The notes under the pieces: model-generated
What the model was told of the DNA's origin: nothing
Database searches by the model: none
What the model saw: the letters and a program-made list of their open reading frames with translations, nothing else
Source: Candidatus Lokiarchaeum ossiferum
GTDB lineage: Archaea > Asgardarchaeota > Lokiarchaeia > Sigyniarchaeales > Promethearchaeaceae
Direction of reading: 5' to 3'
Length of the DNA: 32,000 bases
Assembly: GCA_025839675.1 (NCBI GenBank)
Contig: CP104013.1
Span: forward strand, 4,560,001 to 4,592,000
Program-made: the position numbers and the translations under genes
Part shown: piece by piece, positions 1 to 32,000 of the stretch
Layout of the letters: every line of letters starts with the position of its first letter
Numbering within the stretch: the stretch's first letter is position 1

Positions 1-281
1 TTACCTTACCTGCCATAATTCCAAATATTTTAACAGGATTAAAAGTTTCTTTTGGGGTGGGATGGATGTGTGTAATTGCTGCAGAAATGATGGGTATTGA
101 TGTTAATATTGGCGGTATCGGCTATTTTATTAATTATATGAAGGATGTTGGCAATTATGCAAATATGATGGCTGGAATGCTAATGATTGCAATTGTTGGT
201 TTAGGTATCAATGGAATTTTTGAATTAATCGAACGTTATATCTTACGCTGGACACCAAAAAAACAAACGGAGGAAGTATAA
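1..281 (+). CDS. ABC transporter permease, NitT/TauT (SsuC/TauC-like) family, C-terminal fragment (5' end outside window)
   Basis: Frame is open from nt 3 (TLPAIIPNILTGLKVSFGVGWMCVIAAEMMG...) and is followed by hydrophobic helices. This resembles the conserved loop and last TM segments of binding-protein-dependent permeases. TAA 279-281 overlaps the ATG at 281 of the ATPase gene by 1 nt. Confidence 0.8.
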   Translation, partial: TLPAIIPNILTGLKVSFGVGWMCVIAAEMMGIDVNIGGIGYFINYMKDVGNYANMMAGMLMIAIVGLGINGIFELIERYILRWTPKKQTEEV

Positions 282-1033
282 TGCTAGATATTAATATTGA
301 ATCAAAACAATTTCAAACCCCTCAAAAGACTACCAAGGAAGTTCTTTCGCAAATTCACTTTAAGTTGTCCGATCATGATTTTATTTCGATCATTGGTCCA
401 AGCGGTTGTGGAAAGACTACCTTATTGCGAATTCTCGCTGGGTTTGATGATGATTTTGTTGGAGAAATTGAATCTTCTGATCATAACCGAGCAACTAGAA
501 AATTCTCTCGACTAGGAAATATTGGATATGTACCCCAAGATTTTTCTCTTTTTCCGTGGTTAACTGTTGAAGATAACATTAAATTTGGATTACGGATTAA
601 AAAATATTCTAAAGATGATCAAACAGATATTACAACTCGTTTACTTCGATTAGTGGAGATGGAAGAATTTCGCAAATATTACCCTAAAGATATTTCGGGA
701 GGTATGAAGCAAAAAATTGCCATTTGCCGTGCTATTGCTAGCAATCCTGCTAGTAATCTTATTGTAATGGATGAACCCTTCAGTGCTTTAGATGCTCAGA
801 CCCGAAATTCGATTCAAAATGATTTATTGCACATTTGGCATGAGCAACATCTTACGATAGTCTTTGTAACTCATAATATCGACGAAGCGGTTTTTCTCAG
901 TAATAAAGTGATTGTTCTAGGGAAGGATCCTGCGAATATTCAGAAGATTGAATCGATCAATCTTCCACATCCGCGAGATCGAACTAGTACGGAGTTTAAC
1001 TCAATTCGAAAAGAATTATTAACTTTTTTGTAA
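281..1033 (+). CDS. ABC transporter ATP-binding protein, NitT/TauT (SsuB/TauB-like) family
   Basis: Walker A GPSGCGKTT, Q-loop region YVPQDFSLFPWLTV, signature ISGGMKQKIAICRA, Walker B LIVMDEPFSALD, H-loop VTHNIDEA. Translationally coupled to the upstream permease. Confidence 0.92.
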   Translation: MLDINIESKQFQTPQKTTKEVLSQIHFKLSDHDFISIIGPSGCGKTTLLRILAGFDDDFVGEIESSDHNRATRKFSRLGNIGYVPQDFSLFPWLTVEDNIKFGLRIKKYSKDDQTDITTRLLRLVEMEEFRKYYPKDISGGMKQKIAICRAIASNPASNLIVMDEPFSALDAQTRNSIQNDLLHIWHEQHLTIVFVTHNIDEAVFLSNKVIVLGKDPANIQKIESINLPHPRDRTSTEFNSIRKELLTFL

Positions 1034-1170
1034 ATACATTATTGGTTGTTCTATAACATTATTTTTAGGAACAATTTTGTGGATATATCTCAAAAATTGA
1101 ATCAATTATGTTCAAAATCGCCTTTTATCAACTATTTTAAATTTTGCAAGATTGATATTTTATATAGATA

Positions 1171-1210
1171 GATCCTTATATCAATCAAATATCTATTTGA
1201 TATAAAGATC
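1171..1210. promoter_or_regulatory. Imperfect inverted repeat, candidate operator upstream of the first GPH transporter
   Basis: GATCCTTATATCAA (1171-1184), 12-nt spacer, TTGATATAAAGATC (1197-1210). 13 of 14 arm positions are complementary. The right arm ends 54 nt upstream of ATG 1265. Confidence 0.35.
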
Positions 1211-1264
1211 AAAAACAACATCAACAAAATTTCGTGTTTTGAAAAATTATCTGGATTTGATTTT

Positions 1265-2731
1265 ATGACACAAGAAACTATTAAACAATCATCAGGAATT
1301 GCAGAGATGGAAGTTCAATATTCCCCACTTCCAAAAAAAACTCGAATTGCCTTTGGCTTTGGACCTTTAGCAGATCAAATGTCCCATCAAATGTTTCAAT
1401 TTCTGGTATTTACCTATTACTACGCTGTGGTTGGAGTCAATATAAATCTTCTTGCTGCATCTTTTGTAATTTTTGCCATTTGGGATTCAATTAATGATCC
1501 TCTACTCGGACCCATTAGCGATAGAACTAAAAGTCGCTTTGGAAGACGCGGTTTTTGGGTATTAATTAGCATTGTTCCCTTTGGGTTAATAAACATCTTT
1601 TTATTTACTCCACCCTATTTTTGGACAAATAATGCTTCCGATATTGCCAATGCTATCTATATGATTTTGATCATAATGGCTTATGATTTATTCTACTCGA
1701 TTTTTTCGGTCAATCAACTTGCTTTATTTTCAGAGATGTTTAAGTCGGAAGAAGAACGAGGGGAAGGAAATATGTGGAAAAGCATTCTTACTATAGTAGG
1801 TGTAATTATTGGATTTGTTTTACCCACTATTTTTATAAATCCGATGGCTCCAAGTGATGATACACCCGCAGATGTTGTTGCAAAAATACCTGGGATGTAT
1901 GTGGTTGCAGGGATTGCTATTGGAATTCTTGTGATCATCACAGGATTTATTTTCTTTAAATATGGTATGGTGGAAGATCCTGTTAATAAATCTGTTGAAC
2001 AAAACGACGACATGCCGAGTATGATTCAAATGCTCAAGGATACCTTCTCAAATAAAGATTTTATCGTCTTTTGTGTTGCTAATTTATTGAAATGGTTTGT
2101 ATTTAAAATGTTAACAACAATTATTCCTCTTTATGCCATTCATGTTTTAGGTGTGCAAGGAATCATGGTGAGTGTCCTTTTATTAGCTGCATTTATTTCC
2201 GCTGCTGCGTGTTTTCCCTTGATGAAAAAGATAGGTGCACGATGGGGTTGGCGAAATGGATTTATTTTTACTCAAATCATTTGGATTTTTGTCCTTATAC
2301 CATTTTGGTTCTTTGACGGTCAACCAATTTTAGCCATAATCGGAATGATTTTTATGGGAATCGCCCTTTCTGGTGCAATGTACTTCGTTGAACCCATCTT
2401 AGCTAATGTAATTGATGAAGATGAATTAAAAACAGGGAAAGCCAGTGCAGGATCTTACTATGGTGTAAATGGTTTAATTAATCGTTATTCTACAATTTTG
2501 GTTTTCGCAGCTATTGCGATAGTCTTAACGGGCTATGGGTGGGAAAATTATCTCGTTGGAGGAGATTTAGACGTGTCTGGTCTTCAAACGGGGTTAAAAC
2601 TTTTATTGGTTCCGATTAGTATTGTTGGGAATATTTTGGTCATTTTGCTGTTAATGAAATATTCCTTGCATGGGGAAAAATTAAAAGACGTTCAAAAGAA
2701 GTTGAAAGAAGCGCGAATGCGCACGAAATAA
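1265..2731 (+). CDS. GPH/MelB-type (glycoside-pentoside-hexuronide:cation symporter family) MFS transporter, paralog 1
   Basis: 488 aa with about 12 hydrophobic segments. The loop motif WDSINDPLLGPISDRTKSRFGRRGFW matches the GPH-family D-x-T-x-x-R-x-G-R-R signature. Clear paralog of 7453-8922. Confidence 0.85.
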   Translation: MTQETIKQSSGIAEMEVQYSPLPKKTRIAFGFGPLADQMSHQMFQFLVFTYYYAVVGVNINLLAASFVIFAIWDSINDPLLGPISDRTKSRFGRRGFWVLISIVPFGLINIFLFTPPYFWTNNASDIANAIYMILIIMAYDLFYSIFSVNQLALFSEMFKSEEERGEGNMWKSILTIVGVIIGFVLPTIFINPMAPSDDTPADVVAKIPGMYVVAGIAIGILVIITGFIFFKYGMVEDPVNKSVEQNDDMPSMIQMLKDTFSNKDFIVFCVANLLKWFVFKMLTTIIPLYAIHVLGVQGIMVSVLLLAAFISAAACFPLMKKIGARWGWRNGFIFTQIIWIFVLIPFWFFDGQPILAIIGMIFMGIALSGAMYFVEPILANVIDEDELKTGKASAGSYYGVNGLINRYSTILVFAAIAIVLTGYGWENYLVGGDLDVSGLQTGLKLLLVPISIVGNILVILLLMKYSLHGEKLKDVQKKLKEARMRTK

Positions 2732-2759
2732 CTTTTCTAGAAATTTTTATACTATCCCC

Positions 2760-2766
2760 TTTTTTT
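2760..2766 (+). terminator. Oligo-T tract (T7), candidate archaeal terminator after GPH paralog 1
   Basis: T7 run lies 29 nt after stop 2731. Archaeal RNA polymerase terminates at oligo-T tracts. Confidence 0.4.
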
Positions 2767-2835
2767 ATAAATAAACATTCAATAAAAGAAAGTATCTTTC
2801 TATTGAATTGTATTCTTCTAACATATTATTGACCT

Positions 2836-3873
2836 TTGATTCCTATGATATCCTCTGAAAATTTTAACAAGAATCCTAGTTCCGATCCAATTAAGGAACC
2901 AATATCTACGGATCCATATTTTTTCTCCATGCCAAAAGAATTAAAAACATCTCTTGACTCAATGCTCGAGTCTTCTCAAAATAAAAACGCCCCTAATTTC
3001 TGGCATAAAAATATTTGTGATGAACTATACGTACCAGTTGATGATGGTGAAATTCGAGTGTTTCATTATCTCCCCAAAGACCCGATTTCCAAGCGCCCCT
3101 TAGTTTTTATTCCAGGGTGGGGTGTGAATCCAGCAGGGTTTCAAGACTTATTTTCTGCCATTTATGAAAAAGTGGAGTTGTATTATATTGAAAGTCGGGA
3201 GAAAAAAAGCAGTCATATTCGGTTTTGGGAGTCTAAGTTTGATATGCATCAAAAAGCCAAAGATATCAGTGCGACTATTACTTACCTCGATTTAAATGAG
3301 AAAAATTATGTTCTAATGGGACCTTGTTGGGGTGGGGCAGTAATTATGCAAGGATTGATGGATAAAGTTTTGACCAAAGCTCCAACAGTCATCACAGTTG
3401 ATCCCATGCATCGGTTGTGGTTCAGTAAATTTGCGTTGAAATGGATTACTCCTTTTATCCCGACTTTTATGTTTACACTACTTAAACCCATTATTAAGTG
3501 GTTCAAGTTACACAATATGCATGAGCCTACTCAAAAAAGCCGCGCTGAAGCATTTATTGCGGATGCTGTGATGTGGAAATGGAAAAGGGCGGCACAACAA
3601 GTAAATGAGTTTGAATTATTTGGAAATTTAAGCGCTGTGGACAAGGAAGTCTTTGTGATCAATGGTACCAATGATTTAATTCATGATCAACGAGATTATC
3701 CTAAAATCGCTGCGGAATTACCAAAAAGTCGGTTTTTATTTCTCGGAACCGATGAATCTAATCGCGAATTGTTAATGGGTATGGTCGCCGAGGAATTTAC
3801 AAAAATTTTGCAAAATGACCAAATTCCCCCTAGTTTACTTCCTTTTGAAAAGGCAATCCAAAGGGGATCTTAG
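2836..3873 (+). CDS. alpha/beta-hydrolase fold protein with Cys at the nucleophile-elbow position
   Basis: FIPGWGVNPAGF (oxyanion-loop region), elbow MGPCWGG (G-x-C-x-G), later NGTNDLIHD. TTG start at 2836, with an alternative ATG at 2845. Confidence 0.7.
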   Translation: MIPMISSENFNKNPSSDPIKEPISTDPYFFSMPKELKTSLDSMLESSQNKNAPNFWHKNICDELYVPVDDGEIRVFHYLPKDPISKRPLVFIPGWGVNPAGFQDLFSAIYEKVELYYIESREKKSSHIRFWESKFDMHQKAKDISATITYLDLNEKNYVLMGPCWGGAVIMQGLMDKVLTKAPTVITVDPMHRLWFSKFALKWITPFIPTFMFTLLKPIIKWFKLHNMHEPTQKSRAEAFIADAVMWKWKRAAQQVNEFELFGNLSAVDKEVFVINGTNDLIHDQRDYPKIAAELPKSRFLFLGTDESNRELLMGMVAEEFTKILQNDQIPPSLLPFEKAIQRGS

Positions 3874-3889
3874 GATATAATTCGACCAC

Positions 3890-3896
3890 TTTTTTT
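3890..3896 (+). terminator. Oligo-T tract (T7) after the hydrolase gene
   Basis: T7 run lies 17 nt after stop 3873. Confidence 0.4.
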
Positions 3897-3930
3897 CTTA
3901 ATATGTATTTGATTATGTAGGTGAATCATA

Positions 3931-4590
3931 ATTAGTTCTGGAAAAAAAACAATCCTTTGGGATTGGAATGGAACGCTCTTAAATGATGTTGATATTGTCG
4001 TGGCCAGCATCAACTCTATATTACTCAATTATAATTTACCCCAAGTATCTGTGAATTATTACAAATCCATTTTTACTTTTCCAGTTATAGAATATTATGA
4101 AAAATTAGGGTTCAATTTTGATGATATTGATTTTTCCGAGTTGGCTAAAGAGTTCTACAACGAATATTTACCACGTTTAGAACAATGTGGATTGTATTCA
4201 CAAGTTCAATCCATTCTGACCCATTTTAATTCCATAGGATATCAGCAACACATCGTTTCGGCCATGCAACATGATCATTTAGTCGAATCTGTTGAAAATT
4301 TAGGAATTGCACACAAATTTGATTCTGTTAATGGGCTTCGGGATTTGTTTGCTGCGAGTAAAGCAGAACTTGCTCATCAAGTCATAATTGCTAATGATAT
4401 TGATGTGAAATCCACCTGGTTTATCGGAGATACAATTCACGATTTTGAAGTGGCTAAAGAAATTCAATGTCAACATGTTTTAGTAAGTAATGGGCATCAT
4501 ACGCATCAAAAATTATTGACAGTTACCTCTCGAGTTGTTCCTGATTTGTCAAAAATTTTCGGGATAATTAATAAAGAAGAAAAAATTTAG
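3931..4590 (+). CDS. HAD-superfamily phosphatase (phosphoglycolate-phosphatase-like); start probably non-canonical ATT 3931
   Basis: The first canonical start (GTG 4000) lies downstream of in-frame HAD motif I (KKTILWDWNGTLLND, nt 3943-3987). The frame opens after TGA 3922-3924 and holds only ATC 3925, ATA 3928 and ATT 3931. AGGTGAA (3919-3925) sits 5 nt before ATT 3931. Later motifs are IVSAM and WFIGDTIHD. Confidence 0.75.
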   Translation: MSSGKKTILWDWNGTLLNDVDIVVASINSILLNYNLPQVSVNYYKSIFTFPVIEYYEKLGFNFDDIDFSELAKEFYNEYLPRLEQCGLYSQVQSILTHFNSIGYQQHIVSAMQHDHLVESVENLGIAHKFDSVNGLRDLFAASKAELAHQVIIANDIDVKSTWFIGDTIHDFEVAKEIQCQHVLVSNGHHTHQKLLTVTSRVVPDLSKIFGIINKEEKI

Positions 4591-5645
4591 TTGGTCATTA
4601 CTTTTCGGATAAAATCCGCAATTTCTAAGGAAACAAAATATTCATTTCCTTCAAAACAGTGTCTACCGTGTGCATAAATGTGATAATTTTCTGGAGGTAG
4701 ATTTAATGCTTCAATTGCTCGTTCCGTATTTATGACTCTTACCGTGGGATCATTGCGATTTGCAAGTAGAAGTACACGTTTATGGTTTGGGGTTGGTTCT
4801 GTGTCACCGCGCAAAATAATTCCTTCAGGTTTAAAATAATTGGTTCCACTGTATTTCATTAAGTCTTCTTCGGGGACGGCAAAGCTGTAACCAAATAGTT
4901 TGAAGATAATTTTTTCTTGCACAGTCATGATTTTTTTAGTCAAAACTAAATCAAAGGGCCCGGATAGCATGACTACCGCTTTAATATCAGGATGGGGGTA
5001 CGCAACTACTGCAGTTTTTGCAGCACCTAAACTCATTCCAACAACAACAATATTTTTTTTGTCCACAAATGGTTGTTTCAAAACTAACTCAATAAAGTCT
5101 TCAGCATCCTCAACTTGTTCAAAATCACTTTTGTTTCCAGGGGTTTGTCCTTGTCCACGAGCATCATATGTAAAATAAACATAATTTTCTTTCAATACAA
5201 TGGGTAAGCAATAACGATCCATTTCCCGATGGTGAGATCCCCACCCATGAAGTCCAATGATGGTTTTTTTGGGGGATAAATCTTTTTGTAGATCAATTGC
5301 TTTCGAGTGGTATATATAAGCATAATTTTTTACTCCATCCTTATTCACAAAGTGAAAATCTCTTTTGATCAAGTCAGAATAATCCATATCATCCCAGTTT
5401 GTAGCTAAAGTTCCCATACTGAGATGAAAAAGTAGAAAGAATGATGTTAAATTTAATCCAATAAATAGGGTCCAAATAGATGCGAGTAAAAAACCCTGAA
5501 TTTTGCTTTGGAAGATTAGTAGGCATAGAAGCGCAAGATCTAGTAATATCCACACTAGTTTAATCCGTAAAATGAGTGTTTTCCAAATTTTTTTTGGAAA
5601 GTAGTCATGTAAAGAGTTTTCGATTGTCATTTTTGGTAGTTCCAT
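4587..5645 (-). CDS. membrane-anchored alpha/beta serine hydrolase
   Basis: N-terminal TM helices, HG motif GLHGWGSHH, nucleophile elbow VVGMSLGA (G-x-S-x-G), NRNDPTV (Asp), AHGRHCF (His). Confidence 0.8.
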   Translation of the reverse strand: MELPKMTIENSLHDYFPKKIWKTLILRIKLVWILLDLALLCLLIFQSKIQGFLLASIWTLFIGLNLTSFFLLFHLSMGTLATNWDDMDYSDLIKRDFHFVNKDGVKNYAYIYHSKAIDLQKDLSPKKTIIGLHGWGSHHREMDRYCLPIVLKENYVYFTYDARGQGQTPGNKSDFEQVEDAEDFIELVLKQPFVDKKNIVVVGMSLGAAKTAVVAYPHPDIKAVVMLSGPFDLVLTKKIMTVQEKIIFKLFGYSFAVPEEDLMKYSGTNYFKPEGIILRGDTEPTPNHKRVLLLANRNDPTVRVINTERAIEALNLPPENYHIYAHGRHCFEGNEYFVSLEIADFIRKVMTN

Positions 5646-6431
5646 TTAATTTTCGGATGGAGATGGTTTTACTAATGTCGGGCGAATGTATCCCATAAAT
5701 GTAGTAAAAACTCCAATAATCGCTGAAATCCAACCCATATAGTAGAAAACTGTGTATCCTTCACATCCTTCTACAAATATTATCATTGCACGATCAAATA
5801 ACATACCTAATAAGATCATGAGAAAACAAACACACATAATTCCAAGAGATATAAAGGCTGTTTTGTATACTTTGGCTGCTTTTTCCATTTTAAATCCCAT
5901 TTTAAACGCATGAATCATAAACGGGATGTAGCACATAAGCATAACAATAAATGCCAACCCAAAAGTGATCAAATCAAAAATTTCTTGGGAAGGGAAATAT
6001 AAGATCAAAGAAACTAAAATTGTGCTGATGGTCAAAACGAGTATAATTTTGTTTCGTAATTGTTTTATTTCTGTATCGAATACCATTCCTTGAAACTTAT
6101 TAGTAAAATATGTTCCAATGACAATGAATGTGAAGCTTATTCGATATTGAGTTATTCTTGCAATCAACCATAAATTTGGAGTTTCAGGTGGAAATAAAAC
6201 AATTGAATTATATCCAAAACTCAATTGAATGAGTTTGGCAATCCACGAAAAAACTAAACCTAAAAAGTAACTTGTAAAAGAAGCTAAGAGAATCGCGGTC
6301 ATCTTAGATTTTTTTTTTCGGTAATGATTAAGAATGATTAATAGTAGAACTAACCATAAGCAAGCTACAATGCCTTCAAATAAAAAACCTTTGTAGACAT
6401 TTTCTAATTCTGATGTAATTTCAAACCCCAT
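5646..6431 (-). CDS. polytopic membrane protein, unknown function
   Basis: 261 aa with about 7-8 hydrophobic segments. Its TAA (5648-5646) is directly abutted, in the same frame, by the ATG (5645) of the downstream hydrolase. Confidence 0.6.
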   Translation of the reverse strand: MGFEITSELENVYKGFLFEGIVACLWLVLLLIILNHYRKKKSKMTAILLASFTSYFLGLVFSWIAKLIQLSFGYNSIVLFPPETPNLWLIARITQYRISFTFIVIGTYFTNKFQGMVFDTEIKQLRNKIILVLTISTILVSLILYFPSQEIFDLITFGLAFIVMLMCYIPFMIHAFKMGFKMEKAAKVYKTAFISLGIMCVCFLMILLGMLFDRAMIIFVEGCEGYTVFYYMGWISAIIGVFTTFMGYIRPTLVKPSPSEN

Positions 6432-6464
6432 ATTTGTGTCAACCTTGTTTCTATCTTTGTTATT

Positions 6465-7091
6465 TCATTCCGATAGTTTTGTTTCTAAATCAAATTTTAG
6501 TTCTATGCCGAAAGTACGGATCTCTTGCACTTTTTTTGAAGTAAAAACCTCTTCTACTAAAACATAATTGTGCATTTTTGTATAAGCACAGAGTAAATCC
6601 CTTACATATAAAGAAAAATTATTTCCCAATTCGTGAACTCCAGATACTATAAGAACATTTTCGTTAAACTGATAATCTATTGTATTAAACCAATTCTCTC
6701 CATCTTCAGAGAAGACATACGTGACCAAAGTTTCAATTTGATAATTTACTTCGGTTTTTTCTTCAGTTTCATAAATGACTTTTGGATGATAATTTTCGAG
6801 TTTTTTCATATCGGTAGTTCCATTGCCGATAGAAATATCAACCAAAGTCCGAATTTCTTCTTCTGTCAAACATTGAATGATATATTTAAATTGATTCTTT
6901 GCAAAGATGAGTTTTGGATTAACTTGGGGATTATAGATTATATAGGCATATGTCAATAGAGCTTTTCGGGCCACTTGACTCATTTTCATATTGTGTTGAT
7001 CACAAAAATCTGAAAAACGTTGATAATCTTGTTCTTCTAACCTAATGCCCAATACTCTTTCTTTTTTTTTTTTAGTTTCCATGGTTTTCAA
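6465..7091 (-). CDS. ribbon-helix-helix (CopG/Arc/MetJ-like) DNA-binding protein with an uncharacterised C-terminal domain
   Basis: N-terminus KKKKERVLGIRLEEQDYQRFSDFCDQHNMKMSQVARKALLTY fits the RHH strand-helix-helix pattern. The remaining ~150 aa have no motif I recognise. TTG start at 7091, with an alternative ATG at 7082. Confidence 0.6.
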   Translation of the reverse strand: MKTMETKKKKERVLGIRLEEQDYQRFSDFCDQHNMKMSQVARKALLTYAYIIYNPQVNPKLIFAKNQFKYIIQCLTEEEIRTLVDISIGNGTTDMKKLENYHPKVIYETEEKTEVNYQIETLVTYVFSEDGENWFNTIDYQFNENVLIVSGVHELGNNFSLYVRDLLCAYTKMHNYVLVEEVFTSKKVQEIRTFGIELKFDLETKLSE

Positions 7092-7118
7092 ATTAGCGAT
7101 ATCCTATGAAATTGATGA

Positions 7119-7228
7119 TGTAAAACAATTATTATTTTACTTTGTAAGTATTTATAACTTTGTAAAACATTTTCAAGTAGTACCCAATTTTTTTTAAATA
7201 TTTGTAAAACGCTGAGAGCAATTTTACA
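7119..7228. promoter_or_regulatory. Phased TGTAAAAC repeats, candidate operator array in a divergent intergenic region
   Basis: TGTAAAAC occurs at 7119-7126, 7161-7168 and 7203-7210, exactly 42 bp apart. A variant TGTAAGTA is at 7143-7150. The inverted partner TTTTACA is at 7222-7228, with TTTTAC at 7135-7140. Confidence 0.45.
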
Positions 7229-7452
7229 CTAAATACTATGAAAAATTCTTATTAATTAGGATTTCTGCAAACTTGGAAACATTGATTTTTATTTTTTTTT
7301 GGTGTAATTTAAGCATTTTTAATTGGCGATCTCATCACAATTATTTGATAAAATGATCATTTTAATAAAAAAAGATTTCAAATTATAATTAATAAAAATA
7401 GTCGGTTTTTTATTTTTGCAAAGTAAGAAATCTTCTTAGAATGTGATTTATT

Positions 7453-8922
7453 GTGGAAATTAATGAAAAAAATGTAAGTTCTGCAGTGGATGATGTGCAG
7501 AATTTCAATTATAATACAAAACATCCTACATCCACAACTGTGTGTTTCGGATTTGGTGCGATGGCGGATCAGATGAGTCATCAAGCCTTTCAATTTTTAG
7601 TCTTTTCATATTATTATGCAGTTGTAGGTCTTAGAGTGGATGTTCTTGCAGGGGCGTTTATTTTATTTGCTATTTGGGATTCAATTAACGATCCTCTTCT
7701 TGGTCCTCTTAGTGATAGAACAAAATCTCGTTTTGGAAGGAGAGGTTTTTGGATTTTGGTTATAACTGTTCCCTTTGGATTAATAAATATATTTCTATTC
7801 ACCCCTCCAATGTTTTGGTCTAATTCAATTGATTCACCACTATGGAATACTGTTTATATGATCGTAATCATCATGTTGTATGATCTGTTTTATACGGTTT
7901 TCAGTTCCAATCAGTTAGCATTATTCCCAGAAATGTTTAAAACCGATAAAGCTCGCGCTCGCGCAAATAAATTTAAAAATATTATGACGATCGTGGGATT
8001 ATTATTGGGTTTCGTCTTCCCTACTGTCTTAATTGCTAATTTAGTTCCCACAGAGACAGTTTCAGCTCAAGAAGTCAATTCCATGTACGTTACTACAGGG
8101 ATTGTTATTTGCATTTTGGTTGTTATCTTTGGATTCTTATTCTTTAAGTTCGGTATGAAAGAAGATCCTACGCACATAACCAAACCGGATGAAATGTTAG
8201 GAATCTTTGAATCCCTAAAAATTACTTTGAAGAATAAAACTTTCTTGATTTTTGTTTCAGCAAATCTCTTTGTTTGGTTTATCTTTAAAATGTTGACAAC
8301 TATTATTTCTCTCTATGGGATTCATGTGTTGGGGATCACTGATGGAAACATATTACTCACTGTAATGCTTTTAGCTGCTTTTCTTACGGCCGCTGCAATG
8401 TTTCCTTTTATGGAATGGTTAGGAAATAAATTCGGAATGCGAAAAGCCTTTATGATGACCACATCATTTTGGATCCTTGCGTTGGTTCCATTCTTCTTTT
8501 TGGATAATCTTCCAATCCTGGCAATTGTATGTATGATGTTTGTTGGAGTTGGGTTAAGTGGAACGATGTTCTTTGTGGATATTATTATTGGGCGTGTTAT
8601 TGACGAAGATGAATTAAAAACGGGACGCCGACGTCAAGGTGCATATTATGGGGTAAATGCATTAATTAACCGTTACAGTACGATTCTTGTATTTTTAGCT
8701 GTGGCAGGAGTTCTTTCTGGCTATGGGTGGGGAGAATATATTGTAGGGGCATCCTTGGAAGAAGCAAGTGGTATTGCGAGTGGATTAAAACTTTTAATGT
8801 CACCGATATCAATCGTAGGACTTTTGATGGTACTATTCTTTCTATGGAAATTTCCGCTACATGGAAAGCGGTGGGAAGAAGTCCAACGCCAATTAAAAGA
8901 AAAACGGGCTCAAAATCAATAA
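7453..8922 (+). CDS. GPH/MelB-type MFS transporter, paralog 2
   Basis: 489 aa with the same signature WDSINDPLLGPLSDRTKSRFGRRGFW. Aligns along its full length to 1265-2731. GTG start. Confidence 0.85.
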   Translation: MEINEKNVSSAVDDVQNFNYNTKHPTSTTVCFGFGAMADQMSHQAFQFLVFSYYYAVVGLRVDVLAGAFILFAIWDSINDPLLGPLSDRTKSRFGRRGFWILVITVPFGLINIFLFTPPMFWSNSIDSPLWNTVYMIVIIMLYDLFYTVFSSNQLALFPEMFKTDKARARANKFKNIMTIVGLLLGFVFPTVLIANLVPTETVSAQEVNSMYVTTGIVICILVVIFGFLFFKFGMKEDPTHITKPDEMLGIFESLKITLKNKTFLIFVSANLFVWFIFKMLTTIISLYGIHVLGITDGNILLTVMLLAAFLTAAAMFPFMEWLGNKFGMRKAFMMTTSFWILALVPFFFLDNLPILAIVCMMFVGVGLSGTMFFVDIIIGRVIDEDELKTGRRRQGAYYGVNALINRYSTILVFLAVAGVLSGYGWGEYIVGASLEEASGIASGLKLLMSPISIVGLLMVLFFLWKFPLHGKRWEEVQRQLKEKRAQNQ

Positions 8923-8936
8923 TTTTTTACTTTTTT
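8923..8936 (+). terminator. Two T6 tracts immediately after GPH paralog 2
   Basis: TTTTTT at 8923-8928 and TTTTTT at 8931-8936, directly after TAA 8920-8922. Confidence 0.45.
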
Positions 8937-9121
8937 ACTTTCATTTTGTTTTGAATTTTTTATTTAATCTTCTAAGTTCATTTGAACAATATTCAATCAT
9001 GAAATGTGAATATGGTCAAACCGCTACAAAATCAGTAGGTTGGTAAATTGATTGGCTTGTGGAAACATGGAGGGGACTTATATACTTAGAAAAGTGGAAA
9101 AAAATGTAATTGATGAAAAAA

Positions 9122-10564
9122 TTAAGATAAATCTGCAAGGGCTTCTTTAAAGGATTTTTCAAAGAGTTGACAGATTTTTTCGGTCTCATCATCGGAAATA
9201 ATTAAAGGAGGTTTAATTTTTAGCACATTGCGCATCATTTCGCCACTCGGTTTTAAGATGGGCATACATTCACCAAACATTATATTGTTTTTCATTCCTT
9301 TTTCAATGATTTTTTCTGTTAATTCATTATTAGGTGCTCTCGATTCTGCGTCTTGGACTAATTCTATTCCAATAAATAATCCTGGTCCTCTTATGTCTCC
9401 AATTTGAGGATATTTGGTTTGCATTTCTTTAAGGAATTGAGTTATTTTTGCTCCTTGTCTCGCAGCATTTTCTGGAATTTTTTGTTTTTGCAAAATTTCA
9501 ATTGTTACTAAAGACGCAGCCATTAATACGGGTGAAGATGAATAAGTGGTATGCTCCTCTGCTTCTGAAAGCATTTTTAATTTGGGTTTCGCAATACAAA
9601 TCCCAAGGGGATATCCACCAGCAGCTCCTTTGGTTGCTGCCAAAATATCTGGGGAAACATCTGCACCTGCTTGTTCACTTAGAAGTTCTGTCATCCACAT
9701 TTTTCCGGTCCGTCCAAAACCAGTTTGACATTCATCATAAATTAATTTCATCTTATTCCGGTTGCACACTTCTTTTAATCCAAGCAAAAATTCGACTGGG
9801 GCAGGAATTTGACCTCCTGCACCTTGGTTAGGTTCAATTAGTACGGCTGCAACTCCGGAGGTATGGAACGTTTCCAAATGTTGGGTAACAACAGCAAGGC
9901 ATTCTAAATTGCAATTGGGGTCCTTCTTCCCTTCGAGTCCGCATTTATATCCAAAAGGACATCGGTAACAATACGGGTACATGGTTTTCAAAAATCGATC
10001 GATTCCAAATGGACGGTACCGCATAGCCATCCCAATTTGTTGGGTGGCTCCAGATAATGCCAAACTCGATCCATGATAACCTCGCCAGAATGTTGCAATT
10101 TGATCTCCACCCTTCCGTGTATTGATATAGGCTGTCCGAATGGCACATTCAATCGCACCTCCCCCTCCTAAATTATTTAAAGCTATTTTTCCCCCCTTCA
10201 ATTGCCCCGGGGCAATATCAGCCAAACGATTAATTAATTTTACTCGAATAGGGGTCAAATAGCCATATCTAACATGTGTGCTGTGTTGTGCCTGAAGTTG
10301 AACTGCATAATTCACATCTGCTGGTGCGTGCCCTAAGTTCAAAGACCATGCTTGGGCGGTACAATCTAAAATAGGTTCTGTTTTACCTCGAAATTTAAAA
10401 TAAGCCGTTCCTCCTTTTCCAGGTTTTGTTGTACCTTCTATAATATCGTCTAATACTGGGACTAAGAGATGATTTTTACGACATTTTGCGATTTCTGCAT
10501 CAGTTAGCTCATTGTTGATTAATCCTTCAATTTCTTCCTTAGATAACCATTTTGTATCGAACAT
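9122..10564 (-). CDS. class-III (aspartate aminotransferase fold type I) PLP-dependent aminotransferase
   Basis: AQAWSLNLGHAPADV, GGGGAIECAIRTA, LIYDECQTGFGRTGKMW and ILAATKGAAGGYPLG (PLP lysine region). Length 480 aa. Confidence 0.85.
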   Translation of the reverse strand: MFDTKWLSKEEIEGLINNELTDAEIAKCRKNHLLVPVLDDIIEGTTKPGKGGTAYFKFRGKTEPILDCTAQAWSLNLGHAPADVNYAVQLQAQHSTHVRYGYLTPIRVKLINRLADIAPGQLKGGKIALNNLGGGGAIECAIRTAYINTRKGGDQIATFWRGYHGSSLALSGATQQIGMAMRYRPFGIDRFLKTMYPYCYRCPFGYKCGLEGKKDPNCNLECLAVVTQHLETFHTSGVAAVLIEPNQGAGGQIPAPVEFLLGLKEVCNRNKMKLIYDECQTGFGRTGKMWMTELLSEQAGADVSPDILAATKGAAGGYPLGICIAKPKLKMLSEAEEHTTYSSSPVLMAASLVTIEILQKQKIPENAARQGAKITQFLKEMQTKYPQIGDIRGPGLFIGIELVQDAESRAPNNELTEKIIEKGMKNNIMFGECMPILKPSGEMMRNVLKIKPPLIISDDETEKICQLFEKSFKEALADLS

Positions 10565-10687
10565 TTTTTTCTCTACTTTAGGTTTAACAGAAGAGGAAAA
10601 ATATCTTTCTTGAACATTTTTTTTACCTTGGCTAGTTAAATTACCAACAAAATTTTGAAATGCTTGAACATCTAATATAACTTTGAC

Positions 10688-12295
10688 ATGAAAAAAATGG
10701 ATGGAAACTTTGCCTTAATGCTTCATGCTCACATTCCTTATTGTCGGAAATCGGGGACATGGCCTGCTGGAGAAGAATGGTTATTTGAAGCCATGAATGA
10801 AACTTATATCCCCTTACTGTCGGTTTTTCGTCGATTTCAACAAAAAAATTTAAAACCTCACATTATGCTTGGTGTTGTGCCGATATTAGCGGAACAATTG
10901 GCTGATCCCTATATGAATGATCAATTTTGTGCTTATATGGAAGATAAAATTAACCGTGCAGAACAGGATATTGATCGATTTTCTCACGAAAAGAAGAAAC
11001 AAGCCGTAGCACAATTCCATAAAGATACTTTTGAGAGAACCTATAATACCTATAAAAACGATTTCTATCGTAATGTTATCGGAACTTTAAAATGGTTACA
11101 AGAAGAAGGTGTAATTGAAATTCTTACCTCAGCGGCCACCCATGGATTCCTCCCTTTGTTAGAATCTGATTCCGGAATATATTCCCAACTCAAAGTCGGA
11201 ATTCAAACCTATGAAAAAAATTTTGAGACTAAACCGAAGGGGATCTGGTTACCCGAATGTGCTTATCGTCCTCGAGACTGGTCTGAACGTTATAATTATG
11301 AGCGACGATCTATAGATGAATGGCTTGCAGATGAAGGGCTTTCCTATTTCTTTACGGAAGATATTGGGATTACTAATGCAGAATTCGTTGATAATAGACA
11401 TGGGGAATCTCATCCATCCACCTATCGGGGTTATAAACTCGAATCAGGAGTATGTGTGTTCGGGCGTAATTCGATAACGGGAAAACAAGTTTGGTCTCCC
11501 GAAATCGGGTATCCTGGTGATCCCTACTATCGAGAATTTCATCAAAAGGATTCTCAATCTGGGCTCCATTACTGGCGAATAACTGGAGACTCTCACAAGG
11601 ACATCTACGATCCTTCTCGTGCCAAAGAAAGTGTTCAAAATCAAGCGGAACATTTTACTTCATTGGTTTTAAACACATTAAAATCAAAAAGGGAGGAGAT
11701 TTCAAACTGTCTTCCCTTGATTATGTCTCCATATGATTGTGAATTATACGGCCATTGGTGGATGGAAGGTGTAGATTGGTTAGAGGCGGTATATCAACGT
11801 TTTGCAAAAATGCCTCAGATCAGAACGATCTCCCTTTCTACCTTGGTTGAAGAACAACAAGATAGTTTTTCTATCATTAAGATGCAACCCAGCACTTGGG
11901 GTGAAAATGGGGATTTTACTGTGTGGAATAATCCGGAACATGCTTGGTTATGGCCATATATCAATTCAAGCATCAAGGATTTTGAAGAAGTATTAAAACT
12001 CATTATTGATTCAAAACGCGTATATTCTCAAAGAGACAATCGAATTTTACGTCAATGTGCTCGAGAACTATTATTGATGGAAGGGTCTGACTGGCCTTTT
12101 CTTCTTTATACAAAACAGGCAAAAGAATATGCTAATCAGCGTTTTCATAATCATCATCAGCGATTTAACAAGTTACTTTGGGCTGCTAAAAATTTGGATG
12201 ATTTAAATCGAATCTCGGATGGAGAATTACATCAAATCGAGGAAATTGACAATCCTTGGCCAAATCTCGATTTCAATCTTTTTCAAGAAAAATAA
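10688..12295 (+). CDS. GH57-family 1,4-alpha-glucan branching enzyme
   Basis: FALMLHAHIPYCRKSGTWPAGEEWLFEAMNETYIPLL, nucleophile motif WLPECAY, acid/base region SPYDCELYGHWW, plus a helical C-terminal domain typical of GH57 branching enzymes. Confidence 0.9.
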   Translation: MKKMDGNFALMLHAHIPYCRKSGTWPAGEEWLFEAMNETYIPLLSVFRRFQQKNLKPHIMLGVVPILAEQLADPYMNDQFCAYMEDKINRAEQDIDRFSHEKKKQAVAQFHKDTFERTYNTYKNDFYRNVIGTLKWLQEEGVIEILTSAATHGFLPLLESDSGIYSQLKVGIQTYEKNFETKPKGIWLPECAYRPRDWSERYNYERRSIDEWLADEGLSYFFTEDIGITNAEFVDNRHGESHPSTYRGYKLESGVCVFGRNSITGKQVWSPEIGYPGDPYYREFHQKDSQSGLHYWRITGDSHKDIYDPSRAKESVQNQAEHFTSLVLNTLKSKREEISNCLPLIMSPYDCELYGHWWMEGVDWLEAVYQRFAKMPQIRTISLSTLVEEQQDSFSIIKMQPSTWGENGDFTVWNNPEHAWLWPYINSSIKDFEEVLKLIIDSKRVYSQRDNRILRQCARELLLMEGSDWPFLLYTKQAKEYANQRFHNHHQRFNKLLWAAKNLDDLNRISDGELHQIEEIDNPWPNLDFNLFQEK

Positions 12296-12314
12296 ACTAT
12301 GAACTCCAATTCCA

Positions 12315-12322
12315 TTTTTTTT
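12315..12322 (+). terminator. Oligo-T tract (T8) after the GH57 gene
   Basis: T8 run lies 20 nt after stop 12295. Confidence 0.45.
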
Positions 12323-12446
12323 ATTAATTGTTAGTCGTAGAACATCAATCTAACGAAAATTTACATTCTTTAAAAAATTGAACGAAATTGATCATTTTAT
12401 TTTACATTTCAAACCTTTTATAAGGATCTTGCTATAAATAAAAAAT

Positions 12447-14564
12447 ATGGAATCTAATCATTTTCTATGGAAAGTGGGATTTTTATCCATTATTTTTCTA
12501 TTCTTTTTACAACTTGCCACGTTCCTAATTGGTGCGATCTATTCTGTCAACCTACTTGGGTCTTCCCTAAATCTGTATGCTGCAGGAATCGCTTGGATGT
12601 TTTCATCTGGATTACTGATTTTTCTTCCCTTAAAAATCAAATTACTTAGGAAACCTGAACTATCTCAAAATTCATTTCTTTCCCGTTTAAATAAATTCTT
12701 TTTCCAGGGATCTTACGAAGAACCTTTGGTTTATCGAAGGATTTCTCAGATATTCGCTATTTTTGTAATTATTTTTCGCTTAATTTCACCTTGGTTAAAA
12801 ACTCGACCGACGATCATTTTTGCAGGCCTTGGAGTTGCGTTTTTCTTCTTGTTCTATCCCCTATACTTACTTCAAATTCCTAAAGATTTCCATAAAGAAG
12901 AAGGCCTTGCTCAGGGTATAAGTTTAGCTATTGCGACGCTATTATCTATTCTTTTTCGCACAATTGGTGCTTCTCTTGATTCTTCTATCTTTGGATGGAC
13001 TCAACTAATTGGATGGGTTTTGGGCATTATTTGCATGTTTGGAATTTTCAATTTTGGAAAAATTATTGAAATCGCGCCCCCTCAAGAAGAAAAAGTTTCA
13101 CTTCCCCCTTCGAGCAAGCAGCAAAACCACCGTAGTTTTTTAGCGAGTTTTTGCCTTCTAAATTTGTTCATTTTGATTGTTTTTGGATTTGAGAGTCCCA
13201 CAGTCTTCGCTCGCTGGACTCAAGGGAATTATATTGCTATTGTTGTAATTTTAGTGATTGTAATTCTGAGTCTAGTTATAGTTTCTGCCCTCAAGCCTGA
13301 TATTATCTCAAAGATACCTCAATGGGGGTTATGGGCATGGAATATCTTCTTCACCATTATGCTCGCCCTTACTATTATTGTGCATACCGTCTCTTTTCCT
13401 AGTGCTCCTGATTCGGCTGTTGTTGTTGTTGGATCTCCATATTGGTATCAGCAGATTCCTCTTTACATGATGCTAATTTCATCACCAATTATATTCCTAG
13501 ATATGGTTTTATTCTGCTCTCAATTGATCCATTCTTCCCCTAAACTCTCAACTTTAACTGGAAGTTTTACCCTTCATGGATTGTATTTTATCATCCTCAT
13601 TTTCATGGCTATTTTTACAAACGTCTGGGGTTATGTGAAACCGGTGAGTAATTTACTTCGAAATCTCTATTGGTTACCCTATTTAATTATCGGATTGGGG
13701 ATGATTGGTGGGGTTTTTGCCATAAATCTTACCCAACATCAATTCAATGTGATTTCAATTCCCAAAATTGGGAAACAAAGTATCGCTATCCTATCTTCAC
13801 TGGTTACTATTGGAATTATCATCAGCGCTTTTCTTGTGGTGCCTTCACCCGCTAGTGATGGCAACGAATCTATTTCGTCAATTACTGTTATGACATATAA
13901 TATTCAAGAAGGAAATAACCAATCGGCTGAAGCTAACTACGCAAGCCAACTCGAAGTAATTCAGAATTCGGGGGCTGATATTATTGCTCTGCAAGAGTGT
14001 GATACTACTCGGATTGGTCTTTGGAATAATGATCTTGTTCGCTATCTTGCTACTGCGCTCGATTATTACTCGTATTTTGGACCGAAAACTGTAACTGGGA
14101 CGTTTGGTACAGCAATTCTCTCCCGATTTCCAATCACTCGTGCTGAAACATTATTTTCTTACAGCAATAAGGATGAAACTGGGACTGCATATGCAACCGT
14201 TTTGATAAATAATGAAGAATTTCATATCTTCTCATCCCATCCGGATGGTAATGCTGATAATCACCGTGAACATATGAATGCAATTCTTGAGAAAATTGAA
14301 GATGAATCTCTGAATCACGTAATTTCAATGGGGGATTTTAATACAAGGCAAGATTCAGAATATTACAACATGTCCTTAACAATGCTAGATGATACATGGT
14401 TACGTGTTTATCCTACTGGTGTTGATGAATTTGGAAATAATATGACCCGGCGCATTGATCATATCTTTATATCTTCTGAATTTGAGGTTGAGAATGTTTG
14501 GGTTATTCCTGAGGGACCTTCCCAATCCGATCACAATGTATTCTGGGCAAAGCTTACGTGGTAA
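12447..14564 (+). CDS. polytopic membrane domain fused to a C-terminal endonuclease/exonuclease/phosphatase (EEP) domain
   Basis: About 460 aa of repeated hydrophobic helices come first. The EEP motifs follow: ITVMTYNIQEG, ADIIALQECD, IFSSHPD, SMGDFNT, RIDHIFIS, SQSDHNVFWAKL. Confidence 0.85.
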   Translation: MESNHFLWKVGFLSIIFLFFLQLATFLIGAIYSVNLLGSSLNLYAAGIAWMFSSGLLIFLPLKIKLLRKPELSQNSFLSRLNKFFFQGSYEEPLVYRRISQIFAIFVIIFRLISPWLKTRPTIIFAGLGVAFFFLFYPLYLLQIPKDFHKEEGLAQGISLAIATLLSILFRTIGASLDSSIFGWTQLIGWVLGIICMFGIFNFGKIIEIAPPQEEKVSLPPSSKQQNHRSFLASFCLLNLFILIVFGFESPTVFARWTQGNYIAIVVILVIVILSLVIVSALKPDIISKIPQWGLWAWNIFFTIMLALTIIVHTVSFPSAPDSAVVVVGSPYWYQQIPLYMMLISSPIIFLDMVLFCSQLIHSSPKLSTLTGSFTLHGLYFIILIFMAIFTNVWGYVKPVSNLLRNLYWLPYLIIGLGMIGGVFAINLTQHQFNVISIPKIGKQSIAILSSLVTIGIIISAFLVVPSPASDGNESISSITVMTYNIQEGNNQSAEANYASQLEVIQNSGADIIALQECDTTRIGLWNNDLVRYLATALDYYSYFGPKTVTGTFGTAILSRFPITRAETLFSYSNKDETGTAYATVLINNEEFHIFSSHPDGNADNHREHMNAILEKIEDESLNHVISMGDFNTRQDSEYYNMSLTMLDDTWLRVYPTGVDEFGNNMTRRIDHIFISSEFEVENVWVIPEGPSQSDHNVFWAKLTW

Positions 14565-14579
14565 CTTTCAAAAGAATTC

Positions 14580-14586
14580 TTTTTTT
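14580..14586 (+). terminator. Oligo-T tract (T7) after the EEP fusion gene
   Basis: T7 run lies 16 nt after stop 14564. Confidence 0.4.
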
Positions 14587-14679
14587 CCTTTCCTATTCCT
14601 TAATTCCATTATATTGATCATGATTATATTTGTATTTTGAAAGCTTAGTATCTTAAAAGCAATATATTTAAGTAAAAAT

Positions 14680-14688
14680 AAAAAAAAA
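14680..14688 (-). terminator. Oligo-T tract (T9 on - strand) after the hsp20 gene
   Basis: A9 on the + strand, equal to T9 on the - strand, 19 nt downstream of stop 14707. Confidence 0.45.
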
Positions 14689-14706
14689 TTACTAAAATTC
14701 ACTCTT

Positions 14707-15069
14707 TTAATTAATTGTTAACCTTTGTGCATCTTTATATGGATCTGGGCATTCTACTGGAACTTCTAATGTTAAAATCCCATTTTTATAATTGGCGGTG
14801 GGTTCTTTATCCAAAGTTGCTGTGCACGAGAACATATATTCTGAGATGTAATCTGTTTCAGCATTGCGATGTGCAATCATACGGACTCGATCCTTTGTTA
14901 CATCAAGATGGATCTTATCTTTATCCACACCTGGAATCTCAAAAGTCAGGGTTTCAACATTTTCTTTGTCATCTTCATCGGTACATCCGCAATCGCAAGT
15001 AGGACAGGCGGGTACCCATATTCTTCTCTTAAAACTAGTAGTTTTTTTTTCTTCATTTTTTTTATCCAT
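14707..15069 (-). CDS. hsp20: small heat-shock protein (Hsp20/alpha-crystallin domain) with an N-terminal Cys cluster
   Basis: ACD-like FEIPGVDKDKIHLDVTKDRVRMIAHR...ANYKNGILTLEVP, with N-terminal CPTCDCGC. ATG 15069 is preceded by AGGTGAT (15080-15074) with a 4-nt spacer. The track's GTG start at 15078 lies inside that SD motif. Confidence 0.75.
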   Translation of the reverse strand: MDKKNEEKKTTSFKRRIWVPACPTCDCGCTDEDDKENVETLTFEIPGVDKDKIHLDVTKDRVRMIAHRNAETDYISEYMFSCTATLDKEPTANYKNGILTLEVPVECPDPYKDAQRLTIN

Positions 15070-15282
15070 TTTAATCACCTAATTATTTGGTTATTTTGGA
15101 TTAATTGATCAATTAGTACAAAATCAACATCAAATAGGTTCACCTTACAGAATAAAAGGACTATCTGGAAATTACAAATAAGAAAAAAAAATCGGAGTTT
15201 TTAAGTAACTTTATGCAACAAAAGATAATTCTAAAACTTTCAATTCAAAGTCTAAATTGAATAAAATGGGAGATATATTTTA

Positions 15283-15495
15283 TTGAGCATAAATTTTAAC
15301 ATAGATGCACTTCTTAACAAATCTGGATTATCCAAAACGGAAATTCAAGGACTTTCTCAACTTTTTCAATTTGTACAATATTTATATGATGATGAAGGCA
15401 ATTTAACAAAAACGTTCAATTTGAATAAAAAGGCAAAGGATCTTCTCAATGACCGCGTGGAGGAATTATTTGAGTATAATATCCGGAATGATTGA
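15283..15495 (+). CDS. small hypothetical protein (70 aa), first gene of the Rad50-like/MoxR/VWA operon
   Basis: TTG start lies 8 nt after GGGAGAT (15268-15274). Its stop TGA 15493-15495 lies 2 nt before the next gene's ATG 15498. No motif recognised. Confidence 0.45.
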   Translation: MSINFNIDALLNKSGLSKTEIQGLSQLFQFVQYLYDDEGNLTKTFNLNKKAKDLLNDRVEELFEYNIRND

Positions 15496-15497
15496 AA

Positions 15498-18113
15498 ATG
15501 ATAAAGAGTATGCGATTAAAGAATTTTCGAAAACACTTAGATTATTCTCTCCAGTTGGCTGATGAGTTTAATTTAATTCATGGGCGAAATAATGCTGGAA
15601 AATCCACTTTATTTTATGCTGTGGAATATTGTCTTTTTGGAACTGTACAAGGGTTCAAAAAAATAAACCAATTAGTTCTCTACGGACAAAAAACAATTGG
15701 AGTGGAGCTATTTTTCAAAGGAAAAGATAATCGACAATATAAATTGCAACGGATGCACAAAATATCTGGTAGAACTAATTCCGCAAAAGGATTTTTTACT
15801 TTGAAAGAACTACAACCTCAAGAAAATGGTATGGATGGCAATATAGATGAAGTGTATATCTTATCTACAGATTTTGGGGATAGAGAAGAAAATTTACGAT
15901 TAAAACTTGTTGAACTCACTGGGATCTCCAAACGATTTTTTGAAGCAGGAATGTTTTTCAAACAAGGCACTATTAGCAATATATTAGATGGTTCCAAGAA
16001 TTTAGATGTTATTTTTGGTATAACTGCTGCTAGTGCTTTAGCAGATACCTTTAAAAACAAAATTAATTTATTGGAAAAAAAAACAGCAGGAATTGGGAAT
16101 ATTGAGATTCTACTAAACAAATTACGGGAAGATAAACAAAATAATCTTGCAGAAATATTGAAACTAAATACAGAGATTAATATTTTCCAAAGCAATGTAG
16201 AAAGTCTCAATAAATTCAAAGATGGTTTTTCTTCTATTTTAAAGCATTTTCTTGCTCTCCAATCGATTTTAAATGAACGTGAAGATTTGCAACATGATAA
16301 AGATAACGTTCAAACAAAATATGAGACAATTCAGGAGAAATTTCTATTAATTCTCAAAGATAATCATTCCTTAGAAGATATGGATGATAAATTTCATGAA
16401 TTTAAGGAATGTGCAAAAGCGATAAACGATGAAATTGAAAATTTTGATAAAAAAAAACATGAAATTGAACAGTTGACACAACAATACCAGTCGAAGATCA
16501 TGGAACTCGAATTAAATCAGAAAAATCGTAATGTATTGCTTGATGAATTGACAGAACAACAAGAGGAATTTGGCGATAGTTGTTCGATTCAGCAAAAATT
16601 GAACCAAAGTGAAATCAAATTATCCAATAATGGTGAAATTGAAGACGAACTTAATCAAAAAATTGACAAACTTGTTTTAGCTGAGAAAAAAATGGAATCT
16701 GATATTGGAAATATTGGAGGTATTCTAGCGAGGCGTCAAAAATCTTCTGAAAGTCCATTATGCGAATATTGTGGAAATTCTATTGATAAAAATGCAGTAA
16801 TTAAGGAAATCAAAAACTTGGAGTATGAAAATTTAAAATTGAAGCAAGAAAAGAAAGAAATAAATCTCCAAATCGAGACATTAAAAGACACAAAAAAAAC
16901 TCTTTTGCATGAAAATCAAAGCATATTGCTCGAGAAACAAAAATTGTCTTTAAAATACACTCAGTTGAAAAAAATTCATGCTCAAATTGCTATTCTTGAT
17001 GGAAATGGTAATATCTTAAGTAAATTATCCGAATATGCGCAAATTCAAGATCAAAATGAAAAAGAATGTAGTGAGATACAAAGAATAATAGCAAACAAGC
17101 AGATTCAGTCACAACAAATATCTGCTCAAATGGCTCAATTAAAAACCCAATGCGATTTAGCTCATGATATGAATATAAGCCTAAAGCAAATTGGGGGAGA
17201 AAAGGAAAAAGTCAATCAAAAAATTCAAGAAAATCTTGACAAGCTTATAGAATCTATTAATCAATTAAAAATTTGTTTTCAATCCCTTAAAGAATCTGAT
17301 TTTCTTGATAAATCTGAAAGAAGTGATGGATTAGTTCAACAAAATCATAATTTTCAAGAGAATGAATTTTCTGATTCTTTTTCTCCAGATATAATATTCA
17401 GTGAATCTCAAGAGGGATTACTGGCGATTTCCACTGATCCATTAGATTTTTTATCAATCAAAAAATTTACTGAAAAAAATGTTGATCTAATTAAAAATCT
17501 CGGTAGTAAATTGGATACCTTGCTTAATGTAAGTCACCAGGAATTGCAGAAGGTTAATAAAAAATTAATTGAAAGTCAACAAAATTTAATGGAATTGGAC
17601 AAAGAAATCAGCCATTACAATGCAAAGTTGATTAATATTCAAAGAATTTTGACTTTACTCTCTAAATATACAAGTTATAAACAGATATTTGAAGAAATTC
17701 AAAACACTATTCGTGAAAATGCTTCTAAAGCCTTAGAAGGAAAAATTTTAGACTATCATAATTGTCTATCTTTGGAATCAGAATTTAGTAAAATTCAAGT
17801 GGATAACACAGATTATAGTTTAAACGTGACCCCAATTGATGCCGGAACCGATGATATATATCCAGCAAATGTTTATCAAGGGGGTGGGCATAAGTTAATG
17901 TTGGGGTTAGCATACAAATTTGCAATTGGTGATCTTATTGGTAATCCTCCTGTATTGCTTATTGATGAACCTACCGAATTTATTGATTCGGAAAATCGTG
18001 AAAATGTATTATCCCATTTACATAACATTACTCAACATAGCCAAGTTCTACTTATCACACACCAAGATGTCGATAAAATTACTTCCCAACAAAAAATCAG
18101 AATTCAAACATAG
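15498..18113 (+). CDS. Rad50/SbcC-like ABC ATPase with a long coiled coil and a central CxxC zinc hook
   Basis: Walker A GRNNAGKST, Q-loop FFKQGT, about 600 aa of heptad-rich K/E/Q/L sequence, and CEYC at the coiled-coil midpoint. The C-terminal lobe has QGGGHK in place of LSGGE, Walker B VLLIDEP and H-loop LLITHQD. Alternative TTG start at 15492. Confidence 0.8.
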   Translation: MIKSMRLKNFRKHLDYSLQLADEFNLIHGRNNAGKSTLFYAVEYCLFGTVQGFKKINQLVLYGQKTIGVELFFKGKDNRQYKLQRMHKISGRTNSAKGFFTLKELQPQENGMDGNIDEVYILSTDFGDREENLRLKLVELTGISKRFFEAGMFFKQGTISNILDGSKNLDVIFGITAASALADTFKNKINLLEKKTAGIGNIEILLNKLREDKQNNLAEILKLNTEINIFQSNVESLNKFKDGFSSILKHFLALQSILNEREDLQHDKDNVQTKYETIQEKFLLILKDNHSLEDMDDKFHEFKECAKAINDEIENFDKKKHEIEQLTQQYQSKIMELELNQKNRNVLLDELTEQQEEFGDSCSIQQKLNQSEIKLSNNGEIEDELNQKIDKLVLAEKKMESDIGNIGGILARRQKSSESPLCEYCGNSIDKNAVIKEIKNLEYENLKLKQEKKEINLQIETLKDTKKTLLHENQSILLEKQKLSLKYTQLKKIHAQIAILDGNGNILSKLSEYAQIQDQNEKECSEIQRIIANKQIQSQQISAQMAQLKTQCDLAHDMNISLKQIGGEKEKVNQKIQENLDKLIESINQLKICFQSLKESDFLDKSERSDGLVQQNHNFQENEFSDSFSPDIIFSESQEGLLAISTDPLDFLSIKKFTEKNVDLIKNLGSKLDTLLNVSHQELQKVNKKLIESQQNLMELDKEISHYNAKLINIQRILTLLSKYTSYKQIFEEIQNTIRENASKALEGKILDYHNCLSLESEFSKIQVDNTDYSLNVTPIDAGTDDIYPANVYQGGGHKLMLGLAYKFAIGDLIGNPPVLLIDEPTEFIDSENRENVLSHLHNITQHSQVLLITHQDVDKITSQQKIRIQT

Positions 18114-18126
18114 GATTGAAAAAACA

Positions 18127-18672
18127 ATGCAAACTAAAATGGACAATTATTCCGATCAAAACCAACAAAATAATGCGGTTGAAGAGTTCAAGGCAAAATT
18201 TAAGCAAATTTATGCTGGTCCTAATTATGTGGTGGAGGAAATGCTTGAAAATGTACAATCCGATCCCCAACCCCTCGGAAATACTTCCGAAATGCTGATC
18301 CAAAAATTTATGATGGAGATCATTCGGAAACTTGTGAAATTTTTGCAATCAAATAAGATTCGGCATGATTTCTTTAAACTAGGTTTAATGAAAGCAGATC
18401 CAATCTGGACCCCTGTCAGAAAAATGGTGATTGTAAAAAGAATCGAAGAATTTCGTCAAAAAAAGGTGGTTCAAAAGGGAAAGAAATATGATATTTCGGA
18501 TCTGAAATCTTCGATGCTTGGAAAAGAAGTGGTTAAGCGGGTTGGATTTGGAAATCGGAATATTTTATCAAAAGTGGAATATGCTTTGGTGACCGAACAA
18601 ATAAAAAAACTAAAATATGAATCACCAATAGTGATAAAACCTACTACGACCGAGATATTTTTTAAAAAATAA
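18127..18672 (+). CDS. hypothetical protein (181 aa), operon member
   Basis: ATG lies 13 nt after the Rad50-like stop. The track ORF starting at 17920 would overlap the previous gene out of frame. No motif recognised. Confidence 0.55.
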   Translation: MQTKMDNYSDQNQQNNAVEEFKAKFKQIYAGPNYVVEEMLENVQSDPQPLGNTSEMLIQKFMMEIIRKLVKFLQSNKIRHDFFKLGLMKADPIWTPVRKMVIVKRIEEFRQKKVVQKGKKYDISDLKSSMLGKEVVKRVGFGNRNILSKVEYALVTEQIKKLKYESPIVIKPTTTEIFFKK

Positions 18673-18677
18673 CTTTT

Positions 18678-19616
18678 ATGGAGAGAATTCAAATGAGTGC
18701 AGAGAATCAAACAAAACCTATTTCAGAATTTGCGAAATTGATGGAATCGAAACGAATTGTTGATATTCGGGAAAATATTAATATTGTAATGGAAGGTCAA
18801 TATGAATATGCTTATAATGCGATGTTAGATGCGTATAATGCAGGGTTGTTTGTTGGACTAGTTGGACCCGTGGGCTGTGGAAAAACTGCTTTATGTCGGA
18901 AATTTGCTTATGATATGAATCGCGATTTTTATTGGGTAACCTTTTCAGATTTAGTGCGCCCGGCGACATTAATCGGTTCATTTGATCCTACACTTGTATT
19001 TAAGTATGGTTTTTCAGCAGAAGCATATGTACCCGGACCCTTTACATTAGCTGCATTAAAAGGGGGCGTGTTTTTAGCCAATGAGCTGAATCGGGGTGAT
19101 GAATATGTGCTAAATAGTATGTTGGATGCAATGGAAGAACGTCGATTATATATTCCCCAATTAAAATCATGGCTTGAAGTAGATTCTAATTTTTACGTAA
19201 TTTCGGCCATGAATCCCTCTGAAATGCGAGGTACTCGAAAATTACCATCTGCAATAAAGGATCGAATAAAAGTCTGGATTCACTTGGGGTATCCTTCCCG
19301 TGCTTTAGAACAAAAAATCATTCAAAGTAATTGTTCAGAATACAATTTATCTGCCATGACTCACGAAAAAATATTAGAATTGATGATTCAGTGTCGTAAT
19401 GATCCGAATGTTGAAAAACCTCCTAGTCTTCGGACTAGTATTGGTCTGGCCCGATTTGTGGCTGAACGTTCGAAGCGATTAAAGGTTCCTATTGATAATC
19501 AATTATTGGCAGATTCAGCAAAACTCATATTAAAAGATTCACTGGAGTTACGTCCAGGGAAAAATCTTGATACATTTATTAAAGATCTTCTAATTCGGGT
19601 AGTTGGAGTTGCCTAA
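18678..19616 (+). CDS. MoxR/CbbQ-type AAA+ ATPase (AAA_5/AAA_3-like)
   Basis: Walker A GPVGCGKTA, Walker B region VFLANELNRGDEYVLNSMLDAMEERRLYIP (MoxR-type hhhDEINR...LLEAMEER), sensor-1 region VISAMNP. Alternative ATG at 18693. Confidence 0.8.
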   Translation: MERIQMSAENQTKPISEFAKLMESKRIVDIRENINIVMEGQYEYAYNAMLDAYNAGLFVGLVGPVGCGKTALCRKFAYDMNRDFYWVTFSDLVRPATLIGSFDPTLVFKYGFSAEAYVPGPFTLAALKGGVFLANELNRGDEYVLNSMLDAMEERRLYIPQLKSWLEVDSNFYVISAMNPSEMRGTRKLPSAIKDRIKVWIHLGYPSRALEQKIIQSNCSEYNLSAMTHEKILELMIQCRNDPNVEKPPSLRTSIGLARFVAERSKRLKVPIDNQLLADSAKLILKDSLELRPGKNLDTFIKDLLIRVVGVA

Positions 19617-19647
19617 ATAAATTTCTTAATTGAAGGGATGAGAATCA

Positions 19648-22236
19648 TTGTTAGGTAAAAATCAATCTTTAATTGGGGACCCGCCATGTTTAAACAATAT
19701 TCAAGGTGTAATTCTTACCCCTATCCAATTTTCCATTGAATTTATTTTTAGAATGCGCAAGTCTAAATCACTCTTATTTAATGTACCAAGTTCAAGACAA
19801 GCTCTTGCCATCCCAAAGCTTCTAACGGCCATGTACTATAGGAAAAATATTCTCACTCCTGAAAATTTTATTACTTCTGCTGTGATAACTACTCCCATTG
19901 AGGATCAGATTGTTGCTAAGCGAATAGCCACTGAGATTTTATTTCCCGATAACAGATCGATTGATTTATCTGGTTCTACAATCGCCTCACCAACTGCAAG
20001 ATCTATTTCTGGAAAAAATGTGTCTCAAGTTAAAAAAGAGGATCTATTTGATGATTTTTTAGCAGAAGTTGATGATTTAGGTCTTGATTTGAATGAAATT
20101 AATTCTCAAGCTTTTGATGGAACTGCTGATCTCAAAGAATTCGAATATCTTATGGATTTTATCCAAGATTTTTACGAAAAAGCTGCAAATCAGCAAGATC
20201 CATTCTTATCTATAGCCAGCATTTTTGATCAGCGCCAAGGGTATATAGATATGTTACATCGAGGCATCAATACTTTACAGAAAGCTCAAGATCATGCCCA
20301 CCAATTAGTATCACAATCTGTACAACAACTTTCTCCAAAAGATGTTCAAGCTGCTACAAATTTAGGTTGGAGTGATGAGTTGCTTACACAAACGCATGCA
20401 CCATGGATAAAAATGGGCCTGGAATATTGTGCAAAATCTTCAGAATATGGACAACATCTAATTGATCTTATCAAAACTGCTGATATTGGTACGTGTACAA
20501 AAACTCTTCAGTTTATTAAAGATTTGGGTGAAAAAGAATCGATATTAAAGTGTCATGCTGCTCAAATTCAACAAAAAATTAGATCGTTATCTGATGTTTG
20601 GGAAATGTCACAGATTTCTGACCAAATCCCTGTATTTAACAAAAAAAAAGTATTTAAACAAAGTTTGCACAAGAATCTCGAAAATGCGTTTGATATAGCT
20701 CGAAGAATGTCTTCAAAATTTGATTCCCCAATGGCTCATGAATTGCACGATCAGTGGGCCCAGCAAAATCAGTCTCCCGATTTGGCAGATCTCTATCATG
20801 CACAATATCCTGTTCCACAGTGGGATCAAAATTTAACTCAGTTCGTAAAGGATGCTTTGGCTAAAATTTCAACTTCTCAGGACCCTCAATCTCAGAAGAA
20901 CTCCGCTCAAATTAATGAATTAATTCAAAATCTAATGCAATATTCAGAAAGATGTTTTTATTCTCATTGTGCTGAGAAATTTAAAGAAGAAGCATCTCAA
21001 TCCGGTTTTGTTTCTTTAAAAAACTGTGCTTCTCCTGAAGAATTCATACACCAAGTTAAATTCCTACTGAAAATACAGATTCCCATGGTTATTAGTAAAA
21101 TGTATGATATTGGAACTCAAAAAGGAATTTCGGAAGAACGTCTCATGGAAATTATTGGTGGTTCTTTTGAAATTTTGAAGAAGTTATTTGCAAAACAATT
21201 GAACTCCCATGAAGTTTTTTCAAAACTTCTTGACACATGTAAATCTTTATCTAAAAGTCAACTTGCTGATCTAACTCAGATAGCGGCAAACAATAAAAAT
21301 TTCTATGGTTTAAGTGCTTTAGCCCATAAAGATTTCAGTTGTACAATGAATTGTATTTCTGGAATGAATCAAAATGCTCAAAATTTGTTTATTGACAGTT
21401 TATCGGCTGGACCTGGTGAAAATCTTCTTTTGCAATGGTTTCATCACCGTCGGAATATTCCAAAAGACATGAAAAAGCGGATTCGAGAATTAACTAAATC
21501 CATGTTGATTAGAATTGCTTTGAATATTGTTTCGAATCAAAGGGGAACTGGTGAAAAAGGATTGATTCCCACCTCGAAATTACGGCCTTATATTGAAGGA
21601 GATCCAATGGATTTGGTCGATATTGACGCTTCCATTGAAAACATCATTACATCAGGAAAAAATCTTGAACATGTTTGTGGGGATGATTTATTCGTCCAAG
21701 ATTCTCAAAAAGGGCGAGTATCCATTTGTTTCCTATTGGATATTTCAGGATCCATGAGCGGTGATAAATTAGCTGCTTGTTCCATTGCCACTTTAGTCCT
21801 AATTGGGCATCTTAAAACCGAAGAAGTAGCCATTGCATTTTTTGAATCTGATACCCATACTGTTAAATCATTTGATGATGAGAAAGATCTTGATGATATT
21901 GCTGACGAACTTCTTGATCTTCATGCACGAGGAGGAACTCAAGTACAAAAGGCTCTTGAATGGGGTCATTCACAACTAGAAAGTTCAACAGCTGAATACA
22001 AGTTATGTTTTTTGTTAACAGATTGTGAATTCTTTGAATCTTTTAATGTTGTTAGAAAGGAACTTGAGAAATATGTAAATTTACGCGCTCATTTTCTTCT
22101 TGGTGTGAATACACGATCTTATTCAAGAAGCTATGCAAATTTAATTCTTGATACAACCCAAGGAGAATTACTTAAAATCCTCAATATTGCTGAAATTCCG
22201 CAAATCATTATGGAAACCTTGGAAAAAATTGGATAA
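19648..22236 (+). CDS. large helical protein with a C-terminal von Willebrand factor A (VWA) domain carrying a MIDAS motif
   Basis: VSICFLLDISGSMSG (D-x-S-x-S at nt 21739-21753), later ARGGTQ and LLTDCE. The N-terminal ~650 aa are helical and Q-rich with an acidic stretch DLFDDFLAEVDDLGLDLNE. TTG start; the N-terminus is uncertain. Confidence 0.75.
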   Translation: MLGKNQSLIGDPPCLNNIQGVILTPIQFSIEFIFRMRKSKSLLFNVPSSRQALAIPKLLTAMYYRKNILTPENFITSAVITTPIEDQIVAKRIATEILFPDNRSIDLSGSTIASPTARSISGKNVSQVKKEDLFDDFLAEVDDLGLDLNEINSQAFDGTADLKEFEYLMDFIQDFYEKAANQQDPFLSIASIFDQRQGYIDMLHRGINTLQKAQDHAHQLVSQSVQQLSPKDVQAATNLGWSDELLTQTHAPWIKMGLEYCAKSSEYGQHLIDLIKTADIGTCTKTLQFIKDLGEKESILKCHAAQIQQKIRSLSDVWEMSQISDQIPVFNKKKVFKQSLHKNLENAFDIARRMSSKFDSPMAHELHDQWAQQNQSPDLADLYHAQYPVPQWDQNLTQFVKDALAKISTSQDPQSQKNSAQINELIQNLMQYSERCFYSHCAEKFKEEASQSGFVSLKNCASPEEFIHQVKFLLKIQIPMVISKMYDIGTQKGISEERLMEIIGGSFEILKKLFAKQLNSHEVFSKLLDTCKSLSKSQLADLTQIAANNKNFYGLSALAHKDFSCTMNCISGMNQNAQNLFIDSLSAGPGENLLLQWFHHRRNIPKDMKKRIRELTKSMLIRIALNIVSNQRGTGEKGLIPTSKLRPYIEGDPMDLVDIDASIENIITSGKNLEHVCGDDLFVQDSQKGRVSICFLLDISGSMSGDKLAACSIATLVLIGHLKTEEVAIAFFESDTHTVKSFDDEKDLDDIADELLDLHARGGTQVQKALEWGHSQLESSTAEYKLCFLLTDCEFFESFNVVRKELEKYVNLRAHFLLGVNTRSYSRSYANLILDTTQGELLKILNIAEIPQIIMETLEKIG

Positions 22237-22241
22237 ATTGG

Positions 22242-23387
22242 TTATACTGAAATTCGTAAAGATTTTTGCTTAGGAGCTTCCCTTATATATCCGATGATAT
22301 ACGCAATTCCTACTAAGGAAGCTATTAACTTTGTATTTTCCAACATTCGATCGATTTCTGTATCGGTGCGGAGTAATATTGCTAAAATAATTATACAAAG
22401 AATTAGCATATAGAAGCTTCCGGGCATAACTCCAACATTGTCACTTTTATAGATTTTTTGCTCAATGAAGAAATAGATTCCAGCAATAATTAATCCATTT
22501 AATGGTGCTGCGATCCACCAATATTCAAAATGTAGTGTATTTAGTAGAATATATTGGACGATGCAAAGAATATACAAGACAATTAATACTAAAAGGCCAT
22601 AGAATTTATCTTGAATTAAGGAAACAATTTCCATCCCAATACCAGCAAAGATGATGGTTATTGCCAGATTTCGAATCCATTCTGTGGAGTTGATGGTTTG
22701 AGTTTCAGGAAACAAAACTACGGATCCATTATATATTATTGCCACAATCGTCACCAAAATGGCAAGAGCTTTGAAGGCATCAATGATATAATTGTAAAAT
22801 GTTGCCCGTGAATAAGAGCTTACTAATTTATGGGGTTTAATATGGGGAACAACCTTTGGTTGGCCCATCAAGATGATAAAGAATGGATAAACTCCCATTA
22901 TTAATGCAATGCTGATCATAAATGCTCCAGGGAGGAAAAATTCGAATAAAAAGCAAATTCCACAGATCCAGAGTGCCCAAAAACTGGTGTTATATAGAGG
23001 TTTCTTCTTTTTAGGTGTTAAACCGTGTTCGGCTCGGATAAAGAACCATCCCAAAAAGGCAAAAGAATAGGAAAGTATAGATGCCCAAATAATTATTTCT
23101 GAAAGTGCTATTTCCCACCCTTTTTGAATATTAATGAATAGGAAAATGCTCGCAATGGCACCTGTAATTGAAAAAATAAGTGTAATTAGGCGACTTATTC
23201 TGTCTAAGTATGATGTTTTCATACTCAGATAATCCATGACAAATATAATGACAAGAATTGAACTTTCAAATATGATTATTCGGGAAAAAACATTGAAATC
23301 AATGTTTTCTAATGTAATTTGTGAAATTTTGATTGTAATATAGGGGAAAAAGCACACTAACCCAAGATAGTAGTATATTTTCATCAT
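22242..23387 (-). CDS. polytopic membrane protein, unknown function
   Basis: 381 aa with about 11-12 hydrophobic segments. Convergent with the VWA gene, with stop codons 5 bp apart. Confidence 0.6.
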   Translation of the reverse strand: MMKIYYYLGLVCFFPYITIKISQITLENIDFNVFSRIIIFESSILVIIFVMDYLSMKTSYLDRISRLITLIFSITGAIASIFLFINIQKGWEIALSEIIIWASILSYSFAFLGWFFIRAEHGLTPKKKKPLYNTSFWALWICGICFLFEFFLPGAFMISIALIMGVYPFFIILMGQPKVVPHIKPHKLVSSYSRATFYNYIIDAFKALAILVTIVAIIYNGSVVLFPETQTINSTEWIRNLAITIIFAGIGMEIVSLIQDKFYGLLVLIVLYILCIVQYILLNTLHFEYWWIAAPLNGLIIAGIYFFIEQKIYKSDNVGVMPGSFYMLILCIIILAILLRTDTEIDRMLENTKLIASLVGIAYIIGYIREAPKQKSLRISV

Positions 23388-23508
23388 GAATGAATATACT
23401 TGATCTATTCGTTCTTTTCCACCGGTTTCACGGGATGTTTTTTTTTCTTGAATCAGAAGTCACCTAAGACAAAAATCGGTTATTAAGATCAATAAGAAAT
23501 AAGGTGTT

Positions 23509-23516
23509 AAAAAAAA
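23509..23516 (-). terminator. Oligo-T tract (T8 on - strand) ending the actin-cluster transcription unit
   Basis: A8 on the + strand, 18 nt downstream of stop 23534. Confidence 0.45.
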
Positions 23517-23533
23517 TGGGTATTTTCTCCTTT

Positions 23534-24055
23534 TTAACTGCGCATGAATGAAGGTAACATAAGATTGAAAATTTGTAATATTTCCTTTAACTTTGATTTT
23601 TCATTCACTAATGTACCAATCAATATTGTTTTCATAAGAGAATCTTTGCTTAAAGGGCCACTCGTGAATAGTGCTGATGATGGAGACCAAATGAGCAAAT
23701 ATTTCACATTTGGATTATTAATTAAATCGATTCCTTGAGTTGCTTTTAATTTATCATATATTTTAGCATATTCATCAGGCCATAATCGTCTATCGTTCAA
23801 GACAATTTGGACTTTAATTCCATTTTTTGCCCGATCTTGTAAAATCAAAGCAAATTCTTCCGTTATATAAGGTGCAACAATTTTAATTTCAGTTGCATTG
23901 GTTATAATTTCCGCAATATGGTTATTCATCTCGTGTTCTTTTCCCGCCAGTCCTCCGGTAAAAATTTTAATTGCTCCCACTAAGCGGAGAAGTCGGTTTT
24001 CGAGATCTTCAATTCTCTTTTTTAATTTCATATTTTCGGCTGCTAATAAAGACAT
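23534..24055 (-). CDS. coiled-coil plus degenerate PLD-like domain protein (TrmB middle-domain-like, no HTH)
   Basis: N-terminal heptad helix AENMKLKKRIEDLENRLLRL is followed by EIKIVAPYITEEFALILQDRAKNGIKVQIVLND. NVKYLLIWSPSSALFTSGPL aligns to the PLD H-x-K-x4-D...GSxN motif with the His and Asp replaced. Confidence 0.45.
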   Translation of the reverse strand: MSLLAAENMKLKKRIEDLENRLLRLVGAIKIFTGGLAGKEHEMNNHIAEIITNATEIKIVAPYITEEFALILQDRAKNGIKVQIVLNDRRLWPDEYAKIYDKLKATQGIDLINNPNVKYLLIWSPSSALFTSGPLSKDSLMKTILIGTLVNEKSKLKEILQIFNLMLPSFMRS

Positions 24056-24120
24056 AAATTCACCCTTATGATCAATTAGTTCTTGTTATTTTTGAACATT
24101 AAGTTTGTTAGTACTATTTT

Positions 24121-26697
24121 CTATTCTAGTTTTAAAGAAGGATCTCCAATAAAAACGTAGTGTGATTCTCGTAAAATCATTTTTAATCTTGAATCTTCTT
24201 CATTCTCATCTGAAAAGCTTTGGGATATATTGAATAATTGTTTGTTGACTTTAAGATGGGCGCTACCTATAGATTCATTAAGAAAGATATGATTAATAAA
24301 TTCCCCCAAGTATAATTTTAGCATATCATTGAATTCATTAGATATTCGAGCAAAAATTCCAATGAAATGACGTGAGCTGATTGATTTGGTAATGTTATAG
24401 ATTTGTGTGAAAAATCGTGGGATTGATTTATTACTTTCATCGATTATCCGGACATCTAAAATCAACAAAGGTCTAAAATAGGGTAATCCTTGAAGTTCGT
24501 TTCGTTGTTTTGCGTAAGATAACATATCAATTATTTCTTGTATGCTGAGTACCTCATTGTTTGAAGTAAGGAAGTAGGATTGGCTAGGATTCTGATCTAA
24601 ATAGAACATATTTGCAGAAATGTGAATTATATTATAAATACCTGATGTAATTTCTTTTTCAATACTATCTTTTGAACTATATGAGGGATCAATAGAAGAA
24701 AAACGATCTACTAAATTCTGAAGATTATTAATTTTCTCCTCAATAAATTTCCGTTGTATTTCACCATTTTGGAACTTAAATAATGGGCAATATTGTTGTT
24801 CTTCCTCGTTCCAAACATGGGGAAACTTCTGATTTAAGTCACCTATACTTAGCATGGTGAATTTCAGATTAATTTCATCTTGTGATTTTCCCACCTTGAT
24901 TTTTTCCATTGCAAGTTTGGGTTCTCGAAATCTATATCCAAAAGCGAATTTTGATCCAAATGATGATCTTTGATCATTTAGCATTTCAAGAGGAAAATTC
25001 GGCTCATCCATAATTACATAAACTTCGGGGGTATGATCCGATCTTAAATTCAATTCTTCAATAAAATCTCGTATATTTTGAGGTAAAAAAAGATAGGCCA
25101 ACATGCCAAATTGTTGTTGTTCTAAGATAACAGTCTCATTTTTTTCAGAATGGGTTGCATTATCTATGGTCGTGCCATAAACAGGAAGATTTAGATATAA
25201 TTCATTTAAATATGGTTCATCCCAGTATTCCTTGGTTTCAATATTGTCCATTTTCGAAAACCCTGATTTATAGTAAATTTCGGAAAATAATTTAATCGGT
25301 TTTCGGGATGGAATCCTTAATTTTAATAAAATCTCTGAAGGCATCATTCCGCCAATATCCGCTTCTTTTCGGGAAATTCGACGCTCTTTTATACGATTAA
25401 TTGTAAAAGGAAGTTGTTCTTCTATAAGTTGAATAAAGCATGGGTGATCTTGAATTCCCAATTGTTTAGCACTTAACGTAACTATCTCCAAGTAACCTTC
25501 TTCAAAAAACCCTCGATGTAATGCCGCCCACCAGAAGTCTTCTTTTGAAGTAAAAATGTGGCCTCGACATATTAAATAATATTCATTGCGTGCATAGCAA
25601 TAATCCTTAAAAGAATAATAATCATCAGGAACTATGAGCAAATCTCTGTATTCTTTGATGGCTCGCACAAAATATTTTTTGTCTTTTAAATTTCTGAATT
25701 TTTTTGCCGCTTCAGCCCAAATACTTACCAAATATGTGGGAAATCCCTTAAAATTTGTGAAAAATGTGGCTAAATGTTCATACGCAAGGAATGCTGTCTG
25801 ATAGCTGCCTTGTCTGTAGCAGGTTTTTATAAATTCCCTTAAAAATTTTTTTGCTTTTGATAATTCATTATTATTTTTTAATTCTTCACAATAATTTTGC
25901 ACGATAGAATAAGCCCAAGAATTTTCTTTAATCATTTGAAGATTTACAATTGTTTGTTGCGTCAAATCTAAATTTTGTCCCGGATCCATAAGATGAACTT
26001 TTTCTTTGATCAATATATGAAAAGCTTCTTGAACGCTTTTATCAATTTTATTAAGTGAAACCAAATAAATGGTCTCAATAAATTCAATGTATTTAATAGA
26101 ACCCTCAAAAAACTGTTGATAAATATTTAAGCTAACACTTTTTAGTAAAATGGGGCGTTGATCATGGGCAATTTTTCTTAATATTTCAGAGAGTTTGGCT
26201 AAAGTACGTTCAAAATAATCATTTCGTTGATAATTTTTCTTGAAAAATAAAGACAATAGTAAAAGTTCAATGGTTTCTTTAAAATAATCCGCACGAGCGG
26301 TAAAAATTGCTAATGAATCTAAGAAATTCGCAATGCTGAAATCATTTGAAAAGCCAATTTTAACAAGAACTTTGGCTAATCGAAGCCCATTATAAATCAA
26401 ACGCGAAAAATCTTGAATTAAAAAAAGTATTTCAAATAAAAAATTATAGGCATTATAGATAAGAGGCCAATTAGCATAAAAATTTTTAACCAAGACTCGT
26501 AGATGATGCTCCCATAGATCAATTAAAATTGTATATCGGCGCATAATTTCGGAATTAGACAAATTACTTGTCTGTATTTCTTTAATTGTTGTGTTACACA
26601 ATTGAATTGCCCAATATTGTTGTTCTTGATTTAATAGTTTATCAATATGTGATGAAATTTCATCAAAATCATCGATTACATTTGTACCGTGGATCAT
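24121..26697 (-). CDS. large helical-repeat protein with a C-terminal CHAT-like (caspase-fold) domain apparently lacking the catalytic His-Gly/Cys
   Basis: ATG 26697 lies 1 nt after the actin-like stop. The C-terminal third follows the CHAT pattern: LAYLFLPQ..., VYVIMDEPNFPLEML, FAFGYRF, NIIHISANMFY, SIQEIIDML, RPLLILDVR. The N-terminal ~500 aa are alpha-helical and TPR-like by composition. Confidence 0.45.
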   Translation of the reverse strand: MIHGTNVIDDFDEISSHIDKLLNQEQQYWAIQLCNTTIKEIQTSNLSNSEIMRRYTILIDLWEHHLRVLVKNFYANWPLIYNAYNFLFEILFLIQDFSRLIYNGLRLAKVLVKIGFSNDFSIANFLDSLAIFTARADYFKETIELLLLSLFFKKNYQRNDYFERTLAKLSEILRKIAHDQRPILLKSVSLNIYQQFFEGSIKYIEFIETIYLVSLNKIDKSVQEAFHILIKEKVHLMDPGQNLDLTQQTIVNLQMIKENSWAYSIVQNYCEELKNNNELSKAKKFLREFIKTCYRQGSYQTAFLAYEHLATFFTNFKGFPTYLVSIWAEAAKKFRNLKDKKYFVRAIKEYRDLLIVPDDYYSFKDYCYARNEYYLICRGHIFTSKEDFWWAALHRGFFEEGYLEIVTLSAKQLGIQDHPCFIQLIEEQLPFTINRIKERRISRKEADIGGMMPSEILLKLRIPSRKPIKLFSEIYYKSGFSKMDNIETKEYWDEPYLNELYLNLPVYGTTIDNATHSEKNETVILEQQQFGMLAYLFLPQNIRDFIEELNLRSDHTPEVYVIMDEPNFPLEMLNDQRSSFGSKFAFGYRFREPKLAMEKIKVGKSQDEINLKFTMLSIGDLNQKFPHVWNEEEQQYCPLFKFQNGEIQRKFIEEKINNLQNLVDRFSSIDPSYSSKDSIEKEITSGIYNIIHISANMFYLDQNPSQSYFLTSNNEVLSIQEIIDMLSYAKQRNELQGLPYFRPLLILDVRIIDESNKSIPRFFTQIYNITKSISSRHFIGIFARISNEFNDMLKLYLGEFINHIFLNESIGSAHLKVNKQLFNISQSFSDENEEDSRLKMILRESHYVFIGDPSLKLE

Positions 26698-26698
26698 A

Positions 26699-27781
26699 TT
26701 ATTCCCATTCCATCCTTTTTTGCGAATTACGATAAATTTGTGATGCACCTTTCCAAATTGCGTTGGGATTTTGACTATCTTCGAATATTTGCACATTCAA
26801 TGTGATTGGGAAGCGTTTCTTAATTTGTTGTTGCAATTTAGATTTTAAATTTGGAATTTTGACCCCTTGACCACAAAGAACTATATTTTCGAGCATTATT
26901 GGTATTTGATCTCTCTCCCATGCTCTAATTGATCTCATAATAAATTCAATTAGATTATCGGATCGAATATGCGCGAGCTCTGGGATGAAGTATAATTCAC
27001 TCGCAAGAAATTTTTCTTTGTTGATTGTCAACTGATTTCCATCCGGTAAATAAATTGTAAAATCGTATTCTTGTGATCCTGTAGCAATTTCGTCAATTAT
27101 TTCATCAATTCTTAAAGAAGATTCAACTACATCTTCCTTTATTTTTTGGGCAATACTATATAGTGGATGAGTGGAAGAATATTGATATTTTTCAAATATC
27201 ACATCAATAAGATATTGCGTGATATGGTGGCCTCCGATAGGAAAAATAAAATTACTTTCAAAATTTGGAAATCCTTTAAAAATACCTTCAATTCGCGTTG
27301 AAAAATGTCCAAAATCAATGATTGTTCCTGTATCTTTTCCTAAGGCGGTCAAAATTGCTGCAGAATTTGGAATAAAGGCAAATTTTGGAAAACTCATAAT
27401 TTCTTGCAATATTCGTTTTAGTTCATTTAATTCTATTTTTGAAATATAAGATGGATAAACAATGATTAGATTTGATTCTGAAGGGATCCAGCCTTGATTT
27501 TTGAAGATTTCAGCTAAAAAATATGCAAAGGATGAGAAATCTTTGGTCTTAAGAAAATATTTAATGAGCAAGGTATCTTTAAATTTGAGTGCTTTATTTC
27601 CATAATGACGTTCTTTTCCCATCTTGGATAAACCTGTTTGGGATGAAATTTTAACTATGGGTTCATCTGAATCTGCAAATATTGATGGGTTGATAATTTT
27701 AGGCTCATAATCTCCCGCTATACCTATTTTCGTTTCAAAACTTCCTAATTCAACAAGAATGTCAAATTTTACGTCTGTGAT
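26699..27781 (-). CDS. divergent actin-family ATPase (actin/Arp-like); start probably ATC 27781
   Basis: Colinear with actin. The matches are DILVELGSFETKIGIAGDYEPKIINPSIFA (phosphate-1), TGTIIDFGHFSTRIEGIF (phosphate-2), IFPIGGHHITQYL, IYLPDGNQLTINKEKFLASELYFIPEL, NIVLCGQGVKIPNLKSKLQQQI and NAIWKGASQI. The first ATG (27622) would delete phosphate-1. AGGGGAT (27792-27786) plus a 4-nt spacer precedes ATC 27781. Confidence 0.8.
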   Translation of the reverse strand: MTDVKFDILVELGSFETKIGIAGDYEPKIINPSIFADSDEPIVKISSQTGLSKMGKERHYGNKALKFKDTLLIKYFLKTKDFSSFAYFLAEIFKNQGWIPSESNLIIVYPSYISKIELNELKRILQEIMSFPKFAFIPNSAAILTALGKDTGTIIDFGHFSTRIEGIFKGFPNFESNFIFPIGGHHITQYLIDVIFEKYQYSSTHPLYSIAQKIKEDVVESSLRIDEIIDEIATGSQEYDFTIYLPDGNQLTINKEKFLASELYFIPELAHIRSDNLIEFIMRSIRAWERDQIPIMLENIVLCGQGVKIPNLKSKLQQQIKKRFPITLNVQIFEDSQNPNAIWKGASQIYRNSQKRMEWE

Positions 27782-27836
27782 ATGTATCCCCTAATATTAA
27801 TTCAAGAAAGATTCCTAAAAAGATAGTGTAAAAGAA

Positions 27837-28529
27837 TTAATTTACATAGATATCATATAATTCACTAATACTCTGTTGCAATTTGAATTCCCGGATTTGC
27901 ATATTTAACAAATCCATGGTTTTCTTAAAATCTTTTATCACTCGTTTATAATCAATATCACTAAAACGTTCTACTTCATTTCGCTTCATGGAAAAATCTT
28001 TCAATCCGGAGTTCAATTTTAATTCTAAGTCATTGATGGATTTGATTAAACTTTCGGTGTTGGATTCATTAATTCTTCGCATTTTTCGTAGAATCGTTAA
28101 AATCGAAGAAGATGTTTGATTCCAAAGTGAATATCTGTCTTCATAAGACTTTCCTAATTGTTTAAAAAAAATCTCTGAATCACCCCAGAAATTTCCAGTT
28201 GGTGTATCATCTATTTGAACATTGGATTTAACAATCGTTGGTTGTTCTGGAACAGAAGTGGGAGGTTTTAATGTAATTTGTTTTGGTGAAATCAGGGGTT
28301 TGCCAATCAATTTCAATTTTCCTTCTTCAGGAAAGGGGGATTCGGAAGGCTGATCCTCTTTAAGAAATGACGGTGTAGAAACTTTTCCAACATCTGCACT
28401 CGTTGTGGTTTTTAACTTTGGAATTCCATCATCATCCAAATCACTTAACATATTCTTTAATTCTTGAGTTTGTTCTAATTCCTTTTTTTTTTCCTCTGGA
28501 TATTTTGAATTATTAGAATCTTCTGACAT
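27837..28529 (-). CDS. hypothetical protein: acidic/Pro-rich disordered N-half, coiled-coil C-half
   Basis: 230 aa. Residues 1-110 are low-complexity (E, D, P, S, T, K). Residues ~115-230 are helical with heptad character. It lies immediately upstream of the actin-like gene. Confidence 0.55.
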   Translation of the reverse strand: MSEDSNNSKYPEEKKKELEQTQELKNMLSDLDDDGIPKLKTTTSADVGKVSTPSFLKEDQPSESPFPEEGKLKLIGKPLISPKQITLKPPTSVPEQPTIVKSNVQIDDTPTGNFWGDSEIFFKQLGKSYEDRYSLWNQTSSSILTILRKMRRINESNTESLIKSINDLELKLNSGLKDFSMKRNEVERFSDIDYKRVIKDFKKTMDLLNMQIREFKLQQSISELYDIYVN

Positions 28530-28557
28530 TTTCCATCAATTCCTTCTTTTTTAACGT

Positions 28558-28899
28558 TTACCAATTCGATATTGCAGAAAACCATTCTATTAGTGACGAA
28601 TTCATGCGTTTAAAACTATCTTTTACTAACTCATATTCTGTAAACTTTCCTTGTTTAATTCCCATGATCAAATTCTGCTGTTGAAGAATTTTGATATGAT
28701 GGGATATTGTGGATTGTGATTTATTCAATGCACCTTCCAGTTCAGTAATGGTATAGCTCCTTTTTTTTAGAAGATTTACTATCGCAAACCGATCTACATT
28801 TCCGATTGCTTCGATGGAGGCGCGTAAGTTTAATAAGTCAGAATTATTTGCAAGATTTTCTTTTATTTCATTAATTTCTTGTGGTGTCAAATCATCCAT
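28558..28899 (-). CDS. ArsR/SmtB-family winged-helix transcriptional regulator
   Basis: NVDRFAIVNLLKKRSYTITELEGALNKSQSTISHHIKILQQQNLIMGIKQGKFTEYEL is a typical ArsR wHTH. Confidence 0.85.
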   Translation of the reverse strand: MDDLTPQEINEIKENLANNSDLLNLRASIEAIGNVDRFAIVNLLKKRSYTITELEGALNKSQSTISHHIKILQQQNLIMGIKQGKFTEYELVKDSFKRMNSSLIEWFSAISNW

Positions 28900-28902
28900 A
28901 GA

Positions 28903-29718
28903 TCAATGTTCTCCTTTTTTCTTTATATCTTTTCTTTCTATCCATGCATTCCATAGATCGAGAAAATTTTGAACTTTTTCTTTGTCAATACTATAATAAG
29001 TAAATTTACCTTTTTTCCATCCTTTAATTAGACCCTCACTTTCCAATTTTTTAATATGGTGGGATGAAGTGGATTGACTTTTCTTAATCAATTTTTGGAT
29101 ATCGCTTAATTTCAATTGGTGAGTTCTTAGCACTTCTAAAATGAGAAATCTGTCCATATTCCCCAAAACTTCTAATTTTCCAACAAGTGTTTGAAAATCC
29201 TTCTCATTATGAATTTTTGTCGATATATGGCTTGTTCTGACCTTTAAATTTTCCTTATTCTTATGCTTTCCTTCTTTCAATTCATCTGAAGCTATCAAAT
29301 CCTGAATAAGTTTTAATTTATCATCACTCATTTTCAATTTTTGTTTGATGTTGAAATTATGAAATGCTAGTTCAATAGCAGGAAGTAAATCATTAACAGT
29401 TTGGATAGGTTTGATGATATAACTTGAAGGTTCAACATTTTTTGCTTTTTGTAATGTTTCAATATCTTCATGGGCAGTAATGAATATAATTGGAATATCA
29501 TGTTTTTTTTGAATTTCATTAGCAGTATCAATTCCATCCATTTTTCCATCTAATGTAATATCCATTAAGAGAAGATCAGGATTGCTTAATTCTACTTGCT
29601 TTATTGCTTCCTCTCCTGAACTAACAATTTTTAATGGTTCATAATTCATATCGCTTAGCAAGCTTCCGATGCCCATCGCGGTAACGATTTCATCTTCAAC
29701 TATCAAAATTTTTTTGAT
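28903..29718 (-). CDS. response-regulator receiver (REC) domain fused to an ArsR-type wHTH
   Basis: REC motifs: ILIVEDE, phospho-acceptor LLLMDITL, IIFITAH, YIIKP. The C-terminus NMDRFLILEVLRTHQLKLSDIQKLIKKSQSTSSHHIKKLESEGLIKGWKKGKFTYYSI is ArsR-like. Canonical TTG 29706 would give MIVEDE. In-frame ATC 29718 (or ATA 29721) after a G5 tract at 29731-29727 gives MKKILIVEDE. Confidence 0.8.
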   Translation of the reverse strand: MKKILIVEDEIVTAMGIGSLLSDMNYEPLKIVSSGEEAIKQVELSNPDLLLMDITLDGKMDGIDTANEIQKKHDIPIIFITAHEDIETLQKAKNVEPSSYIIKPIQTVNDLLPAIELAFHNFNIKQKLKMSDDKLKLIQDLIASDELKEGKHKNKENLKVRTSHISTKIHNEKDFQTLVGKLEVLGNMDRFLILEVLRTHQLKLSDIQKLIKKSQSTSSHHIKKLESEGLIKGWKKGKFTYYSIDKEKVQNFLDLWNAWIERKDIKKKGEH

Positions 29719-29863
29719 TATTATTTCCCCCTACTAATTAGAATCTGCTTTGATGGAATAAAAAGATTTGACGAAACTTTATTTAATTTTTTTCTCAAAT
29801 ATATTATAAGTTATTAACTAATTTACTTAAAGAATTTTCTTTCTTTTTTTTCCTATAAGGAAT

Positions 29864-30775
29864 TCAAAAATCATCATTTGAGAATATTTTATGATATTTC
29901 CATTCATTCCGATTTATGAAATTAATTTTCCTAATTTCCAATATTCTCTCCTCGAATTGCTTTAAAGAATGGCAATCAGAACCGATAGAAAATGGAATGT
30001 CATTGGCGAGAAGGTGATGGAACATATCCAAGTTTGGAAATGACTCTTTCCATGGATAATAAAGCCCACTTAGATTTATCTCATACAACATATTTGAGTT
30101 CCTCACCAAATGACCTAATTCGATTGTTGGAAAGTATTGTCTGTATTCGGGAGTGAACCAAATATGATGATTTGTTAAAAATCGAAAAATGACATCTGGA
30201 TGGGCCACTACATCAAAAAGCTGACTGTGAATCAATTTATGCAATTTATCAAAATATTTGCCAAGAACTTTTGAAAAAGATCCATGTTTTTCAACCAACC
30301 ATTGTAAATCTCTTAGAACTGTAATTGCTCGGAAATCTTCTATCTCATGGGCACTTCCTACAATCAAATCGAATTCATTTTGATAGTCCTCTAAAAAATT
30401 CTGGAGTTGGTCTTCTCTTTCGGGATAATATTCTAATTCCAAGCCTGATGAAATATGTTTGTAGTGTTCTTTTGCTGAATCTATTTCTTCTAAATATTCT
30501 GATAAGGTTTCAGGATTTAAGATAGAATTTCGCGTGTTAATGTGGGATTTCTCAAAACATGCCAATTCGTAGTGATCTGCAAATCCAATATGAATCTTAT
30601 ATTTTTCAGATAATTGAGCATATTTTTCAATTGTGGCTCCTGAAGAAGCATCTATGGACCAATTTGTGTGTACATGGAGATCAAAATCCCAATTAGGTGC
30701 AATTTTTCGGAATATTCTGTAATGATTCGCTCTATTTGGCATCTCATTCATCTTTCTCGGAATTAACGTTTCCAT
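29864..30775 (-). CDS. PHP-domain phosphoesterase (HisJ-type histidinol-phosphatase family)
   Basis: DLHVHTNWSIDA, GFADHYE, GSAHEI, VAHPD, SIGSDCHS. Alternative ATGs at 30751 and 30742. All three options overlap or abut the Hef stop (30746-30744). Confidence 0.8.
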   Translation of the reverse strand: METLIPRKMNEMPNRANHYRIFRKIAPNWDFDLHVHTNWSIDASSGATIEKYAQLSEKYKIHIGFADHYELACFEKSHINTRNSILNPETLSEYLEEIDSAKEHYKHISSGLELEYYPEREDQLQNFLEDYQNEFDLIVGSAHEIEDFRAITVLRDLQWLVEKHGSFSKVLGKYFDKLHKLIHSQLFDVVAHPDVIFRFLTNHHIWFTPEYRQYFPTIELGHLVRNSNMLYEINLSGLYYPWKESFPNLDMFHHLLANDIPFSIGSDCHSLKQFEERILEIRKINFINRNEWKYHKIFSNDDF

Positions 30776-32000
30776 GGTCTAAATAATCGGCATTTGCATA
30801 CTTGAAAATATTTTGTGCAATAGCTGGGCCGATATTTGGGACTTTTTGAATTTTTTTTTCGTTGGCATTCAATAACTCACGCAACGTTCTAAATTCAATC
30901 AATAAATCTTTAGCTCTCGAAGCATTTATTCCTGGAATTCCAGAAATTATGAATTCTAATTGTTCGGGTATTTTTTCGGGAAATTTTTTGAATCTAATAG
31001 AAAAATGTTTTGAAGGTTTGTCTGATTGTTCTTTTTTAGCTAAAGCTATTAAAATCTCAGCTGTTTCTTCAGGGGAGGTTGTTTGATATAAAAATATCCT
31101 CATTTTTAACAAAATACTGGTTAAAGTTCCTAATACGGCTGCTCGATTAATTGATGTTATCGAATTTATTCCTCCCTCAATTATTAAAATTGGAATCGTG
31201 AATTGAGTCTTTAGCCGTTGAAGTTCGTTAAAAAGTCGACCATCTTTTATTGAACTAATAAAATCCGGAATTGATTTTCGCTCTATTCCACACTGCTCCG
31301 ATATTATATAATCTCCCGTTGGTAATTTTTGGATTGATACATTTGCATTTCTTTCAGCTAACTCACGTGTTACTGAAGATGCCGTTTCTCGAGAATCAAC
31401 TAAGATATAAGGTTTTGATTTGTCTAGGGGTATAGAAATCTTTCCTAAATTATCTGATTGGAGTAGATCTGGTGCAGAATTTGGTTCTTTTGGATCATTT
31501 TGCAGTTTAGAGTCTTTTTCTTGGGGGGATTTTATTTCCTTATTTGGGTTATTTGGTGTTTTTTTTAAAAATGCAGTTAAGCTCTTTTGCCCCCGATTTT
31601 CTGATGAATTTGCCATTGGTTGTATTTCTCTTCGAATATCATTTAAAACTCTTTTCATTTCCTTCTCACGATGTTTTTCAGCCCAAAAATATCCTTCTTC
31701 CCGAGTTCCCATGGTTTTAAAAATTATGACTTTTCCCGATCGGTTTCGTCCAGTTCTTCCTCGTCTTTGGATTGCACGAATTTCACTAGGTACCACATCA
31801 AAGAAGATTACAACATCACATTCTGATATGTCTAATCCTTCTTCTGCAACTGATGTCGCTACCAATGTATTATATACTCCACTCTTAAACTGTTGTAAAA
31901 TTTCAAGTTGTTGTTTTTGAGACAAGCCTTTTTCTTTTCCTTTTTTCTGTTGTCCCACAAAGCTATGGGGGTGGATTAATGTATTTTTCTCAATTTGCTC
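30744..32000 (-). CDS. hef: Hef helicase/nuclease, C-terminal part (helicase C-lobe, linker, ERCC4 nuclease, HhH2); 5' end outside window
   Basis: Frame is open to nt 32000 (EQIEKNTLIHPHSFVGQ...). Helicase motifs VATSVAEEGLDI and QRRGRTGR are followed by a disordered linker. The ERCC4 region is ILVDSRE...GDYII...GIERKSIPDF...PILIIEG, and HhH2 is GIPGINASRAKDLL...VPNIGPAIAQNIF. Confidence 0.9.
   Translation of the reverse strand, partial: EQIEKNTLIHPHSFVGQQKKGKEKGLSQKQQLEILQQFKSGVYNTLVATSVAEEGLDISECDVVIFFDVVPSEIRAIQRRGRTGRNRSGKVIIFKTMGTREEGYFWAEKHREKEMKRVLNDIRREIQPMANSSENRGQKSLTAFLKKTPNNPNKEIKSPQEKDSKLQNDPKEPNSAPDLLQSDNLGKISIPLDKSKPYILVDSRETASSVTRELAERNANVSIQKLPTGDYIISEQCGIERKSIPDFISSIKDGRLFNELQRLKTQFTIPILIIEGGINSITSINRAAVLGTLTSILLKMRIFLYQTTSPEETAEILIALAKKEQSDKPSKHFSIRFKKFPEKIPEQLEFIISGIPGINASRAKDLLIEFRTLRELLNANEKKIQKVPNIGPAIAQNIFKYANADYLDHGNVNSEKDE

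Follow-up and report, generated by a model that had tools for sequence, protein, structure and literature searches.

Do a Rad50-like ATPase with a zinc hook and a MoxR–VWA pair serve a single machine when their genes are packed into one operon? The question is raised by five tightly packed ORFs, all on the + strand, at positions 15283–22236 of a 32,000-nucleotide stretch of the Candidatus Lokiarchaeum ossiferum genome, which is referred to here as the window. A preliminary description of this DNA had named the five same-strand genes and their architectures, and each ORF and each call was borne out. In order, the genes encode p70 (15283–15495, TTG start, 70 aa), a Rad50/SMC-like ABC ATPase (15498–18113, ATG start, 871 aa), p181 (18127–18672, 181 aa), a MoxR-type AAA+ ATPase of the AAA_5 family (18678–19616, 312 aa), and a VWA/MIDAS adaptor protein (19648–22236, 862 aa).

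The junctions reported earlier were reproduced exactly, at 2 nt between p70 and the ATPase gene (or a 4-nt overlap if TTG 15492 is used) and 13, 5, and 31 nt thereafter. Possible starts of the ATPase other than ATG 15498 are TTG 15492 and ATG 15510, and ATG 15498 is favored by homology, since MIKSMRLKNF aligns there to MIESIRLKNF. The promoter-like gap of ~200 nt that had been described upstream measures 204 nt (15079–15282); it is AT-rich, extends to a divergent HSP20 gene (14707–15078, − strand), and is presumed to be the promoter region of the operon. A GGGAGA stretch lies ~9 nt 5′ of the p70 start codon. A scan for sigma-70 promoters and terminators revealed no enrichment, and the sigma-70 model is uninformative for an archaeal host. 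The convergent gene reported downstream is likewise present, encoding a 381-aa membrane protein and ending 5 nt from the VWA stop codon. Further along the window, 4.5 kb downstream of the operon, is an actin-family gene. Judged from the layout and from the conserved gene order described below, 15283–22236 is a real five-gene operon whose genes are probably co-transcribed.

Conservation of the five genes is extensive. The same order was found in 64 non-redundant lineages, of which 37 are low-GC and belong to the Asgard archaea (Loki and Thor) and 27 are high-GC and bacterial; the two named genomes among the bacterial carriers are both Myxococcota. Where at least 3.6 kb of sequence was available upstream of MoxR, the five genes retained their order in 23 of 25 low-GC lineages and in all 12 high-GC ones, and the VWA gene was present in every lineage with at least 2.7 kb downstream (27/27 low-GC and 14/14 high-GC). 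Given enough flanking sequence, only a single degraded remnant and a single variant of Heimdall type departed from the full set, such that the SMC-like gene and p70 accompany MoxR–VWA in 35 of 37 testable lineages from two domains of life. The neighborhood survey suggested in the preliminary description, which had asked whether the Rad50-like, p181, MoxR, and VWA genes co-occur, thus returned all four, plus p70, in a shared order across Asgard archaea and bacteria. The surroundings of the operon are not shared. Relatives of the window's flanking genes were found in none of the first 24 related loci examined, no gene family was common as a neighbor to at least four bacterial loci, and the bacterial neighbors sampled were unrelated housekeeping genes. 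With the same order in 64 lineages and unrelated flanks, the five genes are one selected unit, conserved far more than chance would allow.

The family is rare and patchy: a total of 126 representatives out of 1.84 billion pass E ≤ 1e-30. It extends beyond the Asgard archaea to a deep bacterial clade, and the deep split between the Asgard and bacterial clades records an old inter-domain transfer. MoxR proteins of Loki and Myxococcota are 58–60% identical. The coiled-coil length of the ATPase and the middle part of the VWA protein vary by lineage.

The ATPase has the split ABC head, long coiled coils, and central CxxC zinc hook of Rad50/SbcC proteins. Its head motifs consist of Walker A (GRNNAGKST, 15582–15608), a Q-loop (15954–15968), a signature-like QGGGHKL (17877–17897), Walker B (LLIDEPTE, 17952–17978), and an H-loop (LLITHQ, 18048–18065), all on the + strand. 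The hook, CEYC (residues 422–425; 16761–16772, + strand), is the sole CxxC in the protein and is flanked by long coiled-coil arms, as predicted from sequence character and length. Exactly one CxxC occurs in each of the 42 distinct full-length homologues checked, and Walker A and B, the Q-loop, and the H-loop are kept in every homologue examined. Pfam matches are to SMC_N, AAA_27, and AAA_23, and among solved structures in the PDB, those nearest in sequence are archaeal Rad50 heads (E 2e-13). In contrast, the ATPase scores far below the curated NCBIfam Rad50 equivalog models (60–64 bits, best 63.8, against cut-offs of 700–1087), its operon is without a Mre11/SbcD nuclease partner, and its signature reads GGGHKL where the Rad50 motif is expected to be Ser-Gly-Gly. 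A comparison can also be made with ASRPs, the archaeal SMC-related proteins that carry a zinc hook (PMC9389158). Like the ASRPs (coalescin ClsN, Sph1/2) and arcadin-4, the protein is an SMC-related ATPase with a zinc hook, and it shows weak profile similarity to both (55.9 bits with the NCBIfam ASRP model and a weak score with that of arcadin-4). However, the former score is far below the ASRP cut-off of 300, homologues are also found in Myxococcota and on other high-GC contigs whereas ASRPs are Archaea-specific, and the family is always accompanied by p70, p181, MoxR, and VWA.

The MoxR protein matches AAA_5 (4e-19, 69 bits) and AAA_3 (4e-14, 53 bits), both above the Pfam cut-offs, and its relatives in the PDB include MoxR 2r44, NorQ, and CbbQ. 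Walker A (GPVGCGKT, 18864–18887), the sensor-1 region (SAMNP, 19203–19217), and the sensor-2 region (SLRTS, 19425–19439), all + strand, are conserved among homologues. Walker B (FLANELNR, 19071–19094, + strand) is atypical in that Asn replaces Asp, so ATPase behavior may be unusual; FLANE recurs in all MoxR sequences that cover the region.

Its partner begins with a conserved N-terminal helical domain (residues 25–98; 19720–19941), followed by a disordered acidic linker (residues 101–160; 19948–20127), an all-alpha region (residues 161–630; 20128–21537), and a C-terminal VWA domain (residues 690–862; 21715–22233), all + strand. The last of these matches Pfam VWA_2 above the cut-off at residues 694–792 (37.5 bits), as well as VWA and, weakly, VWA_CoxE. 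Its MIDAS comprises DISGS (21739–21753, + strand) completed by T764 and D792; D698, S700, S702, T764, and D792 are invariant in alignments, and all 45 VWA homologues examined carry DxSGS. Within the domain, residues 734–745 (21847–21882, + strand) form a conserved loop modeled with low confidence. Foldseek searches with the AlphaFold model (pLDDT 73) placed the VWA domain closest to NorD in NorQD complexes, with the MDN1 MIDAS domain also matched, and returned only generic solenoids for the helical part. Residues 1–680 had no match in Pfam or among PDB sequences.

An AAA_5/AAA_3 MoxR beside a partner with a C-terminal VWA domain and a complete MIDAS is the arrangement seen in NorQ–NorD, CbbQ–CbbO, RavA–ViaA, and CoxD–CoxE. 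The operon pair differs from these in its candidate client, which would be a zinc-hook Rad50-like ATPase plus two small proteins rather than a metalloenzyme, in the first ~680 residues of the VWA protein, which match no known family, and in the Asn-Glu Walker B of MoxR. The VWA protein shares with such adaptors the layout of a putative target-side N-terminal domain, a linker, and a VWA domain; going by the model, its linker is disordered and its VWA domain includes a conserved loop that is poorly modeled. The midasin (Rea1/MDN1) tail runs from a helical region through an acidic region to a MIDAS domain, an order that recurs here together with an AAA_5-type ring and a MIDAS domain. The midasin MIDAS domain grips an acidic client residue for extraction, as is proposed below for the operon pair. 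Cryo-EM has shown that the NorD VWA domain puts a finger into the NorQ pore and that the ring remodels the NorD linker (PMC13036017). Midasin was considered as the nearest relative of the operon MoxR and rejected, as its best single domain scored 37 bits against 39 for NorQ and 59.5 for MoxR 2r44; the whole-protein E of 5e-23 arose because matches to several midasin AAA domains were summed. No special relationship to midasin is evident.

The two small proteins appear to represent new families. p70 is acidic (pI 4.8), apparently helical, and marked by the conserved motif YLYDDExNLTK (residues 33–43; nt 15379–15411). It was missed by the gene caller behind the public contigs. Loki, Thor, and bacterial loci all have it immediately ahead of the SMC-like gene; by this recurrence in sequence and position, it is a genuine conserved gene. 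Searches of Pfam, NCBIfam, and PDB sequences gave no significant match to p70, and its sole PADLOC match was non-significant (PDC-M41A, E 0.006). p181 is basic (pI 9.8), and in archaea and bacteria alike its gene separates the SMC-like gene from that of MoxR. Its core, W..P..K....RI.EL...KV.KKGKKY.I..LK.T..G, is conserved, and its C-terminal tail, PTxTExFF (nt 18640–18663), is invariant and common to archaea and bacteria. Its profile matched nothing in Pfam or among PDB sequences, and the protein matched nothing in PADLOC. A word-based homologue search found one protein, and the structure model, for which the input was the window's own p181 plus a single sequence 98% identical to it, is unusable (pLDDT 43). 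Kinship of p181 with p70 was tried and discarded, as hhalign shows no relationship.

The Heimdall-type variant is informative with respect to p181. In this variant, the SMC-like gene and p70 are replaced by other genes plus a WD40 protein, and the protein preceding MoxR is homologous in its C-terminal part to the p181 core (hhalign probability 96%, E 3e-9). The MoxR–VWA–p181 core can therefore serve other partners, and p181 is the third conserved partner of this MoxR–VWA subfamily, kept even where the SMC-like gene is missing.

The earlier statement that no Mre11 accompanies the genes holds for the window and fails more generally. In 12 of the 37 Asgard lineages, the operon adjoins an SF1B helicase–Mre11–Rad50 cluster, which occurs in three different arrangements; proximity has therefore outlasted rearrangement. 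Five loci also have an adjacent ATP-dependent DNA ligase. Such a Mre11–Rad50 neighbor was found neither in the window nor in Thor-type loci, nor in any of the 27 bacterial lineages, and the linkage may in part reflect shared ancestry within Lokiarchaeia. Inside the operon, no lineage has a Metallophos protein. The nearby Mre11, where present, comes with its own full-length Rad50, to which the operon's ATPase is distantly related (E 7e-4 to 3e-7).

As the preliminary description had it, the set could be matched to no named system, whether by Pfam, NCBIfam, or PADLOC or in the literature searched. Pfam recognizes solely the ATPase and VWA domains, NCBIfam scores of the operon proteins are all far under the cut-offs, and PADLOC, run on the operon proteins and those of downstream neighbors, returned a generic LmuB-type match to the ATPase and none for the VWA protein or p181. 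The further claim that no effector is recognizable also stood, as none of the five proteins yielded an effector domain (nuclease, protease, TIR, or other) with Pfam, PADLOC, or NCBIfam. In Lamassu (LmuB) and Wadjet (JetC), the likeness lies in an SMC-like ATPase and, for the former, the LmuB profile match. An LmuA-type effector and a kleisin/KITE/Toprim set were correctly said to be missing: LmuA and LmuC were not found among the proteins of the operon and its downstream neighbors, and JetA, JetB, and JetD (kleisin, KITE, and Toprim partners being expected in Wadjet/MksBEF) were not found in the window genes scanned with PADLOC. Lamassu and Wadjet are not known to include a MoxR–VWA pair. A MoxR–vWA core with a third conserved partner defines a class of predicted conflict systems (PMC7159879), whose ternary members employ VMAP, iSTAND, FtsH, or beta-propeller components. 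The operon is similar to these in its core and third partner (p181), its variable components, the WD40 protein of its Heimdall-type relative, and a weak bpMoxR Pfam match (15.3 bits, cut-off 27). It differs in lacking VMAP-C, iSTAND, FtsH, a vWA-fused beta-propeller, and an effector domain, and in its P-loop (GPVGCGKT versus GxxxTAKS). The paper describing the class mentions no SMC, Rad50, SbcC, or ABC ATPase (Kaur et al. 2020, PMC7159879), and no paper in the literature searched combined “SMC-like”, “MoxR”, and “von Willebrand”. Hooked Rad50-like ATPases and MoxR–VWA remodelers are each known, and their obligate coupling appears to be undescribed.

What might such a coupling do? The reading that we tentatively prefer, at slightly less than an even chance, is that MoxR–VWA acts as the remodeler of a complex that the Rad50 paralogue, p70, and p181 would form on DNA, with the metabolism of DNA ends or breaks as the probable setting. 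Its main rival, which we regard as unlikely, is an NTP-dependent conflict (defense) system in which the hooked ATPase would sense foreign DNA, as in immunity of the Lamassu, Wadjet, or Rad50 type, and a MoxR–VWA switch would activate an effector that is unrecognized or encoded elsewhere. PADLOC profile matches of the ATPase to LmuB (6.5e-21, 73 bits), mad3, GajA, PtuA, and JetC (N-terminal only and weak, ~22 bits) are consistent with defense, as are the ternary plan typical of predicted conflict systems (PMC7159879), the WD40 beta-propeller protein of the Heimdall-type variant, the differences among lineages in coiled-coil length and in the middle of the VWA protein, and the rare, patchy spread with inter-domain transfer, rarity being typical of accessory and defense modules as well. 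However, an effector domain was found neither in the five proteins nor in conserved neighbors, the VWA protein and p181 have no PADLOC match, and the hallmarks of the ternary systems described in print are missing. In addition, sampled flanks are neither defense islands nor mobile elements, the viral contigs searched held no copies, protein conservation is strong (58–60% MoxR identity across domains of life), and the sole recurrent neighbors are repair-type genes. Adjacency to the Mre11–Rad50 cluster in 12 of the 37 Asgard lineages favors the DNA-tethering reading over the conflict reading.

Less probable still, and in our estimate quite improbable, is a chromosome-organizing or cytoskeleton-linked SMC-related complex of the ClsN/Sph-type ASRP or arcadin-4 kind, for which MoxR–VWA would be the assembly chaperone. 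The ASRP score (56 bits) about equals the scores with Rad50 models, arcadin-4 also matches weakly, ASRPs are archaeal zinc-hook SMC-related proteins (PMC9389158), and the window has its actin-family gene 4.5 kb downstream. Yet the ASRP score is far under 300, the ATPase family occurs in bacteria too, and the recurrent neighbors are Mre11–Rad50, helicase, and ligase rather than chromatin or cytoskeletal genes. Actin was rejected as an operon-linked gene because the window's neighbors, actin included, recur in none of the related loci examined. It is even more doubtful, indeed very unlikely, that MoxR–VWA matures an unrelated client through metal or cofactor insertion, as with NorQD, CoxDE, and the chelatases, with the Rad50-like gene merely an operon mate. 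Characterized MoxR–VWA pairs are mostly enzyme maturation chaperones, and the VWA protein has its weak VWA_CoxE match; on the other hand, no lineage has a candidate metalloenzyme conserved near the operon, and association of the SMC-like gene and p70 with MoxR–VWA in 35/37 testable lineages would be unexpected if their functions were unrelated.

For the preferred remodeling of a DNA-bound Rad50 paralogue, we infer the physical interactions, DNA binding, client, and process as follows. The five genes would encode a single machine with two ATPase modules; the two ATPases are the sole enzymes found in the operon, which fits a mechanical device. In the first module, by analogy with Rad50, the paralogue would dimerize via its zinc hook and ATP would close the ABC heads, so a DNA clamp or tether is probable, with acidic p70 and basic p181 as putative accessory subunits. 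The second module would comprise a MoxR hexamer and the VWA/MIDAS adaptor, acting in the manner of NorQ–NorD, CbbQ–CbbO, RavA–ViaA, and midasin. The VWA domain would dock onto the AAA+ ring, the MIDAS site would grip a client peptide by one of its acidic residues, and the target would be held by the conserved domain at the N terminus of the VWA protein. Candidate MIDAS ligands are the invariant Glu of the p181 tail PTxTExFF and the acidic YLYDDE motif of p70. ATP hydrolysis might then pull or twist the adaptor, causing the Rad50-like complex to be assembled, opened, or unloaded. Since the operon lies beside helicase–Mre11–Rad50 and DNA ligase genes in many Lokiarchaeia, DNA-end or break handling is the likeliest arena.

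A more specific proposal, which is speculative and on balance rather unlikely to hold in full, is that the operon encodes an ancient machine, common to Asgard archaea and bacteria, in which a dedicated MoxR/MIDAS remodeler loads or extracts the zinc-hook Rad50 paralogue on DNA ends in a midasin-like manner, with p181 and p70 as MIDAS handles, and that this machine works with Mre11–Rad50, the SF1B helicase, and the ligase in an unrecognized end-tethering and end-joining pathway. If true, it would provide the first known case of an SMC-family complex under the control of an AAA+ unfoldase-like partner. If MoxR–VWA acts on the Rad50 paralogue, a new form of control over the loading and removal of SMC-family clamps would be revealed, and MoxR–VWA biology would gain a client linked to nucleic acids. 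The adjacency to Mre11–Rad50, helicase, and ligase genes in Lokiarchaeia points to an unexplored side of how DNA breaks are handled in the archaea most closely related to eukaryotes, and the bacterial carriers could allow genetic tests that are still impossible in Asgard archaea.

Five closely packed forward-strand genes of Candidatus Lokiarchaeum ossiferum make up the operon: p70 (15283-15495, encoding a 70-aa protein), a Rad50/SMC-like ATPase (15498-18113), p181 (18127-18672, encoding a 181-aa protein), a MoxR-type AAA+ ATPase (18678-19616), and a VWA protein (19648-22236). The preliminary description had put forward, as a candidate undescribed system, an operon joining a Rad50-like ATPase to a MoxR/VWA pair, and its coordinates and junctions proved exact when the ORFs were re-read from the sequence, with successive gaps of 2, 13, 5 and 31 nt. 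The start of the ATPase gene was picked by homology, with TTG 15492 and ATG 15510 as alternatives. Upstream, 204 nt lie between p70 and a divergent HSP20 gene, while downstream lies a convergent gene for a membrane protein, which ends 5 nt past the VWA stop. Public contigs carry gene strings identical to that of the window, where the VWA protein is NEF87_003928 at 100% identity.

The Rad50-like ATPase is assigned by Pfam to SMC_N/AAA_27/AAA_23, and archaeal Rad50 heads are its nearest solved relatives by sequence (E 2e-13). Its motifs include a Walker A, a Q-loop, a signature-like GGGHKL, a Walker B DE, and an H-loop. Midway between two long coiled-coil-like arms lies its one CxxC (CEYC, residues 422-425), and exactly one such motif is found in 42 of 42 full-length ATPases from both domains of life. 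While this architecture is shared with Rad50, the protein falls far short of curated Rad50 models and is without a Mre11 partner of its own. It also misses the curated ASRP model by a wide margin. In a Kofleriaceae locus (L023, 6425-8455), the SMC-like ORF seems frameshifted over the Walker A region, which could point to a pseudogene or to faulty assembly; the copy in a Haliangiales locus (L024) is intact.

The two small proteins differ in charge, p70 being acidic (pI 4.8) and p181 basic (pI 9.8). Neither matched a Pfam, NCBIfam or PDB family, and the single PADLOC match of p70 (E 0.006) was non-significant. Each has a motif kept across both domains of life, namely the C-terminal tail PTxTExFF of p181 and the acidic YL.DD..NLTK of p70.

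The MoxR protein (Pfam AAA_5/AAA_3) has a normal Walker A, and its Walker B reads FLANELNR (residues 132-139; window 19071-19094), with Asn-Glu at its core. In AAA+ proteins, a Mg-coordinating Asp is normal at the Walker B position. FLANE occurs in every Asgard and bacterial MoxR homologue where that region is present, and Loki and Myxococcota MoxR proteins share 58-60% identity. An apparent close kinship with midasin was an artefact of summed matches to several midasin AAA domains. In the 862-aa VWA protein, VWA_2 is placed at residues 694-792 by Pfam. The MIDAS residues D698, S700, S702, T764 and D792 are all invariant in alignments, and DxSGS is kept in 45/45 VWA homologues across both domains of life. 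An AlphaFold model (pLDDT 73) predicts a small conserved N-terminal helical domain (25-98), an acidic disordered linker (101-160), and an all-alpha region (161-630) followed by the VWA domain. With Foldseek, the VWA domain is nearest to NorD in NorQD complexes, the MDN1 MIDAS domain is also matched, and the helical part finds generic solenoids as its sole matches. Together, the MoxR and VWA proteins have the features of a MoxR-VWA/MIDAS pair.

Homologues of the ATPase and VWA proteins returned by a word-based search were from Promethearchaeota throughout (35-48% identity), and on three of their contigs the five-gene set recurs in differing surroundings. Scanning one genome per species with a VWA profile gave 20 loci, from Promethearchaeota or unnamed archaea, one Thorarchaeota, one Heimdallarchaeota, and two Myxococcota (Kofleriaceae, Haliangiales). 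A MoxR-profile scan of metagenomes added 57 loci, roughly half at 58-73% G+C. Once annotated with five family profiles and collapsed at 97% MoxR identity, the loci represent 64 lineages, 37 low-GC (Asgard) and 27 high-GC (bacterial). Where at least 3.6 kb of sequence is available upstream of MoxR, 23 of 25 low-GC lineages and 12 of 12 high-GC ones carry both the SMC-like gene and p70; where at least 2.7 kb is available downstream, no lineage lacks the VWA gene (27/27 and 14/14, respectively). In a rough neighbour-joining tree, a diverse bacterial clade is sister to a diverse Asgard clade, a shape that fits an old transfer, not a recent one. Few proteins belong to the VWA family (126 representatives at E<=1e-30 among 1.84 billion sequences), and the few members with a taxon name are Loki-, Promethe- or Thorarchaeota.

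Two exceptions to the five-gene set are a 5′-truncated remnant and a Heimdall-type variant. In the remnant, from a Loki genome (L019, 9142-9909), the VWA gene is kept, MoxR is 5′-truncated, and the upstream sequence is unrelated; it is either a decayed operon copy or a chimeric assembly. In the Heimdall-type variant (loci L025, 7957-15503, and L074, 7110-11749), the gene ahead of MoxR and VWA encodes a longer protein that is homologous to p181 in its C-terminal part (hhalign probability 96%). In L025 the pair is followed by a gene for a 1009-aa WD40 beta-propeller protein, and L074 runs out inside a WD40-like ORF. Upstream in L025 are genes for three proteins (554, 412 and 242 aa) without an assigned family; the SMC-like gene and p70 are both missing from this locus.

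When flanks were clustered over all loci, no family was common to four or more bacterial loci. In the two bacterial genomes that carry a name, the sampled neighbours proved to be unrelated housekeeping genes, and no relatives of the operon were found on viral contigs. The sole recurrent neighbours occur in low-GC loci: an SF1B helicase together with Mre11 and a full-length Rad50, the last matching archaeal Rad50 models end to end (E 3e-62; Mre11, 2e-24). This cluster lies beside the operon in 12 lineages and in three arrangements: on the same strand, either directly upstream (9 loci) or directly downstream (L033), and on the opposite strand downstream (L008 and L011). An ATP-dependent DNA ligase adjoins in five loci. 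The MoxR tree distributes these lineages over several Loki sub-clades. Proximity to the cluster has thus outlasted rearrangement, suggesting a functional link. No such linkage to helicase-Mre11-Rad50 exists in the window, and relatives of its operon neighbours were absent from the first 24 related loci examined.

In Lokiarchaeia, a gene for a ~1,500-aa SF1B (IGHMBP2/Upf1-like) helicase precedes Mre11-Rad50, for example in L004 (1-18379) and also in L008, L012, L033, L034, L040 and L043. Often found in the vicinity are an ATP-dependent ligase and a 251-aa protein, conserved but of unknown family. The canonical archaeal partners of Mre11-Rad50 are herA and nurA, and no separate copy of either was called beside Mre11-Rad50 in L004.

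Elsewhere in the window, a Hef/XPF-like gene with Helicase_C, ERCC4 and HhH domains (30744-31958, minus strand) lies ~8.5 kb from the operon, is cut by the window end, and adjoins a gene for a PHP-domain protein (29864-30775, minus strand); both are of DNA-repair type. One nucleotide downstream of a short actin-family gene (26699-27622, minus strand; 307 aa; Pfam Actin 4e-22) comes a same-strand gene for an 858-aa protein of unknown family (24121-26697) with a weak CHAT-like match alone. The pair is a possible operon and did not recur in the related loci examined. At 12447-14564 (plus strand), a 705-aa protein combines a long multi-pass membrane N-terminus with a C-terminal endonuclease/exonuclease/phosphatase domain, for which the eukaryotic PGAP2IP C-terminal domain model is a further match (1.4e-18). 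Finally, a 173-aa protein (23534-24055, minus strand) has weak PLD-like and FilR1-middle matches, along with weak PADLOC DrmC matches (best 2.8e-4), every one under curated thresholds.

The Rad50 architecture of the ATPase and the MoxR-VWA/MIDAS pairing are of already known kinds. What appears new are the two small protein families, p70 and p181, and an adaptor region of ~680 residues. Lamassu and Wadjet were ruled out because the partner proteins of both are absent among the window proteins scanned, and the operon is none of the four described MoxR-vWA ternary systems. Among the searchable papers, none mentions SMC-like together with MoxR and von Willebrand, and a wider search of them returned only an unrelated BREX paper.

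Apart from its two ATPases, the operon encodes a MIDAS adaptor and two small proteins that are not enzymes; no effector is recognisable among the five. In the MIDAS domains of integrins and midasin, a ligand carboxylate completes the metal site. MIDAS sites take extended or unstructured peptide (PMC7159879). How MoxR-VWA pairs work in general is now known from structure: the VWA domain of NorD occupies the NorQ ring and extends a finger into its pore, and by its activity the ring twists and stretches a linker in NorD, thereby acting on the client (PMC13036017). Based on this mode of NorQD working and on MIDAS peptide binding, it is proposed, tentatively, that the MoxR-VWA pair remodels a complex of the Rad50 paralogue, p70 and p181; each step of this model beyond sequence features and synteny is inferred.

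A defence or conflict system is a less probable identity for the operon. The ATPase has generic matches to LmuB, mad3, GajA and JetC, MoxR-vWA ternary conflict systems provide a precedent (PMC7159879), a WD40-bearing variant exists, and the distribution is patchy; however, there is no effector domain, the sequences are strongly conserved, the sampled flanks are without defence-island or mobile-element context, and hallmarks of the published ternary systems are missing. It is improbable that the operon serves chromosome organisation or a cytoskeleton in the manner of ASRP or arcadin-4; the case for it consists of a weak profile similarity of the ATPase and of an actin gene near the operon in the window that is not conserved in other loci. 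That MoxR-VWA is a chaperone for an unrelated enzyme is very improbable, as the SMC-like gene accompanies the pair almost invariably, which such a role does not readily explain.

If the MoxR-VWA pair does remodel the Rad50-like complex, either the p181 tail, through its invariant Glu, or p70, through its acidic motif, would supply the MIDAS ligand, and the second contact would be the conserved domain at the N-terminus of the VWA protein. Given the linkage to Mre11-Rad50, helicase and ligase, DNA-end or break metabolism would be the likeliest setting for this activity.

Follow-up and report, generated by a model that had tools for sequence, protein, structure and literature searches.

The actin-related protein (ARP) of Candidatus Lokiarchaeum ossiferum is encoded in a conserved operon that, on balance, probably specifies a dedicated multi-subunit complex assembled around this divergent actin homologue. 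Based on gene order and on the folds of the partner proteins, we infer that the best reading is a stable, non-catalytic ARP complex, in which the ARP would be joined by the proteins that we call subunits A, C and D. The ARP itself is not new, having already been published as an ARP; its gene context appears to be, since neighbours or partner proteins of the ARP are mentioned neither in the paper that described it (PMC9834061) nor elsewhere in the literature searched. An earlier note, which had drawn attention to this cluster from the DNA sequence, is partly supported in its overall interpretation.

Results

The window (the whole 32,000-nucleotide stretch analysed) comes from Ca. L. ossiferum, and the reported cluster of six same-strand genes, one of them actin-like, is confirmed on its minus strand. 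The reported junction lengths of 3, 28, 1 and 65 nt are correct, whereas the 55 nt between gene A and the ARP gene hold only if the latter starts with ATC at 27781. The first reading frame of the cluster is likewise present, but its first canonical start is a TTG at 29706 rather than at 29718. A T8 run (23509..23516, minus strand), read directly in the sequence 17 nt past the stop of gene D, is a possible archaeal oligo-T terminator. It had been taken to close the cluster, an end point that is wrong because a conserved gene for a 381-aa membrane protein, E (22242..23387, minus strand), lies downstream in the close subgroup. This gene, absent from the earlier gene list, encodes a polytopic protein of an orphan family, with about 10 transmembrane segments predicted by hydropathy scan and no match to any Pfam family. 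Its position downstream of D, past the T8 run, is conserved in five loci, and homologues with 34–92% identity directly follow D in L001, L004, L005 and L007. E follows D only in this Lokiarchaeum-like subgroup and is not adjacent to it in L010–L015.

The ARP gene lies directly upstream of the C gene in all 12 independent readable loci, an arrangement far beyond chance. These loci span GC contents of 32–67%, with identities to the window falling to 25% for the ARP and to about 16% for C, and all five proteins (A, ARP, C, D and E) co-vary across loci. The two genes overlap by as much as 11 nt or are separated by as much as 45 nt, with six overlapping junctions and one abutting; in the window, C starts 1 nt after the ARP stop codon. 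Such tight and universal synteny is consistent with the translational coupling of the actin and CHAT-like genes that the earlier note had proposed, and the gene pair on which that proposal turned is conserved across genomes. Homologues of A adjoin the ARP in every locus open to check, with a permuted position in L013 and a partial copy at the contig start in L012. D follows C in most loci and is identified as a homologue by HMM in the distant ones; in L012 the gene after C is on the opposite strand, with no D adjoining C, and in L013 the contig ends at this point. The module is preceded by a Hef-PHP gene in the window as well as in L001 and L005, a stable chromosomal context that indicates vertical inheritance.

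The ARP (26699..27787, minus strand; 362 aa as annotated; GenBank UYP47647.1) matches Pfam Actin with 95.6 bits (E=3.2e-27; cut-off 27) and has no Pfam match to Hsp70, MreB, ParM or sugar kinases, which places it with actins as the earlier note had expected. All four subdomains of the actin-family fold are colinear. The protein is far more divergent than Lokiactin, as had also been claimed: it shares 24% identity with human beta-actin, as against 58% between Lokiactin and rabbit muscle actin (PMC12050087). Both the phosphate-1 motif ELGS and a C-terminus that ends shortly after WKGASQI are read in the sequence; relative to actin this C-terminus is about 19 aa shorter, without the C-terminal helix of subdomain 1. 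Motif comparison with ACTB shows that the nucleotide-hydrolysis motifs are degenerate, with no equivalents of Q137, D157, G158 and H161 in the ARP; across the ARP family these four and G15, which serve hydrolysis and phosphate binding in actin, are not conserved. G13, G156, K213 and G301 are retained, so the ARP may still bind nucleotide and might even hydrolyse it slowly or polymerise. The family has invariant residues of its own (W-x-R and GFP) and a conserved D-loop segment 7 aa longer than that of actin.

Rodrigues-Oliveira et al., 2022 (PMC9834061) counted UYP47647.1 among the three actin homologues of Ca. L. ossiferum other than Lokiactin, placed it with Asgard and eukaryotic ARPs, and found it transcribed at a level several-fold below that of Lokiactin; the published RT-qPCR primers match the window exactly. 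The ARP may not be translated in L. ossiferum, because the actin reading frame lacks a canonical start upstream of the phosphate-1 motif. The GTG start of an 81%-identical relative reads GTA in L. ossiferum, and the NCBI model begins at an ATA codon (27787).

These features bear on whether the module could be a crenactin/arcadin- or ParM-type system of cytomotive filaments, in which the ARP would polymerise with nucleotide, A, C and D would act as filament regulators or adaptors (nucleator, capper, depolymeriser) and E would be a membrane anchor. The true actin fold speaks for such a system, the strong conservation of the D-loop-equivalent segment and of the W-loop is expected for subunit contacts or partner docking, and D ends in a peptide reminiscent of arcadin-2, which has a described action on crenactin (PMC12050087). 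We nevertheless consider a filament unlikely, given the hydrolysis residues and C-terminal helix that the ARP lacks, its low transcript level relative to Lokiactin, and a tight, 1:1-type coupling with an 850-aa scaffold that is unlike known filament operons.

Subunit C (24121..26697, minus strand) has 858 aa in the window and about 850 aa across its family. Its AlphaFold2 model (pLDDT 87.9, pTM 0.86) predicts TPR-like helical repeats at about residues 11–441, a beta-hairpin sheet at 453–491 and a CHAT/caspase-fold domain at about 545–858, and the best PDB matches of this model in Foldseek are DdvA (3.8e-9), separase (1e-5) and SAVED-CHAT (3e-4). By sequence, C stays below the Pfam CHAT cut-off (14.5 versus 24 bits), several family members give weak CHAT and Peptidase_C25 matches, and the domain has recognisable CHAT-type motifs at its two ends. 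Across 21 members no Cys or His is conserved in residues 440–858, leaving the family without a catalytic Cys–His dyad. The description of C as a helical-repeat, CHAT-fold pseudo-protease is borne out by the model, and no assignment to an unrelated family emerged.

Subunit D (23534..24055, minus strand; 173 aa, family size about 172 aa) is the best-conserved protein of the module (39–97% identity). Its AlphaFold2 model (pLDDT 80) consists of an N-terminal coiled-coil helix (residues 3–25) and a single PLD-fold domain, matched in Foldseek by NucT (2.9e-8; TM 0.67–0.72) and also by TrmBL2, PLD, Zucchini, Nuc and FAM83, in agreement with the TrmB-like, PLD-fold protein reported previously. PLD is below the Pfam cut-off by sequence, with weak matches to PLDc_2, FilR1_middle and DrmC. 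The histidine of the HxK motif is replaced by Asn (N-V-K), the family having N-x-K and one member G-x-Y, and the C-terminal peptide LPSFMR is invariant in 10 of 10 D sequences. Subunit A (27837..28529, minus strand; 230 aa, 220–280 aa across its family) represents an orphan family with no Pfam or PDB sequence match, for which an HMM built from close members detects distant members at E=1e-34 to 1e-48; with its homologues adjoining the ARP, it is a core member. Its N-terminal half is disordered and charged or Pro-rich, and a conserved helical domain occupies the C-terminal ~125 aa. The disordered part carries a TPSFLK motif (residues 52–57, numbered without the initiator Met); such TPSFLK/TPAFMAK-like motifs are missing from several A homologues.

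Two regulators precede gene A in the window: a REC-ArsR response regulator (28903..29706, minus strand; 267 aa; Pfam Response_reg E=2e-21 and HTH_5 E=1.3e-7, both above cut-off) and, 3 nt after it and 28 nt before gene A, a stand-alone ArsR-family wHTH protein (28558..28899, minus strand; 113 aa; HTH_5 E=8e-12, above cut-off). Their membership in the cluster, as first described, does not extend far. The stand-alone gene is conserved only in L001, which also has REC-ArsR; L003 instead has REC-HTH fusions and HisKA_2 kinases; in L004, L005, L007 and L010–L015 no REC-ArsR precedes the module; and other lineages have an AbrB/ACT gene there or nothing. The ArsR-type regulators are lineage-specific accessories rather than core components, and the suggested phospho-relay-regulated cytoskeletal module, though it could apply to L. 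ossiferum, does not characterise the family as a whole.

That the module serves ligand sensing or transcription is, in our judgement, distinctly unlikely. D could be a TrmB/FilR1-type sensor detached from its DNA-binding domain and working with the adjacent wHTH regulators, or the whole could be a nucleoid or chromatin module like those of eukaryotic Arp4-type ARPs. Both the coiled coil and the PLD-like domain of D match the archaeal chromatin protein TrmBL2, and D also matches FilR1_middle; regulators (ArsR, REC-HTH, AbrB/ACT) lie upstream in several lineages; and histone-fold, Rpb6 and Hef genes are found nearby in L001 and L005. D has no wHTH, however, the regulators differ among lineages and are absent in some, the histone-fold, Rpb6 and Hef genes are not kept with the module in other loci, and E is a membrane protein.

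The SMC-like gene nearby, described as Rad50-like and as recalling arcadin-4 of the crenactin/arcadin locus, does not sustain that comparison. It is LmuB-like and lies in a strain-specific LmuB-like/MoxR/VWA insertion, a 7.2-kb block missing from the 81%-identity relative, which keeps the module. This island adjoins the module and could hint at an anti-virus or conflict system, with the actin-fold NTPase as sensor or switch, CHAT-fold and PLD-fold effectors and, in some lineages, a membrane effector; defence systems often use CHAT and PLD folds as effector modules, SAVED-CHAT is among the closest structural matches of C, and D weakly matches DrmC in PADLOC (E=2.8e-4). We regard such a role as very improbable: C has no conserved catalytic Cys or His and D no HKD histidine; A, ARP, C and E give no PADLOC match; the module is retained in the nearest relative without the island; genomes with just 37% identity between their ARPs share the chromosomal context; and the family is very narrow, C having only 41 relatives among 1.84 billion representatives, with no sign of mobility. 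Chance adjacency of functionally unlinked genes is effectively refuted by the synteny data, the overlapping or abutting ARP and C coding regions recurring across very divergent genomes.

Discussion

We propose that the ARP and C, produced from translationally coupled genes, would form the stoichiometric core of the complex, with A, through its disordered linker and helical domain, and D, a probable dimer via its coiled coil and PLD-fold domain, as further subunits. A and D have in common a short peptide of the type PSF[LM][KR], which could dock either onto C, at its TPR surface, or onto the ARP, in the conserved barbed-end cleft (W-loop, FKGFPN). Because none of the three enzyme-like folds (ARP, C and D) keeps its catalytic residues, the assembly is most likely a structural or regulatory scaffold and not an ATP-driven polymer, protease or nuclease. 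The 10-TM protein encoded beside D in Lokiarchaeum-like genomes suggests a site of action at the membrane for the complex, which could there serve, for instance, to anchor, cap or organise Lokiactin filaments; the module's only tie to Lokiactin or the cytoskeleton is the actin fold. Expression would be under lineage-specific regulators, in L. ossiferum the REC-ArsR response regulator and the second ArsR protein. These data point to a previously undescribed archaeal ARP complex, and because L. ossiferum is cultured, the proposal is testable in culture.

The crenactin/arcadin ('arcade') cluster of Crenarchaeota likewise pairs an archaeal actin-family gene with lineage-specific non-actin partners in a conserved cluster, and one partner here may similarly act via a short terminal peptide. 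The partners described here show, as far as compared, no resemblance to arcadins in fold or sequence. Unlike crenactin, which is competent both as an ATPase and in forming filaments, the ARP no longer has key catalytic residues. C has the same architecture as TPR-CHAT proteins such as the DdvA anti-sigma factor, separase, SAVED-CHAT and Csx29-type proteases, with TPR-like repeats followed by a CHAT/caspase fold; it differs in the missing dyad and in having no transmembrane or SAVED domain, and coupling to an actin-fold protein is described for none of them. Similarly, D has the fold of single-domain PLD and pseudo-PLD proteins (Nuc/NucT, Zucchini, the TrmBL2 C-terminal domain and FAM83 DUF1669; TM about 0.7), and the coiled-coil and PLD-like arrangement of TrmBL2. 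It is set apart from these PLD-fold proteins by the replaced HKD histidine and the invariant LPSFMR, and from the TrmB family, which has a wHTH.

In concept, the proposed ARP complex resembles eukaryotic ARP complexes (the Arp2/3 complex, Arp1/Arp11 of dynactin and the HSA-module Arp4/Arp8), in that a divergent, probably non-polymerising actin-fold protein is combined with dedicated non-actin subunits. No homologue of ARPC1-5, of dynactin or of HSA-domain proteins was found among the module's subunits. In sequence the ARP itself resembles conventional actin more closely than it does any PDB-deposited Arp, its best 60 PDB matches being eukaryotic actins throughout (E about 2e-23).

A conserved gene module around the actin-related protein

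The gene of the actin-related protein (ARP; UYP47647.1, window 26699-27787, minus strand) lies in a row of six minus-strand ORFs, as the earlier note described, with junctions of 3, 28, 1 and 65 nt and an oligo-T run (T8) at 23509-23516. The 55-nt junction that it gave between ARP and the preceding gene, A (27837-28529, minus strand; 230-aa product), holds only if ARP starts at an ATC codon. Its view that the cluster is closed at the T8 has to be given up, because one more gene, E (22242-23387, minus strand), follows D (23534-24055, minus strand; 173-aa product) in the window and in four relatives' loci (L001, L004, L005 and L007; products of 381-417 aa, 34-92% identity). In the distant loci, E is not found after D.

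The comparison covers 12 independent loci, namely the window and 11 relatives' loci, five reached via ARP homologues (L001, L003, L004, L005 and L007) and six (L010-L015) via homologues of C, the 858-aa protein encoded directly downstream of ARP (24121-26697, minus strand). GC content varies between 0.32 and 0.67 across these loci, and identity to the window drops to 25% for ARP and to about 16% for C. The proposed pairing of an actin-like with a CHAT-like gene is nonetheless syntenic throughout: ARP lies directly upstream of a C gene of ~850 aa, on the same strand, in 12 of 12 loci, with junctions from -11 to +45 nt that include six overlaps and one abutting pair. Gene A (220-280 aa) precedes ARP in ten loci, the exceptions being L012, where the beginning of the contig cuts it off, and L013, where it lies downstream of C. 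Gene D (167-181 aa) follows C in ten loci, and HMMs built on close members also detect the A and D proteins of the distant loci (E=1e-34 to 1e-50). The A-ARP-C trio is thus universal, D is present in most loci and E is confined to one subgroup. A C profile run against GTDB genomes and JGI metagenomes added only one known locus and one fragment.

The chromosomal context of the module is stable. In the window a PHP-domain gene (29864-30775, minus strand) overlaps by 32 nt a gene for a Hef-type helicase/ERCC4 nuclease at its 3' end (30744-31958, minus strand, cut by the window end), and this pair lies upstream of the module there and likewise in L001 and L005, though the ARPs are only 37% identical. 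Its presence in L001 and L005 too indicates an old Hef-PHP neighbourhood within the Lokiarchaeum-like group.

A divergent actin-family protein with altered hydrolysis residues

Translation of 26702-27787 (minus strand) gives a 362-aa product that matches a Ca. Lokiarchaeum ossiferum hypothetical protein at 100% identity, and both RT-qPCR primers for UYP47647.1 (PMC9834061) have exact matches in the window (27477-27496 and 27214-27233), so that the ARP gene as such is already known. UYP47647.1 clusters with Asgard and eukaryotic ARPs, not with Lokiactins, in the published tree (Rodrigues-Oliveira et al., Nature 2022; PMC9834061), and the L. ossiferum actin homologues are all transcribed, with Lokiactin several-fold higher (PMC9834061). 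The searchable literature yielded no mention of the neighbours of the ARP gene or of a CHAT/actin link in Asgard archaea, and a supplement search in L. ossiferum papers gave no expression or proteome data on the ARP locus.

Assignment to the actin family, previously made from motifs, is borne out by profile searches. Pfam Actin (PF00022) matches residues 10-350 with a score of 95.6 bits (cut-off 27; E=3.2e-27), no competing actin-fold Pfam family (Hsp70, sugar kinase, MreB or ParM) appears at E<=0.1, and the top 60 phmmer matches in the PDB are all eukaryotic actins (E about 2e-23). The protein is also, as had been claimed, much more divergent than Lokiactin: it is 24% identical to human ACTB, its hydrolysis residues Q137, D157-G158 and H161 are altered, and Lokiactin is reported to be 58% identical to rabbit muscle actin (PMC12050087).

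A motif alignment of all 12 module ARPs with ACTB allows us to separate what has been kept from what has been lost (actin numbering). Kept are the structural glycines and some of the nucleotide-site residues (G13, G156, K213, G301, W340 and W356); not conserved are D11 (E in the window), G15, Q137 (N/H/D/A), D157, G158 and H161 (R). In the window protein Q137 becomes N, DSGDGV becomes DFGHFS and H161 becomes R. Actin relies on Q137 and H161 to place the catalytic water and on G158 for contact with the phosphates, so the loss of their equivalents makes a fast ARP ATPase unlikely. The family has features of its own as well: W-x-R is invariant at actin positions 285-287, an 'FKGFPN' W-loop is conserved in which F replaces Y169, and the D-loop segment, likewise conserved, is 7 residues longer than that of actin (ADSDEPL...). 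The C-terminus of ARP ends ~19 residues short of actin's. Since such family-specific features are common to distant module ARPs, these proteins probably form one clade.

The ARP frame of the window contains no ATG, GTG or TTG 5' of the phosphate-1 motif. Around the expected start (27767-27790, minus strand), the GTG that starts the L001 orthologue (81% identical) reads GTA in the window (27770-27772), and the 24 nt upstream of that position are identical in the two. The first codon of the NCBI model is ATA 27787; another in-frame codon is ATC 27781. Either ARP is initiated at a near-cognate codon, or its translation is weakened in the cultured strain.

Proteins C and D, two further folds without catalytic residues

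Among 1.84 billion representatives, an exhaustive HMMER search returned only 41 relatives of C, about 20 of them full length (833-911 aa), and none connects to a larger family. A word-indexed protein search, with C alone or with a six-sequence profile, matched only C itself, and the C profile gave nothing meaningful against PDB sequences (a DNA polymerase at E of at least 0.05). The AlphaFold2 model of C, built from 21 relatives (pLDDT 87.9, pTM 0.86), begins with ~21 helices that pair in TPR-like fashion (residues 11-441), followed by a sheet of three strands (residues 453-491) and an alpha/beta domain (residues about 545-858). Foldseek against the PDB places DdvA, a TPR-CHAT anti-sigma factor, at the top (3.8e-9), together with C. 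elegans and human separases (1e-5 to 1e-4) and SAVED-CHAT (3e-4); the remainder are generic TPR proteins. At about 0.2 the TM-scores are low, which long multi-domain matches would lead one to expect, and the fold assignment therefore rests on the E-values and on the identity of the recovered proteins. The CHAT-like call of the earlier note therefore holds for the modeled fold, helical repeats and then a CHAT/caspase fold, but not at the level of a sequence match, which stays below the Pfam gathering score (CHAT PF12770, 14.5 bits vs 24). Weak Pfam matches among the C members (CHAT in 3/6, Peptidase_C25 in 2/6) point in the same direction as the fold.

No catalytic His-Cys dyad is conserved in residues 440-858 of the 21 members: no Cys column reaches 30%, and the best His column reaches 62%. 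The positions that match the CHAT His and Cys, by motif reading and not by structural superposition, read N and R/Q/V. Judged by these columns, C is a family-wide pseudo-protease, in keeping with the original reading, and we rejected an active protease because Cys and His are not conserved.

D is the best-conserved member of the module (39-97% identity). Its model (pLDDT 80) begins with a coiled-coil helix (residues 3-25) and continues into a PLD fold, for which Foldseek finds NucT (2.9e-8, TM 0.67-0.72) and also bacterial PLD, Zucchini, Nuc and the pseudo-PLD FAM83; the match to TrmBL2 spans the coiled coil and C-terminal domain only. Pfam PLDc_2 reaches 22 bits against a cut-off of 27, and FilR1_middle is also sub-threshold. 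No HTH was matched by Pfam in D, which starts directly at the coiled-coil helix, and in the absence of a wHTH it is not a TrmB-family regulator. What survives of its description as a TrmB-like PLD-fold protein is thus the PLD fold and the TrmBL2-like coiled coil and C-terminal part. The HxK(x)4D site reads N-V-K-Y-L-L-I-W-S; the His is absent in 8/8 aligned members, and the lysine is variable too. With the histidine replaced by Asn and the lysine variable, D is a pseudo-PLD, and an active nuclease was rejected on the loss of that histidine. ARP, C and D therefore represent three enzyme-type folds, and catalytic residues are lost in all of them.

Proteins A and E

A has no Pfam match, and a profile of A found no matches among PDB sequences. 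Its N-terminal half is disordered and hypervariable, often poly-Lys and then Pro-rich, and its C-terminal domain of ~125 aa is helical and conserved. Long poly-Pro stretches occur in the linkers of L007 and L004, a run of >20 Lys/Asp occurs in L011, and the A homologue of L012 (67% GC; 1-545, frame 0) starts with at least 7 tandem PPGAAA repeats. Poly-proline tracts are profilin ligands in eukaryotes.

The disordered part of five close A members contains TPSFLK or QPSFIS, and that of L011 contains TPAFMAK. TPSFLK of the window A (about 28356-28373) resembles LPSFMR, the C-terminal peptide present in 10/10 D sequences (window 23537-23554), and the two may be a shared short linear motif with a common docking site. 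Short peptides are typical ligands of TPR domains, and the barbed-end cleft of actin accommodates short helices or peptides. The PSF[LM][KR] motifs of D and A could dock on the TPR region of C or on the barbed-end cleft of ARP.

E is predicted to be a polytopic membrane protein with about 10 TM segments. It received no family assignment, and Pfam gave no consistent family for the members of either A or E.

A proposed ARP complex and its alternatives

Based on the linkage, the gene overlaps, the lost catalytic residues, the stable context and the lack of defence-model matches, we infer that the module encodes a multi-subunit ARP complex that is stable and non-catalytic and has C as its scaffold. 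The adjacent 10-TM protein E suggests that, in Lokiarchaeum-like organisms, this complex acts at the membrane, and it might plausibly organise Lokiactin. Tentatively, and with the odds against it, we take the proposal further, to a first candidate for an archaeal ARP holo-complex: a non-polymerising ARP would sit permanently on a separase/DdvA-like TPR-pseudo-CHAT scaffold, joined by a pseudo-PLD dimer and a proline-rich adaptor as further subunits, a dedicated membrane protein would serve as tether in Lokiarchaeia, and Lokiactin would be organised or nucleated at the membrane. If this is true, the eukaryotic principle that ARPs work inside dedicated complexes is older than eukaryotes.

The likeliest rival, though improbable, is a genuine filament system, which the clear actin-family membership of ARP would suit and against which the altered hydrolysis residues speak. 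Less probable is a ligand-sensing or chromatin-linked regulatory module. The two ArsR-type regulators that had been placed in the cluster do carry the expected Pfam domains, all above thresholds (REC-ArsR, 28903-29706, minus strand: Response_reg 76.7 bits, HTH_5 31.8 bits; ArsR, 28558-28899, minus strand: HTH_5 45.3 bits), but they are not conserved with the module. The pair recurs in L001; L003 instead has REC-HTH fusions with histidine kinases; and L004, L005 and L007 have no regulator at the module, for which reason we rejected the pair as core members. In a distant, partly high-GC branch, a gene with AbrB/SpoVT-like and ACT domains lies just upstream of A (L011 3-356; L014 3416-3820; L015 3379-3792) and occupies the place of the L. 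ossiferum ArsR-type regulators, which suggests that operon control is lineage-specific. A defence system, for which a neighboring Lamassu-type ATPase gene might be taken to speak, is improbable, as PADLOC gave no matches for A, ARP, C or E and only a weak DrmC match for D (E=2.8e-4).

That ATPase gene (15492-18113) encodes an LmuB-like SMC/ABC protein (PADLOC LmuB, Lamassu ATPase, E=6.5e-21) and is accompanied by a 250-aa ORF (17920-18672), a MoxR-type AAA+ ATPase gene (18678-19616) and a gene for an 862-aa VWA-domain protein (19648-22236), all on the plus strand. In L001, an HSP20 gene 94% identical to window 14710-15078 lies 165 nt after E. The intervening 7.2 kb (15079-22241) are absent there and are thus an L. 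ossiferum-specific insertion separate from the module, which looks like a strain-specific defence/conflict island of the MoxR-VWA type. No other locus read has an SMC-like neighbor of the module. The parallel once drawn between a Rad50-like gene and crenactin/arcadin-4 is accordingly lost, the gene being LmuB-like, on the opposite strand and in a block that L001 lacks; the SMC/Rad50-like arcadin-4 linkage of the crenactin/arcadin cluster is not matched by the module.

Besides Lokiactin, Asgard archaea have several ARPs that tend to be catalogued simply as eukaryotic signature proteins. A set of partners that one ARP clade has kept in genomes far apart from each other is a first concrete handle on function, and it names three or four proteins to examine in an organism already cultured and imaged by cryo-ET. 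Should the proposed complex be real, the embedding of eukaryotic ARPs in dedicated multi-subunit machines would extend to archaea, and two pseudo-enzyme folds, CHAT and PLD, would find an unexpected use as structural subunits.

Other features of the window and flanking genes

The tRNA and Rfam scans of the window were both empty, and a sigma-70/intrinsic terminator scan, a type unsuited to archaea, showed no enrichment. Genes for Arf/Ras/Roc-family GTPases occur within a few kb of the module, at variable positions, in L001 (491-1033), L004 (5044-6024) and L011 (8390-9997), and a roadblock/LC7 gene lies near it in L014 (537-926). These flanking genes are consistent with Asgard genomes.

Follow-up and report, generated by a model that had tools for sequence, protein, structure and literature searches.

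Initiation at AUU, AUC or AUA behind a Shine-Dalgarno (SD) sequence is known from E. coli infC and pcnB, and these codons are among the alternative initiators of NCBI table 11. In eukaryotes, AUU, AUC and AUA serve as near-cognate starts that are decoded by Met-tRNAi with lower efficiency and are under the control of an eIF1/aIF1-type factor. No systematic report of a habit of ATH starts (ATA, ATC or ATT) was found in the literature searched. The nearest case was AtubA of the Kariarchaeaceae (Heimdallarchaeia), for which a 'rare ATT start codon' with a plausibly spaced ribosome binding site was inferred (PMC13394414). Like the gene considered here, AtubA is an Asgard cytoskeletal gene, and its protein as deposited is missing the first beta-strand, which the upstream ATT restores. 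However, it comes from another Asgard class and another protein family, and it was described as a single gene without genome-wide or comparative analysis (PMC13394414).

The gene lies in a 32,000-nucleotide window of the chromosome of 'Ca. L. ossiferum' Loki-B35 (CP104013), an Asgard archaeon in culture whose cytoskeleton has been studied. Four actin homologues, Lokiactin and three ARP-like proteins, were described in this organism, and RT-qPCR detected transcripts from each of them (PMC9834061). The genome, a single contig of 6,035,313 bp with three 16S genes, was found to carry only four actin-family loci. The gene in the window is approximately 25% identical to the Lokiactin locus (3,924,777-3,925,886, 434 bits) and has a far lower Pfam score. 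Judged by sequence, it is not Lokiactin but one of the three divergent actin-family loci, and so one of the three non-Lokiactin homologues of the published study (PMC9834061).

On the minus strand, the in-frame stop TAG (27791..27793), itself preceded by an in-frame TAA at 27799-27797, is followed by GGG ATA CAT ATC ACA GAC GTA AAA TTT GAC ATT CTT GTT GAA TTA GGA AGT, and the frame remains open down to the TAA at 26701-26699. Read from the ATC at 27779..27781, three codons past the stop, the coding sequence (26699..27781, minus strand) comprises 360 residues and the TAA. The earliest in-frame ATG, GTG or TTG is the ATG at 27620..27622, 53 codons downstream of the ATC, and none of the three occurs in the N-terminal codons ahead of it (27623..27778, minus strand). 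Upstream of the ATC, the SD-like AGGGGAT (27786..27792, minus strand) differs at one position from AGGTGAT, which is complementary to the 3' end of the 16S rRNA, and is separated from the codon by the 4-nt spacer ACAT. When the sequence was re-read, the coordinates and codons given for this start in the original prediction proved correct throughout, including the lack of a canonical start before ATG 27622. The likeness it had drawn to the hsp20 gene was also confirmed; that start (15067..15080, minus strand), which serves as a reference geometry, consists of AGGTGAT at 15080-15074, the spacer TAAA and ATG 15069.

The 55-nt gap between the upstream gene and the actin-like frame contains no ATG and no GTG. 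Its only TTG, at 27805, is in frame, but the TAA and the TAG come after it. A frameshift from the upstream ORF, or read-through of it, was rejected because the upstream gene is read in a different frame and the stops TAA 27799 and TAG 27793 intervene. Leaderless initiation was also set aside since no convincing TATA element was seen 24-30 nt upstream of the ATC or the ATA, a judgement made by eye that is not decisive.

The identity of the protein was evaluated by profile, alignment and structural modeling. The stop-to-stop frame matched the Pfam Actin profile (PF00022) at 3e-27 (95.6 bits; cut-off 27), and residues 11-351 covered profile positions 7-380 of 410. Actins in the PDB matched at an E value of 2e-23; in these alignments, residue 11 of the query pairs with residue 8 of actin. 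An AlphaFold model built on 19 orthologs had a pLDDT of 82.5 and was matched by Foldseek to actins with TM scores of 0.78-0.82 over approximately 360 columns. Counted from the ATC, the model has strands at residues 8-11, 16-21, 29-32 and 34-41, all of them ahead of the first canonical Met (residue 54). A 307-residue product from ATG 27622 would lack all four of these strands, and with them the subdomain 1 core sheet and the phosphate-1 loop (ELGS). In the model, a complete four-subdomain actin fold requires translation of the 53 codons before the ATG. The assignment of these codons to the phosphate-1 strand-loop-strand of actin, which had been made from the sequence, is borne out by the Pfam match, the PDB alignments and the model.

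The PDB alignment also showed changes in the nucleotide binding motifs. ELGSF replaces DNGSG (phosphate-1), DFGHF replaces DSGDG (phosphate-2), Asn replaces Gln137, and GQG replaces GGT in the adenosine motif. Asp154, Gly156, Ser14 and Lys18 are retained, and bulky residues are found at Gly15 and Gly158. Partly degenerate motifs of this kind would be typical of actin-related proteins rather than of a filament-forming actin.

Two forms of the protein are present in the public sets, a 307-residue call from ATG 27622 (NCBI and UniRef) and a 362-residue call from ATA 27787 (P0001 and P0006, which begin MHITDV). The former is the truncation by gene callers that had been anticipated. The published study relied on Prokka gene calls, which admit canonical starts only (PMC9834061); this explains the 307-residue protein, and the study probably analysed the protein in that form. 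The shortened protein is widely distributed, and it would misfold on expression and distort alignments and trees. The peptides FDILVELGSFETK and IGIAGDYEPK fall within residues 1-53, the region that it lacks.

The N-terminal stretch is conserved. In P0002, an ortholog that is 81% identical over the whole protein, the identity over residues 7-56 is approximately 80%, and an ortholog of 40% identity likewise conserves this stretch. Canonical starts, mostly ATG, were found 1-12 codons ahead of strand 1 in 18 orthologs from relatives and 69 from metagenomes, so that all 87 orthologs examined begin before strand 1. An N-terminus near 27781 would be expected from these starts, and this is where the ATC and the ATA sit, respectively six and eight codons ahead of the DIL of strand 1. 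The ortholog in G001, from the same genus and syntenic with the 230-residue upstream gene, has no canonical start ahead of strand 1. Since the other orthologs start canonically while this genome and G001 do not, the canonical start was lost in this genus. A protein-pattern scan of JGI metagenomes recovered no close match. In the non-coding DNA of this genome, a 56-codon stretch would remain open with p ~0.02. By the Pfam match, the PDB alignments, the model and this probability, the stretch before the ATG is coding and not a product of chance. It is therefore very probable that translation begins at a near-cognate AUH codon shortly past the in-frame TAG and yields a full-length divergent actin-related protein of approximately 360 residues.

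The SD evidence was then considered for the individual codons. The 3' end of the 16S rRNA is GGATCACCTCCA, and the SD consensus is GGAGGTGATCC. Before 2,297 confident ATG starts, GGTGAT lies 3-5 nt upstream and GTGAT mostly 5 nt upstream. An exact 5-mer SD precedes only about 8% of first ATGs in this genome, in keeping with the rarity of SD sequences stated for Lokiarchaeia in a review (PMC12993045). AGGGGAT at 4 nt from ATC 27781 is inside the usual range of 3-6 nt. However, the central mismatch makes it a weak SD. Duplexes at least as strong as its -5.8 kcal/mol are formed at 27% of ATG starts and at 15% of random sites. Before ATG starts, GGGGAT shows only a 1.4-fold enrichment, compared with 6.6-fold for GGTGAT. 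Similar GG(G/A)GAT motifs occur ahead of two orthologs, 6 nt before the ATG of the one in G007 and 8 nt before an ATA of the one in G001.

The start is most likely a near-cognate codon within 27787-27779, and the G-rich motif at the usual spacing favors ATC 27781, which is probably the codon used. A less likely candidate is the ATA at 27785..27787 (minus strand), two codons upstream of the ATC, from which translation might begin without guidance by an SD, for example on a very short leader. It is the first table-11 start past the stop, it is the start of P0001 and P0006, and ATA behind an SD is used elsewhere in the genome. However, the G-run directly abuts this codon, giving a spacer of 0 and a duplex of only -2.9 kcal/mol, and spacers of 0-2 are almost never seen at ATG starts. 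The public call at the ATA probably reflects a longest-ORF rule of the pipeline. Initiation at any codon other than these two is somewhat less likely again. The original prediction had named the ATC; its claim of a non-canonical start is upheld by the coding N-terminus and the ortholog starts, whereas the choice of the ATC is less certain, given the weak SD and the public call at the ATA.

It is improbable that the 307-residue protein from ATG 27622 is the real product and that the 53 codons upstream are an untranslated relic. This ATG is the only canonical start, the call is deposited, and the SD-like AGGTTTATCC at ideal spacing upstream of it forms a duplex of -8.4 kcal/mol, stronger than that of AGGGGAT. 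Against this, the truncated product would be without strands 1-4 and the phosphate-1 loop, the upstream codons are conserved to the same extent as the rest of the gene in the 81% ortholog, and no ortholog examined begins beyond strand 1. Moreover, the actin family conserves the Met encoded at 27622 as an internal residue. Given the stronger computed duplex, a short isoform from ATG 27622 could be made in addition to the full-length protein.

Initiation further into the gene, for instance at ATT 27760 or GTA 27772, is more doubtful still. The called start of P0002 aligns with GTA 27772, three codons downstream of the ATC, and ATT is the commonest ATH start of the genome. However, no SD-like motif precedes either codon, ATT 27760 falls inside strand 1, and GTA differs from AUG at two positions. 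The Met that opens P0002 may be no more than the earliest canonical codon (perhaps GTG) available to a standard gene caller.

The possibility was considered that ATH initiation behind an SD is used elsewhere in the genome, as had been proposed. Sites were collected at which the codon lay 3-6 nt (aligned) behind an exact SD 5-mer and within 12 codons of the upstream stop, with no canonical start nearby. Sites that opened an ORF of at least 120 codons were compared with control sites that opened fewer than 40. ATA, ATC and ATT accounted for 28 of 98 of the former and 2,174 of 23,861 of the latter (OR 4.0, p 3e-8). The AT-rich codons AAA, AAT, TAT and TTA showed no enrichment in the same scan. 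TTT was enriched (OR 2.9), partly from double counts in T-runs. With a relaxed SD (6 of 7 matches), 7 of 31 sites were ATH (OR 2.9, p 0.02), and ATC 27781 of the actin-like gene was independently recovered as one of these.

The spacing of the ATH codons was similarly constrained. Their number peaked at an aligned spacer of 5, with 16 cases compared to 0-8 elsewhere (OR 6.4, p 8e-6 against the other in-phase spacers); ATG, GTG and TTG peak at 4-5. ATT was the commonest ATH start, and there were seven cases of ATA with an SD. After subtraction of the background, approximately 21 exact-SD and 5 relaxed-SD cases remained, so that ATH starts amount to approximately 5% of SD-led starts and are about as many as those at GTG (25). 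From these scans, ATH initiation is predicted in at least about 25-30 other genes of the genome. A count independent of the SD, obtained from a mixture of codon-usage log-likelihoods, gave approximately 0 +/- 12 of 434 regions; the coding and non-coding nulls overlapped, and with so little power the mixture only suggests an upper bound of approximately 25 extensions of at least 20 codons.

Twenty ATH candidates and the HAD hydrolase gene of the window were also examined with Pfam. In at least 10 ATH genes, the Pfam domain begins upstream of every canonical start. In RpoA', which starts at ATC, Rpb1 domain 1 begins at residue 9, and the next canonical start is codon 26. In eS19 (ATT), profile positions 2-135 are matched from residue 3, and in the Roadblock/LC7 protein (ATA), the entire domain lies ahead of the first canonical start. 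The domain likewise begins before any canonical start in a nitroreductase (ATC), in a PP2C protein, TFE-alpha, an LMW phosphatase and a PadR protein (all ATT), and in an LRR protein (ATA). The HAD gene (3919..4590, plus strand) has AGGTGA followed by ATT 3931 and is the second ATH start in the window. Positions 1-178 of the HAD_2 profile correspond to its residues 8-185, and its first canonical start is at codon 24.

The enrichment, the spacing peak and the Pfam coverage together sustain the original prediction that ATH initiation is used repeatedly, and the HAD case that it had cited is solid by the coverage of HAD_2. The REC gene, cited in the same way, is ambiguous, as starting it at TTG 29706 removes only one profile position.

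Two of these starts were followed through related genomes. ATC is the rpoA1 start codon of this genome, of G001 and of three genomes from a second genus, whereas two genomes from a third genus have ATT. A conserved (A/G)GGTGTT precedes the start in all of them. ATG is found at the same place in more distant relatives. For eS19, seven genomes from these three genera share an ATT start preceded by GAGGTAA, and further out the start is ATG. Since the ATH starts of both genes are conserved across three genera, and two of the seven genomes are closed, they are not assembly errors and are maintained in essential genes.

It is scarcely credible that the actin-like gene lost an ATG through a mistake in base calling or assembly, or through a recent mutation that made it a pseudogene: a single substitution would convert ATC or ATA to ATG, and the DNA of this start was read in one assembly only, but the genome is closed and built from short and long reads (PMC9834061), a second Lokiarchaeum assembly (a contig of 6,274,825 bp) has an identical N-terminus and the same pair of 307- and 362-residue calls, G001 likewise has no canonical start, the frame is intact and conserved, and the same pattern recurs in essential genes across genera. 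The second assembly's 307-residue call itself argues against a base-call error, as a canonical-only caller would hardly make it if an ATG were present upstream.

For the favored start at the ATC, the 30S subunit would be positioned by the modest SD-like AGGGGAU 4 nt upstream of AUC 27781. The initiator Met-tRNA would pair with the AUC in spite of the mismatch at the third position, and by analogy with near-cognate initiation the protein would then begin with Met. The genus would have lost an ancestral ATG that is still present in orthologs, and the lower efficiency of AUH may be a way to set expression. More broadly, we lean towards a start rule in the Lokiarchaeaceae that is relaxed but SD-guided. 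Under such a rule, AUU, AUC and AUA would be regular initiators, used about as often as GUG among SD-led genes and selected in rpoA1, eS19 and TFE-alpha, perhaps as low-efficiency starts that set expression.

The mechanism is already known, as these codons are alternative starts of table 11; it is the frequency and conservation in Lokiarchaeia that are noteworthy. As in bacteria, the near-cognate codon lies at a fixed distance behind an SD, would be read by the initiator tRNA and is missed by gene finders. However, Lokiarchaeum is an Asgard archaeon with initiation of the aIF1/aIF2 type, and the starts comprise about one in twenty of its SD-led starts, whereas in E. coli only a few genes have them. 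A further difference from E. coli is that rpoA1 and eS19 keep these starts in several genera. Near-cognate starts in eukaryotes depend on scanning and Kozak context, whereas in Lokiarchaeum the positional signal is the SD. Autoregulation of aIF1 through a near-cognate start, which would parallel infC, was rejected because the aIF1 gene of Lokiarchaeum starts at ATG.

A special initiator tRNA was considered and rejected. An initiator-like tRNA gene near 3,142,440 (minus strand) has A1:U72, a GGG/CCC anticodon stem and the anticodon CAU, and the genome search found no initiator-like stem-loop with another anticodon, a check that is incomplete as aragorn lists only 47 tRNAs.

The actin-like gene clearly exemplifies a broader habit of AUH starts behind an SD, one that affects essential genes and is conserved across genera of Lokiarchaeaceae. 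Gene sets from Prodigal-type callers therefore systematically truncate proteins in this much-studied lineage. Furthermore, near-cognate initiation that is both frequent and conserved, in the archaea most closely related to eukaryotes, offers a handle on the stringency of start selection by aIF1 and aIF2.

The genes on either side of the actin-like gene are its conserved partners. The upstream gene (27837..28529, minus strand) encodes 230 residues with no Pfam family, and the downstream gene (24121..26697, minus strand) encodes 858 residues from an ATG located 1 nt past the stop of the actin-like gene. This three-gene arrangement is conserved in relatives from two families.

Outside the window, rpoA1 was found to start at ATC (G000:C1:1914232, minus strand, on the single contig of the source genome) and the gene for ribosomal protein eS19 at ATT (G000:C1:1434662, plus strand), each with an exact Shine-Dalgarno (SD) motif upstream. 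The ATC and ATT are kept in three genera, and relatives further away have ATG.

Within the window, the original prediction cited HAD and REC genes as further examples of initiation at ATA, ATC or ATT. In the HAD hydrolase gene (window 3919-4590, plus strand), AGGTGA is followed by ATC ATA ATT, and ATT 3931 is the codon at optimal SD spacing. Residue 8 of this frame matches position 1 of the HAD_2 profile, and a canonical start (ATG, GTG or TTG) is not reached before codon 24, already past catalytic motif I. The REC case is ambiguous. The frame of the regulator with REC and ArsR-type HTH domains (window 28903-29733, minus strand), GEIIIKKILIVEDE, does contain a run of five G followed by ATA, ATA and ATC as candidate starts; however, a non-canonical start is unnecessary because initiation at TTG 29706 costs just one Response_reg profile position.

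Another candidate is a 403-residue ORF without a Pfam family (window 22245-23459, minus strand), opened by ATT 23453 with AGGTGA 6 nt upstream; its nearest canonical start lies 22 codons 3' of this ATT. The gene for an 814-residue Hef-type helicase/ERCC4 nuclease, 1.2 kb past the window end (G000:C1:4593188, minus strand), may start at ATA behind GAGGTGA, an ambiguous assignment since a canonical start is available only 11 codons downstream.

The internal ATG 27622 of the ARP-like gene, a divergent actin-family gene that probably starts at ATC 27781, is preceded at ideal spacing by AGGTTTATCC (window 27622-27645, minus strand). The computed duplex of -8.4 kcal/mol is equalled by 4% of random sites; the motif may be there by chance, or it may direct the synthesis of a shorter isoform. 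The genome-wide scan compared codons at SD spacing that open long ORFs with the same kind of sites opening short ORFs. TTT was likewise enriched at the former (odds ratio 2.9); double counts within T-runs and T-rich leaders account for part of this excess.

An initiator-type tRNA with A1:U72, a GGG/CCC anticodon stem and a CAU anticodon was located at G000:C1 ~3,142,330-3,142,440 (minus strand). Its D-arm region appears to hold an insertion or intron. This tRNA was overlooked by aragorn, which reported a total of only 47 tRNAs for the genome.

The ARP-like gene is flanked by genes for a 230-residue protein without a Pfam family and an 858-residue helical protein, the ATG of the latter lying 1 nt past the ARP-like stop (all window 24121-28529, minus strand). 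This three-gene module may be a functional cytoskeletal unit; the gene order is kept beside orthologs in relatives of two families.
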